NCBI GenBank assembly: GCA_035328405.1
Contig: DAOLIT010000010.1
Coordinates: 3,529 to 67,528 of the forward strand
DNA from: Pseudomonadota bacterium
Lineage (GTDB): Bacteria; Myxococcota_A; Polyangia; Palsa-1104; JAEUJZ01
Length of the DNA stretch: 64,000 nucleotides
Reading direction: 5' to 3'
Shown here piece after piece: positions 1 to 64,000 of the stretch. The position numbers and the translations under genes were made by a program. The notes below the pieces were generated by a model. It was given only the letters and a program-made list of their open reading frames with translations, did not search any database and was not told the origin of the DNA. Within the stretch, counting starts at the first letter, position 1, and the number at the start of each line of letters is the position of its first letter.

Positions 1-786
1 CCGAGTTACATGAGCCCGGAACAGATTGTGGGCGAACGGCTGGATTGGCGTTCAGATCAATTTTCGCTGGGCGTGGTGCTGTACCAAATGCTGACGGGAG
101 CAAAGCCGTTTGTGGAAGACGACCGTCACACCCTGGCCGAGAAGATTCGGACGCAGCCGCATCCGTCGATGGACAAACGCTGCCCTCGGGTGCCGCCGAA
201 GCTTGCGAACATCGTCAACCGCTGCCTGCACAAAAAGAAAAACGATCGATACCGGACGCCCGAACAACTGCTTTGCGCGCTGGAAGGTTTCGTCGGGGAG
301 CGCGTGGAAGCCAACGGCCATGCACACATCGTGGAGTTTCTGGTCGAGCATGGATTGCAACCGCGTTCCTCTCTCGCTGCGGATCGGTCGATCGCGACGG
401 TGAAAGCTCGGCGACGCTTGGTACTTCCAAACGCGATGCGACTGCCTCTTGCGCATGCAGCGGTGCTGGTCTTGTTTTTGTCGTCAGTGGCGCTCGTGCG
501 GGCACTCTTGCCGGGCTTGTTGCCATCGCCTCTTGCCGCACCGACGGTGCCGAACGAAAAACTGGCTCGGTTGTCCCTGACGGCTGATCCGTGGGCGGAA
601 GTGGTCATCGACGAGACGGTTGTGGAAACGACGCCGTTTGCGACGCCTTTGCGCTTGTGGCCGGGCCGGCATTTCGTCGAGCTGCGCGGCCCGTTTTTTC
701 GGCCCGTTCGACAGGTGTTGGATCTCTCGGCAGGCGAACACCGAACGATGCACGTCCGCATGCAGCGCTGGGGACAAGAAAAATGA
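1..786 (+). CDS. Ser/Thr protein kinase, C-terminal part (5' truncated by window edge)
   Basis: ORF 10..786 begins mid-kinase with the C-lobe motif '[20 protein letters not shown]' (post-APE helix), then a hydrophobic TM-like stretch ([16 protein letters not shown]). No start codon in window. Confidence 0.75.
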
Positions 787-1271
787 GACGGCATCTTCAA
801 GCGTGTGGGGTCGCGGGTTGGGTCGTTTGGGCAGGGTCTTTTCCGGCCTTGGCTCGGACAGAATCGGTGGGACCGGCGAAAAGCACGGTGGCGAGTCGAA
901 TGAAGATGACCGGCGCGCCTCAGAAACATGACGCGAGGGGAGCGGTGGCGGTGGTGTCGCCGTCTCACAAAGTCGAACGCGCTCGGTTTGATGTGGGGTT
1001 TCTGAAGGCAAAACAACTGTTTCAGACGGGCCAATATGTCGAGTCGGTGGTGTTGCTGACTCGAACGCTCGCGGAAACCCAACCGACGCTGGACCAGCAA
1101 GTGCAGGCCTATGAGCTTTTGGCGAGCGGATATGTTGCGCTCGGGCAACGGGACTTGTCGATCGGGGTGTTTCTTGCGCTGTTGCGCCTGCGACCGGACT
1201 TTGAACTCGATCCGGTCAAGGTGTCCCCAAAAATTCGGGCGGTTCTCGACGAAGCGCGGACACGGCTGTAA
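783..1271 (+). CDS. TPR-like repeat protein, hypothetical
   Basis: In-frame ATG at 783 overlaps the kinase stop (ATGA). Helical repeat-like C-terminal half ([29 protein letters not shown]). Confidence 0.45.
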
Positions 1272-1319
1272 GAAAAGCGCGCTTTTCGCCGGCAAAAAAA
1301 GAGTGTACATCCCGTTTCC

Positions 1320-2639
1320 ATGCGTATCCGCGTCGCGTGCGTCAGGTGGCTGGTTGTTTGTTTCGCGGTTTTGCCAACGGAAATTGGAGCAACGGACAAT
1401 GGGAGCTTGGCAGAACTTTCGTTCGATTCTGCGCTGCAAGAAGCTTTGTCGGCACCGAGGCTGACTGCCACCTCGAAGGCCCTTTCGGACAAGCGTGAGA
1501 TGGATCGAAACATCTCGACGGTGACGAACAACCCTCAGGTTGCTATCCAGGCCGGATATCGTCGGGAAACAGAGGTGGGAGGTCTGGAAGCGCAAGTGAA
1601 TGCTCAGCAGCCGTTCTCGTTCGGGCAGTACTCGCGGGCTCGAAAACAGGCGGCGCACGCAGAACAAAAACAACTTGAAGCGGAACTGGCTCGTCTGAGG
1701 TTTGACCGAACACTTGCAGCGGGACGAGCTTGGTTGCGTTTGTGGGGGACGATGCAAGTCCTTCACGCAGCGGAGCACGAGGTCGAATTGGCCCAGAAAT
1801 TGGCCGAACGAACGGCGCGAGCGGTGCACATCGGCGCGATGACGATGGCCGACAAAAGCGAAGCGGAAAGTTACTTGGCCGAGGCTGAACTGAGTCTGCT
1901 GTCGCTGGAAGGAGAAGCGTTCGAGCAAGGTTTGGAACTTTCCGCGAGTCTTGGTCGGGGTGGGCAAGCGCCTCTTCGGCCCAAAGGCAAGTTGCCGTCG
2001 ATTGCGTTGCCCGACATGAACGACGCGATGCGCAAAACGCTGTTTTCACAGGCGGCGCTTTTTCCGTCGGTGAAGGAAACACAGGAGGCGGTTGCCGCCG
2101 AGGCAGCGCGGCTCGAAGAATTGCGCAGCCAGAAGGCAGGTTCGATGTGGCTTGGGGCTCAGTTTGCACGGGAACCGACGGTGCCGTATTCGCTGGTGGG
2201 CCTTTTGGGGTTTCAATTGCCGCTGTTCGATCGAGGCGAACGCGAACGAGCCAACGCTCTTTCGGTGCTCGCACAAAAACAGGGCGATTTTGCCGAAAGC
2301 ACGCTGGCGGCGCGGATTCGTGTGACGTGGGCGCTGCACGATTTGGAACACAGCGACGAGATCGTGCGAAAGCTGCGCGACACGGCACTGCCCGCGACGG
2401 AACAAACGCTGCGGCTGAAAGAACGTCTTTTGGAACTCGGCGAAGCAACGATTTTGGAAGTGTTGCTTCAGCGACGGGCGGCATTCTCGCAAAGAGGCCG
2501 TCTGGGTCGCGCACAAGCCGAACACGCCGCGAGCCGCTTTTTCCTGTCGCAGCTTTTGCAGCATCTTCACAGTGAGCCACCCACGGCACCCCCGACCTAC
2601 ACGCCGACACATACACCCACTGTCGGAGCCAAGCCATGA
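1320..2639 (+). CDS. outer-membrane efflux protein (TolC/CzcC family) of RND system
   Basis: 439 aa with signal-like N-terminus. Coiled-coil/OMP-like composition. Stop overlaps the next gene's start (ATGA at 2636), first of a three-gene coupled operon. Confidence 0.7.
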   Translation: MRIRVACVRWLVVCFAVLPTEIGATDNGSLAELSFDSALQEALSAPRLTATSKALSDKREMDRNISTVTNNPQVAIQAGYRRETEVGGLEAQVNAQQPFSFGQYSRARKQAAHAEQKQLEAELARLRFDRTLAAGRAWLRLWGTMQVLHAAEHEVELAQKLAERTARAVHIGAMTMADKSEAESYLAEAELSLLSLEGEAFEQGLELSASLGRGGQAPLRPKGKLPSIALPDMNDAMRKTLFSQAALFPSVKETQEAVAAEAARLEELRSQKAGSMWLGAQFAREPTVPYSLVGLLGFQLPLFDRGERERANALSVLAQKQGDFAESTLAARIRVTWALHDLEHSDEIVRKLRDTALPATEQTLRLKERLLELGEATILEVLLQRRAAFSQRGRLGRAQAEHAASRFFLSQLLQHLHSEPPTAPPTYTPTHTPTVGAKP

Positions 2640-3799
2640 AGCGGGAAATGGCGCTCGGGTTGGTTGGCCTGGTGTGGACCGCATGGGGTTGCCAAAAAAA
2701 CACCGTTGAGGTAGCGCAACATCACACCTTGCCCGACGCAGCACAAACCGCAGGGCTCACGAGCGCAGCCACGCCGTGGGTGAAACTTCAGCCCAGCGCG
2801 CAAACTCCGTTGTTCGAGGGTCCGGCGCAAATCCTTCCGTCGCCGGGCTCGATCGCCAACGTGATGCCAGTGTTTTCGGCGCAGGTCACGAAACTCTTGG
2901 TGCAACCGGGACAGCGCGTGGCGGCAGGTGAGCCGGTTTGCATCGTGCTGGCCCCCGAAGTCCTGCGAGCGGCAGGCAGTCTTGTCGGCGCGGGTCTGCG
3001 GCTGCAAGCGCACCTTCAGCGAAAAGAACAGCTTTTGGCGCTCAAAAACGAGGGTTTGGCGCGGCTTTCGGATCAGCTCGAAACCGACGCACGGATCGCT
3101 GAGGCCAAAGCCACGCAACTGGAGGCCACAGCCGTGTTGCAAGCGGCGGGTGTTTCGGCGCACGAGGCGGCTACTTTTTTGCAAAACGGCGGAAAAATCA
3201 CGTTGCGCAGCCCGATTGCGGGCGTGGTGGTCAGCGTCAGCGTCAATCTGGGAAATGTGGTTTCGCCGGGGACCGCGCTTTTGAAAATCGTGGGCGCGCA
3301 GGACCATCGCATCGAGGCGCGGCTTCTGTCGAACGTGCCGGAACATGCGCGATTTGAACTGCGGCTGCCGTCGGGAAAACGAATGCCGCTGCGGCTTCTG
3401 GAACGCTCTCCGCAAGCCGACAGCCGAGATGGAACGCGGCTTTCGTGGCTGGTCGTCGAGGAAAGCGGCGCGCCCGGAAACCTGACCGGAAATACGCCAG
3501 CGACCAGCGAAGCAGAGCTCGTTCCGGGGTTGTGGGGAAAAGTGGTTGTCCTGTCCAAACCCCAACAGGGACAGGACAAATCGTATGTCGTTCCGTCGAG
3601 AGCACTGAAAATTGTGGGCACGGGAGCGCAGATTGTTCGGCGCGGCGCAAAAGACCAACCGGAACCCGTTTCGGTTCGAGTGCAGTGGAGTTCTTCCGTC
3701 GAGGCTCTGGTTTCTGCGCCGGAACTCCGCGACGACGATTGGATTGCGCAGGACGCCAGCCAGCACCAATTGAGCGGTGTGGGCGGAGTGGAACGATGA
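2636..3799 (+). CDS. RND efflux membrane fusion protein (periplasmic adaptor, HlyD/CzcB-like)
   Basis: 387 aa with N-terminal lipoprotein-like signal (WTAWGC) and biotinyl/lipoyl-like hairpin (VKLLVQPGQRVAAGEPVCIV). Stop overlaps next start (ATGA at 3796). Confidence 0.75.
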   Translation: MKREMALGLVGLVWTAWGCQKNTVEVAQHHTLPDAAQTAGLTSAATPWVKLQPSAQTPLFEGPAQILPSPGSIANVMPVFSAQVTKLLVQPGQRVAAGEPVCIVLAPEVLRAAGSLVGAGLRLQAHLQRKEQLLALKNEGLARLSDQLETDARIAEAKATQLEATAVLQAAGVSAHEAATFLQNGGKITLRSPIAGVVVSVSVNLGNVVSPGTALLKIVGAQDHRIEARLLSNVPEHARFELRLPSGKRMPLRLLERSPQADSRDGTRLSWLVVEESGAPGNLTGNTPATSEAELVPGLWGKVVVLSKPQQGQDKSYVVPSRALKIVGTGAQIVRRGAKDQPEPVSVRVQWSSSVEALVSAPELRDDDWIAQDASQHQLSGVGGVER

Positions 3800-6700
3800 G
3801 CGGGGCCCATTCAGACGAAGAAACGAACTCGTGGGTGGCGAAATGGGCGAAAGGTTCCGTGCTCCACCGTCGAACTGCTGTGCTGGTTTGGCTGGCAGTG
3901 ATGGCGGTTTTTGCGGTTCTTTCGACGAGGCTCAAATTCGACGCGCTGCCGGACATCACCAACAACCAAGTGTTGGTTTTGACACGCGCGCCGGGTTTTT
4001 CCCCCGAGGAAGTCGAACGGTTGGTGACGCGCCCGATTGAGGTTGCGCTCGGTGGCCTGCCGGGACTCGTCGAGCAGCGCAGCATTTCGCGGTTCGGAAT
4101 CTCGTCGGTGACGGCAGTGTTCGAGGACGAGGTACCGGTGCTCGATGCCCGTCAGCTCATCACCGAGCGGCTCGATACAGCCGACTTGCCCTCGCAAACC
4201 GAGAAACCTCAACTTGGACCGATTACGGGTGGCTTGGGCGAGATTTTCCATGTCGCTGTCACCTCTTCCCAACGGACACCTAGAGAACTTCTAGAACTTT
4301 CCACGCTCCAAATCGCACCACGTTTGCGTTCGGTTCCTGGTGTGGTCGAAGTCAACACCTGGGGAGGGCAAGAACGAACCATGGACGTGCGGGTCGATCC
4401 GATGCGCCTGGCGACGAGAAGACTCGATCTTCGACGGGTGCGAAACACGTTGGAAAACAGCATCGGCGGCGTCGCGGGGACTGCACTGCCGGCTGGATCG
4501 GGGCAAGCCCTGTTGCGAGGGACTTTCTATCCGCAAATTCCGGCAGAGATTGGTGGTTTGTTGCTCGAAGCCGGTTCGGATGCTCCGTCTGAGGACGGCG
4601 TGCCGCCCGTGCGCGTCGGCGATGTGGCCGAGATTTTGGAAGGAGAACGTCCCAGGCTCGGGGCAGCGTCGAGAAATGGCCAAGGGGAAACGGTCTACCT
4701 GATGGCGCAAATGCTCCGTGGGGAAAACGCGCTCCAAGTGATGTCTGGCCTGACCGAGCGCATGGAGCACATCAAAGAACAACTGCCGAAAGACGTTCGT
4801 GTCGAGCTGATTTATGACCGCAGTCATTTGGTGATGAACACGCTGCGCACCGTCGGAAAAAACCTGCTCGAGGGCGCGCTGTTGGTGGTCAGTTTGTTGC
4901 TCTTGCTCCTCGGGAGTTTTCGCGCGGCGCTTCTGACGGCTCTGGCGATTCCGCTCTCGATGCTGGGAGCGGCGATCGGCATGGTCGCGTTTGGCATTCC
5001 GGGCAATCTGATGAGCCTCGGCGCGCTTGATTTCGGCCTTCTCGTCGATGGTTCCGTCGTGATGGTCGAGCATCTGTTTCATCGCCTGGACGCGACCCAG
5101 GAATACGACGCGACAAGCTGGCAACGCGCCGTCGGACAAGCGTGCCAGGAAGTGGCCAAACCGGTGCTGTTTTCCGTCACGGTCATTTTGCTTGTGTATG
5201 TGCCAGTGCTTTCGTTGGATGGCGTCGAGGGAAAGATGTTTCGACCGATGGCGGCGACGGTGGTGTTTGCGCTGTTTACGTCGCTGCTCCTGGCGTTGTC
5301 GTTCATTCCCGCCAGCGCAAGTTTCCTGCTTTCTCGACGAGAGGTCGGCAAAGTTCAGGCTGCGCCGCCGTTCTTGTTTCGATGGTTTTTGCGTGCATAT
5401 CGACCGGCGTTGTTTTGGTCGGTGCGTCATCCGCTGTGGGTCGGGGGAGCTTCTGCGTTGCTGCTCGTCGTCGGGTTGGGTCTGTTTTTGCGTGCAGGCA
5501 GTGAATTTGTCCCCCAGCTCGACGAGGGCGACATGGTGATTCAGACCACGCGCTCGTCGGACATTTCGCTCCCTCAAGCGGTTTCGGAAGCTGGAAAATT
5601 GGAACGGGTGTTGCTGTCGGAGATTCCAGAAGTCACCCAAGTGGTTTCGCGCGTCGGAAGTCCGTCGGTGGCGACCGACATCATGGGCCTTGAACAAGCC
5701 GATGTGTTCGTCGCCCTCAAACCGCGCGAATCGTGGCGGAAAGGACTGTCGCGAGAAGCCCTGATCGAGGAAATCGACAAACTTCTTGCACGTCGAGCAC
5801 CCGGCGGCGATCCGTCGTTTACGCAACCCATTCAAATGCGTTTCAACGAAATACTCGCTGGTGCGGTCAGCGACGTGGCGGTGAGCGTTTTCGGAGAAGA
5901 TCTGCGCGAACTCCGACGGCTGGCCGAAGCGGTTGAAACCGAGTGCCGACAGGAAAAAGGGGCCGAGGATGTCAAAATTTTGGCTCCGCCTGAAATTGCC
6001 CTGTTGGAAGTGCGCCCCCGTCCGATGGACGCTGCTTTGGCGAGCCTGTCCGTCGGCGAAGTCCTCGAGGCCGTGCAAGCGTTGCGCACGGGCATACAGG
6101 TAGGTGTCACATTCGACGGGCCGCTAAAAATACCGGTCCAGTTGCGCATGCTCTCCGAGTCACCGACGGCGTTCTCGCTTCCGACGGTGCCGCTACCCAT
6201 CTCAACAGGCGGAGTCGTCCCGCTTTCTCGCGTGGCTGACATCGAGCTGCGCAAAGCGCCCGCGCTTGTGTTGCGACACAACGGGGAACGTCGGCTGCTC
6301 GTCGGTTTCAATGTGCGTGGAAAAGACTTGGGTTCTCTCGTCGCAAACCTGCAAACAAGAGTCGCAAAAACCGTGAAACTGCCGCCGGGCTATCGCATCG
6401 AATGGGGCGGTCAGTACGAGACGCTCGCGGCGGCAAAAAAGCGTTTGCGCGTCGTGATTCCGGTCGTTTTGCTCGGAATTTCCGCATTGCTCATCCTGTT
6501 GTTCCGTCGCACACGCCCGGCACTATTGCTTTTGGCACACGTTCCGTTTGCCTGCGTCGGAGGCATGGTCGCGCTGGCCATTCGCGGAATGCCAGTGTCC
6601 ATTTCGGCGGCGATTGGTTTTATTGCTCTATCGGGGATTGCGGTTTTGAACGGCGTGGTGCTGGTGGCGACGCTGCTCGATTTGGAAAAACACGGCGCAG

Positions 6701-7122
6701 AAGCCCACACTGCTGCGCGCGAGGCAGCTCTCTCGAGACTTCGGCCCGTGCTCATGACGGCGCTTGTCGCTGCCTTCGGTTTTGTTCCGATGATGCTCGC
6801 CAAAGGTGTAGGCGCCGAAGTGCAAAGGCCACTTGCGACGGTGGTGGTGGGCGGGCTCGTCACTTCCACGTTGCTGACGCTCTTTATTTTGCCGACGCTG
6901 TATCCGTTTCTGTCCGGTCGAGCCAAGCTGCCCAGTCCAAAAAATCCGCCACAAATTTCGACGGACTTTCCAACGGAAATTCCGCCAGAAAATCCGCCAG
7001 ACATTTCGCCAGAAAACTTGACGAGACAATCGCCAGAAACCGGAGAGGCTGAGGAAACGGCACCAGACAGCGAAGTTGCGGAAAAACCCGTTTCAGAAGG
7101 CGAAGGTTCCTCTGCCGATTGA
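3796..7122 (+). CDS. heavy-metal-efflux type RND permease (CzcA/CusA family)
   Basis: N-terminus ALPDITNNQVLVLTRAPGFSPEEVERLVTRPIEVALGGLPGLVEQRSISRFGISSVTAVFED closely matches CzcA-type pumps. 12-TM pattern. Low-complexity C-terminal tail (PPQISTDFPTEIPPENPPDISPEN...). Confidence 0.85.
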   Translation: MSGAHSDEETNSWVAKWAKGSVLHRRTAVLVWLAVMAVFAVLSTRLKFDALPDITNNQVLVLTRAPGFSPEEVERLVTRPIEVALGGLPGLVEQRSISRFGISSVTAVFEDEVPVLDARQLITERLDTADLPSQTEKPQLGPITGGLGEIFHVAVTSSQRTPRELLELSTLQIAPRLRSVPGVVEVNTWGGQERTMDVRVDPMRLATRRLDLRRVRNTLENSIGGVAGTALPAGSGQALLRGTFYPQIPAEIGGLLLEAGSDAPSEDGVPPVRVGDVAEILEGERPRLGAASRNGQGETVYLMAQMLRGENALQVMSGLTERMEHIKEQLPKDVRVELIYDRSHLVMNTLRTVGKNLLEGALLVVSLLLLLLGSFRAALLTALAIPLSMLGAAIGMVAFGIPGNLMSLGALDFGLLVDGSVVMVEHLFHRLDATQEYDATSWQRAVGQACQEVAKPVLFSVTVILLVYVPVLSLDGVEGKMFRPMAATVVFALFTSLLLALSFIPASASFLLSRREVGKVQAAPPFLFRWFLRAYRPALFWSVRHPLWVGGASALLLVVGLGLFLRAGSEFVPQLDEGDMVIQTTRSSDISLPQAVSEAGKLERVLLSEIPEVTQVVSRVGSPSVATDIMGLEQADVFVALKPRESWRKGLSREALIEEIDKLLARRAPGGDPSFTQPIQMRFNEILAGAVSDVAVSVFGEDLRELRRLAEAVETECRQEKGAEDVKILAPPEIALLEVRPRPMDAALASLSVGEVLEAVQALRTGIQVGVTFDGPLKIPVQLRMLSESPTAFSLPTVPLPISTGGVVPLSRVADIELRKAPALVLRHNGERRLLVGFNVRGKDLGSLVANLQTRVAKTVKLPPGYRIEWGGQYETLAAAKKRLRVVIPVVLLGISALLILLFRRTRPALLLLAHVPFACVGGMVALAIRGMPVSISAAIGFIALSGIAVLNGVVLVATLLDLEKHGAEAHTAAREAALSRLRPVLMTALVAAFGFVPMMLAKGVGAEVQRPLATVVVGGLVTSTLLTLFILPTLYPFLSGRAKLPSPKNPPQISTDFPTEIPPENPPDISPENLTRQSPETGEAEETAPDSEVAEKPVSEGEGSSAD

Positions 7123-7169
7123 GCGATCGCGGACGTACACTCGTCATCAAGCGTGAGGAGTCCCGTTCC

Positions 7170-8732
7170 ATGACCTTGACCCTGCGAGCGTTTTTGTGTT
7201 GTGCGTTGCTCAGTGCTCCGCTTTCGGTGGTGCGCGCCGACGGTCCGGCGGAAACCCCAAACTACGACGAACCCGAAACCAACCCGATCGACGACGGCCA
7301 AACGGGCCAAGTCTATCAACCCCCACCGGAAGGCATCTGTTTCGACGACGAAAACCAAATGTACGACTGTAGCAAAGACGAAGACTTCCAAAGCTACAGC
7401 AATCTCGACGACGGATACGACCCAAGCGCGTTCGACGACTTCCGAGACGCGCTTTCGCCGTACGGACAGTGGGTGCAGACACCACAGTATGGGCAAGTAT
7501 GGGTGCCTTCCTCAGATGCAGTCGGGCAGGATTTCACGCCGTATTACACCGGGGGCCGCTGGAACTACACCGACTATGGCTGGACCTGGGTTTCCGAATA
7601 CAACTGGGGGTGGGCCCCCTTCCATTACGGACGATGGCTTGTGCTGCCTGGGTTTGGTTGGTCTTGGGTGCCTGGGCGAATTTGGGGGCCCGCTTGGGTT
7701 CATTGGAGAACGGGCGGCGGGTATGTCGGTTGGACTCCTCTTCCGCCGCGCGGCATGGTGATCCCGCGACCTGTCATGGGAGCGCGCTTTTTGCCATGGG
7801 TATTCGTGGCTGCGCACGAAATTTTGGCCCCCCGTCCCATCAGAATCGGCCTGCACCTTCTGCCGAATCTTTTTCTGCGAACAACGATTGCGAACGACTA
7901 CCGATCGATCGGCACAAACCGGGTGATTGTCGGGCCTCCGTTGCATCACTTCCCCGGTGTCCGCGTCGTGCCTGCTCCGCTCGGTTCCATCCAAATTTCG
8001 TTGCCACGTTCCCACGTCGTTGTGCGTCCTGGCGTGCCTCTGTTTCAGCGAAGCTATTACTCTCCCTACAATCGACCGGGAGCATTCCAGGGACCACCCA
8101 ATCGTCCGGGGTTCCCGCTTCCTTATCAACGTCCGGGGTTCCCGCCTCCTTATCAACGTCCGGGGTTCCCGCCTCCTTATCAACGTCCGGGGTTCCCGCC
8201 CCCTTATCAACGTCCGGGGTTCCCGCCGGCTGGGCAGAATCCGGGTTTTCCATCTCCTCATCAGCGTCCGGGGTTCCCTCCGCCCTCTCAAAGGCCGGGA
8301 TTCCCAACGGAGCCGACGCAACGACCCCCTGTTTTCCAGCCAGGACCTCAGCCACCGCTGCACAGGCCACCGATTTTTCAACGACCTGGCCACGATGAAC
8401 ACCCGCATCCAAACATGCCGCCCCAGCAGCAGCCCCAAGTTCCAGAGCATCGGCCCCCTTCCTATCCGCGCCCTACGTTTGAACCGCGCCCCGTTCCGCC
8501 TCCGGTACAGCGCCCTACTTTTGAACCGCGCCCCGTTCCGCCTCCGGTACAGCGCCCTACGTTTGAACCGCGCCCCGTTCCGCCTCCGGTACAGCGCCCT
8601 ACTTTTGAACCGCGCCCCGTTCCGCCTCCGGTCCACCGGCCTCCGGTGTTTCAGCCCCCTATGCATTCCCCGGCGACTCGCGTCGTCCAGCCTCCACCGC
8701 CGACGGGTCAACCCGCCTTTCGCCGTCGGTAA
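7170..8732 (+). CDS. secreted W/G/Y-rich domain protein with two proline-rich tandem repeat arrays
   Basis: Signal peptide MTLTLRAFLCCALLSAPLSVVRA; RBS GTGAGGAG 10 nt upstream. Trp-rich domain (YGQWVQTPQYGQVWVP...GWTWVSEYNWGWAPFHYGRW). Repeats (PGFPPPYQR)x~6 and (PTFEPRPVPPPVQR)x4. Confidence 0.7.
   Translation: MTLTLRAFLCCALLSAPLSVVRADGPAETPNYDEPETNPIDDGQTGQVYQPPPEGICFDDENQMYDCSKDEDFQSYSNLDDGYDPSAFDDFRDALSPYGQWVQTPQYGQVWVPSSDAVGQDFTPYYTGGRWNYTDYGWTWVSEYNWGWAPFHYGRWLVLPGFGWSWVPGRIWGPAWVHWRTGGGYVGWTPLPPRGMVIPRPVMGARFLPWVFVAAHEILAPRPIRIGLHLLPNLFLRTTIANDYRSIGTNRVIVGPPLHHFPGVRVVPAPLGSIQISLPRSHVVVRPGVPLFQRSYYSPYNRPGAFQGPPNRPGFPLPYQRPGFPPPYQRPGFPPPYQRPGFPPPYQRPGFPPAGQNPGFPSPHQRPGFPPPSQRPGFPTEPTQRPPVFQPGPQPPLHRPPIFQRPGHDEHPHPNMPPQQQPQVPEHRPPSYPRPTFEPRPVPPPVQRPTFEPRPVPPPVQRPTFEPRPVPPPVQRPTFEPRPVPPPVHRPPVFQPPMHSPATRVVQPPPPTGQPAFRRR
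8100..8235 (+). repeat. 30-bp in-frame tandem repeat x~4.5 (encodes PGFPPPYQRP)
   Basis: Direct read of near-identical 30-nt units 'cgtccggggttcccgcctccttatcaa'. Confidence 0.9.
8470..8645 (+). repeat. 45-bp in-frame tandem repeat x4 (encodes PTFEPRPVPPPVQRP)
   Basis: Direct read of four near-identical 45-nt units. Confidence 0.9.
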
Positions 8733-8744
8733 TCAGGTTTCATC

Positions 8745-10256
8745 ATGCGCCTTCCCTGGCTCGTACTAGCACTCCTTTTCATGCTCAACGCGGGTTGTTT
8801 GCGGCCCGTGCCACTGCGCGACGAGTGGGTGATGTCCGAGGTGTTGCACCGTTACAATGATTTTTTTCCTGCTCCGTCCACACAGACCCCGCGCGCCGGT
8901 CTTCTGCGTCCCCGCTTCGGTGTGCCCGCGATTGCTCAAACGGGTGCGGCATTCCCCCTTGAATTGCTCGAGCAATCCGGTGGACCGTCGCTGCGAGCGG
9001 CGCTGCTTGCCCCCGATGCCTCCCCTGAAGAAAGTGTACGCTGTCTTTCGGGTGAGCATTCTCCCCAGTGTTCCCTGCTTTCTCTGGTTGAAAAAGACCG
9101 CCGACCGATGAGCCCGCAGGCGGCATGGGTTTTGTACGAAGCCCGTCCGTCTTTTGCGCTGTCCCCTGGTGGCTATGATTTCGTTCTGTCCGACGGGAAA
9201 AGTGAATTTCAACGGAGCCCCCAAGCGGTTTGGTTTCGGAACGACAACCCCGAAACGCTGTCCACGCTCAGGGTCGCGCATTTGTCCGACCTACATGTAG
9301 GCAAGGGCGACAACCGACACTCTGCCGAAATCCTTGCGCGCCTCTTTCAAGTCATCACCGAAGTGAATCTTCAACAACCCGATCTGGTCGTCGTGACCGG
9401 GGATTTGGTCCACCGTGGCCAGATATCTGGCATGCAGTTTGGTGCCCAACAGGTTCTGCGTCACGTTCGCGCGCCCGTGCTGGTCATTTTGGGCAACCAC
9501 GACATTGAATTCGGCCTGTTTCGAGCCCCAGTTCGTCGGTACGGTGCCGGCTGGGTTCACTTTGCGCGGGCGTTTCATCCGTTCCTGCATTTTTCCGTGT
9601 CACTCGGTGGATACGATTTTGTCGGTTTCGATAGCGGTCCCGCTGTGCGCTCCTTTCGGATTCTGACTCGAGGCCTGCATCGCGACAGCCTCGACACGCT
9701 TGCGGCGGACCTGAATCAAGCTGCCGACAAAGGTCGCAAAGGTGTTGTCATGTTCTCGCATGCACCATCGCGGGCCGCGCTGACCAAAACCTTCCGTCCG
9801 ATGGGGGCGGGGTTTTTCGGACGCATGGATCAAGGGCGCGCCGAATTTGAGCGTTTGTTGATCGAGGGCGGTCGTCGGGGACTTCAGGTGTTGCACTTGG
9901 CCGGACACACACACTGGTCCGATGTATTCGATCTGGTCCCAGAAGGGCGTCGCCTCAACTTCCGACCGTGGCGCGATCTGTCCCCGTGCCTGCGTCCTTT
10001 GCGAACGCCCGTCGGAATCGTCACCACGCAGGCTGCATCGCACGCGGGTGTTTCCGGCAAAACGAACGCGCGAGGCTACGGTTTTTCCGTGATCGAACTC
10101 GGGGGGCATGTCCCACGGGTCGCTACAGTTCAACACGTCTCGAGCCGTGCCACTGAGTGCGCGCAGAACGGCGCGATCGTGCTCTCCAACACCAGCGCGG
10201 CCTTTCCGTCTGGCAAACCCCGCAGGCCGTCCGCATCGCCGTCGGGGGCTTTTTAG
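8745..10256 (+). CDS. calcineurin-like metallophosphoesterase lipoprotein
   Basis: Lipobox LNAGC. Metallophosphatase motifs 'LRVAHLSDLHVG', 'VVVTGDLVHRG', 'LVILGNHD'. Confidence 0.75.
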   Translation: MRLPWLVLALLFMLNAGCLRPVPLRDEWVMSEVLHRYNDFFPAPSTQTPRAGLLRPRFGVPAIAQTGAAFPLELLEQSGGPSLRAALLAPDASPEESVRCLSGEHSPQCSLLSLVEKDRRPMSPQAAWVLYEARPSFALSPGGYDFVLSDGKSEFQRSPQAVWFRNDNPETLSTLRVAHLSDLHVGKGDNRHSAEILARLFQVITEVNLQQPDLVVVTGDLVHRGQISGMQFGAQQVLRHVRAPVLVILGNHDIEFGLFRAPVRRYGAGWVHFARAFHPFLHFSVSLGGYDFVGFDSGPAVRSFRILTRGLHRDSLDTLAADLNQAADKGRKGVVMFSHAPSRAALTKTFRPMGAGFFGRMDQGRAEFERLLIEGGRRGLQVLHLAGHTHWSDVFDLVPEGRRLNFRPWRDLSPCLRPLRTPVGIVTTQAASHAGVSGKTNARGYGFSVIELGGHVPRVATVQHVSSRATECAQNGAIVLSNTSAAFPSGKPRRPSASPSGAF

Positions 10257-10266
10257 GAAACACGCC

Positions 10267-11712
10267 ATGGCGCTGCCCAATCGACTCTGGCTGGCCGACG
10301 GGGGACAGGAACCGCCGACTTGGATTGTAGAGCCCCGCACAAGCACGGGACCTGCACCCACCCTCACCCACACAAGATGGCGACGAAAAGCTGTCTTGGC
10401 CGGCGGCGAGCATCAACCCGAACGGACGATGCTCGTCGAGTGGTTCCCGCTGTCCGAACTTCTGCCCCACCACCTTTTGCCGCTCCGCAACGTGATTCAC
10501 CACAACTTGTTGCGTTTTCATGAATGCGGGCCCGCCGATCCAAAAACCGCCTATGCGATGAGCGACGCACCGCTGGGTCTGGACCTTGCCACCATCGTGA
10601 AAACCGCCGGGGAAAAACTCCCGGTGTGGTGGGGCGTCGCTGTGCTGTGTGAAGCGGCACGCGGCCTGGTTGCGCTGCACGACCAACTTCGTCAACGGGG
10701 TTTCCCAAAGGGCCACGGTGCCGTCGATGCAAGCTGCATTTTTGTGAGTCCACAAGGTCGCGTCCAGGTCTTGTGTTTTGCGCCCCTGTGCAAACCTTCC
10801 GCGCTGCACGATCCGATTGCGCCCGAGGTGCGAAAAAGTTGGCGTTTGGCGACGGTAGCTTCCGATGTGTATTCGCTGTGTGTGTTGCTCAAATCCCTGC
10901 CGCTCCGCGAGCCGCTGCCCGAGGCGCTGTCGTCCCTTTCGGATCGCGGGATTTCTGTCCATGCCGAAAAACGACCGACGCTGTTGTGTATTTTCCGTGT
11001 ACTCTCGGCGGAACTTTTGAACCTGGGCGCACCCCTCGCCCTGTCTGAACACATCGGCCTCGAACTTTCGCGCGTCTTGCCCGCTGCAAAAACGGGCGAT
11101 GCCACCGGGTCCGATTGGGGCAACGCGGGTCCCGCGACCTTTGGGCCTTTGCCCAAAACGCTGTCGCCGCTGGCTGCAACCGCCGTCTCGCTGTCTGCAA
11201 CCTGGGACACGGTTTTGCCCAATCCCCCGAGCCCGAACAAGGTCCGTTTTCCTTGGGCCACGATCGCCCCGCTTGTATGCCTGTGTACGCTTGTGTGTGC
11301 ATGGCTCGCGTGGGCTCCTTTCGACGCCACGCCCAGCCCGCTCAAACAGGCGGCTGCACACGTTCGGATGCTGCGACCACCGCCGCCACCGCTTCCAGCC
11401 ATCCTGCCCGTCGCCATCGGGGCGTCGGGTCAATGGCGGGACCTGCGCGTGAGCATTCTGCGCAAGCACGACACCGAAGAGGAACAGCGTTTGCTGTTGC
11501 TCGTCATCAACCCGACCCAAACGAAACAGACCCTCGATCCTGAGACGGTCCGGTTGACGACAAACTCGTCGCCCACCGAGGCACCCCTATCGGCCCAACC
11601 CCAGCCGCTCGTCGAATTGCTTGCCGGACAGATGCAGACCGTCGAGTTGCGTTTCCACCTTCCACCTGGCACAACGCCTTCCGCCCCTTACGTCTTTCAA
11701 GTTTCCAAATGA
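10267..11712 (+). CDS. pseudokinase-like membrane protein (degenerate Ser/Thr kinase fold)
   Basis: Kinase-like order of motifs but catalytic residues lost: 'GHGAVDASCIFV' in place of HRDxKxxN, 'CFA' in place of DFG; 'APEV' and 'SDVYSLCVLL' retained. One TM segment (WATIAPLVCLCTLVCAWLAW). Confidence 0.5.
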   Translation: MALPNRLWLADGGQEPPTWIVEPRTSTGPAPTLTHTRWRRKAVLAGGEHQPERTMLVEWFPLSELLPHHLLPLRNVIHHNLLRFHECGPADPKTAYAMSDAPLGLDLATIVKTAGEKLPVWWGVAVLCEAARGLVALHDQLRQRGFPKGHGAVDASCIFVSPQGRVQVLCFAPLCKPSALHDPIAPEVRKSWRLATVASDVYSLCVLLKSLPLREPLPEALSSLSDRGISVHAEKRPTLLCIFRVLSAELLNLGAPLALSEHIGLELSRVLPAAKTGDATGSDWGNAGPATFGPLPKTLSPLAATAVSLSATWDTVLPNPPSPNKVRFPWATIAPLVCLCTLVCAWLAWAPFDATPSPLKQAAAHVRMLRPPPPPLPAILPVAIGASGQWRDLRVSILRKHDTEEEQRLLLLVINPTQTKQTLDPETVRLTTNSSPTEAPLSAQPQPLVELLAGQMQTVELRFHLPPGTTPSAPYVFQVSK

Positions 11713-13217
11713 CTTTTGCAAAACGAAAAACGCTATTCATGAAACTTCACGGTAGAGGGTTTAAGCTGTGGTTGTTATTAACTCTGTTGATTCAGCTCGC
11801 AGGTGCGCCTCATTCAATGAAAACTGAGATAGAGGCTGAATGGCAAAAAGGTCGATGGGACCAGTCTGCAATCGGTGTATACCGCCTCGGTCGCTCATTT
11901 TTGACTGATTCTGGGGATATACGAAGATATTATGCCTACACAAACGCCTTCTTAGGAAAGCCGCACTATTCTTATTATGTTCGCACCACAGAATCCTGGC
12001 GAGAAGATTTCAAAGAAGGAAAAGCGCAAATTGAAAGTGATTCTACATTGCGTTTTCCAACTTCGCCGATGGTTCCCTATCGAGACTATTTGGTTGAATA
12101 TCCTCCTGGTTTCTTTGTTGCGTCTCTCTTGCCCGCACTCGTTCTTCCGGCTGGAGATTATGGAGATCTATATACAAAACTATTTGTCTCTCTTATGATT
12201 CTATTTATTGGTGTATCTATTCATTTTGCGCTTCGTTTCCAGCCGTTTTTGACTTCCTCTCGAACTGATGTCGGCCAAACAACGCACACCGTGTGGATGT
12301 TCTCCGCCGTGGCTTGTTTCGCTTTGGGAACATGTCTCTGCCACCGTTTTGATCCGCTCATTGCCCTTCTGATCATGGCTCAATGTTTGGCGATGTTTTC
12401 ATCGCATTTCTACCTATTTGGCGCATTGTTTGCGTTGTCTGTCGTTTGCAAAGGAATTCCTCTTTTGCTGGCCCCCATTTGGATGTTGTTTTTGTGGAAA
12501 CATGCGAAAACGACCCCTGCAAAGCCGTGGTGGCAGCCTTTTGCCAAAGCGTGTGTGGCTGGACTGGCCTGCGGTTTGTTATTTGCCATCCCCGTCGTCG
12601 CGTCCAGCGGTCTCGCGATATTGGACGCCTTTCGATATCACGGCGAAAGACCGCTTCAACTGGAAAGCACTGGCGCGGCTCTTTTGGGTTTGTTGAATCT
12701 ATTTTTTCCGGGGAGCTTGCGCGTCCAAGATGGATACGGCTCAGCCAATGTAATCGCGTTGACAGATGGATTTTCTGCGCTGTCTCGACTTCTTTTGGCG
12801 ATGCAGTGGCCTGCTTTGGGTGTTGGTTTGATGGTGATCCTCTTCAGTTTGTTTCGCCGCATGCACGCTCTTTCGCGTGAGGCGTTCACAGAAAGAACTT
12901 TGCGAGCGATTTGCACGCTGTTTGTGATTTATATGGTCACAAACAGAGTTTTTAGCCCACAATATCTAACTTGGATTCTTCCTCTAAGTATATTTTTATC
13001 GTTTCGTGCGAAGAAACTATTGGTGATGATGTTTGTCGTTGTGCTCTTTCTGTCGCAACTGTTGTGGCGAGGTCCTTGGCTCAATTCACTTAGTTATTCT
13101 GGTGTATTCCTTCTTCTTTTTCGCAATGGTTTGTTATTCGTTTGGTCGATTTTGCTCTTTCGCTCTCCTCTTCCCCAGCAACCGGAGTCCTTGTCTTCGA
13201 GTGTCCCTGTCCTCTAG
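11709..13217 (+). CDS. polytopic membrane glycosyltransferase-like protein (GT-C / DUF2029-like), in low-GC island
   Basis: ATG overlaps the previous stop (ATGA). >10 predicted TM helices. 'VEYPPGFF' motif as in GT-C mannosyltransferase-like proteins. GC ~44% vs ~65% flanks. Confidence 0.55.
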   Translation: MTFAKRKTLFMKLHGRGFKLWLLLTLLIQLAGAPHSMKTEIEAEWQKGRWDQSAIGVYRLGRSFLTDSGDIRRYYAYTNAFLGKPHYSYYVRTTESWREDFKEGKAQIESDSTLRFPTSPMVPYRDYLVEYPPGFFVASLLPALVLPAGDYGDLYTKLFVSLMILFIGVSIHFALRFQPFLTSSRTDVGQTTHTVWMFSAVACFALGTCLCHRFDPLIALLIMAQCLAMFSSHFYLFGALFALSVVCKGIPLLLAPIWMLFLWKHAKTTPAKPWWQPFAKACVAGLACGLLFAIPVVASSGLAILDAFRYHGERPLQLESTGAALLGLLNLFFPGSLRVQDGYGSANVIALTDGFSALSRLLLAMQWPALGVGLMVILFSLFRRMHALSREAFTERTLRAICTLFVIYMVTNRVFSPQYLTWILPLSIFLSFRAKKLLVMMFVVVLFLSQLLWRGPWLNSLSYSGVFLLLFRNGLLFVWSILLFRSPLPQQPESLSSSVPVL

Positions 13218-13396
13218 AAATCCAGAATCTGGTCGTTGGTGCCGGCGCTCTCCGGTGGAATACAGCCCCTGTCTTTTCATCCGATGTGGGTTTTATCAGA
13301 CATATGAAATGCCCCTAAAGTCGAGCAAATCTCTGCACGACATTCTCGATGTCCTGGAATAAGATGAAACACCTGACGTTAAGAGAGGTTCTTTCT

Positions 13397-15553
13397 ATGC
13401 GAATTGAGTCCCTGGTGAAAAAGCGTGTGTTGTCTCTTCTGTTCTCTTTGCTGATGCTGTGTTTGGGCTCACCGTGGGCGACGGCGGCACCCAAGCTGCG
13501 GTTTCAAACGGACGTGAAGGGCGACCTTGTTCTCGTCGGAAACACGCTGGGGCAGGAGTGCCGAGCGTCGGACACACTGGGCATGCAGACTCCGCAGCCG
13601 GTGGTGGGAAAAGTCGGAAATTGCGGCGACGCGGCGACGATCGAGGACAGTTCGTCGGACGTGCTGTGGCGAGCCGACGATACGACGGCAAACGCGGACC
13701 TGAGCACGACGATCGGCGATGCGCGCAGCACGGCGATGTTGTCGCTGCCTCCGTCGTCGCAGGTGTTGTATGCGCGGTTGTATTGGGGCGGAAATCTGGG
13801 CGAGGACCCGGATTTGGCGAAAAGCGCGATCGCGTTTGAAAAAGTGGGCGCGCAGGGTTTTTCGATGAGCGTGTTGCCAAACCCAACGACAGATGTTCAC
13901 GCGAGTGTCGGCGGTGGTGGCGGTCAGGTGTACCAAGCGAGCTACGACATCACCGCTGTCCTGCAAAGGTATGGGTCGGGCGCGTATCGGTGCGGCAAAG
14001 TGGTGCGTCGAAACGTTGTAAACCGCGACGAGGACGTGCAGTTCAATGCGTGGTCGATGGTGGTTGTGTATCGCAACGACAAAGAGCCGGTGCGAAACAT
14101 CACGATTTACGACGGCCTCGACAGCGTGGACTTGGGACGCAGCGTAAACCTGGGCGTCATCGGTTTTCGCGTTCCCGAGGGTGGCAATCCACAGGGTCGG
14201 TTGGGCCTGATTGGATACGAAGGCGACACGGACAAGCGAGATTCGTTTCTGTTTAACGGAAAGCCTGTCGGTGACGCGCAAAACAACCCAGACAATGTGT
14301 TTAACAGCACGCGCAGCTTCGGAGGTTCGCCGGTTTCGATCACGGGAGACTTGCCGCAACTAACGGGCACCGCCGGAAGCATGTCAGGGCTGGATTTGGA
14401 TCAAATCGACATTTCGTCGATGTTGAAAGCGAACGACACGCAGGCGTCGCTGCAAGCCAATTCCGTCGATGACGTGTATTTCGTGGGCGGAATTTTTACG
14501 TCGATTCGGAGCCGCAAACCGGTCATCGAAACCAGGCTTCTGGCTGATCCAAGTTCGGTCCGTCCGGGGGACACAGTGACGTTCACTTCGACCACCAAAA
14601 ACATCGGTGACGACGACGGAACGGATTTGGTCATTCGGCATCCGCTGCCGGACGGACTTGTGTACGTGCCGGGTTCGCTTGTGTTTGTCAGCGGGCCGGA
14701 GCCGTCGCAAAACGGGAAAAAAACGGACACGATCGGAGACGATCAAGCCGAAATTGCGCAAGATCCGGTGACAGGAAAACCGGTGCTGGTGATTCGCATC
14801 GGCAAAGGCGCAAACGGCACGACGGGAGGCCGTCTGTCTCCGATGGATACGCCGGTGGTGGTGCAGTACAAACTCAAAACCGATCCGAATACGACGGCGA
14901 AACAGATTCCGACGCAGAGCGGAACGACAGCGACAACGGCTGGGAATCCGAATCTGCCTCCAGTGACGTTTCCGTCGGGGAACGGCGAGCAACCGGGTGC
15001 TCCAACGGTGGTGTTTCTGCCCAACGCACAGGCTGATTTGCGCGTGGTCGTGACGAAAACTCCGCCATTCCCCGACCCAAACACGCCAGTCAACTACGGT
15101 GTGGATGTCAAGAATGTCGGTGGGACGGGCGATCCGGGCCCGATCCATGTGACGTTCAAAGTGCCGCCGGGCGGCGTGATCGATCAGGTGACTCCGGGTC
15201 CGGGTTGGTCGTGTACACAACAAGAGCGAACGGTGTATTGCACTCGCTACGAACCGTTGCCTGCCGGCGCGGAAACGCACGCGGTGGACGTTGTGGTGCG
15301 GAATCCGAACCCGGTCGCTGCCGACAGCCAAGTGGAGGCACAGGCGGGATCGGATGGCGCTCTCGACCCGAATCCGGCGGACAACTACTGGAGTGAATAC
15401 GGGGCGAATCGGCGAATCGCGGGCGGTGGAATCGGTTGTTCGGTTCGCGGAGAGAACAGTTCGGCTGGCAGCGGCGCGCTGGTTGCGTTGCTTCTTTGCC
15501 TTGTGGCTTTGCTTGTGCCACGCAGCGCCCGCCGTATCGGAAAGCGATCTTAG
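13397..15553 (+). CDS. secreted DUF11-repeat surface protein with MYXO-CTERM-like C-terminal sorting signal
   Basis: Signal peptide with RBS AAGAGAGG upstream. DUF11-like segments (VTFTSTTKNIGDDDGTDLVIRHPLPDGLVYVPGS; RVVVTKTPPFPDPNTPVNYGVDVKNVGG). C-terminus GGGIGCSVRG...ALVALLLCLVALLVPRSARRIGKRS (Cys + Gly-rich + TM + Arg cluster). Confidence 0.7.
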   Translation: MRIESLVKKRVLSLLFSLLMLCLGSPWATAAPKLRFQTDVKGDLVLVGNTLGQECRASDTLGMQTPQPVVGKVGNCGDAATIEDSSSDVLWRADDTTANADLSTTIGDARSTAMLSLPPSSQVLYARLYWGGNLGEDPDLAKSAIAFEKVGAQGFSMSVLPNPTTDVHASVGGGGGQVYQASYDITAVLQRYGSGAYRCGKVVRRNVVNRDEDVQFNAWSMVVVYRNDKEPVRNITIYDGLDSVDLGRSVNLGVIGFRVPEGGNPQGRLGLIGYEGDTDKRDSFLFNGKPVGDAQNNPDNVFNSTRSFGGSPVSITGDLPQLTGTAGSMSGLDLDQIDISSMLKANDTQASLQANSVDDVYFVGGIFTSIRSRKPVIETRLLADPSSVRPGDTVTFTSTTKNIGDDDGTDLVIRHPLPDGLVYVPGSLVFVSGPEPSQNGKKTDTIGDDQAEIAQDPVTGKPVLVIRIGKGANGTTGGRLSPMDTPVVVQYKLKTDPNTTAKQIPTQSGTTATTAGNPNLPPVTFPSGNGEQPGAPTVVFLPNAQADLRVVVTKTPPFPDPNTPVNYGVDVKNVGGTGDPGPIHVTFKVPPGGVIDQVTPGPGWSCTQQERTVYCTRYEPLPAGAETHAVDVVVRNPNPVAADSQVEAQAGSDGALDPNPADNYWSEYGANRRIAGGGIGCSVRGENSSAGSGALVALLLCLVALLVPRSARRIGKRS

Positions 15554-15565
15554 GGAGCCTTCGCC

Positions 15566-17413
15566 ATGAACTTCTTTTCTCGTGCTTCTTTTTGCTTTCT
15601 CGTCAGTGTCGGTCTGTGTGCGCAAAACGCCTACGCCGAGCCCAAACAAGGTTTTGAGCTCAACCGATATCAACCCACGGCTGCCGGGGAATGGTCGTTT
15701 GCCGTAGACCATCCTTGGTATTCCTCGACGCGGTATTTTGCGGCTGGGCTCACGCTCAACTACGCACACAACCCGCTCGTCGCTGGAACGCAAGATCAAA
15801 ACGGCATTTTCAGTCAAACCGAGACGCTCATTCGGCACCAACTGATGGGACATTTGGATCTGGCCGGTTCGTTTTTGGACCGCGTGCTGATCACGGCTTC
15901 TTTGCCAGTGGTGTTTTTGAGTTCCGGAGACGCAGCCTTTTCGCACGGCGCATCGGTGGGCGATCCAAGACTCGGCGTGAAAGGACGGCTGTATGGCCAG
16001 CCTTATCTGCAACCGTTTTCGGTCAGCTTGGGCCTCGATGTGTGGATTCCGCTGCGCGCGATGACGGACCGCGTGTCTTCAACGGCAAGCGATCAGGCGG
16101 TGCGCGTGCTGCCGAAACTGATGCTCGGCGGTGTGTGGAACAAGTTTATGTGGGCGGGTACGTTCGGTTTCTTGTATCGGCCCGAGGCTGTCACGATGAC
16201 GCCCGCAGGTTTCGCTTCCAGCGTGGGGCGCGCGGCATCCGAGCTCCAGTTTGGTCTTTCTGCCGCCTATTTCGACGAAGACCGCCGATTTGCCGTCGGT
16301 CCCGAACTGCTGCTTTCTACCGCCGCGACGGGTGAGGACTCTTTTTCGCGCTTTGGCACGAGCCTCGAACTTCTGCTCGCGGGGCATTACAACATCGCAC
16401 ACATGATCCAAACCGGTTTGGCGCTCGGTGCTGGCTTTGTGCGTCAACCGGGCACGCCGGACTTCCGCGCACTGTTTCGGCTCGCGTATGCGCCTATGGT
16501 CGATCGCAAACACGACCGCGACGGGGACGGCATTCTTGACGTGGATGATGCTTGTCCCGACGAAAAAGGCATTCGGACTGGCAAACCCGCGACACACGGT
16601 TGCCCGCCGCCGCCGGATCGAGACAAGGACGGAGTTCCCGACGCCGTGGACATTTGCCCAGACGTGCATCAAGGCAAGAAACCCGATCCGCAAAAGCCCG
16701 GTTGTCCGTTTGTTGAGCAGGCTGTGGACCGCGACGCCGACGGCATTTTGGATCGTGACGACCTGTGTCCCGATTTGCCCAAGGGTGAGGTGCCCGATCC
16801 ACTGCGGCTCGGTTGCCCGGCCCCAGACACCGACATGGATGGCGTGCAAGATCCGCGCGATCTCTGTCCGCAAGAACCGATTGGGTATTTCCCCGATCCG
16901 GATCGCTTGGGTTGCCCGCTGCCCGACCGCGACAAGGATTCGGTGCCCGACAAGACCGATGCTTGTCCCGATAAGCCTGGCGCTCCGAATCCCGATCCGA
17001 AAAAGAACGGCTGCCCCGGTTTGCTCGAGGTGCGAGGTGGGCAGATCGTGATCATGAGGCCGGTCTTCTTTGCGACGGACAAGGACGTGATTTTGCCGCA
17101 AAGCTTCCCGGTCCTTCAGGCTGTGGCGGGCGCACTGGTCGCGACGCCTGGCATTCGGCTTGTGCGCATTGAGGGCCACACCGACAGCGACGGCAATCGG
17201 CTCTATAACATCGACCTGTCGCAGCGCCGGGCCCGAAGCGTACGCAACTGGCTCTTGGCGCACGGCATTGATGAGGCACGCCTGGCCGCCGAAGGCTTCG
17301 GTCCTGATCGTCCGGTAGACACGAACAAGACCCCGGCAGGCAAAGCCAAGAACCGTCGCGTCGAGTTTCACATCGCCGACCAGCCGACTCCCCCACAAGC
17401 CGCGCCGCAGTAA
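15566..17413 (+). CDS. OmpA-family outer membrane protein with thrombospondin type-3 (Ca-binding) repeats
   Basis: Signal peptide. Repeated DxDxDGxxDxxDxCP motifs (DRDGDGILDVDDACPD etc.). C-terminal OmpA domain 'RIEGHTDSDGNRLYNIDLSQRRARSVRNWL'. Confidence 0.85.
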   Translation: MNFFSRASFCFLVSVGLCAQNAYAEPKQGFELNRYQPTAAGEWSFAVDHPWYSSTRYFAAGLTLNYAHNPLVAGTQDQNGIFSQTETLIRHQLMGHLDLAGSFLDRVLITASLPVVFLSSGDAAFSHGASVGDPRLGVKGRLYGQPYLQPFSVSLGLDVWIPLRAMTDRVSSTASDQAVRVLPKLMLGGVWNKFMWAGTFGFLYRPEAVTMTPAGFASSVGRAASELQFGLSAAYFDEDRRFAVGPELLLSTAATGEDSFSRFGTSLELLLAGHYNIAHMIQTGLALGAGFVRQPGTPDFRALFRLAYAPMVDRKHDRDGDGILDVDDACPDEKGIRTGKPATHGCPPPPDRDKDGVPDAVDICPDVHQGKKPDPQKPGCPFVEQAVDRDADGILDRDDLCPDLPKGEVPDPLRLGCPAPDTDMDGVQDPRDLCPQEPIGYFPDPDRLGCPLPDRDKDSVPDKTDACPDKPGAPNPDPKKNGCPGLLEVRGGQIVIMRPVFFATDKDVILPQSFPVLQAVAGALVATPGIRLVRIEGHTDSDGNRLYNIDLSQRRARSVRNWLLAHGIDEARLAAEGFGPDRPVDTNKTPAGKAKNRRVEFHIADQPTPPQAAPQ

Positions 17414-17644
17414 TCCCCGTCTGACCGACCGCCAAATCCCCTGAATCCGTCACGCTGCGCTGAATCGGGCGCAACAGTGACGGTCCTCCTTCCCTACTTA
17501 GGCACACATATCAGGATCTATGGGTCGCCATGCGTGCGGCTCGACACACGAACACAGCACTGCACAAGCGGAACACACACCGCAAAAGGAACGAACTGTG
17601 GATTTGGGAGGGAAGATTGCGAGAAAGGAGGACGGAAAACAGAC

Positions 17645-17682
17645 GGCCCCTCTTTCGTTGTGGTTTTCGCGAAAGAGAGGCC
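17645..17682. terminator. hairpin between convergent ompA-family gene and groEL (putative bidirectional terminator)
   Basis: Inverted repeat ggcccctctttcg / cgaaagagaggcc (1 mismatch) with 11-nt loop, just 3' of the groEL stop. Confidence 0.4.
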
Positions 17683-17695
17683 GCTCGGCAGGCGG

Positions 17696-19330
<1,635 letters not shown>

Positions 19331-19362
19331 CTAAAAAGCGTTTGCGCTTTTGACTCGATGAA

Positions 19363-19659
19363 TCAATCCAACACGGCGAGGATTTCGTCCTCACGCAGGA
19401 TCAAATGCTCGACCCCGTTGAGTTTCACTTCGCTGCCCGCGTACTTGCCGAACAACACTTTGTTGCCCACGGCCACGTCCGGCGCAACCACTTTGCCATT
19501 GTCGAGCGTTTTGCCCGGACCGACGGCGATAACTTCCCCCTGAATGGGCTTTTCCTTCGCTGCATCGGGAATGATGATGCCGCCCTTGGTGATTTCCTCT
19601 TCCGGGGAGCGTTTGACAATCACACGGTCGTTGAGGGGTCGAATCTTGTTTCCTGTCAT
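19363..19659 (-). CDS. groES: co-chaperonin GroES (Hsp10)
   Basis: Internal Met gives a 98-aa protein [47 protein letters not shown]; RBS AAGGAGA upstream. The tracked ORF has a spurious N-terminal extension. Confidence 0.93.
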
Positions 19660-19790
19660 CGGTTCGTTCTCCTTTGACTTGTTCTGGTTTGACTTGCTTT
19701 GGCGTTGGAGTTCTGTAGGCCCCGCTTGAAAGCGCGATGCACGAACACGTTCGGACAGCGAGGCTTTTGGATTGAGAAGACAAAAACCCG

Positions 19791-19817
19791 TTGGCACTCA
19801 CGCGGGGCGAGTGCTAA
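19791..19817. promoter_or_regulatory. CIRCE element (HrcA operator) upstream of groES-groEL
   Basis: TTGGCACTC-N9-GAGTGCTAA, a perfect 9-bp inverted repeat with 9-nt spacer matching the CIRCE consensus TTAGCACTC-N9-GAGTGCTAA, ~135 bp upstream of groES. Confidence 0.85.
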
Positions 19818-19873
19818 CCGGCAGCTACTCTATTCACGGAGTTTTCTCGCGCAAGGGGGCAGAAGAAAAATTT

Positions 19874-21208
19874 TCAAGCCCTTTCAACACGTTTCACATC
19901 GAACTCGCGCAGCGCGCAGTCCAAGGTCGCGAGTCCCTCGTCTGCCTGCTCATGAGTCAACACAAGCGGCGGATTGATACGCACGCGAGGCGTATAAGCC
20001 ATCGTCAACAAACCACGTTTGAGACACGCACGAAACAGGGCCACACATTTTTCTTTCGGCCAAAGCGCACCGTTTTCCAAAAGATCAAAACCCAGCAAAA
20101 GACCGCGACCGCGCACGTTTTGGATGCAGCCATGTCGCTCAGCCAGAACAGCAAGTCCGCGTTTGAGGTGACTGCCCACACTCGCGGCGTGTTCGCTTAG
20201 GCGATCTTGCAAAATGATTTCGGTCGTCTTGTCCGCAGCGGCGCAGGCAAGCGGGTTCCCACCAAACGACGACGACGAATGCGACGGCAAAGACCACGGC
20301 TCGGATGCGGCCAAGTCCGCCCGCGTCATGAGTCCCGTTAGAGGAAATCCAGCCGCCACGCCCTTCCCAAACACAACCACATCCGGTGCAACACCCGCTG
20401 TTTCCGTCGCCCAAAGCGCACCCGTCCGCCCAAAACCCGTGATCATTTCGTCCACCACCAAGAGCGCACCCACTTCTCGCGCCACCGTCGCGAGCGCGGG
20501 CAAAAAACCGGGATGAGGTTCGACATTTCCAGCCGTGCCCTGGATAGGTTCAACCAGAATCGCCGCAATCCGATTTGCCGTCGCCAAACGGATTTGGTCT
20601 CGCAAAAAATCGACGCACGCGATCTGGCAACGATCGGACGTGAGCCTGAGCGGACACCGCGCACATTCAGCGTAAGGTGCCAGGTGTTGGCCGGGCAGCA
20701 CCGGAAGCTGACCGTGCCTCCACTCACTCCCGACGAGTCCCAAAACGCCCTGCGTTTTTCCATGGAAACCGCCCCAAAAACCGACGACTTCTGTGTGACC
20801 GGTGGCTGCCCTGCACAGACGCAACGCGCTTTCGACAGCTTCCGCGCCGGATGAATAGAACTGAACGCGGTTCAGACTCGGATGGGGTGCGTGCTCAGTG
20901 AGTCGTCGCAGAAGCGAAAGACGCGGCGCGGAAGTGAAACTGGTCGCACACAATCGGCCCGCCTGCTCGGCCAGTGCTTGCGCCAACCTCGGGTGCCCGT
21001 GACCGATGCTGGCGACACCGATTCCGGCGACCCAATCCAAAAAACGATTGCCATCGACATCCTCCAGCACTGCACCGTCGCCGCGCTCGATCGCAAGTCC
21101 AGACAACAGCGAAATCTGCTGGATTCCCGGAGCCAGACACTCCTTTTCCGCTTGTGTCAGCCTGAGCGATTTTGGGCCAGGGATATCCGTTCGGATGCGC
21201 GCAAACAT
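19874..21208 (-). CDS. class-III (omega) aminotransferase, PLP-dependent (GABA-AT / AcOrn-AT family)
   Basis: Start MFARIRTDIPGPKS; family motifs 'LLVVDEMITGFGRTGALWA' and 'DVVVFGKGVAAGFPL' (PLP-Lys). The tracked ORF has a long non-homologous N-terminal extension. Confidence 0.85.
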   Translation of the reverse strand: MFARIRTDIPGPKSLRLTQAEKECLAPGIQQISLLSGLAIERGDGAVLEDVDGNRFLDWVAGIGVASIGHGHPRLAQALAEQAGRLCATSFTSAPRLSLLRRLTEHAPHPSLNRVQFYSSGAEAVESALRLCRAATGHTEVVGFWGGFHGKTQGVLGLVGSEWRHGQLPVLPGQHLAPYAECARCPLRLTSDRCQIACVDFLRDQIRLATANRIAAILVEPIQGTAGNVEPHPGFLPALATVAREVGALLVVDEMITGFGRTGALWATETAGVAPDVVVFGKGVAAGFPLTGLMTRADLAASEPWSLPSHSSSSFGGNPLACAAADKTTEIILQDRLSEHAASVGSHLKRGLAVLAERHGCIQNVRGRGLLLGFDLLENGALWPKEKCVALFRACLKRGLLTMAYTPRVRINPPLVLTHEQADEGLATLDCALREFDVKRVERA

Positions 21209-21341
21209 GGCGAGGCAGCTTGTCGAAGCAAACTTTTTTTCGCAACTTTTGAGACGCGCGTTTTTTGAACCGACCGACTTTCCTTTTCCTGTCTCGCAAA
21301 AGCTCTCGTAAGATCGCCGCCGCAGCAAAGGTGTTTGTTCG

Positions 21342-23903
21342 ATGACCTCTCTTCTCATGAAACCGTTGGCCGGTCGGTTCTCGCTGCTCTCGTTGGTGGG
21401 AGAAGGTGGTATGGGCAGCGTGTGGAAAGCGCGCGATCTTGTCACCAAGGATTTGGTTGCGGTCAAACTGCTGAATCTGAACGTAAACCAGACCGAGGAA
21501 TTGGCCCGATTCGAACGTGAGGTTGCGTTGCTCGCGGAACTGAATCACCCGGGCATCGTGCGATACCTGGCGCATGGTCAGACCGACACGCAGGCGTACC
21601 TTGTGATGGAATGGCTGGAAGGACAGGACCTTGCTCGTCGGCTTGCGAAAGGCCCACTGCGGCCCACCGACGGGAAAAAACTATTCTCTCGCGTTACGGA
21701 AGTGCTCGTCGAGGCGCATCGAAAAGGCATCATTCATCGCGACATCAAGCCCTCAAACTTGTTTCTGCGTCGGGGCCAGTTCGACGATGTGGTCGTGCTC
21801 GACTTTGGCGTCGCGCGAAAAGGCGCGTTGCACAAGCAGCTTACGCGCACGGGCGTCCTGGTGGGTACACCGGAATACATGTCGCCCGAACAAGCCCGAG
21901 GACTGCGAGACATCACGTTCGCCGCCGACTTGTTTGGCCTCGGTTGTGTGATGTTTGAAGTGTTTACGGGACAGAAGCCATTTTCTGCGAAGCACATCAC
22001 AGGCCTTTTGTCAAAAATTTTGTTCGAGCCCGCGCCCAGCTTGCATCATCGGAAACCTGCTTTGCCGAGGACGCTATCTGAGCTGGTCGCCGATCTGCTG
22101 GAAAAAGACCCTGCCCGACGGCCTCAAAGTACAGAAGCCGTTCAAGAGCGACTCTCCAAAATCGTCGTGACCGATGATGAGTCTGCGGCGGGAGACATCA
22201 TACCGACGACCCTACCACCCTTGGATTCGTTGTCCGACAAAGAGATGTCTTTGTTCACGACGATCTTGGCGACGCCGCTCCAGCAACAGATCGCGACGAA
22301 CGAAACGGCCAAGCAAGCGGACGCGGCGACGTACCAAGCGCGAATGACGGCTACCGTCGAGCGTCTGCGAAACATGGGCCTTCGAGCCGAGCTTTTGGGC
22401 GATGGGTCTGTATGGGCCGCAGCGACCCAATCGCCCGTGGCGACGGATCTTGCCCACATAGCCATGCAAGGCGCGGTGGTTCTGCGGCATGAACTGCGCG
22501 GCTTTGCCATTGTTGTTGTGACGGACCTTTTTGAACACGAGGGTCCGCTGGCCTCGGGGCCGGGTTTTGATTTGCTGCAAAGCCTTTTGTCTACGGCGAC
22601 AACTCAAGAAGCGGCGCTGGAGGTTGTCATGGACGACGTGACTTCGGAACTTATCGCCGACCGTTTTCATGTGACCGTGGACACCGTCGGGGTCGGTCTT
22701 TTGGGTGCGCGTTTGGGCGAATCCGCTCGTCTTGCGAGAAATCCGCCGTGGTGTGGCCTCGACCGCGAAATCTCGATGCTTCATGCCAGTTTTGAGGGCG
22801 TCCAAACGGACCAAGTGTTTCGAGCCGTCGTATTTTCTGGTCCCCCCGGCTCGGGGAAAACCAGGCTGTTGGACGAATTTTTGCAGCGGCTTGCGGAAGA
22901 TCATTCGACGGCTGTGCCGTTGGTGGCGCGGCTGTGGCCACAATCCGTTGCAACGCCGCTGTCCGTGCCGCTGGGTTGGTTGCACAGCGCCGAACAAGTC
23001 GTCTCGACTCCACACGGGCCCGCTCCATTGTGGCGAGCTTTTATCGAGCATCGATATCCACCAGAAAAAGCGAAACGATACGTGGCCATCTTGTCGGGTT
23101 TGCTTACAGCAGGCCCAGCGACGAAAAGAACGGCAGAGTCTGTCGTAGATCGGGTGGGCATTGTTTCCGTCGTAGAGGCGCTGTCTGCCTTTGTCACTGC
23201 GATTTCGCGACCGTGCGTGCTCGCGATCGACGCACTTCAATGGATTGATGCCGCTTCCATCGAGGTCGTGACTCGTCTGACACACACGCTCCTCGACTTG
23301 CCCGTCCTGCTTTTGGGAATGGCCCGCCCGGATTTGCGCGAGATTCATCCGCGGATTTTCGATGGCTTGCCGATCGATCACGTTTCGATTCAACGCTATA
23401 CAAACAAGCCCATCCAAAAGAGTCTCGTCCGACTCAATATCGACGGAGAGAACAAGACGCAAGCGTTGCTAGAGCACTCCCAAGGCTTGCCGTTGTTGTT
23501 CCATTGGTTGGTTCGGGACATGTCTTTCGGACGCAGTTGTGGACAACGAGCCGTGGCGTATATGACGCAAGCCCGGACACGCCAACTGGACCCTCAAACG
23601 CGACAGGTACTGCGAGCGGCAAGTCTCCTCCAGAGACCTTTCTCCGAGGCCGATTTGCTGCATTTTTTGCCGTCCTCGTTGTCCGTGTCGGACATCTACC
23701 GATCCTTGCGTGCGCTGGTCGAAAACAATTGGTTTGAACCGGTACAACTGGCCGACGGAGGGCGCTGCTTCAAGTTTCGCTATTCTCCCGAAAGGTCTGC
23801 GATTTTTGAGACGCTCACGAGTGCGGACAAGCGGCTCGGGGCCGATCTGCTTGCGGCGCTCGAAAGCCAGAACCGCGACCAGACTCCCTCAAAACCGTCA
23901 TGA
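21342..23903 (+). CDS. Ser/Thr protein kinase fused to STAND/AAA_16-type P-loop NTPase
   Basis: Complete kinase motifs: GEGGMGSVWKA, VAVK, HRDIKPSNLFL, DFGVA, TPEYMSPEQ. Downstream Walker A 'VVFSGPPGSGKTRLLDEF'. Confidence 0.85.
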   Translation: MTSLLMKPLAGRFSLLSLVGEGGMGSVWKARDLVTKDLVAVKLLNLNVNQTEELARFEREVALLAELNHPGIVRYLAHGQTDTQAYLVMEWLEGQDLARRLAKGPLRPTDGKKLFSRVTEVLVEAHRKGIIHRDIKPSNLFLRRGQFDDVVVLDFGVARKGALHKQLTRTGVLVGTPEYMSPEQARGLRDITFAADLFGLGCVMFEVFTGQKPFSAKHITGLLSKILFEPAPSLHHRKPALPRTLSELVADLLEKDPARRPQSTEAVQERLSKIVVTDDESAAGDIIPTTLPPLDSLSDKEMSLFTTILATPLQQQIATNETAKQADAATYQARMTATVERLRNMGLRAELLGDGSVWAAATQSPVATDLAHIAMQGAVVLRHELRGFAIVVVTDLFEHEGPLASGPGFDLLQSLLSTATTQEAALEVVMDDVTSELIADRFHVTVDTVGVGLLGARLGESARLARNPPWCGLDREISMLHASFEGVQTDQVFRAVVFSGPPGSGKTRLLDEFLQRLAEDHSTAVPLVARLWPQSVATPLSVPLGWLHSAEQVVSTPHGPAPLWRAFIEHRYPPEKAKRYVAILSGLLTAGPATKRTAESVVDRVGIVSVVEALSAFVTAISRPCVLAIDALQWIDAASIEVVTRLTHTLLDLPVLLLGMARPDLREIHPRIFDGLPIDHVSIQRYTNKPIQKSLVRLNIDGENKTQALLEHSQGLPLLFHWLVRDMSFGRSCGQRAVAYMTQARTRQLDPQTRQVLRAASLLQRPFSEADLLHFLPSSLSVSDIYRSLRALVENNWFEPVQLADGGRCFKFRYSPERSAIFETLTSADKRLGADLLAALESQNRDQTPSKPS

Positions 23904-24977
23904 AAACAGGCGCAACAGATGCGCTTCATACATCGGGTTCGCGATTTCAACGCACTGCGCAGTGTCCGACACTGTAAGCAAACCTGCGTCCATAAGGTAA
24001 GACTGCACTTCGTCGCAACGATCGAATGGCACCGGTTCCGCTGAAAGAAGCCTTTGCAGAAATTCTTGTGCTTCTTTTCTGTCTTTTACCGCGTCGGAAA
24101 TGGACAAAAGGTGTACGCAATCCTCCGACACGATCTGCTCTGTGATGGCTCGGACTTCGTGGGCGGATATGGTTTTGCTCGCGTTCGGTTCATTCCCTTT
24201 GCGCGGATATCCGAGCTGTTCATCCAGTTGCCAAAGCACGCGACTGACGAGCCACGGTTGCCCTCGGGTTTTCAACCAAAGTTCCGTCCGGGCGCGCCGG
24301 TCCAAAGACACCCCACTTTCCAGACAGTATTCAGCCAGAAGTTGTTCGACCTCACTTTCGGAAAACACCGGCAAAAAAACCGTGTGGGACACGTTCCATA
24401 ACGATCCTGAGCCCCGCGTTTCGTCGATTTGCGGTCGCAGGTCGTCCCGCAGGTCCCGGACATGGGTTTTGCCGCACAGCACGATCGCGTGAACAAACGG
24501 CCTGCTGTCGTCTTGCAAACACAATGCCGAACGAAACGTGCGCAACAGCGAGATCGTCAACTTACGCGGCGGCGCGTCGTACTCGTCGAGCAGCAACACC
24601 AGTTTTTTGCACAGCCGTTTTTGGATTTCCCCCAGATAGAAACAGAACGACAGGCTTTGAGGTTCCGTGGGGCTCCACTTGGGCAACGCGGGCAACGGGT
24701 ACGACGCATGCAGCGTTGCTTCGATGTGTCGGCACAAACCGAGCAGGCTTTGGTCTTCGGCGACTTGAAGCGAACACAACGCGACCGCAAGCCCATCGCG
24801 GCGCAGCGCAACAGCGAGTTCGCGCAGAAACGACGTTTTCCCGGTTTGTCGTCCTCGGGCAATCAAAAGCGACTCGCCTCGCCGCACTGCTGTAAGAGGT
24901 CGGGCCAGCCGACTCGACAAATCCACCGCAAAATGCCGCCCCGGCACGCAAGGTCCCGTGATGTGAAACGTGCGCAT
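23898..24977 (-). CDS. AAA-like P-loop ATPase, hypothetical
   Basis: Walker A 'ARGRQTGKTSFL', Walker B-like 'LVLLLDEYD'. Convergent with the kinase gene and overlapping it by 6 nt. Confidence 0.6.
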   Translation of the reverse strand: MRTFHITGPCVPGRHFAVDLSSRLARPLTAVRRGESLLIARGRQTGKTSFLRELAVALRRDGLAVALCSLQVAEDQSLLGLCRHIEATLHASYPLPALPKWSPTEPQSLSFCFYLGEIQKRLCKKLVLLLDEYDAPPRKLTISLLRTFRSALCLQDDSRPFVHAIVLCGKTHVRDLRDDLRPQIDETRGSGSLWNVSHTVFLPVFSESEVEQLLAEYCLESGVSLDRRARTELWLKTRGQPWLVSRVLWQLDEQLGYPRKGNEPNASKTISAHEVRAITEQIVSEDCVHLLSISDAVKDRKEAQEFLQRLLSAEPVPFDRCDEVQSYLMDAGLLTVSDTAQCVEIANPMYEAHLLRLFS

Positions 24978-25189
24978 CGCCTCATCCTATCGCGTCACGC
25001 ACATTCGCAACTTGGCATCGAAATCTCTCAAACGGAACCTGCTTTGCACTCCTGTCTTGAACACCGCTTTTCAGAGTCGGCAAAGAGTTGTTTCGTGAAA
25101 CTGGTATAACCGACGCTGCCGCGTTACCTTGAGACCAGTGCTTCGGCACGTTGTCCCGCAATAACGCATCGCGAAAACCGAGGAAGTCC

Positions 25190-26116
25190 ATGGCCCACTT
25201 TCCCTTGTTTGCAAAAACCGCTGCGCTGCTTGGTCTTCTGTGCTTTTCCGGCTGCGCGAGCGTGCCGCGACCTGTACCTGTCGCTTCCGCGCCCGTTGCT
25301 TCTGCCCAAGTGGCCGGAGTCACCATTCATGTGCCCAGGCTCGGCCCCGACGATTACCCAGGCGATGTGCTCGAAGAAATGACGCCTGTTTTGGTCGTCA
25401 TCGAGAATCGCTCCCAAAGCGAAATCCTGATCAACCCGGATGGTTTCGTTTTGGTCGATCCTTCCGGCGCGCAAAACACGCCCCTTCGTCCCGAACCGCT
25501 CGCGCTCAAACTGCAAAAGAAAGAGGAAACCACTGCCGAACAGCCCCTCCTCTTGGCTTGGCGCGGACGTGGCGGAGGTTTCCGTTCGGCCCCTACCTAC
25601 CGTGGACCGAGTGGAGGCGGCGTTCGCGTTTCACCTCCCGCATACCGATCCGGCGGTTCTTTCGGCCACAGAGGCGGCTTCGGACACAGCGGCTATTCCG
25701 GTCGATCCGGCTATTACGGCAGGTCTGGCCATTACGGTAGGTCCAGCTACTACAGTCGGCCCGGTTATTACCGCCGCTCTGGCTATTTCGGTCGCCCCCG
25801 CATGTACGCCCGACCCTTCTTTATCGGCGCGTATCCGTGGTTGTGGGGCAACAGCTATGGCTTGTCCTGGTATGGAAGCTCTTTCTGGATCGACCAACAG
25901 GGACCCATCAACTTCAGCGGCCAAGAGCTGGTTCACATGGCACTGCCCGAGGGTCGATTGCCACCAGGAGGCCGAACGGGCGGCTTTCTCTATTTCCCCA
26001 AACTCCCCGGCGGAGAAGGCACCTCACTGACGCTCGGATGGCAAATCCGCGACAGTTCCGGCCAGCAAGTGTTGGGCGACGTGGCCATCCCGCTCGAGTT
26101 CACCGAAGAGCAATAG
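25190..26116 (+). CDS. lipoprotein with Gly/Arg/Tyr/Ser-rich low-complexity region
   Basis: Signal + lipobox (LLCFSGC); RBS GAGGA. Region 'GGGFRSAPTYRGPSGGGVRV...GRSGYYGRSGHYGRSSYYSRPGYYRRSGYFGRPRMY'. Confidence 0.65.
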   Translation: MAHFPLFAKTAALLGLLCFSGCASVPRPVPVASAPVASAQVAGVTIHVPRLGPDDYPGDVLEEMTPVLVVIENRSQSEILINPDGFVLVDPSGAQNTPLRPEPLALKLQKKEETTAEQPLLLAWRGRGGGFRSAPTYRGPSGGGVRVSPPAYRSGGSFGHRGGFGHSGYSGRSGYYGRSGHYGRSSYYSRPGYYRRSGYFGRPRMYARPFFIGAYPWLWGNSYGLSWYGSSFWIDQQGPINFSGQELVHMALPEGRLPPGGRTGGFLYFPKLPGGEGTSLTLGWQIRDSSGQQVLGDVAIPLEFTEEQ

Positions 26117-26151
26117 CCACAAGTCCCGACCCACCTTCAACATTCCCCCGA

Positions 26152-27336
26152 CTACGAATCGCGTTTTTTTCCAGCGTTACCGCGTGTCTTCTCAATCGGC
26201 GTCGTCGTCGTATCCGCCGGCCCGAAGAGTTCTTTCACCGCTTCTTGAAATTTGCTCACGCGGGGATAAGCGTTTTGCGGGATTTTTTCGTCGATGTGGC
26301 GCAGAAGCGCCCGCTGGGCTTCGGTCAATGCGTGCGGCGTTTCGACCACCGCTTTCACATGCAAATCACCGCGCGTCGTTGATCCCACTTGCGTTGGATA
26401 GCCTCGTCCTCGCAAACGGAAAACCGTTCCAGACTGCGTGCTGTGCGGAATCTTCATTTCGACACGGCCCTCCAGCGTCGGAACATCGACTGAACAACCC
26501 AGCGCAGCCTGCGTCACCGTCAGCGGCAAATCGGCCAGCAGCAAGGGCCCTTCTCGTCGCAGGATCGGATGCGGCAGAATGTTGACCGTCACATTTAAAT
26601 CGCCCGAGGCACTGCCCCGGCGGCCCGGTTCACCCTGGCCAGAAATCCGGCGCGTCGTGTTGTCGTCGGTGCCAGCCGGAATGGTGACGGTGTATTCGCG
26701 CACCTGTTCCGTAAGGCCTGCACCGCGACACTCAGCGCAAGCATCCACGACGATTTTTCCGGTACTTTGGCAGACCGTGCAGGGGCGACTGAATGAAAAG
26801 AAGCCCTTTCCTGGTTTCACTTCGCCTTTTCCCGCACATGTCGCACAGGTCTTCCGCCCGGCATCTCCACCCCGAGCGCCCGTGCCTTGACAGTCCGGAC
26901 AATCGGCCCGCACCGGAAAACGGATCGTTTTTTGTGCGCCGTGGGCTGCCTCGGCCAGCGAAATGTCGAGCGTGTAGCGCAGATCGCGACCTTTCCCCTT
27001 TTTCCCGCCAATGAGGTCGCCGAACAGGTTGCTGAACAGCGCCTTCATCGCCTCCAGATCGACGACCAGCGGATCGATGCCCGCTGCGTCTCGTGTCAAA
27101 CCCAGATGACCCATGCGATCGTATCGAGCGCGTTTTTCCGGGTCCGACAGAACGGTGTACGCTGCGGAAACTTCTTTGAATTTCTCCTCGGCGTGTTTGT
27201 CGTTTTGGTTTTGGTCTGGGTGGTAGCGCAAAGCCAACGCTCGGTAGGCCCGCTTGATTTCCGTCGCATCTGCATCTTTGGGCAGACCGAGCACTTCGTA
27301 AAAGTCGCGCCGTGTTTCAGCCAAGAAATGCCTCAA
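26152..27336 (-). CDS. dnaJ: molecular chaperone DnaJ
   Basis: J-domain 'DFYEVLGLPKDADATEIKRAYRALALRYHPDQN'; four CxxCxGxG zinc-finger repeats. TTG start as tracked; an alternative TTG lies 12 nt downstream (MAETRRDFYEVL). Confidence 0.92.
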   Translation of the reverse strand: MRHFLAETRRDFYEVLGLPKDADATEIKRAYRALALRYHPDQNQNDKHAEEKFKEVSAAYTVLSDPEKRARYDRMGHLGLTRDAAGIDPLVVDLEAMKALFSNLFGDLIGGKKGKGRDLRYTLDISLAEAAHGAQKTIRFPVRADCPDCQGTGARGGDAGRKTCATCAGKGEVKPGKGFFSFSRPCTVCQSTGKIVVDACAECRGAGLTEQVREYTVTIPAGTDDNTTRRISGQGEPGRRGSASGDLNVTVNILPHPILRREGPLLLADLPLTVTQAALGCSVDVPTLEGRVEMKIPHSTQSGTVFRLRGRGYPTQVGSTTRGDLHVKAVVETPHALTEAQRALLRHIDEKIPQNAYPRVSKFQEAVKELFGPADTTTTPIEKTRGNAGKKRDS

Positions 27337-27947
27337 TTTGCCTGGGTAGGCACCTCGGGTTTTTGGGGATCGTCTGCCGTTTCCGTTTTGCGCGTCACTA
27401 GCACGAGCGCCGGTCGCAGAAGCCGGTTTCCGATCATGTATCCGCGCTGAAAAACGATCCCGACATGCCCTGGCGGCAGCGACGGGTGTTCGATCTGACC
27501 GATGGCTTCGTGAAAGTTCGGGTCGAACGGCTTTCCCTCGGCGTCAAACGGTTTGATTTGCGACTTTTCGAGCGCCGAAAAAAAACTGCGCTGGACCATT
27601 TGCACACCTTCCAAAATCGAAGCCGACGTCGTCGAAGGATTTTTGCTCGCAGACAGCGCCCGATCGAAATTGTCCATCGCTGGCAAAAGCTCGCGCACCA
27701 GATTTTCAAGACCTCGCGCCGCCGCATCTTCCTGTTCCTTCCGAGCACGACGCTTGTGGTTTTCAAATTCGGCGGCCAGCCGGAGAAGGCGGTCGTTCAA
27801 GTCTCGTTTCTCGTCGGACAACTTTTCAAGCTGAGCTTTCAGATCGACCTCAGACGATCCAGCCTCGGCGGTCGTTTCAGACGGGCTTTGTTCTTCTCTA
27901 GATCGCCCAGTCGAGGCGTTGTGCGTTGTGGTTTCTTCTCGGGACAT
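27333..27947 (-). CDS. grpE: nucleotide exchange factor GrpE
   Basis: Start MSREETTT with RBS AAGGAGAAAG. Coiled-coil N-terminus and C-terminal 'FDPNFHEAIGQIE...VGIVFQRGYMIGNRLLRPALV'. Overlaps the dnaJ start by 4 nt. Confidence 0.9.
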   Translation of the reverse strand: MSREETTTHNASTGRSREEQSPSETTAEAGSSEVDLKAQLEKLSDEKRDLNDRLLRLAAEFENHKRRARKEQEDAAARGLENLVRELLPAMDNFDRALSASKNPSTTSASILEGVQMVQRSFFSALEKSQIKPFDAEGKPFDPNFHEAIGQIEHPSLPPGHVGIVFQRGYMIGNRLLRPALVLVTRKTETADDPQKPEVPTQAN

Positions 27948-28050
27948 ATTCTCTTTCTCCTTGGCTTTTGTTTGGCTTGAGGCGGCCCAAAGCCGTGTCA
28001 TCGGTTCACAAGCGGGTTTGCCAGGTCAGTCATTGGGCGCGATGACACCG

Positions 28051-28130
28051 GACACGGAACTCTGGACACGGAACTCTGGACACCGAACACCGAACACCGA
28101 ACACCGAACACCGAACACCGAACACCGAAC
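28051..28130. repeat. short tandem repeats in grpE upstream region: (gacacggaactctg)x2 then (caccgaa)x7
   Basis: Direct read. Lies ~100-180 bp upstream of the grpE start on the minus strand and upstream of the plus-strand CN-hydrolase gene. Confidence 0.9.
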
Positions 28131-28223
28131 ACCGAACAGAAGTTGAGCAGCAAAGTCCACAAGCGCAATATCCCGGCATCGACAAAGAACGACGGTTTCT
28201 CGGCAAGCAGTATACTGCGGGCC

Positions 28224-29084
28224 ATGTCGGTCCTAAAAGCCGCTGTGGTGCAGCTTCTATCGACAGCCGATGTCGCGCAAAACCTGCTCCGCGTCGAAGC
28301 CCTGTGTCGGCACGCTCGAACTCGAGGCGCCGAGCTTGTCGTGCTGCCCGAAAATTTCGCGCTGCTCTCATCGAATGAAAACGACAAGTTTGCCCACGCT
28401 GTTGTCGTCGAGACAACGGACGACCGCCGGTTTGTCGGACACGGGGCGATTGTGTCGCACATGCAGCAGCTTGCTCAACAACTCGGGGTCTATTTGGTCC
28501 TGGGCGGTTTGCCCGAAAAAAGCAGCTCGCCGGGCCGTGTGTTCAACACCAGTTTGTGCCTGCGCCCCGACGGAGAAATCGCCGCCGTATATCGAAAAAT
28601 CCACCTGTTTGACGTCGAGTTTGCGCAAGCCCAAACCGCGTTGCGTGAATCCACCACCGTCGAGCCAGGCGACCCGAAACAAGCCGTCGTCTGCAATACA
28701 CCGTGGGGTGGTTTGGGACTCTCGGTTTGTTACGATGTGCGTTTTCCTGAACTCTATCGACGGCTCGTCGCCAAATCCGCCCTCATGTTGTCCATTCCTG
28801 CCGCTTTCACGCTGCACACTGGGAAAGATCACTGGCATGTGCTCTTGCGGGCGAGAGCCATCGAAAATCAGTGTTTTGTGCTGGCCGCAGCCCAACAAGG
28901 CCGACACAGCCCGACGCGACTTACCTACGGACATAGTTTGATTGCTGATCCGTGGGGTACGGTGCTGTGCGAATGCCCCGACGGAGAAGGCGTGGCGATC
29001 GCCGAACTCAATTTCGATTCTCTCTTCCAAATTCGAGCCGAGCTGCCCGCGCTGGCCCACCGACGAATTCCATTGGAGCAATAG
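28224..29084 (+). CDS. carbon-nitrogen hydrolase (nitrilase superfamily)
   Basis: 'LKAAVVQL', 'ELVVLPENF', 'YRKIHLFD', 'VCYDVRFPELYRRL' (E-K-C triad context). Confidence 0.85.
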   Translation: MSVLKAAVVQLLSTADVAQNLLRVEALCRHARTRGAELVVLPENFALLSSNENDKFAHAVVVETTDDRRFVGHGAIVSHMQQLAQQLGVYLVLGGLPEKSSSPGRVFNTSLCLRPDGEIAAVYRKIHLFDVEFAQAQTALRESTTVEPGDPKQAVVCNTPWGGLGLSVCYDVRFPELYRRLVAKSALMLSIPAAFTLHTGKDHWHVLLRARAIENQCFVLAAAQQGRHSPTRLTYGHSLIADPWGTVLCECPDGEGVAIAELNFDSLFQIRAELPALAHRRIPLEQ

Positions 29085-29085
29085 C

Positions 29086-29925
29086 GTGCTGGCCTTTTTG
29101 TTTGGGTGTGCAATGTGCGTCCTTGTGCCCACCGTCGAAGTCGGTACCGATGTCGCGAAAGAGGTCGTCGCAGAAACGCCGAGCGGCCTTTTGGAATCAG
29201 GCATGCGAGGGGAAATCCGTCGCTTTTATTCCGCCGGCATTCGGGAAATCCGCCAGGGTCACATTCGAGACGCACTGTCGGAACTTCGGCAAGCGCGCGT
29301 GCTTGCGTATCGCGAGTATTTGCGCGGGCCAACTTTGGGTCCGTGGCCTCGTCGGCATTTCGTCCGCATTTCGTATGTCGAAGGCCAGGTGCATCAGCTT
29401 CAGCTCATCAACGACCACTTGAGTTTGCGGTCCGATCGAGGCAGCGATTACGCCACGTCGGTTCAGCTTCGGGCGCTGATTTTGCACAACATTTTTTTGG
29501 CCGTGCGCAGTTTCACCGGCAAAGCCGAAACGAACCTAGCCAAAGGTGTGTTTGAGGCCTACAGCGAAGCGATTTTGCTCCAAGGCCGTTTGAGTCGTGA
29601 CGTGTCCCTCGGCTATTCCGCGATGTTGGCCGAAGAAGGTCAATACGAAAATGCTCGACGAGAATTTGGAAAAATCTCGCCTGCCGACCTCGCCGCCGAG
29701 GGTGCCGATGTGGCGGTGATCTATACCCATCTGGCGATGGGCGAAACCAGCCTCGCCGTGAGACGGTTTTTGGAAACCACCCGTCGCGACAACTGGCAGC
29801 GAGCGGCCAAAGACGAGACTTCACTGCGAACGTCGATGTACCGCATGAATGACTTTGATCGACTCAGGTCGCACCCTCGCTTCGTCGAGATGGTCACGAT
29901 GCCCGAGGAAGAAGCCGACCGATAG
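29086..29925 (+). CDS. hypothetical protein (possible lipoprotein, helical)
   Basis: Long ORF 28942..29925; start placed at the in-frame GTG just after the upstream stop (VLAFLFGCAMCVL). No recognisable motifs. Confidence 0.4.
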   Translation: MLAFLFGCAMCVLVPTVEVGTDVAKEVVAETPSGLLESGMRGEIRRFYSAGIREIRQGHIRDALSELRQARVLAYREYLRGPTLGPWPRRHFVRISYVEGQVHQLQLINDHLSLRSDRGSDYATSVQLRALILHNIFLAVRSFTGKAETNLAKGVFEAYSEAILLQGRLSRDVSLGYSAMLAEEGQYENARREFGKISPADLAAEGADVAVIYTHLAMGETSLAVRRFLETTRRDNWQRAAKDETSLRTSMYRMNDFDRLRSHPRFVEMVTMPEEEADR

Positions 29926-29956
29926 ACATTGGGAAGTTGCGCAATTCTCGACGGGT

Positions 29957-30532
29957 CTACAAAAAACGAATACACCGAGGCGCTGCTTCGCTCGTCAGCA
30001 CGCCACAGGACGCGCACCGTTTTTCGCTTTCGCTTGCATCACAGTGAGCGCACCGTTCCAGCGTCGAAAGCGCCTGCGCAAGTTCCGTTCCCAAGTTGCT
30101 GATCAGCGCAAGTTTCCGTCGAATCTCGACCAAATGCCGTTCGAGCAAGGCGTGTAACACCAACGCAGATTCCCTGCACGGCTTTTCCGACCGAGCCAGC
30201 AGAAGTTTGCGAATGTCCTCGATGGAAAAACCGCAACCGCGCAGGTCGATGATGAGTTTCAATTTTTCGAGTTCACCGACGGCAAACAAACGATGTCCGC
30301 CCTCGGAACGGTGCGCAGGCGCGATCAAGTTTTCCGCTTCGTACAAGCGAACCGCGCGCGGCGTCGTGTGTGCCCCTTCGCACATCGCTTTGAGCGTCAG
30401 AAAAGACTTGCTTGGGTCTGCCCGTTCGGAAACGGCAGCCTGTTTTGCGTCTTTCGCGGGCGCTTTTTCCGGTGGATTCGACGACGACGATGTGTTCTTC
30501 CCGGCCAAAACCGATGACTTCGCGCGGGACAT
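29957..30532 (-). CDS. MerR-family transcriptional regulator
   Basis: HTH 'TPRAVRLYEAENLIAPAHRSEGGHRLF', coiled-coil dimerisation helix, C-terminal Cys cluster (CAHCDASESEKRCASCG). Confidence 0.75.
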   Translation of the reverse strand: MSRAKSSVLAGKNTSSSSNPPEKAPAKDAKQAAVSERADPSKSFLTLKAMCEGAHTTPRAVRLYEAENLIAPAHRSEGGHRLFAVGELEKLKLIIDLRGCGFSIEDIRKLLLARSEKPCRESALVLHALLERHLVEIRRKLALISNLGTELAQALSTLERCAHCDASESEKRCASCGVLTSEAAPRCIRFL

Positions 30533-30540
30533 GGTTTGGT

Positions 30541-31131
30541 TTAGCTGGTTTTTGGGGAAAGGGGGTCGGGTTGAAACAGGGGTTCCGCGTGGCCGCGAAA
30601 TTCAAAGTGCCAATTCTCGCTCGGGACGGTTCGCAAAAAACCGTATTTGTATGCATGGCGAAACAACCACCGCCGCACCCGAAGCGACCGCGTATCGAAA
30701 TCCATCGCATAACCGCTTTGGTGGCTGGAAAACCCAGGCCGCGCTGCCAATGGACCACGGCCCCGCCGATACAGGTCAAAGACCTCCTGCTGCCGTTCCT
30801 GCGTGCGAAAACCGCTGTTCACGGACAGCGAAAGACCATAGCGGGCCGCCGCATTCCTCATGCGGAAAAAAGCCACTGCCGTGTGGACTTCTGCGCACAC
30901 CGGAAGTCCCGAAGAACCCGGCACATCCACGACCAAAAGCGGCACTGGCACTGTGTTTGCGTATCCCACCGCAGTTTCGGCCTGCAAACCTCGCTGCACC
31001 TTGAGCGCCGCTCCCACCACCGAAGCAGACAGCCAGGAACGCTTCTCTCCGGCCTCGGACACCGTCTTCAGCGGCACCTGAGCAAGGACCGCCGCAATGA
31101 GTAGAGAGCTACCGAACATTGACTTCATCAT
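30541..31131 (-). CDS. peptidase M15 (VanY / D-Ala-D-Ala carboxypeptidase-like), secreted
   Basis: Signal peptide MMKSMFGSSLLIAAVLA. Motifs 'SGFRTQERQ' and 'SSHQSGYAMDFD'. Confidence 0.75.
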   Translation of the reverse strand: MMKSMFGSSLLIAAVLAQVPLKTVSEAGEKRSWLSASVVGAALKVQRGLQAETAVGYANTVPVPLLVVDVPGSSGLPVCAEVHTAVAFFRMRNAAARYGLSLSVNSGFRTQERQQEVFDLYRRGRGPLAARPGFSSHQSGYAMDFDTRSLRVRRWLFRHAYKYGFLRTVPSENWHFEFRGHAEPLFQPDPLSPKTS

Positions 31132-31239
31132 AAGACGCGATTTTGCAGAAAAGAAACCGCAAAAACGCGAAACCCCGCAGGTTTTGACCGGCAAAAAAGG
31201 GCGAAAGTCGCTGCATCGAAGGCGGGCGCGGACGCTCGA

Positions 31240-31656
31240 CTACTTGGTCGTCGGCATCCCGGCGGCTTTCCAGCCTGAAATGCCATCGGCCATGTGGCGC
31301 ACGTTTTTGTACCCCGCCTCTTGCAGAATTTCGAGCGCGTGGTGGCTGCGACCTCCTGCCGCGCAATACAGCAGCACGGGCCGATTCGGGTCGATTTCGT
31401 TCATCCGCGCTTTGATATCACCGACGGGAATGTGTTTTGCGCCCGCGATGTAGCCGCGATTCCATTCAAACCCCGTCCTGACATCAACGAGCTGCACTTG
31501 CGGATCGTTTTTCAGGATCTCAGCCACTTGGCTGACCGACAGATTCACCGGGTCCTGGGCCACCGAAGCGTGCGCCGCCCCTCCCGAACTGACTTTTTGG
31601 CACCCCAGCAGCGACACACCCGCCAGCAGCGCGGAATACAGACGGTTCATGGACAC
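31240..31656 (-). CDS. rhodanese-domain sulfurtransferase lipoprotein
   Basis: Lipobox LLGC. 'VQLVDVRTGFEWNRGYIAGAKHIP' and active-site 'LLYCAAGGRS'. Confidence 0.8.
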   Translation of the reverse strand: MSMNRLYSALLAGVSLLGCQKVSSGGAAHASVAQDPVNLSVSQVAEILKNDPQVQLVDVRTGFEWNRGYIAGAKHIPVGDIKARMNEIDPNRPVLLYCAAGGRSHHALEILQEAGYKNVRHMADGISGWKAAGMPTTK

Positions 31657-31681
31657 TCCTTTTTCGAGAAACGATTGAGTT

Positions 31682-33244
31682 TTAGGCGAACGTCCGCAAC
31701 CGACGAATCAACCACCGCACTTCGGGAGCGGTCGGGTCCTGCATGCGGTCGCGCAATTCCAACTCATCCGATAGATGCGAGATCGCTTCGTTGTGTCGCA
31801 AACTTTGTGCTTGCGGCCTGGAAGAAAGCAGCGTGACCGCCAACAGGTGCAAGCTGTCCGCCTCTCCCCAGGCGTACCCACATTCCGGCGACATCGACAG
31901 CGCCAGCGCGTTTCGCGCATCCTCTTCCGCCTGGGCCGTATTGCTGCGCCGAAGCGCCAAATGCCCACGCAAGTTCAGCAAATCGATCCGACAGCACCCA
32001 AGCATGAGTTCCTCGGCCATCGCGAGCGCCGTCCCCAGCGTCGCCGCCGCTGCTTCGTATTTGTTCTGTTCGAGCAGAAGCCTCGTTTCCTCTCGACCTG
32101 CCGCGCACAGGATTTCTGCTGCACCCGACGAGCTCGCAAACTGCATCGCCTCGGCCCACTGTTGCGCAGCGGCTTGGTGCTCTCCATCGCGACGCAGCGC
32201 GTCCGCCAAAAGCACCCGCGTTTCCGCCAAAGACAACAAGTCGCCCGCTTGCTCTGCCCGAACCAGCGTCTGTTCCAGCCACGTCCGCGCTTGCGTCACA
32301 TCCTGCAAACGCAACGCCCGCGCCGCCCGCAGAATTTCGAGCCGAATCGGCCAAAAATCCTGTGTTTTTTCGGCCCGCCCCGCTTCGCGCCACAACGACA
32401 GCGACTGCCGCAGATGCAAAAGACACATCGCCGTGTCGCCCAGAAGCAGCGCCAAGTGCGAAAGTTCCGCCGCCGCCGCGCCCTGCACCGAGACTTTTGG
32501 CGACAGCGTTTGCGCTTTTTGAGCAAGCCGCCTTGCGTGCCGCAACCGCCCCGACAGCCGTTGAATCCGGGCCTGCGCAAGCCACAGTTCCGGTTGTTCT
32601 TCCCAAGAAAAAGGCCACTGCCGCTGCGTCGTCAAAAGCGCCGCCTCAAGCTGTCCTGTCACACGCAACGCCTCTGTCTCAAAACGCAATAGTTGTGCGT
32701 ATTTTTCCCGCGCCGCCTCGTCCTGTTGCAAAGCCCGCGCGGCCAAATCCGGGCACAGTTTCCGCAAAAGTTCCAAAAAAAGCTGCGTCCGGCCCAGACG
32801 ACAGAACAGGTGCTCAAAACCGCCCAGGTCCTCCGTCAGGATGTCGTACGCACCCAGCGGATCTCCGCCTGCGAGTCGGCTGTGAAACGCGGCAACCAGC
32901 GTCTCGACTGCCCCAGCGTCAGGCGGAGGTTTTTGCTCACCCGAACGTGTGTGTCCCGAAACCACCTTCGCCTCGTCTTGCGGCACAACGTCCGCCAAAC
33001 CCAGCCGCCGCGCTTCGGCACCCACCGACACGTCCGACAACAGCGCCCGACCGAACGCCGAAAGTTGCCGCGTCTCGATCAGATGCTCCAAAAGCAGGTC
33101 GATCCGTTCCTCGGGCGCAAGCTGTCCCGGTGCCACCTGCCAAAGATCGATCCCAAGACCTGCGCACACGACCCCAAGCTGCGCCTGCGAACAAACGTGC
33201 GACAGGTGCTCTCCAAACCATGCCATCGACCCTTCGCGAGACAT
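31682..33244 (-). CDS. TPR-like repeat regulatory protein
   Basis: Start MSREGSMAWF with RBS GGGAGG; ATG shares one base with the upstream HK stop (TGATG). Helical repeat composition throughout. Confidence 0.6.
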   Translation of the reverse strand: MSREGSMAWFGEHLSHVCSQAQLGVVCAGLGIDLWQVAPGQLAPEERIDLLLEHLIETRQLSAFGRALLSDVSVGAEARRLGLADVVPQDEAKVVSGHTRSGEQKPPPDAGAVETLVAAFHSRLAGGDPLGAYDILTEDLGGFEHLFCRLGRTQLFLELLRKLCPDLAARALQQDEAAREKYAQLLRFETEALRVTGQLEAALLTTQRQWPFSWEEQPELWLAQARIQRLSGRLRHARRLAQKAQTLSPKVSVQGAAAAELSHLALLLGDTAMCLLHLRQSLSLWREAGRAEKTQDFWPIRLEILRAARALRLQDVTQARTWLEQTLVRAEQAGDLLSLAETRVLLADALRRDGEHQAAAQQWAEAMQFASSSGAAEILCAAGREETRLLLEQNKYEAAAATLGTALAMAEELMLGCCRIDLLNLRGHLALRRSNTAQAEEDARNALALSMSPECGYAWGEADSLHLLAVTLLSSRPQAQSLRHNEAISHLSDELELRDRMQDPTAPEVRWLIRRLRTFA

Positions 33245-34632
33245 CACGCCTCCCTTGCCCTGTTCGCTGTTGTCACCGCTGTCACCGCTGTCACCTCTGT
33301 CACCGCTGTCGCCACTTTGGCCTCTTTGGCCACCTTCGGCAGAGCCACCGTCACGCGCGTGCCCGCCGTCTTTTCGCCCTCGGGCCGCCGCGCATCGTCC
33401 GGCAACGGCGACGAAAGCAGCAGCCGACCGCCGTGTTGGCTCACGATGCTGCGGCAAATCCCGAGCCCCAGTCCCGTTCCTCGATCGCCTTTTGTCGAAA
33501 AAAACGGGTCGAAAATGCGCGGCATGATGTCCGGCGGAATGCCATTGCCGTAGTCGTCGATCTGCACGTACACCATCGGGCCAGACGGGCCGGCTTGGGC
33601 AGGTTCCCAGGGGTCCGAAAAAATGCGCAGGCTCAAACTCCCGCCCGGCTGCGTCGCATCCATCGCGTTGCGCAACAGGTTCAACATCACTTGCACCAAC
33701 TTGTCCCGGTTCACATTCGCCTGCGCCTCGTCTTGCAGGTCTTTGTTCACCTGCCGCACGCGAAAATCCGGGTCAAACCGCAGGATCGACAGCGCCTCTT
33801 TGACCGACAGCACCACTGGTTCGGGCGACAGACTGAGCACGGGCTGCGGGTCTTTCGCCTCTGTCGCCGCCGGCAGCTGCAACACCCCATGCACGCGCGA
33901 AAAATCGCGGATTTCCCCCACCAAACCGCCCAGCCGCGCCCGCGCCGTCAAAATCGCCGACGTAAACAGCTTGACCTCTGGATCGTCCGGGTAGCGATCT
34001 CGCACAAGCTCCGCGTAACTTAGCACCGACAGTTGGTTGCCGATTTCATGCGCGATGCCCGACGCCACTCGTCCCACCGCAGCCATCCGTTCGCTGTCCA
34101 AAAGCCGCTCTTGCGCCGAATGGATTTGCCGCAGCGCTTGCTGAAGTGCCTGGTTGTTTTGCTGAAGCTCGCCCACCGTCCGCCGCAGCATCCCCAGCAA
34201 ATCGCCCCGTTCCAGCGCGTTCCGCACCGTCAGGAGCAAGCTGTCTTTGTCCCACGGCTTTTCGACGCATTGGAAAATCCCCGCCTCGTTGATCGCCCGC
34301 AGCATCGTTTGTTTGTCTGCCTGCCGCGACAGCAACACCCGCACCGTTTCGGGAGACACCGCCTTCACTTTCGCCAAAAACGAAATCCCGTCCTGCTCTC
34401 GCAACTGTTCCTCGCACAGCACAAGTGGCGGCAACAGGGGTTCGTTTTGCAGCGCGAGCAACGCGACGCTCGGATTCCGAAACACCTTCACCACGTAGTC
34501 CGGGTTCTCCGAAAACGCCTGACAAAGGTCGGCCACTTCGCCCGCAGGCTCGTCACTCACCAGGTAAATCAGGTGTGGATATCCGGCAGGGCTCGGACCG
34601 GCAGAGCTCGAATCGGAAACGGGGGGCGACAT
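33244..34632 (-). CDS. hybrid response-regulator receiver / histidine kinase
   Basis: N-terminal receiver-like region (HLIYLVSDEP...), H-box 'AHEIGNQLSVL', HATPase_c motifs 'NLLRNAMDAT', 'DDYGNGIP', 'GTGLGLGICRSIV'. Confidence 0.8.
   Translation of the reverse strand: MSPPVSDSSSAGPSPAGYPHLIYLVSDEPAGEVADLCQAFSENPDYVVKVFRNPSVALLALQNEPLLPPLVLCEEQLREQDGISFLAKVKAVSPETVRVLLSRQADKQTMLRAINEAGIFQCVEKPWDKDSLLLTVRNALERGDLLGMLRRTVGELQQNNQALQQALRQIHSAQERLLDSERMAAVGRVASGIAHEIGNQLSVLSYAELVRDRYPDDPEVKLFTSAILTARARLGGLVGEIRDFSRVHGVLQLPAATEAKDPQPVLSLSPEPVVLSVKEALSILRFDPDFRVRQVNKDLQDEAQANVNRDKLVQVMLNLLRNAMDATQPGGSLSLRIFSDPWEPAQAGPSGPMVYVQIDDYGNGIPPDIMPRIFDPFFSTKGDRGTGLGLGICRSIVSQHGGRLLLSSPLPDDARRPEGEKTAGTRVTVALPKVAKEAKVATAVTEVTAVTAVTTANRAREA
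33258..33310. repeat. 9-bp tandem repeat (gtcaccgct)x~5
   Basis: Direct read. Lies in the last codons of the HK gene (encodes TAVTEVTAVTAVT). Confidence 0.85.
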
Positions 34633-34776
34633 GGGCGCGGAGCATATCCATTTTGTCTTCCACATGGAACGGCCACGCGAGCCTGCCACGCGGTCTTTTG
34701 CCCCCAACCACAACGGGCTTTTCCCGCGCACTGGCCCGACGTATTGTCTCGCCCGGAGGCCAACCCACACCACGCC

Positions 34777-35157
34777 ATGACCGATCGCATTCGCATCGAG
34801 GGACTTTCTGTGTTGGCTTGTGTGGGGGTCTATCCCGAAGAACGGCAGGCCCTAAGACCGCTTCTCATCGACCTGTCTTGCGAGCTCGACCTGTCTTTGC
34901 CCGCCCGCACCGAGCGCCTCGCCGACACCCTCGACTACGACCAGCTCGCCCGCTGCGCCCAAGAGTTGTCCGCCCGCCGGCACTATCCCCTCATCGAAAC
35001 CTTGGCTCAACACCTCGCCGAGCAAATCGTCAAAGACCACGCCCCCCGCGTCTTGTCCGTCACCGTCCGCATCCAAAAACCCGCCGCCATCCCCAACGCC
35101 CAATCCGTCAGCGTAGAACTCACCCGCCGTCCTTTGGAATTTGCAGACGGGAACTAG
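34777..35157 (+). CDS. folB: dihydroneopterin aldolase
   Basis: 126 aa; 'IRIEGLSVLACVGVYPEERQALRPLLIDL' typical FolB N-terminus. Confidence 0.8.
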   Translation: MTDRIRIEGLSVLACVGVYPEERQALRPLLIDLSCELDLSLPARTERLADTLDYDQLARCAQELSARRHYPLIETLAQHLAEQIVKDHAPRVLSVTVRIQKPAAIPNAQSVSVELTRRPLEFADGN

Positions 35158-36224
35158 CTCAAGGACCAGCTATACGAGACGCGGTACGAGCCGCCGTAGG
35201 CCGCCGTGCTGAGCGTGTAGGTCGCCGAGGCATCCGAGCCCCCAAAATGCGCCGTCCGGCTTTCCAGACGAATCGACACCGTGCGCACCGGGAACACGTC
35301 ATCCCCAAACAGCCCGATCAGCCAGTCCACCAGCCAGCCCAGCACCGTTGTCACCACGTTCGAGATGATCGTTGCGATCGGCCCCGAGATACCCGTGATG
35401 GCCGTAACCGCCGCAGCGATGATCTGCGACACCTTTTTCTTGACCTCATTCCACAAGCTCGACAGGAAGCTCCCAAAGCCCCCGGAATCTTTCTCGGCCA
35501 GCGCCACCGCCACACTGAACACCGCCGGATAGCTCAGACCCGAAAGCGGGAACGTGTGCAGCACACGCGGAGGCGAGTAGTTTTTCGTGTCCCCATCGTC
35601 AAAACCGCCCCCCACCGAGTACTCCGAGATTTGCGCCGACGTGCCATTCGGAGAAATCGCCACGCCGCCAATCGCAATCTCGTCCGACCCCCACCACTCT
35701 GGATTCGTTTCGTCCACGCACCGAACCTGGTGCAGCCGGAACATCAGGTTGTTGTGTTGCGGAGGCGTTGGCACCGGTGCCGGGACCGACATGTGGACAT
35801 CAAACAGCGCATCGTGCATAGCAAGAACGCGGCGTTCGTTCGTTGCTTCCTCGCGCAGATACGCAAATGTCCCTGGAATATCAATTTGATCCAACGGTGT
35901 TTTGTCTGCGCGCAGATTCACACGATATCGCAACGCAAGTGCTTTTGTCCGTTGGATTTCGTCTGTGCGGATTGACGCACCTCGTTGGAAATCACGCGGC
36001 CCGCGTTTCGTGGTTGGTTTCAGACTTGCCAAACGCCTTTGCACCACTGCCGCCAATTCCGAACGAGCCGGACCACCCTCTACCATGCGACCGTCTGGAC
36101 CCGGTGCTGCCGTCAGGCCACCCAGGATCTCGAGCTGGCAAAGCTCCAATGCCTGTGTCGCAAATTGTTTCCAGCTTGTGTTCAGGTTGATACCGCGCGT
36201 ACCCAGAAAAATAGAATCCGGCAT
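35154..36224 (-). CDS. hypothetical protein with hydrophobic C-terminal helical region
   Basis: 357 aa from internal Met (MPDSIFLGT; RBS GGGGA). C-terminal ~80 aa hydrophobic/amphipathic. GC somewhat below neighbours. No family recognised. Confidence 0.5.
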   Translation of the reverse strand: MPDSIFLGTRGINLNTSWKQFATQALELCQLEILGGLTAAPGPDGRMVEGGPARSELAAVVQRRLASLKPTTKRGPRDFQRGASIRTDEIQRTKALALRYRVNLRADKTPLDQIDIPGTFAYLREEATNERRVLAMHDALFDVHMSVPAPVPTPPQHNNLMFRLHQVRCVDETNPEWWGSDEIAIGGVAISPNGTSAQISEYSVGGGFDDGDTKNYSPPRVLHTFPLSGLSYPAVFSVAVALAEKDSGGFGSFLSSLWNEVKKKVSQIIAAAVTAITGISGPIATIISNVVTTVLGWLVDWLIGLFGDDVFPVRTVSIRLESRTAHFGGSDASATYTLSTAAYGGSYRVSYSWSLS

Positions 36225-36563
36225 AGGATCGTCCCCTTGGTGTTTGTGAGCGTACGGAAAGCCGCTTTGCGGCAACCAGATAGTCGCACGCCCAAAAACA
36301 ACAAACAGTGACTTATATCACACAAGCCAAAAGCACTTGTTTTCGCAAATGTTTCAACAATGGCTGCGCCCCCCACAAAAAAAGACAACACTTGGCGCTG
36401 CGAAACAGCCTGCGTCCAGACAAAACCGCATCAACAGGGCCGATTGAAGAACTCGCATTGCGATTCCCATCGCCGAGAGACGCGCAGAAGCTCCGTTCAT
36501 CGAGTTTCCTGCTTTGAAACTCCACCCAACACAACAAAGGAAAAGGGTCTGGGGCCGGTCTTT

Positions 36564-36971
36564 TCAGGGGTGGTGAAACAGATAAATGACGACGCCGGTC
36601 ACGGACACATAGAGCCACATCGGGAAGACCCACCGAACCAAGCGCCGGTGCTCTGCGATGCGTTTCTTGAGCGCCAGGTACACCGCCCGGAGCACCAGCG
36701 GCGGAACCAACGCAGCAAGCGCCATATGAGAAAACAGAATCACCAAATACGGACTCCTGTAGGGTCCATGGTAGTGCTGTGTTTGGGACAGCACGACGCG
36801 CGCCAAATACACCACAAGAAATAGCGCAGAAACCAAGAGCGCCGACAACATGATGCGCCTGTGTTTTTCCGGCTGGTGGCGTTTGGCAAAACCAAACCCG
36901 ACGACAAGAAGCACACACGACAACGTGTTCAGGAGCGCACAAGCAAGCGAAAGCGAACCAGACAAAGACAT
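36564..36971 (-). CDS. DUF420-like small membrane protein
   Basis: Four predicted TM helices. More protein-like than the overlapping Arg-rich ORF 36313..37125. Confidence 0.55.
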   Translation of the reverse strand: MSLSGSLSLACALLNTLSCVLLVVGFGFAKRHQPEKHRRIMLSALLVSALFLVVYLARVVLSQTQHYHGPYRSPYLVILFSHMALAALVPPLVLRAVYLALKKRIAEHRRLVRWVFPMWLYVSVTGVVIYLFHHP

Positions 36972-37078
36972 CGAAAACCCTCTCCCCCCTAAACCACTTT
37001 CCCCTCCCAAAAGCCACACGTTTTTTGGGGAAAGGTGCGGGCAGGTGTTGTTTGGGGAGGGCTATTTTTCGGGCAGGG

Positions 37079-37855
37079 CTATTTTTCGGGCAGGAATTGG
37101 CCGTGGCGGCCCGTGCCCGAGACAAAGGCGGTTGCGCCTCCGAGGGTTTCTCCGGTCAGGATGGTCTGCATACCAAGCTCAAACTCGCGCCTCAACGCTT
37201 CGGACAGGGGTTTGGGGTCATCCATTTGCAGAAGCGCCGCGCGCCGGTCGGAGCGGAGACAATGTTGTGGAAGCCGGGTCAAAGCACGGGCGAGGTTCTC
37301 GGCGCTTTCCCGCGCGGTTCCGACGGGAACGACGCGGTTTACAAGACCCATGGACAGCGCCTCGGCAGCATCGACGGGGCGACCGGTCAAAATCAGGTCC
37401 AGCGCACGCCCAAGACCGACAATTTGGGGCAACCGAACGGTACCTCCGTCGATCAGGGGGACGCCGAAGCGGCGACAGAAAACGCCCAGAACGGCGGTTT
37501 CGTCTGCGACGCGCAAATCGCAAAAACACGCCAGTTCCAGACCACCTGCGACCGCATAGCCGGAAATTGCCGCGATTGTCGGTTTGGAAAGCCGCAGCCG
37601 AGTGGGCCCAAGCGGACCGTCTCCGTCGGGAGAGAGGCGGTTGGGTGAGCCGTTGCCGATGGCTTTCAAATCGGCCCCGGCGCAAAAATGTCCACCGTCT
37701 CCAAAAAGGACGGCGACGCGCGCGGTTTCATCTTGGTCGAAGTCGCGGAAGGCTTGCGAGAGTGCTTCGGCGGTCGCTCGATCGACTGCGTTGCGAAACT
37801 GGGGTCGGGACAGCACAACCGTCCAAACGCCGTCCTGTTTTTCGATGGTCACCAT
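37079..37855 (-). CDS. enoyl-CoA hydratase/isomerase (crotonase family)
   Basis: 'AVLFGDGGHFCAGADLK' oxyanion-hole motif, 'TIAAISGYAVAGGLELACFCDLRVA'. Start MVTIEKQDG is internal to a longer Arg-rich tracked ORF. Confidence 0.85.
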   Translation of the reverse strand: MVTIEKQDGVWTVVLSRPQFRNAVDRATAEALSQAFRDFDQDETARVAVLFGDGGHFCAGADLKAIGNGSPNRLSPDGDGPLGPTRLRLSKPTIAAISGYAVAGGLELACFCDLRVADETAVLGVFCRRFGVPLIDGGTVRLPQIVGLGRALDLILTGRPVDAAEALSMGLVNRVVPVGTARESAENLARALTRLPQHCLRSDRRAALLQMDDPKPLSEALRREFELGMQTILTGETLGGATAFVSGTGRHGQFLPEK

Positions 37856-37990
37856 GGTTTGTCTCCGTTTTTGTGGGGTTTTGTGGATTTTGTGATGTTT
37901 GGTGGAAAAGTGCGTTTGTGTGCGCAACTTTTTTGGGGGTTGGCCGAACAAACACATCTCGTCAAAAACCTTCAACAAAAGGAGCGTTTC

Positions 37991-38668
37991 ATGTGTTTCG
38001 TTCGATTTTTCGTTCTGTATCTGGCCTGGGTCGCTTCGATGTCTTCGGTCACGTCTGTTTCGTGCGCGTGGGCGGGTCCGCCGCCTCCGACGACGATGAT
38101 CGAGCAGGCCGCGCCGAGCCAGCCAAGCCCCGAAGATCAGGCGATTCTGCGAGCAGTCCTTCTGAACGCGGGTCTTGGGAAGGATTCGCTGCGGGGGCTC
38201 AAGGTTCGACGGCACCTTTCGGCGCTTCTGCCGCAGCTTCGGATGACGTTTGGCCGAGGCTGGCAACTGACGACGAGCCGGGACATGTACATCGATTCCC
38301 AGGCGCCGGAAAACGACCGTTTGAATTACGCGGTCAGCGCGAGCTGGGATTTGTCGAAACTCGTGCATCCTTCCGACGAGCTTTCGATCGCAAAAGAGGA
38401 ACACCGCCGCACGCTGCTCCGCTTGAAATGGCAGGAACAGGTGGCGCGGCTGCTGGCGGAACGCTGCCGGTTGCAAAACGAGGCGGATAGCGACCCGGCG
38501 AAGCTCTTGGCCATCGAAACGACGCTGTGGCACTGGACCCAGGGGAATGTCGCGCTGGCACCCCACAAGCCGTCGTCGTGCCCGCCTTCCATGCGCAAAA
38601 TGCCCGAGATGAAACCGCAGCCAAACGAACCAGGCGAAACGCAGTCCACCGAGCCGTCGGAAGACTAA
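37991..38668 (+). CDS. hypothetical secreted protein
   Basis: RBS AAAAGGAG. Signal peptide MCFVRFFVLYLAWVASMSSVTSVSCAWA. Coiled-coil central region. Confidence 0.5.
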   Translation: MCFVRFFVLYLAWVASMSSVTSVSCAWAGPPPPTTMIEQAAPSQPSPEDQAILRAVLLNAGLGKDSLRGLKVRRHLSALLPQLRMTFGRGWQLTTSRDMYIDSQAPENDRLNYAVSASWDLSKLVHPSDELSIAKEEHRRTLLRLKWQEQVARLLAERCRLQNEADSDPAKLLAIETTLWHWTQGNVALAPHKPSSCPPSMRKMPEMKPQPNEPGETQSTEPSED

Positions 38669-38733
38669 ACCGGAGTCGGGAAAAATGAAGCTTGGCCCAA
38701 AATGGGGAAAGGGGGAAACCAGGAAGAACAACC

Positions 38734-39024
38734 TCAGCGAGCGAGAATGCCGGGACTTTTTTGTTCCAGCTGAGACAGGATTTGATCGACTTTGCCCGCG
38801 TCGTCCACGCACGCCATCACGCCATCGACGTAGACAATCGTTTTGTTGGGCTGACCGGCGACGCTGCCGACGGCAATCCTGGGATGGAGCAAGGACGCAT
38901 CGCAGCGCGGCATGCCGGCAAGAAGCGCCGGGCTCGCATCGGGGGCACCGTTTCCACATCCGACGGTCCACGCGCAAATCCAAAGCAGCGCAAAAAGGCG
39001 TGTGTTTCGTTTCGTGTCGCGCAT
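38734..39024 (-). CDS. small hypothetical lipoprotein
   Basis: Start MRDTKRNTRLFALLWICAWTVGCG (lipobox); RBS GGGAG. Confidence 0.45.
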   Translation of the reverse strand: MRDTKRNTRLFALLWICAWTVGCGNGAPDASPALLAGMPRCDASLLHPRIAVGSVAGQPNKTIVYVDGVMACVDDAGKVDQILSQLEQKSPGILAR

Positions 39025-39194
39025 CGTTTTCTCCCGCCATCCTAACACCAACGCGGCCTGCCTTTTCGAGCACGAAATCGAGCAGACTTCTGAACCGAGC
39101 CTGTGGTTTCGCGTGCGGTTTTGTGGGGTTTCTGTGTTTTTGCCTCTTGGCCCGCCCGTGCCAGCCGCGTTAGTTTCCCGGCCAGCGAGGGAAC

Positions 39195-41288
39195 ATGTCC
39201 AACACTTTGCGTTTTGCGTTCGCGCTGGGTCTTGCGGTTTCGCCCGCCGTTTTCGCCGGTTGTGACAGCGAATACGGCGAGGATTTCCAGACGACGGCCA
39301 TCATGAACGGCGGTGACTGGCGCGACGAGGTGATTTACCAAGTCATCGTTGACCGATTTGCCGACGGGGACTTGAACAACAACCACCGCGTGATGCCAAG
39401 CGCACTCGGGCGATACCAGGGCGGGGATTGGCAAGGTCTCATCGACCATCTCGATTATTTGGAAGCGCTCGGTGTGACGGCGCTGTGGATTTCTCCGGTC
39501 GTGAAAAACATCGATTACGACGCGGGTTTCGACGGATACCACGGCTATTGGACGCAATCGTTTACCAAAGTGAATCCGCACTTCGGCTCGCCTGCGAAAC
39601 TGCGCGAGCTGGTGCAAAAAGCGCACGACCGAAAGATGAAAGTCGTGCTCGACCTTGTGACGAACCACGTCGGGCAACTTTTTTACTACGACATCAACGG
39701 AAACGGGCAGCCCGACGAAATTGTGACGGGTTCAGAGTCGCTCGATCCGGTTGATCCGATGGCGCGGCTGGCTCGAGCCGACGAGTATGACCCGGACTTT
39801 GACCGGCGCGGCATTCAAGGACGAAACGGTCTGGGACCAGCGGGCCCGGCGCTGATTCGTTTCCTGAACATGCCGGAAATCAACCGCGTCGTGCCCGACC
39901 CGATCCGTTTTGGAGAAGGCAAGGACGACGTGCTCGATTTCAGGCGGCCCGGTGTGTACAACCGGCGCGGTCGCGTCACCAATTACGACAAGTGGGAACA
40001 ACTGACGACGGGAGATTTTCCAGGCGGGCTCAAGGACCTGGACACGCGGCGCAACGATGTACGCAAAGGTCTCATCACGGCGTTTGCCAAACTTGTCCGA
40101 GAGTACGATTTCGACGGCTTTCGGATCGACACGCTCAAACACGTCGAACACGAGTTTTGGCAAGACTTTGCACCCGCCATTCGCGGTTACGTGCGCGGCG
40201 AGCAAGGTCTTTACGGTGTCGAGCCGTTGTCGCGACCCAAGAAAAATTGGTTCATGTTCGGCGAAGCCTTCGACGGCGACGACGCGCTGCTCGGTGAGTA
40301 CACGTACTACAACGAGGTCGATTCCGTCTTCTACTTCTCCCAGAAGTTTCAGGTGTATCAGGATGTGGTCAAGTGCAGCGGCAAGACGAGCGGGGCGGCG
40401 CGGCTGTGGAACGACAGGCTGCGTTTTGACACGACTTCGATGACACCGGCGGTTCATGGTCCGTACCGGAATCCGGGCCGCTTCAAAACCATGGATGGTG
40501 CCTTGCTGGCCGACCCCGTCGCGGGCAAACCGATTTACAACCAAAGCCCGCTGCCAGGCGGAGCCGTGGACAGCCAAGGCAACGGCGTCGCACCCGCGCG
40601 TTTGCTTGTGAACTTTTTGGACAACCACGACGTGGCGCGCTTCTTGTCGCCGATCGACGGCTGTTATGTCGATGCAAAAGAGGCCGTTCGGCGGCTGCAC
40701 AACGCGGTCAGTCTGCTGTTTTTGCAAGACGGCATTCCGTGCCTGTACTACGGCACCGAACAGGAATTTTCCGGCGGAAACGACCCCGCGAACCGCGAGC
40801 GCATGTTCGACAACTTGATTGAAAACGTCTATCGCGGCGCGTCCTCGATGCAGCGCGAAACGATGTCCCAAACCGGCTTTTCGCAAGACACCGAGACGTT
40901 CAAGTGGGTGGCTCGTCTTGCGTCGCTGCGCAAAGCCATTCCTGCGCTTCGCCGAGGCGACCTGAAAGTGACGTGGGCGACCGATCGAACGGGCAACGAG
41001 GCTGACGCGGGCATCTTGGCGTTCACGCGCACCGACGGCGACAAGAGCGTGCTCGTCGTCACGAATGTTCACAACGGCCAGACCAGCCAGACGGAATTTT
41101 CCGGCATTCAAATGAAGGTTCCGTTCCGTTCCGGCACGCGGCTTGTCGAGGTGCTTCGCGATCCGCTCGATGGCACAAACGAGAACACGTACCTCGTCCC
41201 CGCGACCCAAACCATCACGGTGCGCGTCTCGTCCCGAGCCACCAAAGTCCTCGTCCCCGAACCCGAAGCCCCTACCCTGCCACGCTGA
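39195..41288 (+). CDS. alpha-amylase family glycoside hydrolase (GH13) lipoprotein
   Basis: Lipobox VFAGC. GH13 regions 'DRFADGD', 'VLDLVTNHVG', 'GFRIDTLKHVEHEFW', 'FGEAFDG', 'FLDNHDVARF'. Confidence 0.88.
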   Translation: MSNTLRFAFALGLAVSPAVFAGCDSEYGEDFQTTAIMNGGDWRDEVIYQVIVDRFADGDLNNNHRVMPSALGRYQGGDWQGLIDHLDYLEALGVTALWISPVVKNIDYDAGFDGYHGYWTQSFTKVNPHFGSPAKLRELVQKAHDRKMKVVLDLVTNHVGQLFYYDINGNGQPDEIVTGSESLDPVDPMARLARADEYDPDFDRRGIQGRNGLGPAGPALIRFLNMPEINRVVPDPIRFGEGKDDVLDFRRPGVYNRRGRVTNYDKWEQLTTGDFPGGLKDLDTRRNDVRKGLITAFAKLVREYDFDGFRIDTLKHVEHEFWQDFAPAIRGYVRGEQGLYGVEPLSRPKKNWFMFGEAFDGDDALLGEYTYYNEVDSVFYFSQKFQVYQDVVKCSGKTSGAARLWNDRLRFDTTSMTPAVHGPYRNPGRFKTMDGALLADPVAGKPIYNQSPLPGGAVDSQGNGVAPARLLVNFLDNHDVARFLSPIDGCYVDAKEAVRRLHNAVSLLFLQDGIPCLYYGTEQEFSGGNDPANRERMFDNLIENVYRGASSMQRETMSQTGFSQDTETFKWVARLASLRKAIPALRRGDLKVTWATDRTGNEADAGILAFTRTDGDKSVLVVTNVHNGQTSQTEFSGIQMKVPFRSGTRLVEVLRDPLDGTNENTYLVPATQTITVRVSSRATKVLVPEPEAPTLPR

Positions 41289-41400
41289 ACCACGCTGAGG
41301 AGAAACGAAAACAGGTGCCGAATCCGCGTGTTTGGAAGTGGATGCTGGCGGGCGGTGAAAATTTGTTATGTATGGGCGGTTTGTTGCGACCGCCTCGCGA

Positions 41401-41482
41401 GCCCGAGTGGCGAAATTGGTAAACGCAGAGGACTTAAAATCCTTAGCCGCATGGCGTGTGGGTTCGATTCCCGCCTCGGGCA
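41401..41482 (+). tRNA. tRNA-Leu (anticodon TAA)
   Basis: Cloverleaf: acceptor GCCCGAG/CTCGGGC, D-arm, anticodon loop cTTAAaa, long variable arm, T-arm GTGGG-TTCGATT-CCCGC, discriminator A. Confidence 0.85.
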
Positions 41483-41527
41483 CAAAAACGCTGCGCATTC
41501 CCAAAGACTTCGGCCTACAGTCCCGCC

Positions 41528-42016
41528 ATGGAACCGTCGGGCACGTCTTCTTCGGACATCGCAGTTTTTGCAAAGCCGCCTCTCAAGCTTGAGCGGCGCA
41601 ACCATGCTCGAGTGGCGCTGCGCGTGACGGTGACGACGCGGGTTTTCTCTGCGACCGCGCCGCCTCTTGTCCTGGTCGGCCAGTCCACCGATGTAGGTTT
41701 GGGAGGCATGCGGCTGTTTCGTTTCGCCCAGCAAGACGAGCCCCGGCTGCACACCGACAGCATCGTGCTCGTTTCGTTTGATCTGCCCACGGGCGCTGTT
41801 CTCTGCGACGTGCCGTGTTCGCTCGTATTCGAGGTCGTGCAAGGCAAACGCCACAACGTCCGCATGTCTGGCCTGTCTTTTTTGTCGCTTCACCCGAACC
41901 AGGAAGCCGCGCTCAAGACCTTTCTTCGCTCGCAGAAGAAAGCGAAACGTCCGTCGCGCGAACGTGCAGCGCAAGCTGATAAAGCTTCCTCCTCGGTTGG
42001 CCGGTCAACACGGTGA
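41528..42016 (+). CDS. PilZ-domain protein (c-di-GMP binding)
   Basis: 'RRNHARVALRVTVTT' (RxxxR) and 'STDVGLGGMRL' (DxSxGG) motifs. Confidence 0.7.
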   Translation: MEPSGTSSSDIAVFAKPPLKLERRNHARVALRVTVTTRVFSATAPPLVLVGQSTDVGLGGMRLFRFAQQDEPRLHTDSIVLVSFDLPTGAVLCDVPCSLVFEVVQGKRHNVRMSGLSFLSLHPNQEAALKTFLRSQKKAKRPSRERAAQADKASSSVGRSTR

Positions 42017-42809
42017 GCGCCGTCGAGATGTCTTTGGCCGTTTCCCCTCGCAACAGCCGTTTTCGCACTTCCTGTTCCACATCCAATTGAGCCGCCTCGC
42101 CGTCGCAAAGCGCGCCTTCTTCCGCCCCGGCCACCACCAGCGTGATTTCGCCGCGCACCGGCTGCGCAACCAGTTTTTGGGAAAGCTCGCCCAGCGTTCC
42201 GCGCAGCGTTTCCTCGAACAGTTTGGACAGCTCGCGCGCCACCACCGCCTGCCGACGTTCGCCCAGCACCTTCGCCAAATCGCCCACCGTGTGCGCCACG
42301 CGCTCTTTCGATTCGTAAAACACGAGCGTCCCCGGTTCCTGCCGAAGCGAGCCAAACAGCGCGAGCCTTGGACCCTCATCCCGAGGCGGAAAACCCACAA
42401 ACAAAAAACGCTGCGTCGGCAAACCCGACACCACCAGCGCGTGGAGCACCGCGCTCGGTCCCGGCACGACTTCCACCGGAATCTTTTGTGCGTGCGCCGC
42501 CGCCACCAAACCCTGTCCGGGGTCCGAGATGCCCGGCATGCCCGCATCCGTCACGAGCGCCACGGTTTTTCCCGCCAAAAGCTCCGACACAAGTTCCTGC
42601 TCGCGTGCCGTTTCATTGCCTGCGAAAAAACTCACCAGCCGACGATTCCCGACTGCAATCTGATGGTGCGAAAGCAGGTGCAACGCCTTCCGCGTATCTT
42701 CTGCGGCCAGAATCTCGACCGTCGCCAGCACGCGCAGCGCACGCAGGGTCACATCTTCCATGTTGCCGATCGGCGTACCGACGACAAAGAGCCTTCCCTT
42801 AGCCGACAC
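41913..42809 (-). CDS. rsmI: 16S rRNA (cytidine1402-2'-O)-methyltransferase
   Basis: 'GRLFVVGTPIGNMEDVTLRALRVL', 'VALVTDAGMPGISDPG'. Start placed at GTG (VSAKGRLF...) to limit overlap with murC; 3' end overlaps the PilZ gene by ~100 nt. Confidence 0.8.
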   Translation of the reverse strand: MSAKGRLFVVGTPIGNMEDVTLRALRVLATVEILAAEDTRKALHLLSHHQIAVGNRRLVSFFAGNETAREQELVSELLAGKTVALVTDAGMPGISDPGQGLVAAAHAQKIPVEVVPGPSAVLHALVVSGLPTQRFLFVGFPPRDEGPRLALFGSLRQEPGTLVFYESKERVAHTVGDLAKVLGERRQAVVARELSKLFEETLRGTLGELSQKLVAQPVRGEITLVVAGAEEGALCDGEAAQLDVEQEVRKRLLRGETAKDISTALTVLTGQPRRKLYQLALHVRATDVSLSSASEERS

Positions 42810-44247
42810 TTTTGCACTCCGCGTCTTGAAAACCGGGCACCTCGGCAAGTTCCGCGAGGAACCTGGGCCCCACTGCGGAAATGTCCCCGGCCCCGAGCGT
42901 GATCACCACATCGCCCGGTTTGCAGCCGCGCGCCATCTCTTGTGCAAGCTCTTCTTTGTCCACAAAGCGCACCCCTTTGTGCCCCTGTTCCCGGATGTTC
43001 TCGACCAGAATCCGAGCATCCACACCCGGAATCGGCGTTTCCCCCGCCGCATAAATGTCCGTCACGAGCAGCAGGTCCGCATCCGCAAACGCGCACGAAA
43101 AATCCGCAAACAGATCCCGCGTCCGTGTGTATCTGTGCGGCTGAAACGCAACGAGCAACCGCCGCGAGGGGAATGCCGCTTTCGCACCACGCAGCGTCGC
43201 TCGGATTTCCGTTGGATGATGCCCGTAATCGTCCACCAGCAGCACTTCCTGTTCGCCCTGACCTACCCTGCCCCGGACCGAGAAACGCCGTGACACCCCC
43301 GAAAAGGTCCGCAGCGCCTGAGCAGATACCTCAAACGGAATGCCCAACCCCTCTGCCACCGCCAGCACCGCGAGCGCATTCTGCACGTTGTGCGCCCCGA
43401 CGAGCGGAAGCTCCACCGGTCCCAAACAGGTGTCTTGCCGATACGCGACAAAACTCGACGTGAGCCCCGAAAACGCCAACTTGCGCGCGTGAAAATGCGC
43501 CCCTTCCGACAACCCATACGTGACCACCCGCTTGTTCAGCGCCCGTGCCAGGTCGCGCAACACCTCGTGGTCCCAGCACAACACCGCCCGCCCAAAGAAC
43601 GGCACTTTTTCCAAAAACGCCAAGAACGCCGCCCGCAACGCCCTTTCGTCTCCGTAAAAATCCAGGTGTTCTGGATCGATGTTCGTGACCACCGCCACCG
43701 TCGGTGTCAGGTGCAAAAAGGAGCCGTCCGATTCGTCCGCCTCGGCCACCAAGTACTCCGACTGGCCCAGCCGAGCATTCGACCCGAGCGCGGGCAACCG
43801 GCCTCCGACCACGATCGTCGGGTCCAATCCGGCGGCGTGCAGCACCGTCGCAATCAGCGAGGTCGTCGTCGTTTTTCCGTGCGAACCCGCGACCGCAATC
43901 CCGTACCGCAGCCGCATCAGCTCGGACAGCATTTCCGCGCGGCGAATCACCGGGATTCCCTTTTTCCGGGCCTCCTCCACCTCGGGATTCCCCCGCATCA
44001 CGGCGCTCGTCGTCACGACCACATCCGGTTCCTCACCCAGCAGCAAAAGATGGCTCGCGTCGTGTCCCTGCCGAATCACCGCGCCCAATTCGCACAACCG
44101 CTTTGTCGTGTCGCCGAGTTTCAGATCGCTCCCAGAAACCCCACACGCCATCCCCAAGAGCACCTCGGCGATGCCGGACATGCCGATGCCACCAATCCCA
44201 ACGAAGTGAACCCGTGTCGAGGGCTGTCTACGGACAAAAAGCGTCAT
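42799..44247 (-). CDS. murC: UDP-N-acetylmuramate--L-alanine ligase
   Basis: 'VHFVGIGGIGMSGIAEVL', 'VAGSHGKTTTTSLIA', Mur ligase middle and C-terminal domains. Confidence 0.92.
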   Translation of the reverse strand: MTLFVRRQPSTRVHFVGIGGIGMSGIAEVLLGMACGVSGSDLKLGDTTKRLCELGAVIRQGHDASHLLLLGEEPDVVVTTSAVMRGNPEVEEARKKGIPVIRRAEMLSELMRLRYGIAVAGSHGKTTTTSLIATVLHAAGLDPTIVVGGRLPALGSNARLGQSEYLVAEADESDGSFLHLTPTVAVVTNIDPEHLDFYGDERALRAAFLAFLEKVPFFGRAVLCWDHEVLRDLARALNKRVVTYGLSEGAHFHARKLAFSGLTSSFVAYRQDTCLGPVELPLVGAHNVQNALAVLAVAEGLGIPFEVSAQALRTFSGVSRRFSVRGRVGQGEQEVLLVDDYGHHPTEIRATLRGAKAAFPSRRLLVAFQPHRYTRTRDLFADFSCAFADADLLLVTDIYAAGETPIPGVDARILVENIREQGHKGVRFVDKEELAQEMARGCKPGDVVITLGAGDISAVGPRFLAELAEVPGFQDAECKSVG

Positions 44248-44321
44248 GGCCGCCGACCCTATCACGGTTCGCCAAAAACCGACGGTGGCGGTTTTGGGCC
44301 CACGAAGCCGCAGCCAATCCT

Positions 44322-44636
44322 CACCAGGCTTAGGGCAATCGGCGTGGGGCTTCGGGCAATTGGCGTGGGGGCTCGGGCAATTGACGTGGGGGCTCGGGCA
44401 ATTGACGTGGGGCTTAGGGCAATTTGCGTGGGGGCTCGGGCAATTGGCGTGGTTGCGCGGGCAATTGGCGTGGGGCTTCGGGCAATTGGCGTGGGGGCTC
44501 GGGCAATTGACGTGGGGGCTCGGGCAATTGACGTGGGGCTTAGGGCAATTTGCGTGGGGGCTCGGGCAATTGGCGTGGTTGCGCGGGCAATTGGCGTGGG
44601 GCTTCGGGCAATCGGCGTGGGGCTTAGGACGTTGTG
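44322..44636. repeat. 21-bp tandem repeat array (~15 units, gggcaattggcgtgggggctc-like) with 147-bp higher-order duplication
   Basis: Direct read. Units differ at a few positions (a/c at unit pos 9, ctc/ttc/tta, one variant 'ggttgcgc'). The 7-unit block is repeated twice nearly exactly. Lies between murC and the OLD-family gene; no spacers, so not CRISPR. Confidence 0.9.
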
Positions 44637-44643
44637 GTGGGGC

Positions 44644-46560
44644 TCATGGCGCGGTCAGCAGATCGAGCAGGGTTCGGATTTCCAAAGGAATGGCCCGATG
44701 GAGGTCCGGCAAGAGGTTTCGCTCTGCTTGCTCGACGATCTCGACCAGCGAACCCCGCAACGCAAAAGACCCCTTGGGCAACGTGTCGCGCAGCGCCTGC
44801 AGAAGAACGCGGGACCGGTCTTTTCCATGCTGAAAGACCGCCGGGTTTTCACGCACATCGGCGCGGGCCCGCTGGTTGGCGGTGTTTTCATCGAGCATCT
44901 TGCCGTCTTTGTCCGGGCGGCGATGCACCGCACGCCGACCATCGACCGCCTGATCTTCCAGGGCTCGGTCTTCGTCGGCCTTTTTCACCGCTGCGTCAAG
45001 CTGTGCCACAAGGTCCTCAGGCGCAAGGCGGATGTGCGGCGCAAGCCAAGCACTCAAACAGCGTGAGTCCAAAAACAGGCTCTCGATGCTGTGTCTAGAC
45101 CACGTAGCCTCCACCACCACGAGGTGGTTGGCCAGATTCGTGCTGGTGGGCGCTTTGGGTTCGCGGCCAAAGTCGCGATCTTTGACGAGGGCCGCTCTCA
45201 CCGGGACCCCGCTCTGCAAGGTGGGGAAGAGCGCAGGCGTGAGCAGTGCCTTCAACACGCCTTGGGCGCTCGCGTTGCCCACACCGTTGAGCGGAACGGG
45301 CGTGTAGTCCAAGAAGCGCTGCCAGCGATCCTGTTGATCTGCGTACAAGAGGCGAGCACAGGCTCGCAGAAACTTGTAGTCCGACGGCCCCTCGTAAAAA
45401 AGAACGCGACGAGACGCTAGAAAGTTCAAGGCCGTAAACGGCGTCAAATCACAGAAGGACCCAAGGGCTGCCACGATGTCAGAATCGTTGCGCAGCACAG
45501 CCACCGAAGGCGTGGCCTTTCGATCGACGTGAAGCAGCACAGCATCCCGGCGCTGTCCCAGGCGATTTGTCACCTCGACCGAGTGGGTGGCCAACACAAG
45601 CTGAACGCCAAACGTATGAAGCGCCAACTGGGTAAGCGCCTCGGCGGCCTCGGCCTGCAAACGCGGATGCAGATGCGCCTCTGGTTCATCGAGCAGAAAC
45701 AGGACGGGGCGGTTTTCGCTCTCTACTCGCTGCACCTGAAGGAGCTTCATCGCCGAAAACAGCGCAACAAGGTTGACCAGGCCCGAGCCCGCAGAAGACA
45801 GTTCCAGCTCTCCGTTGTCATCTTGAAAGTAGACGTGCAGATCGGCAGTGTTCTCGGCGTCGGCCTGCGCCGTTCTCCGCGTCAGGCGCGTCCCGAGCGG
45901 CGCAAGCAGCGTGCGGTTCAACTGCTCGAGGTCGGCGGCATCCAGTCGAGCAACCAAGTTCCGCACGATGTGGCTTTGATCGCCGCTGCCCAGCAACCGA
46001 GTCAACAGGGGACGCGACCGATGCTCCTCTGTCCGAATCACCCCATAGAACGCAGGGACAAACACAGACAGCGGATAGAGGCGCCCGAGGTCCATCTGCA
46101 GACGCGCTTTCACGTCCGATTTTCGAGCCATTCCCGATACCGATGCCAACGCCTGACGAGACCGTACCGCTACACTGCGCAAAAGCTGCCGGTTGCGTCC
46201 GTAGTGAAAGCTCACCCACAGTTCCTGGAGCGCATCTGTCTCATCGAAGGCCAGGGTGATGTCCAGGCTTGTGCCGTCCCCCACTTGCGCATGGTGAAAC
46301 AGTTGGGTCCAGTCGGACAAACCCACAAGCGCGCTCGGATCGGACACCACTTCCTTGCGAGAAGTCCAAATCCATCCGTCCGGGACTCGCTCTGGGAGGA
46401 ACGCGGCGGTCTGCGCCAGCGACTCACAAGCCAAACGGATCGCTTGCAGCACCGTGGATTTGCCCGAGCTGTTCTTGCCAATCAGCACGGTCACGTCGGA
46501 GAGATCCGCTTGAAACGCTGCAAAGCCTCGGTAGTTGGTGAGCTCGACCTTGCGTAACAT
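44644..46560 (-). CDS. OLD-family ATP-dependent endonuclease (ABC-type ATPase + TOPRIM), class-1 (solo)
   Basis: N-terminal 'LRKVELTNYRGFAAFQADLSDVTVLIGKNSSGKST' (Walker A), 'LFLLDEPEAHLHPRLQ' (Walker B/D-loop). C-terminal TOPRIM-like 'VLFYEGPSDYKFL' and 'VKDRDF' (DxD). Confidence 0.7.
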   Translation of the reverse strand: MLRKVELTNYRGFAAFQADLSDVTVLIGKNSSGKSTVLQAIRLACESLAQTAAFLPERVPDGWIWTSRKEVVSDPSALVGLSDWTQLFHHAQVGDGTSLDITLAFDETDALQELWVSFHYGRNRQLLRSVAVRSRQALASVSGMARKSDVKARLQMDLGRLYPLSVFVPAFYGVIRTEEHRSRPLLTRLLGSGDQSHIVRNLVARLDAADLEQLNRTLLAPLGTRLTRRTAQADAENTADLHVYFQDDNGELELSSAGSGLVNLVALFSAMKLLQVQRVESENRPVLFLLDEPEAHLHPRLQAEAAEALTQLALHTFGVQLVLATHSVEVTNRLGQRRDAVLLHVDRKATPSVAVLRNDSDIVAALGSFCDLTPFTALNFLASRRVLFYEGPSDYKFLRACARLLYADQQDRWQRFLDYTPVPLNGVGNASAQGVLKALLTPALFPTLQSGVPVRAALVKDRDFGREPKAPTSTNLANHLVVVEATWSRHSIESLFLDSRCLSAWLAPHIRLAPEDLVAQLDAAVKKADEDRALEDQAVDGRRAVHRRPDKDGKMLDENTANQRARADVRENPAVFQHGKDRSRVLLQALRDTLPKGSFALRGSLVEIVEQAERNLLPDLHRAIPLEIRTLLDLLTAP

Positions 46561-46620
46561 GGCCGGGAATCTATCACAGCCCTGTTACCGCTCAGTCGAG
46601 CAAACGCGCTGCGGTGAATC

Positions 46621-49056
46621 TTAGTAATCGAAACGGAGGCCCAGGTTGGGGAAGATCGGCAGGCCGACGACTCGGCCTTGTTGGTAGAGCTGGCGGCCTC
46701 CGTACAAGAGGCTTTCGGCGTTCTTGCGGTTGTACAGGTTCTGGATTTCCACATAGAAACCGAACCGAAAGCGCCGGAACAAAAACGTCTTGTCCACACG
46801 CACATCCAGCTGGTGAAAGTCCGGCAGGCGCACGGAATTGGGTTCCCCCGAAACGCCTTGGTAGTACTGCCCGGACACGTCGCGGAGGCCCCCAACAAGC
46901 TCGGTGGTGGGATTGCCGGTCACGTACCGGAACCGCGCCCCGCAAAGCAGCCCCCACGGCAATTGATAGGACAAGACGGCGGTCAAGATGTGCGTCTGGT
47001 CAAACCGAAAGAGCCGCCAAGGTTCCTCTGGGTGATCGCGCCGTTCGGAACGGGACAGGGTGTACGCCAAAAAACCCCACAGTCCCCGCCACAGAGGTTG
47101 ACGGGCCAGAAACTCGCCTCCGTACACACGCCCGAGCCCATCGTTGGAATACATCGTATGCGGATCGGACACGACGAGCTGCCGCAGGTCCTTGTAAAAC
47201 CCCTGTGCCTCTAGGTGCAGTCCCCCCGGCAAATCGGCATCCGCCCCCAATACATAGTGCGTGCCCGCTTGCCACGCGAGGTACGGATTCCCAAACAGAG
47301 GCGACAGCTCGGCCCCTTGCGGCGCTTGGTGATAGACCCCAATGCCTCCTTTCAAAAACAGCCTGTCCGGGACAAGCGTCGCGCGCAGCGTCAGCCTGGG
47401 CTCGACGAACAAAAGCGTCCGCGACACCGTGGTGAGGGCCGTCGCTTCACTGTCCTCCTCGCGACTGGGAATGCGAACATGGTCCGCAGACACCCGAAGC
47501 TGCGGCGACAATTCCAGCCGATTGTCGAACAGATGAAACCGCGCAATCAGATACGGAGACGTTTGCAGCAAGTGATAGAGGAGCAGCTCGCGCAGCACCG
47601 GCCCTGTGGAATCCGCGAAAAAACCGTCCCCAAAGAAACCATTTTCCGAACGGCCCGCGTCTTTCACCATGTCCGCTCCGCCGACCGGCAGGTTCTGGCT
47701 GTCTTGTGCCCCCTGCGCCAGCGGCATGAGCGTTTCGACTCGGGCGCGCACTCCCTCGAAGTCGAGTCCCAGCCCCACATCGAACCACTGCCGCCACTTC
47801 TTGTGAAATTCGCCGCGCAGGTTGTACCCAAGCTGAAGGACCTTGAGCGCCACCGGCTTGCCCCCCAACCCCTGATCCCCTGTCACCACCGAAAACGTGT
47901 CCCCCCCGATCGAAGGCATGAGCCACAGGACCGAATCCCCCGAAAAGCGATGGGTGTACCGCAAGCGCGCCCGGCCAAAATACGATTTGCTGTCGATGTG
48001 GACGCGGCTGTTGGGGTCGGGGTCGTCTACTTTCGCCGTGATGTTGCTGGTCGCTCCGAACACGAGCAGGTCCAGGTCGTCGCGCGGACCTGCGGCATAG
48101 TGCGCAGCCAGCTGGTAGTCCCAATAAAACGGAGAAAGCTGCGTGCTGCCCGAATTGAAAAGGGGCAAAAGCGCAGAAATCCAAGACACGCGCCCGCCCG
48201 CTGCGACGTGCAGTTTCTTTGTAACCGGGCCTTCGACCGTGACGCTCCCATCGATCAGGTCGAGCGTGATGGACCCGTGCCACCTATCGCTTTTGGGGCG
48301 GCGCGTGGCGACCTCGATCACCCCGCCCAGGCCCCTTCCGTAGTCGGCCCCGTACGCCCCCGGACGAAAGGACACGTCCGTCACAAACTCGGCGCTGATG
48401 GTCGAACGCACGCCGCCAAAGTGATAGACCCTCGGGATTTGCACCCCGTCCGCATAGACGCGGGTGTCCGATGGCGCAGAACCCCACACGACGATTTGCC
48501 CTCCTCCGAACGGCGCACGCGCGATGCCGGGCAAGTTCTGCATCGCTTTGATGGGATCGTTTTGTCCGCCCGGAATTTTCTTGAGCTCGGTCACAGACAA
48601 CGTGGTCGAGACGACCTCGCGGCGCAGCGGAGCGGCTTTGACGACCACCTCGAACGGATTGCCTTTGGGAGGCGCAAACAGCGTGATCTCAAGACGCCCC
48701 TTGGGCAGGTCCTGCTGGCCTTTTGTCGTCTGAATGCGCGCCGACCGCAGCGTCAAGTACACCGTCCCCGGCGCAAGACCGACAAGACGAAACCGGCCTT
48801 CCTCGTCCGTTTCCGTGACCACGGGCTTTTTGTCATCGGGCCAACGAGACACCGCGAGCTTCACAAAGGGCAGCGGGTCGCGCGTGCCTTGCTCTTTGAC
48901 GACGCCGAGGAATTCGCACAATTCCGAAAGCGGCGGAGGTTCGACTTCTTCTTCGCTTGGCGAGTCACTTGGCCGTTCTTCCGCCCGCACGACCTGCAAA
49001 AAACAAGCGACAAAACCAGGCACAAGCCACACAAGCCGAGCCAATCGTCCGCACAT
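46621..49056 (-). CDS. TonB-dependent outer membrane receptor (with N-terminal carboxypeptidase-regulatory-like domain)
   Basis: Signal peptide, plug-region 'DGVQIPRVYHFGGVRSTI', C-terminal beta-barrel ending '...LGLRFDY'. Confidence 0.85.
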   Translation of the reverse strand: MCGRLARLVWLVPGFVACFLQVVRAEERPSDSPSEEEVEPPPLSELCEFLGVVKEQGTRDPLPFVKLAVSRWPDDKKPVVTETDEEGRFRLVGLAPGTVYLTLRSARIQTTKGQQDLPKGRLEITLFAPPKGNPFEVVVKAAPLRREVVSTTLSVTELKKIPGGQNDPIKAMQNLPGIARAPFGGGQIVVWGSAPSDTRVYADGVQIPRVYHFGGVRSTISAEFVTDVSFRPGAYGADYGRGLGGVIEVATRRPKSDRWHGSITLDLIDGSVTVEGPVTKKLHVAAGGRVSWISALLPLFNSGSTQLSPFYWDYQLAAHYAAGPRDDLDLLVFGATSNITAKVDDPDPNSRVHIDSKSYFGRARLRYTHRFSGDSVLWLMPSIGGDTFSVVTGDQGLGGKPVALKVLQLGYNLRGEFHKKWRQWFDVGLGLDFEGVRARVETLMPLAQGAQDSQNLPVGGADMVKDAGRSENGFFGDGFFADSTGPVLRELLLYHLLQTSPYLIARFHLFDNRLELSPQLRVSADHVRIPSREEDSEATALTTVSRTLLFVEPRLTLRATLVPDRLFLKGGIGVYHQAPQGAELSPLFGNPYLAWQAGTHYVLGADADLPGGLHLEAQGFYKDLRQLVVSDPHTMYSNDGLGRVYGGEFLARQPLWRGLWGFLAYTLSRSERRDHPEEPWRLFRFDQTHILTAVLSYQLPWGLLCGARFRYVTGNPTTELVGGLRDVSGQYYQGVSGEPNSVRLPDFHQLDVRVDKTFLFRRFRFGFYVEIQNLYNRKNAESLLYGGRQLYQQGRVVGLPIFPNLGLRFDY

Positions 49057-49186
49057 GGCCGCACGCTACCGAATTTTCCGCCCTTTGCCCACGCCCCCAA
49101 AACACAACCCGGCCCGCAACAAAACGATATCGGTCGAGGGCACCGAACAAGCGTGCCGCTTCTTTCGAGAGATCCCTACACAGGCC

Positions 49187-49828
49187 TCAGCGCAACAGGC
49201 CGCAGTGCCGTCCAGTGCGGCGGGCTTCCTCGATCGCCTCCATGGGCGGCACCGGGCGAATCTCCCCCATCAAACCGTTTGGCAGAAGCTCGATGTCCAC
49301 AAACGAGGGATAGAAGTGACGGATCATGCGAACCATGTGCCGGTCTCCCTCGGAATAGGTCCGCACGAACGAAAAATTGCGGAACGGCCCGTCGTGCAGA
49401 TCCAGCAATTCCTGAAATGTGCCGTAATCGAGAAAACTCGCGATGTCCTTGGCGAGGCTGGGAAAGAAAATGAAGTTCCGAAACCGCGATTCATAGACCG
49501 CTTCTATTGGGGGAACAGCCTTGATCTCGCCCATGTATCCATTGGGCAAAATCTCGATGTCGGCGCAGGATTCTCCATACAGTTCGCTGACTCGCATCCA
49601 GTTTTTCCCATCGCGACAAAACCGTCGTTCAACCGCGAAATCACTTGATGGCCCATCGCTAAGAGAAAAAACTTCATCGAACGTGCCCAGGTCTTTCCAT
49701 TCCACGATCCGCTGAAGATCCCTGGGTCGCAACGTAAACGGCACAAGGTCTTCGGGCGGCGGGAGCCACCCAAACAAATCGTCCAACGGAGGGAGCGGTT
49801 CAAAGTCAGGCATGTGCAAAACCCCCAT
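49187..49828 (-). CDS. hypothetical protein with internal tandem domain duplication; candidate immunity protein for the adjacent toxin
   Basis: Two ~90-aa repeats (DGKNWMRVSELYGESCADIEILPNGYMGEIKAVPPIEAVYE / DRHMVRMIRHFYPSFVDIELLPNGLMGEIRPVPPMEAIEE). No signal peptide. Lies directly 3' of the toxin gene. Confidence 0.5.
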   Translation of the reverse strand: MGVLHMPDFEPLPPLDDLFGWLPPPEDLVPFTLRPRDLQRIVEWKDLGTFDEVFSLSDGPSSDFAVERRFCRDGKNWMRVSELYGESCADIEILPNGYMGEIKAVPPIEAVYESRFRNFIFFPSLAKDIASFLDYGTFQELLDLHDGPFRNFSFVRTYSEGDRHMVRMIRHFYPSFVDIELLPNGLMGEIRPVPPMEAIEEARRTGRHCGLLR

Positions 49829-49931
49829 CCAGGTTAGGTGGGTCGGTCAGGAAACAGAAGCAGTTTTCTGAGGGCAGGTCTTTGGGAGGCATCGCGTGGC
49901 TGCGCAAAGGAGTCCCGAAACAGAATCGCGG

Positions 49932-52900
49932 TCAGGGCTCGCGGTCGGGGTCCTCCATCGTGGACTGCACCGTTGGAACCCCATCGTCATCCAGAGAGGA
50001 AACCGTCCCCCCGCGCCCCAGCGCAGTTCGGCCCGAAAACGTCAGCTCCTGGTTCATTTGGAAGAACGGATCGTTGTGTTCGTCGCGCAGTCCTTGCGAG
50101 GCCGTCATCCCCATGCCCGTCGAAGGATCGTTGGATTCAAAGCGGCCCCGCAGTTGAATGTGTTGGAAATTTTTGCGTTCCTTGTTCCACCGGAGAAGCT
50201 GCGGAAGTTTGGCTTCCAACTCTGCCGCTTTGGCATCGGGAAACGTCTGCCGCAGGTTCGTAAGTTGCGCATTTCGTTCCGCGAGCGCGGCTTGCTGCAA
50301 GTCGTAGCCCATCGGAACTTGCAGTTTCTGAATCATCTCCGGCGTGAGCGTCGCTTCGAGCACACGCAAATTCTCCGCGCCGTCGGGATTGACGGTCGCC
50401 AGGCCACTAGACTCCCGGTTCACGTAGGGGTTTTTGGTCGGGTCGGCGGTCACGTAATCCAGGCCCAGGTTCTTGATGCGCTGGTCGGCGTTCATCCCCT
50501 CGGTGTTCTGGAGCAGACCCACATCCCCACTGACCGTCCAATTCGGGGTTCCCTCTTTGTAGAACTTGTCCGCCGTATCGCCGCCGATGACCTTGGCGAT
50601 TTTTTGCCCCGCTTGCACGTCCTCGAACAGCGCAATGTTCATTTTGAGCAGCAGTTTGAGTTCCTGGTCGGTCAGCTTGCCCCGCGTTTGTCCAAGCGCA
50701 TCGACTTCCGAGTGCGCCCCGATCGTCCGATGTTCCGTCGCGGGTTTGCCAGCGTTCGTCTGCGCTTCCAACTCGCGCGCCACGCTGTCGGGCATCGTCG
50801 CCTGCTGGTTCTTTTTGATGGTGCCCTTGAGCACTTCGATCTCGTCGGGCGTAAAGCCTTTGGACCGCAGCCGTTCTTCGACCGTGCTGGCTTTGGGCAT
50901 CGTCTTTGGATCGACGCCCAGCTCGGTCGCGAAACCCTGCAACGTGCGCGCTTCATCGACACCGAGCACAGAACCATCCGCTTTCTTCTGGCCTTCCGCC
51001 TTTTTGTGTTCCGCCTCAGCCGCCAGCTCGCGCAACGCCTGTTCGTCGCCCTTTTTCCGCGCCGCGATTTCCTGTTCCCACTGGTTGACCATTTCGTGGT
51101 CTTCAGTGGTCTTCGCCTGAGCGCGCAGATCTTCGAGAGCTTGCTCGTCTGCCGACAGCTTCCGCTTCGGACGCCCCTTGTCATCCAGGGTGCTCTCTTC
51201 ACCCACCCCAGCCTTGGCGTTCTTTTTGACTTTCGCGTCCGCTTCGGTGTCCTTGGCCTTTTCGCCCGATTCCGGTCCCACCGGCTTGGCCTGGTCCGTT
51301 TTGCCCTTCTCTTGCGCAGAAGCGTCCTGGCTCTTTTCGTGCGGATCGGCGGCTTTCCCGTCTGCCACATCTTGGGGTTTTACCGGGTGGTCGTCCTGTT
51401 TGGCTTCCTCGTGCCGCGTTTTTTCCTGGTCCGCCTGTTGCTTGCTTTCTTTCACCGCTTCTTCGGGCGCTTTTTCGTTTTTCCCCTTCTGTTTTTCGGC
51501 GGCCACCTCCTTGTGCACCTCGCTCACGTCGTCCTTGTCGCCCTTCTTGCTGTCGCCGTGCGCACCTTCCTCTGACCCCGCATCGCCCCCCTGGTTTTGC
51601 TCGGCCTTCGGTTTGTCTGGCCCCTGATCTGGGGTTTGAGCCTGCGCTTTTTTCGCTTCCTTCAGCTCCGCACGGGTCTCCGCGATGCTGTCGAGCGACC
51701 CCGAAAGTCCTGCACCACCCACCGACGTCACCCATTTCTTCGCGATGTCTTCGGGACGGCCAGAAAACATGCTGGGATCGAGCACATTGGCGGCGGTCTG
51801 GCCCGCTGCGCTGCTGCTTCCGCCCTTGATGGCCGAGAACATGTACGGATTCATCCCGTTTGGACCGTTTCCAAACGCTTTTCCCACGCCTGCGCTCGTT
51901 CCACCGTTCACAAAACTCGTCAGCATGCTCGAACCGACTTGGCTACCCATTCCTTTCACGAAGTCGCCAAAGTCCCCCTGGTAGTTTTGCTCGTTCATCA
52001 GTCCGCCCACCAAGCTGTTGATTCCGTTTTGCCCCGCGCTCGACAACCCCCCTTTCAACATCGTTTGCAGCATCGTCGCCGTCTTCGGGTCCGCAATCCC
52101 CACAAGCTTGTTGAGCTGTCCTTCCAGGCCGGGCAGTTTGAACGCACCTGCCGTCAGCGCGCTCGCCAGCGTCGTCACCGCATCCACCCCGATGTCTTCG
52201 AGCGCATATCCGCCCTCCAGCATCACCCCTTTGACCGCCATGCTGCTCGCTCCGCCTAGGAGCGCGGACAGCGCCGCCACCACCGCGGGAGACGCCGAGC
52301 CCGCCGTCGCAATCGAAACCGCTGCCCCCACCACCACCGCTGCGCCCGTCGCCACTGCGTTGGTCGCCGAATCCTTCGCCGCCTGGTAGTTCTGCACGTC
52401 CTGACCTTGGTATTCCGTCAGCACGCCCAACCGATCTTTGGCCGCCCCAGACCACGACCCGTCTTTTTGGGCTTGCTGGGCCAAGTTGTTGATTCGCTGG
52501 TGTTGGTAATCGAGCACTTGCCCAGAATCCGAAAACAGATCCGTCACACCGCGCGAGAACCAGTTGCTGCCGCTGCCGCGATCAAATTCGTAGGCCTCGT
52601 TCGCCCGCGACACCATTTCCTCTGGCGTTTCGGGTTTGCCTTTCATCATTTGGCCGATTTCAAAGCCGTCGCGCCCGCTCACTTCGCCTTTGAGCAACGC
52701 ATCCAAATCTTGTCCGTATTTCTCTTTGTACGTTTTCCGCAGCTCATCGATTTCTGTTTTGGACTTGCCTTCCAGCGTCTTGCGAATCAGTTCCTCATTC
52801 GTGCCAATCCCGTTCGTTGCATATTTCAGCGCAAACTCATCGCTGATTTTTCCGTCTTTTTTCAGTTGATTCGCTTTTTCCAAATCGAGCCCGGACAGCT

Positions 52901-54131
52901 CACTTTTCAGCATCTGGTCGAAATTCTGTCCGCCCGCTTTGTTGCCATATTGCTGGTTGTATTTGGCAATCAGTTGTTCGCGTTCTTTTGGCGATTTGCC
53001 CTCCATCGACTTGAAGATCGCCTCTTCGTCCGTGCCCCAAAAGTCTTCGGACGCTACTTTGACCCGAGCCGCTTCTGCCCCTGCCTTGTCGCCCTTGAGC
53101 AAATTCGACGCCACATCTTTTTCGGCCCCAGAAAACTCGCGCCCAAGCGCCTTGGTCAACGGTTCGCCCGTCTTTTTCTGGTACGCCGCCGCCAGCGCCT
53201 TGCGTTCTTTTTCGTCTTTGCACGATTCGATGGCGTCATACACCCCGTTTTCATCCGTCCCCAAACCGAGGTTGAGAAAACCGCCATTCATCGCTTCATC
53301 CAGCTTCACTGCTGCCGCTTTTGCTTTGTCCCCTTCAAGCAACGCTTTCGACAGTGCCAAATCGTTCCCGGACATTTCGCTTTTGAGCATCTTGTCCAGG
53401 CTCTGGCCCGTCTTCTTTTCATACGCCGCCACGATCTGTTTGCGCTGCGCTGGGTCTGTCACATTTTCCAGAACCGATTGAATTTTCTTCTCATCGGTTC
53501 CCATTCCAAACATTCCGCCATGGGCCGCATTGTCGAGCGCCGCAACCGCACTCTTGACCGGATCTCCCGACAGAGCCGCCTGCGCTTCTTCCAGGTCTTT
53601 GCCCCCCAGCTCCCCTTTGATGTCGTTGTCCAGGCTGCGGCCAAAGTGGTCCTGATACGCCGCTTTGATCGCTTTGACCTCCGCAGGAGACTTCCCTCGC
53701 AGCGCATTGTGAATGGCGTCTTCGTCGGTGCCCCAACCATCCATCGCCTTGAAAAGCTGGTTGGCCGAATCCCGAACCGCTTTCGGATCGATCGGTTTCT
53801 CCTCAACTGCCGGCGCCGCCTTTTTCGCGTCGAGCTTCGGATCGAGCTTCGGATCGAGCTTCGGATCGAGCTTCGGGTCAACTTGTGGACCACGCTTGTC
53901 CATCGGCTTGTCTGGCAACGCAGCGGGCAACTTCCCTGGCAACACCGGGCCAATCGGAGAAACGGGGTCGCCAGGTCCTCCAGGCCCCTTGGACGGCGGC
54001 GGCATTTTGTTGCCACCTCCGAACAAACTGGTCACTTTGGACCAAATCCCCTGCTCTCCGCCCTTCTGAGCGTCGGGCTTTTGCGTGGTCGGTTTGTTCT
54101 TGTCGCCCTGAAAAAAATCGAACAACGACAT
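49932..54131 (-). CDS. large annexin-repeat polymorphic-toxin-like protein
   Basis: ATG start (MSLFDFFQG; the tracked ORF begins at an upstream TTG, 54143). 5-6 annexin repeats with the endonexin motif (K-G-x-G-T-[38]-D/E; e.g. KAMDGWGTDEDAIHNALRGKSPAEVKAIKAAYQDHFGRSLDNDIKGELGG). Then a Gly/Ala-rich hydrophobic block, a K/E/D-rich linker and a ~400-aa C-terminal region. No signal peptide. Confidence 0.75.
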   Translation of the reverse strand: MSLFDFFQGDKNKPTTQKPDAQKGGEQGIWSKVTSLFGGGNKMPPPSKGPGGPGDPVSPIGPVLPGKLPAALPDKPMDKRGPQVDPKLDPKLDPKLDPKLDAKKAAPAVEEKPIDPKAVRDSANQLFKAMDGWGTDEDAIHNALRGKSPAEVKAIKAAYQDHFGRSLDNDIKGELGGKDLEEAQAALSGDPVKSAVAALDNAAHGGMFGMGTDEKKIQSVLENVTDPAQRKQIVAAYEKKTGQSLDKMLKSEMSGNDLALSKALLEGDKAKAAAVKLDEAMNGGFLNLGLGTDENGVYDAIESCKDEKERKALAAAYQKKTGEPLTKALGREFSGAEKDVASNLLKGDKAGAEAARVKVASEDFWGTDEEAIFKSMEGKSPKEREQLIAKYNQQYGNKAGGQNFDQMLKSELSGLDLEKANQLKKDGKISDEFALKYATNGIGTNEELIRKTLEGKSKTEIDELRKTYKEKYGQDLDALLKGEVSGRDGFEIGQMMKGKPETPEEMVSRANEAYEFDRGSGSNWFSRGVTDLFSDSGQVLDYQHQRINNLAQQAQKDGSWSGAAKDRLGVLTEYQGQDVQNYQAAKDSATNAVATGAAVVVGAAVSIATAGSASPAVVAALSALLGGASSMAVKGVMLEGGYALEDIGVDAVTTLASALTAGAFKLPGLEGQLNKLVGIADPKTATMLQTMLKGGLSSAGQNGINSLVGGLMNEQNYQGDFGDFVKGMGSQVGSSMLTSFVNGGTSAGVGKAFGNGPNGMNPYMFSAIKGGSSSAAGQTAANVLDPSMFSGRPEDIAKKWVTSVGGAGLSGSLDSIAETRAELKEAKKAQAQTPDQGPDKPKAEQNQGGDAGSEEGAHGDSKKGDKDDVSEVHKEVAAEKQKGKNEKAPEEAVKESKQQADQEKTRHEEAKQDDHPVKPQDVADGKAADPHEKSQDASAQEKGKTDQAKPVGPESGEKAKDTEADAKVKKNAKAGVGEESTLDDKGRPKRKLSADEQALEDLRAQAKTTEDHEMVNQWEQEIAARKKGDEQALRELAAEAEHKKAEGQKKADGSVLGVDEARTLQGFATELGVDPKTMPKASTVEERLRSKGFTPDEIEVLKGTIKKNQQATMPDSVARELEAQTNAGKPATEHRTIGAHSEVDALGQTRGKLTDQELKLLLKMNIALFEDVQAGQKIAKVIGGDTADKFYKEGTPNWTVSGDVGLLQNTEGMNADQRIKNLGLDYVTADPTKNPYVNRESSGLATVNPDGAENLRVLEATLTPEMIQKLQVPMGYDLQQAALAERNAQLTNLRQTFPDAKAAELEAKLPQLLRWNKERKNFQHIQLRGRFESNDPSTGMGMTASQGLRDEHNDPFFQMNQELTFSGRTALGRGGTVSSLDDDGVPTVQSTMEDPDREP

Positions 54132-54147
54132 CTTGCCCCCCAAAACG

Positions 54148-54205
54148 TTGTGCGTCGCGCCGTTGAGATTATCGTCTGGTTTCGACGCAAGTGTCTGTTT
54201 CGAGG
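54148..54205. promoter_or_regulatory. ~57-nt palindrome-containing element, copy A (immediately 5' of the toxin gene)
   Basis: ttgtgcgtcgcgccgttgagattatcgtctggtttcgacgcaagtgtctgtttc, with internal 7-bp inverted repeat TGCGTCG...CGACGCA. Near-identical to copy B at 58774-58830. Confidence 0.6.
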
Positions 54206-54410
54206 GAAGGTCGTGTTTGGGGAACTGGGTCTACGGAAGACCGTTTACCTACTGCGCATCGAGCCAGGACAGATCGCCCTCGAACAGGCACAGGTTCCTG
54301 TTGCCCGAGGTCTGGGACTCCCTTGGCCGAAGTCAGGGACTCCCTTGCAGGTTCCACTCCCGCCGTCTCCGCCCGAACTACCCCGGATAGGCATTCTCTC
54401 CATCCTGCCT

Positions 54411-54752
54411 TCAGTACCGGTGTTTCGTCGTCTCAATCTCCTCGACCTCGCGGGCACCCGCGACCGGGAGAATCTCGGTCAGCACCCTGTGCCGGGCGTT
54501 CGCCACGCGCTCGTCGTGCTCCATGTCCTCGGATTCGACCTTCAGGACCGCGTCGAGTATACCCTTGTAGTGATCGTAGAATCGTAGTCTTGCCTTGTCG
54601 CCGATGTCCGCACTGAGCCAGTCGTCCTCGTAGCGCCGCTCGGTGCTGTAATGGACCCAGGGGCGCTTCGTCGCCGGTTCGAGCAATTTCTTCAATCGAC
54701 CGAAATAGTCGTTGTCGGTCTTGAACCGCCAGGTGATGTAGGTCGTCTTCAT
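54411..54752 (-). CDS. small acidic hypothetical protein (candidate immunity protein for orphan cassette 2)
   Basis: 113 aa, begins 25 nt after the stop of the orphan cassette ORF, same strand. No signal peptide. Confidence 0.45.
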   Translation of the reverse strand: MKTTYITWRFKTDNDYFGRLKKLLEPATKRPWVHYSTERRYEDDWLSADIGDKARLRFYDHYKGILDAVLKVESEDMEHDERVANARHRVLTEILPVAGAREVEEIETTKHRY

Positions 54753-54776
54753 TCGTGCTCTCGCAATCTAGGAGTA

Positions 54777-56405
54777 CTAGTCCCTGTCGGGTCCAGTGTA
54801 CAGGGTCGGGGGCGTCGTGAACGGGTCGTTTCCAATGTTCAGCTTGAAGTCGAACAGCCCGTCCTTGTTTTTCGGATCTGCTAGCGTGGCCGGGTCATAG
54901 GCGCGCTGGTCCCATTCCTTGCCGTACCGGTAGAGATCGCCGCCCAGGTCGGTATTGGAGAACCCCGGCTTGCCGTCGGGTGAGCCGGTCTTGAAGATAC
55001 CGTAGTCGGCGTTGATCGGGTTGTCGATTTGCATCGCTCCGACCTTGGCCTGGTCGCTGAACACGGCGAGGTCGGTGTCGGATTCGGGCGTCCACGCGCC
55101 GCGCTGGAACCAATCCTCGTCGTTGCGTCCGCTACCATAGTGTTGCAGGAGCTTCATCGGGTTGTTCTTCCAGCCGGTGGTGCCTGAGCCGACCTGGACG
55201 ACCTGCATGTCGGTGATGCCATTACGGTCGGCGATGGCGGCGAGGCCCCCCTGGAAGTCGCGCATCTGCTCGGTGGCTCCGGCGAGATCGTTGACGTCGC
55301 CGCGTGCCCCCTTATAGGTCAGCGGCACCCGCTCGCCGTCCGCGTTTCCCTGGACCGCGAGCTTCAAGCGTTCGGCGGAGACATCGTTCGGGTGCTCGGC
55401 CTCGCCGCTTCGGACGCGCTCGTAGTTCGACTCGTTGAGCTTGCGCAAATGGTTGTGGGCGGCCTGGATGATCTCGTCGGGCGTCGAGCCCGATGTCAAG
55501 CCAGCGGCCTTTCCCGCCTCGCTGTTTACGAAGGCATCCATGCCATTGAACTCAAGCTGGTGCTTGTCGTGATCCTCCAGACTTATCTTCCCAGACGCGA
55601 AGAGCTCGGCTTCGCGCTCGCGGCTGAGGCGACCTTCCTTCGGCAGTACGTCGAGCTTGTCCATCGCCCACTTCACGGCCTTTTCAACCTCATTGGCGGA
55701 AGGCGGCAACTTCTTGGGCCCCTCCGCGTTGGAGACGTCCGCCGCAGTCAAGACGGCAGTCGTCTTGTCGTCATGAGTCTCGTCACCCAGGGTCGGCTTT
55801 GAGGTGTCCTCGGTCTTGGGTTTTACCGGGTGGTCGTCCTGTTTGGCTTCCTCGTGCCGCGTTTTTTCCTGGTCCGCCTGTTGCTTGCTTTCTTTCACCG
55901 CTTCTTCGGGCGCTTTTTCGTTTTTCCCCTTCTGTTTTTCGGCGGCCACCTCCTTGTGCACCTCGCTCACGTCGTCCTTGTCGCCCTTCTTGCTGTCGCC
56001 GTGCGCACCTTCCTCTGACCCCGCATCGCCCCCCTGGTTTTGCTCGGCCTTCGGTTTGTCTGGCCCCTGATCTGGGGTTTGAGCCTGCGCTTTTTTCGCT
56101 TCCTTCAGCTCCGCACGGGTCTCCGCGATGCTGTCGAGCGACCCCGAAAGTCCTGCACCACCCACCGACGTCACCCATTTCTTCGCGATGTCTTCGGGAC
56201 GGCCAGAAAACATGCTGGGATCGAGCACATTGGCGGCGGTCTGGCCCGCTGCGCTGCTGCTTCCGCCCTTGATGGCCGAGAACATGTACGGATTCATCCC
56301 GTTTGGACCGTTTCCAAACGCTTTTCCCACGCCTGCGCTCGTTCCACCGTTCACAAAACTCGTCAGCATGCTCGAACCGCTCAGCGCGTCCCTGTCTTGA
56401 GCCAA
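54777..56405 (-). pseudogene. orphan (5'-truncated) toxin cassette: homology block plus an alternative ~350-aa C-terminal domain
   Basis: Nucleotides ~55817-56380 are essentially identical to 51377-51945 inside the toxin gene (encoding SSMLTSF...EEAKQDDHPVKP). The reading frame then diverges into an unrelated C-terminal domain. No ATG/RBS at the 5' boundary (the tracked start is a TTG); the 5' end overlaps the upstream pentapeptide gene. Confidence 0.65.
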
Positions 56406-57124
56406 GCAGGAATCGTCGTCACATCAGGTGCAGGTCCGCCGTCGAAGTCGCCAGAAAAATCAGGGCTGATGATCTCACAGGCCCCTTCCATCACCGGTTC
56501 CCCCTGAACGCCATGAAACGCGCAGCGCTCGAACACTGCATCCTTGAGCTTCAGACCGTTGAAGTTGGCGCTGCGGAAATCGCACTGAACAAAGCGGGTC
56601 CGGTACGCGCTGCCTAGGGGCGGTCCCCCGGTTCGGGTGAGCTTCGCACCGCGAAAGTTGCAGTACTCGAACAAACTGTCATCGAAGGTCATGTCGTTGA
56701 GTTTTGCGCCGGTGAAATTGCAGCGGAGCGTGCGCGCTTCTGGAAAGGAGCTCCGATCCATGATCGCAAAAGAAAAATCCGAGTCGCTGATCATTCCACC
56801 GTCGTAGTCAATCATCGACAGCGTGCTGCCCACGAAGCGACAGCCTTCGATGCGAGCGCGCTCCAAGGCGCACATGCTCAAACTGGCGCGATCAAAGACG
56901 CAGCGAATGAGCTCGATTTCTTCAAAGCCGCACTGCTGAAACTGCGAATCACTGAGATCGCAGCTCACGAAGCGAGCGCCTAGAAAAATGCAACCGGCGT
57001 CGCGTGACTTACGGAACTCATGGCCTTCGAGATCGATGCGGCCCGCGCCGGTCTTTCCCCGCTCCAGCCACTGCCGATGTTCCCGTTGAACCTCTTTGGA
57101 GAGTTCGACTTGCCAGCTCAACAT
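56381..57124 (-). CDS. pentapeptide-repeat protein (candidate immunity protein for the deaminase-fold orphan fragment)
   Basis: Consecutive A(D/N)LxF-type pentapeptides (CDLSDSQFQQCGFEEIELIRCVFDRASLSMCALERARIEGCRFVGSTLS...). Starts 16 nt after the ADA-like fragment. Confidence 0.65.
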   Translation of the reverse strand: MLSWQVELSKEVQREHRQWLERGKTGAGRIDLEGHEFRKSRDAGCIFLGARFVSCDLSDSQFQQCGFEEIELIRCVFDRASLSMCALERARIEGCRFVGSTLSMIDYDGGMISDSDFSFAIMDRSSFPEARTLRCNFTGAKLNDMTFDDSLFEYCNFRGAKLTRTGGPPLGSAYRTRFVQCDFRSANFNGLKLKDAVFERCAFHGVQGEPVMEGACEIISPDFSGDFDGGPAPDVTTIPAWLKTGTR

Positions 57125-57139
57125 TGGGCCACCCTAAGC

Positions 57140-57550
57140 TCACTCCGCGTCCTGGTCAAGGCGTGCATTGTCCCGTGCGTCTCCGTCGGAAACCTGATCG
57201 CCGTAGGCGCTTGCGGACTCTTTTAGGAGGCTCATGCCCTGCGCGATTCGCGCCCGCTGCTCGTCTGACATCTGTTGGAAGTACTTCAGTTCTCCATCCA
57301 TCTCGATGGGGAAGCGGCCCTTCATATATGCCTTGAATAGCTGCTCGGCGCGCTTGTATTCCTTGCTGAGCGTGGTGTGCATCACCGAGTGCCCGTCGGT
57401 ACTGAGGATGGTTGGCACCCCCTCAGCAATCAGGTTGATGAGGGAGTGATTCTGGAAGGTGTTGTCGCGGCCCCCTCGTACCGGCTGGAGCGAGCCGGTT
57501 TGCTCGTTGCTGGTCAGGTTGACTTCCGCGTAGATCCCAAGCTCCTTCAT
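57140..57550 (-). pseudogene. orphan fragment encoding the C-terminal third of an adenosine/AMP-deaminase-fold (metal-dependent hydrolase) domain
   Basis: 'AEVNLTSNEQTGSL' ~ ADA 'CPxSNxxT' and 'VPTILSTDGHSVMHTTLSKEY' ~ ADA 'SINTDDP...EY'. Upstream (57590-57650) is a remnant of the toxin homology block in another frame (AAEKQNGKNEKAPDD) ending in a stop. Confidence 0.55.
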
Positions 57551-57671
57551 GCGCTTGATCTGCTCGGACGTTGCGTGCGTGGCATGACCGAAGCGATCTG
57601 GCTGAGCGCAGTGTCGTCGGGCGCTTTTTCGTTTTTCCCGTTCTGTTTTTCGGCTGCGACCTCACGGTCTG

Positions 57672-57975
57672 GGTGCCAGACTTGGTGGTCTTGGATCGGG
57701 CCTTGGCGGTCTTGGACCTAGACTGGGTGGTCTTGGACCTCGACCTGGTGGTCTTGGACCTAGCCTTGGCGGTCTTGGACCTAGACTGGGTGGTCTTGGA
57801 CCTAGACTGGGTGGTCTTGGACCGGGCCTTGGTGGTGTTGGACTGAGACCTGGTGGTCTTGGACCTAGACTGGGTGGTCTTGGACCGGGCCTTGGTGGTG
57901 TTGGACTGACACCTGGTGGTCTTGGACCTAGACCTGGTGGTCTTGGACGTGGCCTTGGCGGTGTTGGACCTAGAC
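57672..57975. repeat. 21-bp tandem repeat array x14 (ggtcttggacctagactgggt-like)
   Basis: Direct read of 14 consecutive 21-nt units with point variants. Open in several frames on both strands. Confidence 0.9.
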
Positions 57976-58140
57976 TTGGTGAAGGATCGCTCCCGATTTG
58001 TGAATCTGTGTTCACTTTTTGTGATGGAAAAACCACGCAATCCTGAAAAAAAATTGCTTTTTTTCAGCGTTTCCCTTGCGGCGCGAGATTTTTGAACTAC
58101 ACATGTGGCACTCGCACTCTGCGAGAAAGGAGACCGCCTC

Positions 58141-58635
58141 ATGGCCAAAGACCCAAAAAACCCTGTTCCCGGTGACCTCGCGATCGATTGCACGCCCATT
58201 GCTGACCTGATTGTGGACCTGCCCCCAGGTGCGATGACCGGCATGCGCAAAGAACGCGCAGGCCTCGACGCGCTGCTGACGGAGATTGCAGCCAATCAAA
58301 AACTCTTCGGGGTCCGAGCGGGCATTGTTGACGAGGAGGTGAAGGCGCTCGACAAGCTGACCGAGCAACTTCAGCACACCCGCAAATACAAAGAACCGCT
58401 GCGCAAACTGCTGGAGCTTGTCACCGAGACCGAAGCTGCCCTCGACAATGAGCGGCACCAGCGCATCAGCAGCATCGCCACAAGCGTTGAACAACGCGCC
58501 AAGATTCCCGGCAACGAGGACCTCATGAGTCTGTACCGAGCGACGCGCGAATACCGCTCTGCCGTCGGGAAAAAAGCGGCCCACACGCGCACCAAACAAC
58601 AAAAGAACGACCACGACCCCAAGCCCGCCGTCTAA
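58141..58635 (+). CDS. hypothetical coiled-coil protein
   Basis: RBS AAAGGAGA, start MAKDPKNPV. Ordinary composition, unlike overlapping Arg-rich ORFs. No recognised motif. Confidence 0.45.
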   Translation: MAKDPKNPVPGDLAIDCTPIADLIVDLPPGAMTGMRKERAGLDALLTEIAANQKLFGVRAGIVDEEVKALDKLTEQLQHTRKYKEPLRKLLELVTETEAALDNERHQRISSIATSVEQRAKIPGNEDLMSLYRATREYRSAVGKKAAHTRTKQQKNDHDPKPAV

Positions 58636-58773
58636 CAAACGAACGATGTAGCCCCTCGCCGACCCCCTAGGCCCTTCCCCGGCCCTTCCTGCTGTATCCC
58701 CCCGGCTGTACGCTCCCTTTTCCAAACGGTGTCTTCCGCACAGAGTCGATGTCTTTCCCACAAAAACAAACTT

Positions 58774-58830
58774 TGTGCGTCGCGCCGTTGAGATTATGGT
58801 CTGGTTTCGACGCAAGTGTCCGTTTCAAGG
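58774..58830. promoter_or_regulatory. ~57-nt palindrome-containing element, copy B (immediately 5' of the 58843 gene)
   Basis: ttgtgcgtcgcgccgttgagattatggtctggtttcgacgcaagtgtccgtttc; 2-3 mismatches to copy A; followed by RBS CAAGGAGA and ATG. Confidence 0.6.
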
Positions 58831-58842
58831 AGACCGCAGGCC

Positions 58843-59508
58843 ATGGGCAGTCCAAACATCGCGTATTTGCTCGGGGATACCCAAGCTGGGATTTCCACCT
58901 ACTTCGAGGCGGGAACGCTCCTGGCGCTAACCCAAGGCCCCGACCCCAAGCTGACGCAGTATCTCGCCACCGAGTTGGCTCAACTCCAAAGCACCTATCC
59001 AGCGGTCAAACGCGACTTGGCGCGTGTCGCGGCGGTGCTGCGCGTGTTTGGCCACGAACCTCCAAAAGAGCCGAAAATGCCGACCGACTTTCCGGTGTGG
59101 ACCCAAGCTGTCAGCAAGCAAGTCCACGCCGCGCTCGAAGAAGATCAGCCCGCATTTGCGCACTACTTGCTCGGATATGTACTCGGGGACGCTACTGCGA
59201 CGCTGCGCGTGCTTGTGTACGTTTCGGCGCTGCTCGGCTTTGTCCCGCAGGACAAACGGCTGCGCGACATCGAACAAAACGTGCTGGAAGCCCTGGAACG
59301 CGGCAGTGAGAAGCTCTCGCACCTGGCCCTCCATCCGGCGTTTTCCGGCGGAATGAAGCAGGTCCTGTCCCAGATGGTTCCGTGTGTGAATGGCCCCGCG
59401 CTTTGGGCGAGACAATCCGACTCGCCAGCAACAAAAACCGTCGCCAACACCCTTTCTGATTTTTTGCGGTTGCGAAAGCAGCTCGACGACGAACGCGAAA
59501 AGGCCTAG
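58843..59508 (+). CDS. hypothetical protein
   Basis: RBS AAGGAGA 8 nt upstream of ATG (MGSPNIAYLLGD). 221 aa, helical, no recognised motif. Confidence 0.5.
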   Translation: MGSPNIAYLLGDTQAGISTYFEAGTLLALTQGPDPKLTQYLATELAQLQSTYPAVKRDLARVAAVLRVFGHEPPKEPKMPTDFPVWTQAVSKQVHAALEEDQPAFAHYLLGYVLGDATATLRVLVYVSALLGFVPQDKRLRDIEQNVLEALERGSEKLSHLALHPAFSGGMKQVLSQMVPCVNGPALWARQSDSPATKTVANTLSDFLRLRKQLDDEREKA

Positions 59509-59549
59509 GTGTTGCGCGCGGACTGGCAAACCTTGCGTCGGTTTTTGCG

Positions 59550-60503
59550 GTGCGTGAAAAACAGCGCGCAGGCCAAAAACGCGGGCCGGGGTGGACGCAC
59601 GGCAGCCTTGGCCCCGCCTTTGCGGGATATAGTCCGAAGGTGAGCCTTGCACCGACCGATTTGGTTTTGCCCGAGTTTGAAGGGCCGCTCGATTTGCTGT
59701 TGCACTTGGTGCGCAAACACGAGCTCGACTTGTTCAACATTCCGATCTCGTTTGTGACCGCGCGCTATTTGGAAATGCTCGAGCAGATGCGGTCGCTCAA
59801 CGTGGACCTTGCGGGCGAGTACTTGCTCATGGCCGCGACGCTCGCGTACCTGAAATCGCGTGAACTTTTGCCCGCAGAGGCCCGCCCCGAAGAGCCCCCA
59901 AAAGACGACGCGGACGACGGAGAAGACCCTCGGCAGGCGCTCATCAAGCGGCTGCTTGAATACCAGCGATACAAAGAGGCTGCGCAGTCTCTTTTGAATC
60001 GACCTCTGTTTGGCAAAAACGTGTTTGCCCGAGGCCAAAACCCGGCGGTGTTGCCCGAACCGGCCCAAGACGCGCCGCTTGCGGAAGTGCCGGTGTGGGA
60101 GCTCATCACGGCACTCGCCGGGCTTTTGAAAAGCACGCGACGCAAGCTCTCGCACGAAGTCACGGTCGAACGGCTGTCGCTGTCCGATCGCATCCACGAG
60201 CTGTGCGACCTTTTGGAAAAACAGCCCGAATACACGTTTTTCGATGTGATTTCGACGCTCGCAAAACGCAGCGACAGCGTCGATGGCTTCGGATACCAGA
60301 TTGTTCTCACCTTCATGGCGGTGCTCGAGCTTTCGCGGCTGAAACTTCTGCTTCTTGTGCAGATCGAAGACCGTTCCGCGCTATTGATTCGGCGTGTCGA
60401 AGGTGCCATCTTGCCGCGCCACGCACAGAAACTTCAGGGCGAACTGCCGCTGGCCGTGCCCGACGAGGCAGACCCGCCCGCTGTTTCTTTTGCGAACACC
60501 TAA
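59550..60503 (+). CDS. scpA: segregation and condensation protein A
   Basis: 'LPEFEGPLDLLLHLVRKHELDLFNIPISFVTARYLE' kleisin N-terminus. Start uncertain (ATG 59550 or GTG 59640). Confidence 0.85.
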   Translation: MREKQRAGQKRGPGWTHGSLGPAFAGYSPKVSLAPTDLVLPEFEGPLDLLLHLVRKHELDLFNIPISFVTARYLEMLEQMRSLNVDLAGEYLLMAATLAYLKSRELLPAEARPEEPPKDDADDGEDPRQALIKRLLEYQRYKEAAQSLLNRPLFGKNVFARGQNPAVLPEPAQDAPLAEVPVWELITALAGLLKSTRRKLSHEVTVERLSLSDRIHELCDLLEKQPEYTFFDVISTLAKRSDSVDGFGYQIVLTFMAVLELSRLKLLLLVQIEDRSALLIRRVEGAILPRHAQKLQGELPLAVPDEADPPAVSFANT

Positions 60504-60506
60504 ACC

Positions 60507-61571
60507 ATGAACCGACCGACCCAGCAGCCTCGTGCAGAAACTTCGCCGTCAGACGATGCCGTGCCGGTTCACGACGAGCCTCCCGAACACGCCGCGCCGG
60601 CCCTTTGGTCCGGTTTTTCTGACGATGAGCCGGAAACGCTGTTCGCGCTGTCTTCGGAGCGGCTGCAATCGGTGCTCGAAAGCTTGCTGTTTGCGTCGGA
60701 CAAGCCGCTTCCCACCGAACAGATCCACGATCTATTGGAAGAAACGGCAAAAGGTCCCGTCGAGAAAAGTGGGCCGCCGCTCTACACCCGGCAGACGATC
60801 GATGACGCATTGGGTGCGCTCGCCGTCGCGCTGGAAAAGCAAGGCCGAGGCATCGGTCTTTTGCAGGTCGCGGGTGGTTGGCAGCTTCGCACCGCTGTAC
60901 AAAACGCGCCGTTTGTGCAACGGCTGCTCAAACAAAAACCCGTGCGACTGTCGCGTGCGCAGCTTGAAACGCTGTCCATCGTCGCGTATCGCCAGCCGGT
61001 GACGCGACCCGAAATCGACGACATCCGAGGCGTGGATTCCGGCGCGGCGCTGCGGACGCTTCTGGACCGCAATTTGGTTCGCATTTTGGGCAAAAAAGAG
61101 GAACCGGGTCGGCCACTTCTGTGGGGCACGACGCGGGATTTTTTGGAATTTTTCCACTTAAAAGATCTGAAGGAATTGCCGACGCTGCGCGAGTATCAAG
61201 ACTTGTCCGACGAAGGCCGCGAGGCCGTACAAGCCGCTGGGTTCGAGCTGCCGACGCTGATTTCCCCGAAAACCGCCCATGCGGAATCGCCCGAGGTCGG
61301 CGAATCCGCCTCGACACCGAGCGACGAACGCGCTGGGGCCAAAGACACTTTTTCGGGTCTTTTGGAAAAACAGCTTGCCGACGATGCGGACAATTTGGCG
61401 CGCATCGACGAAATGATCCGCACCGTGCAGACCGCGTTTCCGCTGCTCGACCCGAACGCACACACCTTGACCCCTTCCCCGAAAAAACCTGAGCCGACCG
61501 AAAACGACGACGACGGCATGACCCACGACTTGGGCGCGACCCACGCGCACCACGCAGGAACACCCACATGA
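60507..61571 (+). CDS. scpB: segregation and condensation protein B with C-terminal extension
   Basis: Two winged-helix repeats: '[21 protein letters not shown]' and '[41 protein letters not shown]'. Confidence 0.85.
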
Positions 61572-62626
61572 ACCAGATCCGTTTGCAACTTTTTTTGGCC
61601 AAAGCAGGCATCGCGTCGCGCAGACACGCTGAGGCGCTCATCGTGCGCGGTCGCATCTCGGTGAACGGACATGTGGTCACGCAGCTTGGCACGCGCGTGG
61701 ACCCTGCGACCGATCGCATTTGGGTGGACGGAAAACTCGTCGAGCCCGAGCCGCTTGCGTATTACCTTTTGCACAAACCAAAAGGCTACGTCACAACCGC
61801 AGCGGACCCCGACGGCAGGCCCACGGTGTTCGATTTGCTCAAAAACGTGCCGGTGCGCGTGTTTCCCGTCGGACGGCTCGATTTCAACACCGAAGGCGTG
61901 TTGCTCTTGACAAATGACGGAGAACTCGCCCACGCCCTCATGCACCCAAGCCGGGGTGTGGAAAAGGTCTATCACGCCAAATTCCGCGAGGAACTCACGC
62001 AAAACATGCTCTCGCGCCTTCGTCAGGGCGTCGAGCTTCCGCCTCCGCGCATTTTGGGAAAAGACGGCGTGCCGTTGGCACAGCCTGCGCCGCTCGGGCC
62101 TCCCGAACGAAGTGCGCCCGCCGAAGTTCGGGTGCTGAAATTTACGTCCCGACACACCTGGGCCGAAATTCGGCTGCACGAGGGCAAAAACCGCCAAATT
62201 CACCGCATGGCCGAGGCGGTTGGCTCGTCGGTGCTGAAACTTACGCGGGTGCAATACGCCGGTCTTTCTGCGGAAGGTGTCGAGATGGGCGAATCTCGGC
62301 CTTTGTCGGCTGCCGAGGTGAAAAACCTGCGGCTTTTGTGTGGTTTGGCCCCTGCGCCAGGCCGACCCCTCGTGCCGCCGACGCAAAAAAAGCAAAAGAC
62401 ACCGAGTACACACAAACCGCCCGCGCGTCGCGCCGAAGCCGAACCTCCCTACGCAAAACCTGATTTTCCCCGCGCAAAACCCGATTTTCCCCGCGCAAAA
62501 CCCGATTTTCCCCGCGCAAAACCTGCTGGGCATGCCAGCACGAGGGCACCGGAACAATCGCCGCAGCCGGCCTCCCGGGGTTCGTCGAATCGGTTTCGTC
62601 CCCACGAAACGCCCCGCGTTCGCTGA
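61568..62626 (+). CDS. rluB: rRNA pseudouridine synthase (RluB/RsuA family) with repeat-containing C-terminal tail
   Basis: S4 domain '[31 protein letters not shown]'; catalytic '[21 protein letters not shown]'. Tail (KPDFPRA)x3. Confidence 0.88.
62455..62525 (+). repeat. 21-bp in-frame tandem repeat x3.5 (gcaaaacccgattttccccgc)
   Basis: Direct read within the rluB 3' region. Confidence 0.9.
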
Positions 62627-62732
62627 CCGCAAACTCCGCAGCCACTTTTTTGAGTGAAACCAAGCGGACTTGTAGGCAGCCTCAGTTGGTTGTCGCGGAC
62701 GTGTGGTACCGTCGCGCGTGAGGTTTTGGGGG

Positions 62733-63476
62733 ATGCGCAAACAGACGCTTTCTAGAAGCTTGGTTTTTGTCTTTGTTTGTCTGCTGGGATCGCTTTTGCC
62801 CGGTTGCGATCTCATGAAAATGGTTCGGGACACGTCGCGCGGTATCCAGGAAACCAACCAGCACCTGCGCGAAACCAGCGGTTTGATTCGGCAATCGGGG
62901 CAGCTCATCGGCCAAGCGTCCGAGTCGATGACCAAAATGCAGCCCAGTTTGGACAACGTCGCGCAGCTTGATGGCTCGATGCGACAACTCGCCGAAATGA
63001 AGGGCTCGATGGATCGGCTGGCGGCGATGCAGCGCGATTTTGAAGCGATGGCGCACAGCATGCGCGACTTGGCCGCGATGCGTCCCGCGATGGAGCAAAT
63101 GGCCACGCTCGGGCCGCAAATGCAGGCGGTTGCGAGCCTCAAAACACCGATGGGCGAAGTCGCGGGTCTTCGGCCCACCTTGCAAGCCGTGGCGGACCTG
63201 AAACAGCCCATGGACAACCTGACGGGCCTGGCAGAGCCGATGAACCGTGTCTCGAGGCTGGAAGCGCCACTGGAAAAAACCGCCGCGCTCGTCGGGCCGA
63301 TGAACGCGGTCGCCTCGCAGATGAATACGCTGGAAAACCTGCAAACCAAAAACCTGCTGCTGTGGAGCGTGCTCGGCCTCAGTCTTTGGGTGCTGGCAAC
63401 CGCGCTGGGTGCGGGCCTGGGCATTTACGTCGGCAATCGTCTCTCGAATCGAAAACGCGGCGAACCGGTCGCGTAA
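62733..63476 (+). CDS. Met-rich repeat lipoprotein with C-terminal TM helix
   Basis: Lipobox LLPGC. ~11-residue periodic repeats rich in Met (MRQLAEMKGSMDRLAAMQRDFEAMAHSMRDLAAMRPAMEQMATLGPQMQ...). C-terminal TM LLWSVLGLSLWVLATALGAGLGIYV. Confidence 0.6.
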   Translation: MRKQTLSRSLVFVFVCLLGSLLPGCDLMKMVRDTSRGIQETNQHLRETSGLIRQSGQLIGQASESMTKMQPSLDNVAQLDGSMRQLAEMKGSMDRLAAMQRDFEAMAHSMRDLAAMRPAMEQMATLGPQMQAVASLKTPMGEVAGLRPTLQAVADLKQPMDNLTGLAEPMNRVSRLEAPLEKTAALVGPMNAVASQMNTLENLQTKNLLLWSVLGLSLWVLATALGAGLGIYVGNRLSNRKRGEPVA

Positions 63477-63523
63477 ACCTCCACCCGCTTTTCCGACGAG
63501 CATTCCGTCGTTCTTGCGCAACC

Positions 63524-64000
63524 ATGCCCATTTTCGGAGAACATGGAGGACACACCGAGCACAAAGGTGCGGAAGTGGAGGACGATGTGAGCGAAGCGAA
63601 ATTTGAGCGTTTGGAAGAGGTGGTCCAAAAACTCCGGCAGGCGCGGCAACACCCAGCGCCGATTCGACGCTGCGGAGGCGACAATGAACCATTGCCTTCG
63701 CGAGAACGGCTCGTTTCCGTCGTGGCGTCTCTTCGGGCGGCACTGTTCCCAGCGCATTTTGGGCCACCCGATTTGTCGTTGGACGCCGTCGATCATTTCG
63801 TCGGATATTCCCTCGACCGCGCGCTCTACACGTTGCGCGAGCAAATTCGTCGGGGTCTGGCGTTCGCCGGGACCTGCTGCGGAGAGGAAGCCCGCGTTCG
63901 AGCCGACGACATCACGATGAAATTTGCCGCCCAGCTTCCGGCTCTGTGCGCGCTGCTCGACAGCGATGTGGCCGCCGCGTTTGCCGGAGACCCGGCCGCG
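63524..64000 (+). CDS. cysE: serine O-acetyltransferase, 5' portion (3' truncated by window edge)
   Basis: Manual translation from ATG 63524: ...ADDITMKFAAQLPALCALLDSDVAAAFAGDPAA, the conserved SAT N-terminal helical region. Not in the ORF track because no stop occurs in the window. Confidence 0.7.
   Translation, partial: MPIFGEHGGHTEHKGAEVEDDVSEAKFERLEEVVQKLRQARQHPAPIRRCGGDNEPLPSRERLVSVVASLRAALFPAHFGPPDLSLDAVDHFVGYSLDRALYTLREQIRRGLAFAGTCCGEEARVRADDITMKFAAQLPALCALLDSDVAAAFAGDPAA

Follow-up and report, generated by a model that had tools for sequence, protein, structure and literature searches.

A 63-nt direct repeat around orphan toxin modules is probably a duplicated divergent control region

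Why should a short, palindrome-bearing intergenic sequence stand twice, in the same orientation, on either side of a block of orphan toxin modules? A first-pass annotation of the 64-kb stretch of DNA analysed here (the window) offered several roles for such a pair, among them a regulatory element common to two genes, a structured RNA leader, and the boundaries of a segment that can be excised or duplicated. None of these roles emerges as the main explanation. Our comparisons with related loci indicate that the repeat pair is an ordinary by-product of toxin-locus rearrangement and no new kind of element. We consider it likely, from sequence comparison, that the repeat represents the core of an ancestral divergent control region between a toxin gene and gene221-scpA-scpB, now present in two copies and carrying a predicted toxin-strand promoter.

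The repeat pair and the block between its copies

The toxin-proximal copy of the repeat, E_A, occupies positions 54143-54205, and the gene221-proximal copy, E_B, positions 58768-58830. They form a direct repeat of 63 nt on the plus strand, identical at 59 of 63 positions (94%) and offset by 4625 nt, start to start. The 57-nt two-copy direct repeat described earlier is therefore real and correctly placed on one strand, but it is slightly longer than was reported, and its copy B begins at 58773 rather than 58774. A pattern made from the 48-nt core matched exactly twice in the window and never in 100 dinucleotide shuffles. Homology ends sharply at 63 nt: the 40-nt flanks of the copies aligned no better than shuffles did (731/2000 and 480/2000), and the adjoining spacers had no homologue elsewhere in the window. 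By eye, similarity seemed to run on past this limit, as a decayed toxin start at E_B and a decayed gene221 start at E_A; this reading was dropped because the local alignment was at shuffle level and blastn-short returned nothing.

Each copy adjoins a gene start, as had been noted in the first-pass annotation. E_A stops 11 nt short of the start codon (ATG at 54131) of a minus-strand, full-length polymorphic toxin gene (49932-54131, 1399 aa), whose product comprises annexin repeats, a Gly/Ala-rich hydrophobic segment, a charged linker and a variable C-terminal domain, and has its closest named relatives in Haliangium and Kofleriaceae. E_B stops 12 nt short of the start codon (ATG at 58843) of the plus-strand gene221 (58843-59508; 221 aa, no assigned function), overlapping its AAGGAG ribosome-binding site; gene221 heads the co-oriented run gene221-scpA-scpB-rluB. 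Downstream of the toxin gene lies a minus-strand gene of 213 aa (49187-49828), presumed by position only to be the cognate immunity gene and without a family match.

The 4.6 kb between the copies (54206-58767) holds orphan toxin and immunity genes, in agreement with the earlier description of a bracketed orphan block. Its minus-strand genes are imm1 (54411-54752), orphan 1 (54777-56405), a pentapeptide-repeat gene (56381-57124) and the C-terminal remnant orphan 2 (57140-57550); a 21-nt tandem array (57678-57981) and a plus-strand gene of 164 aa (58141-58635) complete it. We infer that the block consists of two toxin C-terminal modules truncated at the N-terminus, the immunity genes that go with them, the array and one small gene, the immunity roles being assigned by position. 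This is the organization of an orphan toxin-immunity array, in which truncated C-terminal modules share homology with the main gene and each is followed by an immunity gene (again, by position). A 567-nt segment of the main toxin gene (the M repeat, 51370-51936, minus strand) is 99.8% identical to part of orphan 1 (55814-56379), and a second tract of 50 nt (92% identity) also links the main gene to an orphan module. No intact ancestor of orphan 2 was recovered, its 136-aa remnant having no homologue other than itself, and tblastn detected no remnant of a toxin N-terminus in the block. The 164-aa protein had no significant family or PDB match; an alignment of its gene to a small gene that precedes the toxins in two other loci (L019/L020) was not credible.

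A single divergent spacer in a relative and a predicted promoter

In a distant relative (locus L011), the orthologues of the toxin (41% identity for the N-terminus, E=2e-13) and of gene221 (46% identity, E=2e-50) are directly divergent, with a single 84-nt spacer between them. When positions 54132-54205 were joined to 58831-58842, the resulting 86-nt reconstruction of an ancestral spacer aligned with the L011 spacer at a score that only 8/2000 shuffles equalled or exceeded, the two having the blocks GTGCGT, GATTATCG and AAGTGTCCG in common. Because L011 carries both orthologues divergently across one repeat-like spacer, we read the repeat as the core of the ancestral intergenic region; the match also bears out the earlier proposal of regulatory DNA common to the toxin gene and the plus-strand gene. 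The two copies are the footprint of a past rearrangement. Copy A would have retained the toxin side of the ancestral region and copy B the gene221-scpAB side, while the 4.6 kb between them would be debris from toxin-locus turnover. Most likely, a toxin unit was duplicated or integrated along with its promoter. The account is also supported by the interleaving of the E pair with the 567-nt M pair (spacings of 4625 and 4443 nt) and by an arrangement that is fixed in about 20 independent metagenome contigs.

The conservation analysis draws on one true orthologous spacer, that of L011, and on two paralogous toxin upstream regions. A further candidate for comparison, L018 (P0003), was set aside: its toxin is N-terminally truncated and its upstream region is thus uninformative.

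We searched for sigma70-like sites as -35 and -10 hexamers near consensus separated by a spacer of 16-18 nt. Copy A contains CAGACA-18-GATAAT on the minus (toxin) strand (54168-54197), with the -10 hexamer ending 36 nt before the toxin ATG. Copy B contains CGGACA-18-CATAAT, also on the minus strand (58793-58822) and now directed into the orphan block. Both have 9/12 consensus matches, and they are the only sigma70-like matches within 53900-59100 (0.7 expected per 5.2 kb). L011 has CGGACA-18-GATAAT with the same geometry and distance to the toxin ATG, the sole match in its positions 1-600 (0.1 expected). The -10 block CGATAATC also occurs ahead of related toxin genes whose genomic surroundings differ (L015/L016 and L017); the upstream regions of the L015 and L017 toxins fell below threshold in the formal promoter scan, and the motif is absent from the more distant toxin loci L019-L021.

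Consensus and conservation together predict a sigma70-type promoter on the toxin strand, composed of a C(A/G)GACA -35 hexamer, an 18-nt spacer and a (G/C)ATAAT -10 hexamer, which would give a leader of ~30 nt. Copy A would drive the full-length toxin gene. Gene221 would be served by copy B; leftward transcription from the toxin-strand promoter of this copy would enter the orphan block and could maintain expression of the orphan immunity genes. The repeat ends 5-8 nt beyond the two predicted -35 hexamers, as would be expected if rearrangement could break the DNA only where the working promoter core was spared.

The centre of this predicted promoter is pseudo-symmetric. Its -10 core, GATTATC (54167-54173), which reads GATTATG in copy B (58792-58798), places A and T at -11 and -7 on both strands, and L011, L015/L016 and L017 retain the block. 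According to PMC10268837, which summarises Warman et al. 2021, -11A and -7T on both strands of one -10 element make a bidirectional promoter with divergent starts 18 bp apart; GATTATC, read on both strands, has this reciprocal arrangement. Since the core is pseudo-symmetric, these ~60 bp may also be active in the gene221 direction, which would make them a bidirectional promoter. The plus-strand site is weak relative to consensus (TTGTGC-16-TATCGT, 7/12, under the scan threshold), the alternative plus-strand hexamer GATTAT has a poor -35, and the plus-strand -35 is not conserved in the L011 spacer. This candidate resembles the bacterial bidirectional promoters described in PMC10268837 and PMC12825309 in having GATTATC, with its reciprocal A at -11 and T at -7, within an 84-86-nt divergent spacer, but differs in that its plus-strand -35 is poor and not conserved. 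The 7-bp inverted repeat that lies on the -10 axis here is not part of the bidirectional-promoter architecture set out there.

Operator, recombination and other explanations

That inverted repeat raises the possibility of a shared operator. The earlier description gave it as TGCGTCG/CGACGCA around a loop of ~28 nt; the arms are present in both copies (left, 54151-54157 and 58776-58782; right, 54183-54189 and 58808-58814), whereas the loop measures 25 nt. A dimeric or tetrameric regulator bound to TGCGTCG-N25-CGACGCA would repress gene221 together with the toxin gene and, once the duplication had occurred, the orphan block as well, an explanation compatible with the promoter reading and one that we regard as rather unlikely. 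The dyad axis, at 54170, coincides with the centre of GATTATC; the arms flank the -10 core at 32 bp centre to centre and thus on the same helix face; and none of the four differences between the copies touches an arm. Among random or shuffled 63-mers, only 3-6% contain an inverted repeat of at least 7 bp, a frequency at which this one, taken alone, is only weakly unusual. Against an operator, the inverted repeat is missing from the L011 spacer, the one true orthologue, and likewise from the sequences upstream of the L015 and L017 toxins; no candidate regulator lies next to the element, and no DNA-binding domain was found in the neighbouring genes. A 25-bp gap between arms is, moreover, unusual for operators of simple helix-turn-helix dimers. 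As a candidate regulator, gene221 itself gave no Pfam, NCBIfam or PDB match, and its single-sequence AlphaFold model (pLDDT 42) was uninformative.

Improbable, in our assessment, is that the copies serve as att-like sites or RecA substrates for excising, re-inserting or amplifying the 4.6-kb orphan block. A substrate of 63 nt with four mismatches is a poor one for RecA. The direct orientation, the 94% identity over 63 nt and the sharp boundaries do suit such a role, the interleaved 567-nt repeat (99.8%) would permit similar events, and activation of Rhs orphans by recombination is documented (PMC3967940). However, no integrase, transposase or other recombinase was found in or near the block, and a tRNA-Leu gene at 41401-41483 has housekeeping neighbours and no integrase nearby. 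E_A is identical across 10 metagenome contigs that carry imm1, and E_B across 10 that carry gene221; the flanks are the same in 10/10 contigs through each copy, with no single-copy junction. Across these contigs, about 20 from independent samples, neither the copy-specific variants nor the overall arrangement varies, and the fixed variants give no sign of ongoing exchange. What survives of the earlier excision or duplication proposal is the trace of a past rearrangement; neither a recombinase nor, among the independent contigs, a deletion variant was seen. The pair does resemble the attL and attR of integrated elements, as direct repeats tens of nucleotides long around a few kilobases of accessory genes, but it differs from them: there is no integrase, the site has neither a tRNA gene nor another typical target, no presence/absence polymorphism was seen, and the repeat is a predicted host promoter region with a single-copy form in a relative.

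On the toxin strand the two direct-repeat pairs are interleaved in the order E_B, M_B, E_A, M_A, with spacings of 4625 nt (E) and 4443 nt (M). A slightly less probable extension of the recombination idea would make these 63-nt and 567-nt repeats a switch that shuffles, and possibly transfers, toxin/immunity modules without a dedicated recombinase. If so, exchange between the M repeats would yield a 4.4-kb circle with E_A, the N-terminus, M, C-terminal domain 1 and the immunity gene, that is, a complete promoter-equipped toxin; exchange between the E copies would free the orphan block and leave behind the simple locus of the ancestor; and the duplicated promoter would leave every product expression-competent.

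Very unlikely is a structured RNA leader, in which a palindrome hairpin in the 5' leaders of the gene221 and toxin mRNAs would control translation or stability. A 7-bp stem can form, and E_B lies in the likely gene221 leader, over the ribosome-binding site, but folding energy did not surpass that of shuffled sequence for either strand, nor when flanks were included (z +0.19 to -1.63), and no Rfam family matched even at E<=1. The element is also oppositely oriented relative to the two genes, the predicted toxin promoter would leave one arm upstream of the transcription start, and the stem is not conserved in L011; this part of the first-pass annotation found no support.

Least likely of all, a REP/BIME-like dispersed repeat that happens to occur twice here would fit a short, intergenic, palindrome-bearing element, but it is at odds with the two copies in 64 kb, with the lack of any further copy in ~270 kb of fetched loci (related toxin loci included) and with a position orthologous to the L011 spacer. 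The pattern GTGCGT-N8-20-GATTAT-N16-AAGTGTCYG, which recovers the element in the fetched loci, gave chance matches only in genome, metagenome and viral collections that evidently lack the source species; three candidate loci (L012-L014) were chance matches on inspection, and viral contigs had no match to the pattern. The first-pass annotation had named a common genome-wide repeat without positional association to the locus, or a lack of conservation in homologous loci, as fatal to its proposals; in the sequence searched, the element is not dispersed and is partly conserved at the homologous locus.

Relation to known polymorphic toxin loci

The locus with its repeat pair can be set beside the cdiA-CT/cdiI and rhs-CT/rhsI orphan arrays of other polymorphic toxin loci (PMC3150448, PMC3967940). 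Like those, this locus has a full-length toxin gene beside truncated C-terminal modules with immunity genes, and a homology tract capable of recombination. It differs in three respects. Orphans in the known arrays lie downstream of the main gene, whereas these, on the toxin strand, lie 5' of the predicted main-gene promoter; they stand between two copies of the promoter region, so that the block has its own copy of the predicted toxin promoter; and the toxin, from a Haliangium-like myxobacterium, is of the annexin-repeat type and neither Rhs nor CdiA. The standard displacement model does not explain orphan modules upstream of the main gene.

Haliangium annexin-domain toxins have been assigned to delivery by PVC-type contractile injection systems (Zhang et al. 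2012, PMC3482391), and the toxin described here has the same layout, with annexin repeats ahead of a C-terminal toxin domain that varies. In the window, neither a PVC metallopeptidase domain nor any gene of an injection system was seen. That study covers protein architecture only, and promoters and repeat-bracketed orphan blocks are not treated in it.

An odd-looking repeat thus receives an ordinary account, as promoter DNA probably carried along in the rearrangement of a polymorphic toxin locus. The placement of orphan modules upstream of the active toxin gene, behind a predicted toxin-promoter copy of their own, suggests a simple route to continued expression of orphan immunity. C(A/G)GACA-18-(G/C)ATAAT with its symmetric GATTATC also provides a testable candidate promoter for the poorly studied annexin-repeat toxins, a family whose hosts are uncultivated Haliangium-like myxobacteria of activated sludge.

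The repeat and its setting in the toxin locus

A repeat search identified a 63-nt element (E) in two direct copies 4625 nt apart, copy A at 54143-54205 and copy B at 58768-58830, that are 94% identical. The pattern of its 48-nt core matched the 64-kb window at these two sites only, and had no match in 100 shuffles. The bracketing direct repeat described as 57 nt long in the first-pass annotation is therefore real, and both copies carry its 7-bp inverted repeat (TGCGTCG/CGACGCA), with a loop of 25 nt instead of the ~28 nt reported; 3-6% of random or shuffled 63-mers contain an inverted repeat as long. Beyond the 63 nt the similarity stops abruptly. Alignments of the 40-nt flanks score no higher than shuffles, and a search of the window gave no homologue of the spacers adjoining E (54206-54410 and 58636-58767).

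Copy A lies next to the main toxin gene (49932-54131, minus strand), whose 1399-aa product combines five annexin repeats (Pfam E=5e-45) with a Gly/Ala-rich hydrophobic segment, a charged linker and a C-terminus that is variable; a presumed immunity gene (213 aa; 49187-49828) lies on the same strand. The orphan block between the copies carries four further minus-strand genes: a 113-aa gene, the presumed first immunity gene of the block (54411-54752), orphan 1 (54777-56405), a gene for a 247-aa pentapeptide-repeat protein (56381-57124), and the 136-aa remnant orphan 2 (57140-57550), which weakly resembles the last third of the adenosine-deaminase fold (PF00962, E=0.012). A 21-nt tandem array (57678-57981) separates orphan 2 from a plus-strand gene of 164 aa (58141-58635). 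Copy B adjoins gene221 (221 aa; 58843-59508), which is followed by scpA, scpB and a pseudouridine synthase gene, all on the plus strand.

Homologues of the toxin come mostly from uncultivated bacteria. The closest named ones belong to Haliangium sp. UPWRP_2 (82% identity) and Kofleriaceae, both Myxococcota, while the metagenome-assembled genome with the 221-aa protein is labelled 'Pseudomonadota bacterium' at NCBI. Haliangium polymorphic toxins with annexin domains have been described (Zhang et al. 2012, PMC3482391). These relatives identify the source as a Haliangium-like myxobacterium, and sample names of the metagenomes place it in activated sludge.

The main toxin and orphan 1 share a second direct repeat, M, of 567 nt (51370-51936 and 55814-56379; 99.8% identical, one indel). 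M breaks short-read assemblies of this species: contigs L023-L031 end at it. Orphan 2 and the main toxin have a 50-nt tract in common (92% identity), which in orphan 2 matches the toxin linker in another frame and reaches a stop codon. Orphan 2 (57140-57663) is a decayed module that retains only roughly the final third of an adenosine-deaminase-like domain, and the pentapeptide-repeat protein sits at the immunity-gene position after it.

A likely ancestral spacer with a predicted promoter

A search of 5.8 billion proteins returned only one other homologue cluster for the 221-aa protein (P0002, 46% identity). The P0002 gene lies on a 1.5-kb contig (L011), where the opposite-strand gene directly upstream encodes MSLFGW...VTSLFGGGNK, which is orthologous to the toxin N-terminus (41% identity, E=2e-13); a single 84-nt spacer divides the two start codons. 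We joined the toxin side of copy A (54132-54205) to the gene221 side of copy B (58831-58842), and the resulting 86-nt composite aligned to the L011 spacer with a score equalled in only 8 of 2000 shuffles. The two have the blocks GTGCGT, GATTATCG and AAGTGTCCG in common. The single spacer in L011 and its alignment to the composite indicate that toxin and gene221 likely diverged from one spacer in the ancestral state, as they do in L011. The 63-nt element is likely the core of that spacer, now doubled in this species.

A consensus scan of 53900-59100 yielded exactly two sigma70-like sites (0.7 expected), both within E and both on the toxin strand; copy A has CAGACA-18-GATAAT and copy B has CGGACA-18-CATAAT. 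L011 has CGGACA-18-GATAAT at the homologous position, the single match in 600 nt (0.1 expected), and the end of the -10 lies 34-36 nt from the toxin ATG in both species. The -10 block also occurs upstream of related toxins in quite different gene neighbourhoods (CCGATAATCT in L015/L016, CCGATAATTT in L017), at sites that fall below the formal promoter scan; it is missing from the more distant toxin loci L019-L021.

Read on the plus strand, the -10 core is GATTATC, with A at -11 and T at -7 on either strand, a reciprocal arrangement reported for bacterial bidirectional promoters (PMC10268837). These reciprocal bases make a plus-strand promoter serving gene221 plausible; the candidate matches the consensus only weakly, and L011 has not kept its -35 (TTGTGC, 54148-54153). 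The repeat ends 5 nt beyond this -35 and 8 nt beyond the minus-strand one, and we infer that breakpoints were tolerated solely outside a compact two-way promoter core, which these positions fit.

On this sequence evidence, E is best explained as the doubled core of a promoter region, divergent and probably bidirectional, with the doubling due to rearrangement of a polymorphic toxin locus. The predicted promoter of copy A would drive the full-length toxin. Copy B would retain an apparently intact toxin-strand promoter now directed into the orphan block, and a transcript from it would run antisense to the 164-aa gene and in the sense direction through the orphan modules with their immunity genes; if active, it would be a simple means of keeping the orphan immunity genes transcribed. 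Should the plus-strand promoter exist, RNA from copy A would be antisense to the first immunity gene, an idea raised in the first-pass annotation. The phenomena are known and the instance is new; what is unusual is that the main gene has its orphan modules upstream, with a second copy of the promoter in front of them.

It is conceivable that a co-regulating repressor binds the inverted-repeat arms, given that both copies preserve them and that their dyad axis (54170) coincides with that of the -10 core. However, L011, L015 and L017 have not kept the arms, and none of the neighbouring genes is an evident regulator.

Origin of the two copies

Along the minus strand the order is copy B, 2.4 kb, the orphan 1 copy of M, C-terminal domain 1 with its immunity gene, copy A, 2.2 kb (the toxin N-terminus), the toxin copy of M, and C-terminal domain 0 with its immunity gene. 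E and M form two interleaved direct-repeat pairs at similar spacings (4625 and 4443 nt), a pattern that would be expected from either of two paths: tandem duplication of a promoter-toxin-immunity unit, followed by replacement of the N-terminal part of the upstream copy; or Campbell-type integration, in which either a circular toxin unit entered at M or the orphan block entered at E. A tblastn search found no trace of a toxin N-terminal coding remnant in the orphan block, and the databases searched held no intact ancestor of orphan 2. The difference in identity between E (94%) and M (99.8%) suggests either a more recent exchange or homogenisation of M or a greater age of E.

The proposal that the repeats delimit a mobile or excisable block appears improbable: the block and its vicinity contain no recombinase, and the copy-specific substitutions and flanks of E are uniform in 10 contigs through copy B and 10 through copy A, from independent metagenomes. 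A structured RNA leader formed by the palindrome is very improbable, since fold energies are like those of shuffles on either strand, with or without flanks, Rfam gives no match even at E≤1, and the stem is not kept in L011. That E is a dispersed repeat found elsewhere in the genome appears very improbable on the sequence covered, with only its two copies in the window, none in ~270 kb of fetched loci, and chance matches only in genome, metagenome and viral collections (this species evidently not among them).

Neighbouring genes and tandem arrays

Several otherwise divergent annexin-repeat toxins share an N-terminal motif, MSLFDFF/MSLFGW/MFDFL/MFGFD (window 53832-54131, minus strand; P0015, P0018, P0025; L011), that may act as a signal for targeting or secretion. 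Near the N-terminus of the toxin, (DPKL)n is encoded by a 12-nt repeat of 3.9 copies in the window (53824-53879) and 7.4 in another strain (L001, 5093-5181); the L011 orthologue has (DAKV)n in its place. In two distant loci (L019, 217-672; L020, 2472-2936) a conserved gene of ~151-154 aa, without a Pfam family, directly precedes the annexin toxin on the same strand; it is unrelated to the 164-aa gene of the window.

Two tandem 22-nt units with the near-palindrome GGGAGTCCC, unique in the window, lie at 54301-54348. They closely follow the 113-aa gene and precede the toxin promoter predicted in copy A by ~105-150 nt, so that a terminator and an upstream regulatory site are both possible roles.

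The 21-nt array, which also has a 63-nt period, comprises 14.5 copies at 57678-57981 and 7.3 in L001 (8983-9139), a difference (7 x 21 = 147 nt) that accounts exactly for that between the E-to-E spacings of 4625 and 4478 nt. Of the three minus-strand frames of the array two are open, with heptads PRPPSLG and KTTQSRS, and stop codons interrupt the one that continues the toxin linker. A second array with 21/63-nt periods (44327-44625, 14.2 copies) has an unrelated unit, GGCTTCGGGCAATTGGCGTGG; a murC-like gene lies on one side of it and an AAA_15/AAA_21 (AbiEii/OLD-like) ATPase gene (44644-46560) on the other. The ATPase gene may be a defence gene; beside it, immediately to the left of the toxin locus, is a TonB-dependent-receptor-like gene (46621-49056). 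Other tandem arrays occur at 8103-8305 (27-nt x 7.5), 8468-8632 (42-nt x 3.9, 97% identity) and 28045-28138 (7-nt x 13.4).

What the first reader, a model, noticed from the sequence alone, without database searches (positions are those of the whole stretch)
56381..57550. Deaminase-fold orphan toxin remnant paired with a pentapeptide-repeat protein
ORF 57140-57550 encodes only the C-terminal ~135 aa of an adenosine/AMP-deaminase-fold domain (LTSNEQT..., ...ILSTDGHSV...EY), fused in the wrong frame to a remnant of the toxin linker. It is therefore a decayed displaced toxin tip. Immediately downstream is an intact 247-aa pentapeptide-repeat protein. Pentapeptide-repeat proteins are DNA mimics (Qnr/MfpA) and have been seen as immunity proteins in polymorphic toxin loci. 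An intact immunity gene next to a dead toxin is the usual footprint of past toxin turnover. A purine-deaminase-fold toxin tip would be unusual, since most deaminase toxins are CDA-fold.
Basis: partly seen in the sequence, partly recalled or inferred. Interest (0 to 1): 0.6.

Follow-up and report, generated by a model that had tools for sequence, protein, structure and literature searches.

The report
Truncated deaminase toxin with pentapeptide immunity
The broken-off tail end of an adenosine-deaminase-type bacterial toxin sits next to its still-intact pentapeptide-repeat immunity gene, and tracing it shows that this toxin/immunity pairing is widespread and I found no description of it in the literature I could search.

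Summary
ORF 57140-57550 (minus strand; homology starts at about 57598) covers only positions 307-441 of a 446-position domain. It is fused out of frame to a 50-nt remnant of the toxin linker (57614-57663). An intact 247-aa pentapeptide-repeat protein (PRP) follows 16 nt downstream.

An exhaustive HMMER search found 296 cluster representatives of the domain. Most sit at the C-terminus of 1.2-7 kb-aa proteins. These include eCIS_core/DUF4157 toxins and annexin-bearing toxins like the one next door. An AlphaFold model of an intact member (pLDDT 89.6) matches only adenosine/AMP-deaminase-superfamily structures. All zinc ligands and catalytic residues are conserved except the second Asp.

In 18 of 23 genome loci where the domain ends the gene and downstream sequence exists, a PRP follows directly. 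These PRPs have a shared N-terminal H-x2-W...G-x-G cap. No PRP follows when the domain lies inside giant multi-effector proteins.

The window therefore holds a catalytically dead toxin remnant plus an orphan immunity gene. This is an ordinary kind of locus, but the toxin/immunity family behind it was absent from the papers I could search.

Open points: the remnant lies 5' of the intact toxin, and it shows pN/pS 0.12, based on only 10 differences.

The parts
57140..57598 (-). Remnant of an ADA-superfamily toxin domain. Only the last ~150 aa remain (family HMM positions 307-441 of 446). The open reading frame is 57140-57550 (136 aa).
   Evidence: Pfam and NCBIfam ADA hits. Family HMM E=6e-42. 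Aligns end-to-end with the C-terminal third of intact members and keeps RFGHATH, EVNLTSN..T and STDGHSVM, but lacks the HxH, GxDxxGxE and RPHVGE motifs.
57614..57663 (-). 50-nt remnant of the toxin linker, in a different frame from the deaminase ORF.
   Evidence: 92% identical to 51460-51509 of the intact annexin toxin gene. Its translation EVAAEKQNGKNEKAP lies in another frame.
57678..57981 (.). Tandem repeat of 21 nt (14.5 copies; super-period 63 nt) directly 5' of the linker remnant. Copy number differs between strains.
   Evidence: TRF, the repeat finder, and length differences against L003 and L054.
56381..57124 (-). Intact 247-aa pentapeptide-repeat protein, inferred to be the cognate (now orphan) immunity protein of the ADA-like toxin.
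   Evidence: Pfam pentapeptide families, E about 1e-20. Homologous PRPs lie directly 3' of ADA-like tips in many loci. Shared N-terminal cap H16/W19/G26/G28. Acidic, pI 5.25.
58768..58830 (-). Second copy of a 63-nt repeat. The first copy (54143-54205) abuts the start of the intact toxin gene. It contains the only sigma-70-like match on the minus strand in 56300-58900. It may be the old toxin promoter.
   Evidence: A consensus match only; function not shown.
54777..56405 (-). Context: a second 5'-truncated toxin ORF (542 aa). Its first ~190 aa are 98-100% identical to the pre-toxin/linker region of the intact toxin. It starts where the PRP gene ends.
   Evidence: Absent from the related strains L002-L004.
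54411..54752 (-). Context: a 113-aa ORF after the second truncated toxin. Presumed to be its immunity gene.
   Evidence: Position only. No family hit.
49932..54143 (-). Context: the intact 1403-aa annexin-repeat toxin with a different, unclassified C-terminal tip.
   Evidence: Annexin E=4.9e-45. Shares the linker sequence with the remnant.

Best explanation
This is a dead toxin tip next to its live immunity gene.

SHOWN
- The 136-aa ORF is the last third of a ~440-580-aa toxin domain of the adenosine/AMP-deaminase (amidohydrolase TIM-barrel) superfamily.
- A non-homologous deletion joined a stub of the toxin linker, out of frame, to the middle of the domain.
- That deletion removed three of the four zinc ligands and the catalytic Glu, so the remnant cannot be an enzyme.
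- Intact versions of the domain are the C-terminal payload of large toxins, including ones with annexin-repeat or eCIS_core/DUF4157 N-terminal regions.
- Those payloads are usually followed at once by a PRP of one specific subfamily.

INFERRED
- The intact toxin is delivered into a target cell and deaminates an adenine nucleotide. The closest solved relative by sequence profile acts on N6-methyl-AMP. The related conflict effector Cad1 converts ATP to ITP. The outcome would be growth arrest.
- The acidic PRP binds the toxin domain in the producer cell and blocks it.
- In this bacterium the toxin was lost, but the PRP was kept as orphan immunity against neighbours that still carry the toxin.
- The PRP may be transcribed from the duplicated promoter-like 63-nt element.
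For: Remnant and junction.

The domain is a toxin payload:
- 296 representatives have E<=1e-3, and most lie in 1200-7000-aa proteins.
- The domain sits within 25 aa of the C-terminus in many of them.
- eCIS_core is N-terminal in P0011, P0026, P0043 and P0061.
- ADP-ribosyltransferase or calpain domains occur in the same giant proteins.
- Annexin plus ADA tip occurs in P0107, P0056, P0114 and P0080.

ADA superfamily membership:
- PF00962 scores above its gathering threshold in intact members.
- The AlphaFold model has pLDDT 89.6 and pTM 0.90.
- All 50 top-listed PDB matches are ADA, ADAL, adenine deaminase, Cad1 or AMP deaminase, at probability 1.0.
- The family profile hits N6-mAMP deaminase 6iv5 at E=2.6e-14 with the motifs aligned.
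- H-x-H, H261, E264, H307 and D362 are invariant.

The PRP as immunity:
- A PRP is adjacent in L001, L010 and L013.
- It is adjacent in 18 of 23 genome loci where the domain ends the ORF and downstream DNA exists, and in 0 of 14 loci where the domain is internal.
- Every PRP-HMM hit listed for those 39 loci lies on the toxin strand, 3' of the ADA-domain start (one ORF, in L037, overlaps the toxin's 3' end in another frame).
- Start/stop overlaps or short gaps are typical.
- The subfamily has its own N-terminal cap.
- In a metagenome scan, cap-bearing PRPs had an ADA domain upstream in two of three loci, while generic PRPs never did.
- Toxin and PRP pairwise identities correlate: r=0.71, Mantel p=2e-4, 16 pairs.

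Parallels: L027 has an intact toxin + PRP, then an ADA fragment + PRP. L048 has a fragment + PRP.

Retention: the same remnant + PRP is found on dozens of contigs. PRP pN/pS is 0.45.

The Cad1 ATP-to-ITP mechanism is from PMC11645235.
Against: - No toxicity, neutralisation or enzymatic activity has been measured for any member.
- The second Asp of the ADA signature (mouse ADA D296) is Ala or Gly throughout the family, so the substrate may not be an adenine compound.
- Five of the 23 informative loci have other downstream genes instead: FGE-sulfatase-like, HEAT-like and others.
- One cap-bearing PRP (L060) stands alone beside a protein that, from my reading of its sequence, looks like a carbonic anhydrase.
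- The remnant lies 5' of the intact toxin gene, the reverse of the canonical orphan order.
- The remnant shows 7 synonymous against 3 non-synonymous differences between two lineages (pN/pS 0.12, p about 0.002-0.01). That is not what a neutral pseudogene should show, though it rests on only 10 differences.
- PRP pN/pS of 0.45 is fairly relaxed.
Confidence: 0.75

Rival explanations
1. The 136-aa fragment is not dead weight. It is still expressed and selected, for example as a PRP-binding partner or regulator, as an upstream ORF needed to translate the PRP gene, or as a recombination cassette. This can coexist with the main explanation.
For: pN/pS is 0.12, from 7 synonymous and 3 non-synonymous differences between the window and the L002 lineage. 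The binomial p is 0.0016, or 0.011 if 30% of changes are expected to be synonymous. All family-invariant residues in the retained part are intact. The ORF is kept open on dozens of contigs. It ends 16 nt before the PRP start.
Against: The signal rests on only 10 differences and a single lineage comparison. Synonymous divergence in this island is 2-4 times that of the flanking genes, so imported or converted sequence could mimic constraint. There is no good Shine-Dalgarno sequence before its ATG, on my reading. It lacks three of the four metal ligands, so it has no enzymatic role.
Confidence: 0.15
2. The PRP is not an immunity protein. It could be a delivery or assembly accessory, like the PRPs of some T6SS spike clusters, or a Qnr/MfpA-like protector of gyrase that merely travels with the toxin.
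For: PRPs are known T6SS accessory factors (references found). Pentapeptide domains are mildly enriched near eCIS genes. Weak hits to Qnr, MfpA and HalA models, E about 1e-9 to 1e-11.
Against: The position, directly 3' of the toxin domain and often with overlapping stop/start, is the immunity position. The PRP is retained after loss of the toxin and of any delivery domain (this window, L048, L027). It is absent when the domain is internal in giant multi-effector proteins. Tandem PRP arrays follow one toxin in L059 and L027. Qnr, MfpA and HalA scores are far below their cut-offs: 26-42 bits against 240-500.
Confidence: 0.08
3. The ADA-like domain is a metabolic or scavenging enzyme displayed on large surface proteins, not a toxin. 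The fragment is then just a broken housekeeping gene.
For: The superfamily is mostly metabolic. No member has been tested.
Against: It is a C-terminal payload on eCIS_core/DUF4157 proteins, and it shares proteins with ART and calpain toxin domains. It comes with dedicated downstream partner genes. Orphan arrays exist. Gene content at this site varies between strains.
Confidence: 0.03

Closest known systems
Orphan toxin/immunity modules of polymorphic toxin systems (cdiA-CT/cdiI and rhs-CT orphans; catalogue in Zhang et al. 2012, PMC3482391)
   Same: A 5'-truncated toxin tip carries a stub of the conserved upstream region and is followed by an intact immunity gene. Module content varies between strains. 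A long identical repeat (567 nt) links an orphan to the main gene.
   Different: The orphans lie 5' of the intact gene, not 3'. The toxin fold and the immunity fold are not in that catalogue: neither 'pentapeptide' nor 'adenosine deaminase' nor 'amidohydrolase' occurs in the text held, which is the first 300,000 characters.
eCIS/PVC-associated DUF4157 (eCIS_core) toxins and annexin-bearing toxins of Haliangium (PMC3482391; PMC8213781)
   Same: Intact family members carry eCIS_core at the N-terminus or annexin repeats. Annexin was already noted as an accessory domain in PVC-delivered toxins.
   Different: The window's toxin has no eCIS_core match. I did not look for an eCIS locus in the window. 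An ADA-type payload is not listed in the text or held supplements of PMC8213781, though some supplement files were cut when stored.
ADA-superfamily conflict effector Cad1, a CARF-fused deaminase that converts ATP to ITP (PMC11645235); RADAR RdrB by my recollection
   Same: The same enzyme superfamily is used to harm a cell through nucleotide deamination. There is a weak PADLOC hit to CARF_ADA, and Cad1 structures are among the fold matches.
   Different: Those are intracellular, sensor-activated defence enzymes with no immunity protein. Here the domain is an exported payload with a protein inhibitor. The sequence relationship is distant.
N6-methyl-AMP deaminase MAPDA/ADAL (PDB 6iv5, 6ijm, 8qch)
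   Same: The closest solved relatives by sequence profile (E=2.6e-14) and by fold. The HxH, GxDxxG, RxGH, SN..T and TD motifs align.
   Different: These are housekeeping enzymes of ~350 aa. The toxin domain has a large helical insert and a longer C-terminus, and it replaces the second Asp of TDD with Ala or Gly.
Protective pentapeptide-repeat proteins (Qnr, MfpA, McbG, AlbG) and a PRP annotated as a T7SS antitoxin (bioRxiv 10.64898/2026.07.13.738213)
   Same: Pentapeptide-repeat proteins that protect a cell from a toxic agent. The preprint gives a precedent for a PRP as immunity to a secreted protein toxin.
   Different: Qnr-type proteins protect the target (gyrase). Here direct toxin inhibition is inferred. 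The window's PRP fails the Qnr and MfpA cut-offs by a wide margin and has its own N-terminal cap.
CDA-fold deaminase toxins (DddA, SsdA, BURPS668_1122 family; PMC3239186)
   Same: Deaminase payloads of polymorphic toxins with dedicated immunity proteins.
   Different: The fold is unrelated (cytidine-deaminase fold against TIM barrel). Those act on nucleic-acid bases. The substrate here is probably a free nucleotide.

Membership tests
Adenosine/AMP deaminase superfamily (Pfam PF00962, amidohydrolase TIM barrel) | Profile match at or above the curated threshold | tested here: inconclusive
   The window fragment scores 23.1 bits against a 27-bit cut-off. Intact relatives pass: P0005 36.4, P0020 38.7, P0038 33.2, P0004 36.5. 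The fragment joins them at E=6e-42 through the family HMM.
Adenosine/AMP deaminase superfamily (Pfam PF00962, amidohydrolase TIM barrel) | (beta/alpha)8 barrel fold | tested here: met
   Tested on an intact relative, not on the window fragment. The P0020 domain model has pLDDT 89.6, and all 50 top-listed PDB matches are ADA-superfamily at probability 1.0. The window fragment covers only the last ~30% of the domain and cannot form the barrel.
Adenosine/AMP deaminase superfamily (Pfam PF00962, amidohydrolase TIM barrel) | Zinc ligands HxH, His (HxGE) and Asp, plus the catalytic Glu and His | tested here: not met
   The family keeps all of them: H11, H13, H261, E264, H307 and D362 are invariant. 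The window fragment keeps only the RFGH His and the TD Asp. HxH and HVGE are deleted.
Adenosine/AMP deaminase superfamily (Pfam PF00962, amidohydrolase TIM barrel) | Second Asp of the TDD motif (mouse ADA D296, which contacts the purine; from established knowledge of ADA) | tested here: not met
   The family has STD[A/G]xGVM and the window has STDGHSVM.
Adenosine/AMP deaminase superfamily (Pfam PF00962, amidohydrolase TIM barrel) | Deaminase activity on an adenine compound | not testable with these tools
   Needs enzyme assays.
Polymorphic-toxin orphan toxin/immunity module | The toxin domain recurs at the C-terminus of large proteins with varied N-terminal regions | tested here: met
Polymorphic-toxin orphan toxin/immunity module | A small gene directly 3' on the same strand, conserved with the toxin domain | tested here: met
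   A PRP is adjacent in 18 of 23 informative genome loci and in L001, L010, L013, L059 and L061. The two co-vary at r=0.71.
Polymorphic-toxin orphan toxin/immunity module | The orphan keeps a stub of the conserved region upstream of the tip | tested here: met
   A 50-nt linker remnant, 92% identical to the main toxin.
Polymorphic-toxin orphan toxin/immunity module | The orphan lies 3' of an intact toxin gene | tested here: not met
   The order on the minus strand is remnant, PRP, second truncated toxin, 113-aa ORF, intact toxin. The canonical order is seen in L027.
Polymorphic-toxin orphan toxin/immunity module | Toxicity of the tip and specific neutralisation by the neighbour | not testable with these tools
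   Needs co-expression experiments.
Pentapeptide-repeat proteins (Pfam PF00805/PF13599) | Profile match above the curated threshold | tested here: met
   72.8 bits against a 38-bit cut-off, and 69.5 against 20.2.
Pentapeptide-repeat proteins (Pfam PF00805/PF13599) | Right-handed quadrilateral beta-helix | tested here: inconclusive
   The single-sequence AlphaFold model failed (pLDDT 44.6).
Qnr/MfpA gyrase-protecting PRPs | Match to the curated Qnr or MfpA models | tested here: not met
   26-38 bits against cut-offs of 240-500.
eCIS_core (DUF4157) toxins | N-terminal eCIS_core domain on the toxin at this locus | tested here: not met
   There is no PF13699 hit on the 1403-aa toxin or the 542-aa ORF. 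The domain is present on distant family members only.

The most novel reading that the evidence does not exclude
The remnant is the footprint of a widespread class of exported bacterial toxins that I could not find described. On this reading they are purine-nucleotide deaminases of the ADA/ADAL TIM-barrel superfamily. They are carried by annexin-repeat, eCIS_core and giant multi-effector proteins. They are neutralised by a dedicated pentapeptide-repeat immunity family with an H-x2-W...G-x-G cap. This would be the first TIM-barrel deaminase toxin with a beta-helix immunity protein.
Probability: 0.55. Interest if true: 0.7.

Novelty: new variant of a known kind. Interest (0 to 1): 0.58.

Why it matters
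As a locus this is routine: a dead toxin tip with a surviving immunity gene. What it leads to is less routine.

- **A new toxin chemistry.** The toxin domain family has 296 representatives at 50% identity, across Myxococcota, cyanobacteria, Acidobacteriota, Vulcanimicrobiota and Pseudomonadota MAGs. Every member whose source gives it a name is called 'hypothetical protein'. If its members deaminate adenine nucleotides, they would carry the ATP-to-ITP logic recently found in CRISPR (Cad1) and RADAR defence into interbacterial or anti-eukaryotic toxins.
- **A new role for PRPs.** It would also give pentapeptide-repeat proteins a second, well-defined role as direct toxin inhibitors.
- **Testable now.** Both points can be tested directly with the named sequences.

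Tried and rejected
- The word-index homolog searches found almost nothing for the fragment (2 hits) and for the PRP (1 weak hit). The exhaustive HMMER search was needed.
As a single sequence it gave an unusable model (pLDDT 44.6), so no fold search was run on the PRP.
A narrower alignment returned mostly generic PRPs.
- An exact look-up of the 542-aa ORF found nothing, probably because a different start codon was called.
- PADLOC gave only a weak CARF_ADA hit. Rfam found only one tRNA in the window.
- Literature searches for ADA-type toxin tips, 'ATP deaminase' toxins and DUF4157 with deaminase found no description of this family.
- The 63-nt repeat does not fold better than shuffled sequence in three of the four strand/copy combinations. 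I therefore dropped the structured-RNA idea in favour of a promoter-like element.
- An assembly or frameshift artefact was rejected, because the same junction recurs on many independent contigs.
- The organism could not be named. The genome scan's patterns did not match the window's own variant motif.
Full report
**What is in the sequence**

Everything relevant is on the minus strand. Reading 5' to 3' along that strand:
- a 63-nt element at 58830-58768;
- about 0.8 kb that carries a plus-strand ORF;
- a 21-nt tandem repeat at 57981-57678 (14.5 copies);
- a 50-nt piece at 57663-57614, which is 92% identical to the linker region (51509-51460) of the neighbouring 1403-aa toxin gene;
- the deaminase-like reading frame, from about 57598.

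The linker piece reads EVAAEKQNGKNEKAP in one frame. The deaminase-like sequence (…DRFGHATHATSEQIKRMKELG…) is in another frame. The first start codon of the deaminase frame is the ATG at 57550, which gives the 136-aa ORF 57550-57140.

Sixteen bases after its stop codon, a 247-aa pentapeptide-repeat protein (PRP) begins (57124-56381). Then follow, in order:
- a 542-aa 5'-truncated toxin ORF (56405-54777);
- a 113-aa ORF (54752-54411);
- the other copy of the 63-nt element (54205-54143);
- the intact annexin-repeat toxin (54143-49932);
- a 213-aa ORF.

**Is the fragment deaminase-like?**

Pfam gives A_deaminase PF00962 at E=4.5e-5 over profile positions 212-295 of 330. That is below the curated threshold. 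NCBIfam gives aden_deam at E=3.9e-7. These hits are weak on their own.

The word-index homolog search found only a near-identical copy and one 63%-identical metagenome fragment. That fragment's contig (L001) extends the homology upstream through GFDVAAPE and RPHVGE motifs. It is followed by a PRP homologous to the window's PRP.

An exhaustive HMMER search of 1.84 billion representatives with the two aligned sequences returned 296 proteins at E<=1e-3 and 177 at E<=1e-10.

**What the family is**

I built an HMM of the whole domain from three intact members (446 positions). It matches all 148 retrieved proteins. In many proteins of 1200-2100 aa the domain ends within 25 residues of the C-terminus.

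Architectures seen:
- N-terminal eCIS_core (DUF4157) in P0011, P0026, P0043 and P0061.
- In giant proteins the domain is internal. It sits beside an ADP-ribosyltransferase domain (P0004) or a calpain-type protease (P0006, P0007).
- Four members (P0107, P0056, P0114, P0080) share annexin repeats and the following region with the window's own 1403-aa toxin.

Several intact members pass the PF00962 threshold.

An AlphaFold model of one compact member, made with 14 aligned sequences, has pLDDT 89.6 and pTM 0.90. All 50 top-listed PDB matches are ADA-superfamily members at probability 1.0. They include ADAL/N6-methyl-AMP deaminase, Plasmodium and bacterial adenosine deaminases, adenine deaminase, ADA2/ADGF, AMP deaminase and Cad1.

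The family profile hits Arabidopsis N6-mAMP deaminase at E=2.6e-14. The HxH, GxDxxG, RxGH, SN..T and TD motifs align.

The invariant family residues are the ADA metal ligands and catalytic residues: H-x-H, H and E of RPHVGE, H of RFGH, and D of STD. The one departure is the second Asp of the TDD motif, which is Ala or Gly throughout.

**What the window retains**

The fragment covers HMM positions 307-441 only. It aligns end-to-end with the C-terminal third of intact members and keeps every invariant residue of that part. It lacks HxH, GxDxxGxE and RPHVGE. It is truncated, not eroded, and it cannot be an enzyme. There is no other ADA-like or PRP sequence in the window.

**The PRP as partner**

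The intact 691-aa member P0005 is followed, with overlapping stop and start, by a 222-aa PRP homologous to the window's PRP. The annexin-bearing P0107 is followed by a 193-aa PRP.

A scan of one genome per species returned 39 loci. They come from Kofleriaceae and other Myxococcales MAGs, three cyanobacterial genera, a Vulcanimicrobiota MAG, a Blastocatellia MAG and Pseudomonadota MAGs. The loci break down as follows:

| Locus type | Loci | PRP directly after |
|---|---|---|
| Domain ends the ORF, downstream DNA available | 23 | 18 |
| Domain internal to a longer ORF | 14 | 0 |
| Domain ends the ORF at or near the contig end | 2 | cannot tell |

- The other five of the 23 have different downstream genes, for example an FGE-sulfatase-like protein, also seen after P0010.
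- Every PRP-HMM hit listed for these loci lies on the toxin strand, 3' of the ADA-domain start; one PRP ORF (L037) overlaps the toxin's 3' end in another frame.

The PRPs share an N-terminal cap with invariant His, Trp and two Gly (H-x2-W-x6-G-x-G), plus a ladder of Cys and Phe. All are acidic, pI 4.6-6.4.

A metagenome scan seeded with PRPs returned mostly generic PRPs, and none of those had an ADA-like domain nearby. Three loci had the cap:
- L059: a toxin followed by three tandem PRPs.
- L061: an ADA-like ORF cut by the contig start, then a PRP.
- L060: a PRP standing alone.

Across 16 pairs, identity between toxin segments correlates with identity between their PRPs (r=0.71, Mantel p=2e-4). 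That is expected if the two travel together as one module.

I take the PRP to be the cognate immunity protein. This rests on gene context only.

**Parallels and population data**

L027 (a Myxococcales MAG) shows the canonical layout: an intact toxin, a PRP, a frameshifted ADA fragment (HMM 215-443), a PRP, then further PRP and ADA scraps. L048 has a fragment (HMM 277-437) followed by a PRP.

In the window's own species, from activated-sludge and other metagenomes, the same 136-aa ORF and PRP occur on dozens of contigs. What follows the PRP varies:
- the window and L054 carry the 542-aa truncated toxin and the 113-aa ORF;
- L002-L004 carry an unrelated 153-aa ORF instead;
- L057 joins the two 567-nt repeats directly.

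This is the strain-level turnover expected of such loci.

**What does not fit neatly**

1. The remnants lie 5' of the intact gene, the opposite of the usual order. The second copy of the 63-nt element suggests that an older toxin gene once started at about 58770, but the sequence in between is unrelated. The first copy abuts the intact gene's start. The element holds the only sigma-70-like match on the minus strand of 56300-58900.
2. Between the window and the L002 lineage the fragment differs at 7 synonymous and 3 non-synonymous positions. That gives pN/pS 0.12, with p about 0.002-0.01 against neutrality. The PRP has pN/pS 0.45. Synonymous divergence in this island (0.05-0.08) is 2-4 times that of the flanking scpA, scpB and rluB-like genes (about 0.02). 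Imported or converted sequence may therefore be involved. With ten differences I treat this as unexplained rather than as evidence of function.

**Mechanism**

Shown:
- fold and active-site conservation in intact members;
- payload architecture;
- the partner gene;
- the truncation in the window.

Inferred:
- The intact toxin deaminates an adenine nucleotide in the target cell. The nearest solved relative by sequence profile acts on a nucleoside monophosphate. Cad1 shows that ATP-to-ITP conversion by this superfamily arrests growth (PMC11645235).
- The PRP binds and blocks the toxin.
- The window's PRP now serves as orphan immunity.

The Ala or Gly in place of the second Asp leaves the substrate open.

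**Comparison with what is known**

The 2012 catalogue of polymorphic toxins does not mention pentapeptide repeats, adenosine deaminase or amidohydrolase in the text held (the first 300,000 characters). It does note annexin domains in PVC-delivered toxins of Haliangium. The eCIS survey lists a 'deaminase' toxin without naming the fold. Its held supplements do not list PF00962, though some files were cut when stored. Pentapeptide domains are mildly enriched near eCIS genes. A 2026 preprint mentions a PRP annotated as a T7SS antitoxin. In the final profile search, every family member to which a source gives a name is called 'hypothetical protein'.

**Verdict**

The locus type is known. The toxin/immunity family it belongs to is absent from the papers I could search. 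I rate it a new variant of a known kind, with interest 0.58.

Noticed in passing
window 57678-57981: A 21-nt tandem repeat (14.5 copies; 63-nt super-period, 89% match) lies just 5' of the linker remnant. Two of the three minus-strand frames are open through it (PRPPSLG and SKTTxSR heptads). Array length differs between strains: about 197 nt longer in L003 and about 147 nt shorter in L054.
   Followed up: partly
window 54143-54205 and 58768-58830: A 63-nt direct repeat (94% identical, only two copies in the window). One copy abuts the start of the intact toxin gene. The other lies 1.1 kb 5' of the remnant. It holds a sigma-70-like -35/-10 match on the minus strand. Its fold energy is not exceptional in three of four strand/copy tests.
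   Followed up: partly
window 55814-56379 and 51370-51936; locus L057: A 567-nt repeat, 98-100% identical, links the 542-aa truncated toxin to the intact toxin. Contig L057 joins the two copies directly. That removes the second tip, the 113-aa ORF and the N-terminal ~735 codons of the main gene. It is either a real recombinant or an assembly collapse.
   Followed up: partly
L002 11171-11650 (also L003, L004) versus window 54297-56380: Related strains carry an unrelated 153-aa ORF where the window has the 542-aa truncated toxin plus the 113-aa ORF. The breakpoint is exactly at the PRP stop codon.
   Followed up: partly
window 49187-49828 (213-aa ORF after the intact toxin): Between the window and L002 this ORF is far more diverged (pS 0.20, pN 0.064) than the toxin gene before it (pS 0.038, pN 0.002; only 6 non-synonymous differences in 1387 codons).
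   Followed up: no
window 56381-59508 versus flanks: Synonymous divergence from the L002 lineage is 0.05-0.08 across the remnant, the PRP and the two plus-strand ORFs (58105-58635, 58816-59508). It is about 0.02 in the scpA, scpB and rluB-like genes and the TonB-dependent receptor. This suggests the island has a different history from its flanks.
   Followed up: partly
loci L027 5693-9133 and L059 3977-6220: L027 has an array: intact ADA-tipped toxin, PRP, frameshifted ADA fragment, PRP, PRP scraps, and another short ADA scrap. L059 has one ADA-tipped toxin followed by three tandem cap-bearing PRPs.
   Followed up: partly
proteins P0010 and P0020; loci L011 and L025: One clade of the ADA-like toxins has a nucleotidyltransferase (NTP_transf_2) region upstream of the deaminase domain. 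It is followed by an FGE-sulfatase-like protein instead of a PRP.
   Followed up: no
proteins P0004, P0006, P0007 (3000-3500 aa); loci L017, L030-L036: The ADA-like domain also occurs inside giant multi-domain proteins, next to ADP-ribosyltransferase or calpain-type protease domains. No PRP follows these. They may be multi-effector toxins aimed at eukaryotes.
   Followed up: no
locus L060 3794-4717: A cap-bearing PRP of the same subfamily stands alone between a beta-carbonic-anhydrase-like gene and a peptidoglycan-binding/L,D-transpeptidase-like gene, as judged by eye from their sequences. No ADA-like domain is nearby.
   Followed up: no
window 58105-58635 (+) and 58816-59508 (+): Two conserved plus-strand ORFs of unknown function (no significant family hits) lie between scpA and the toxin remnants. 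Their pN/pS values are 0.42 and 0.23.
   Followed up: no
window 41401-41482 (+): The only Rfam match at gathering score in the whole window is one tRNA gene.
   Followed up: no
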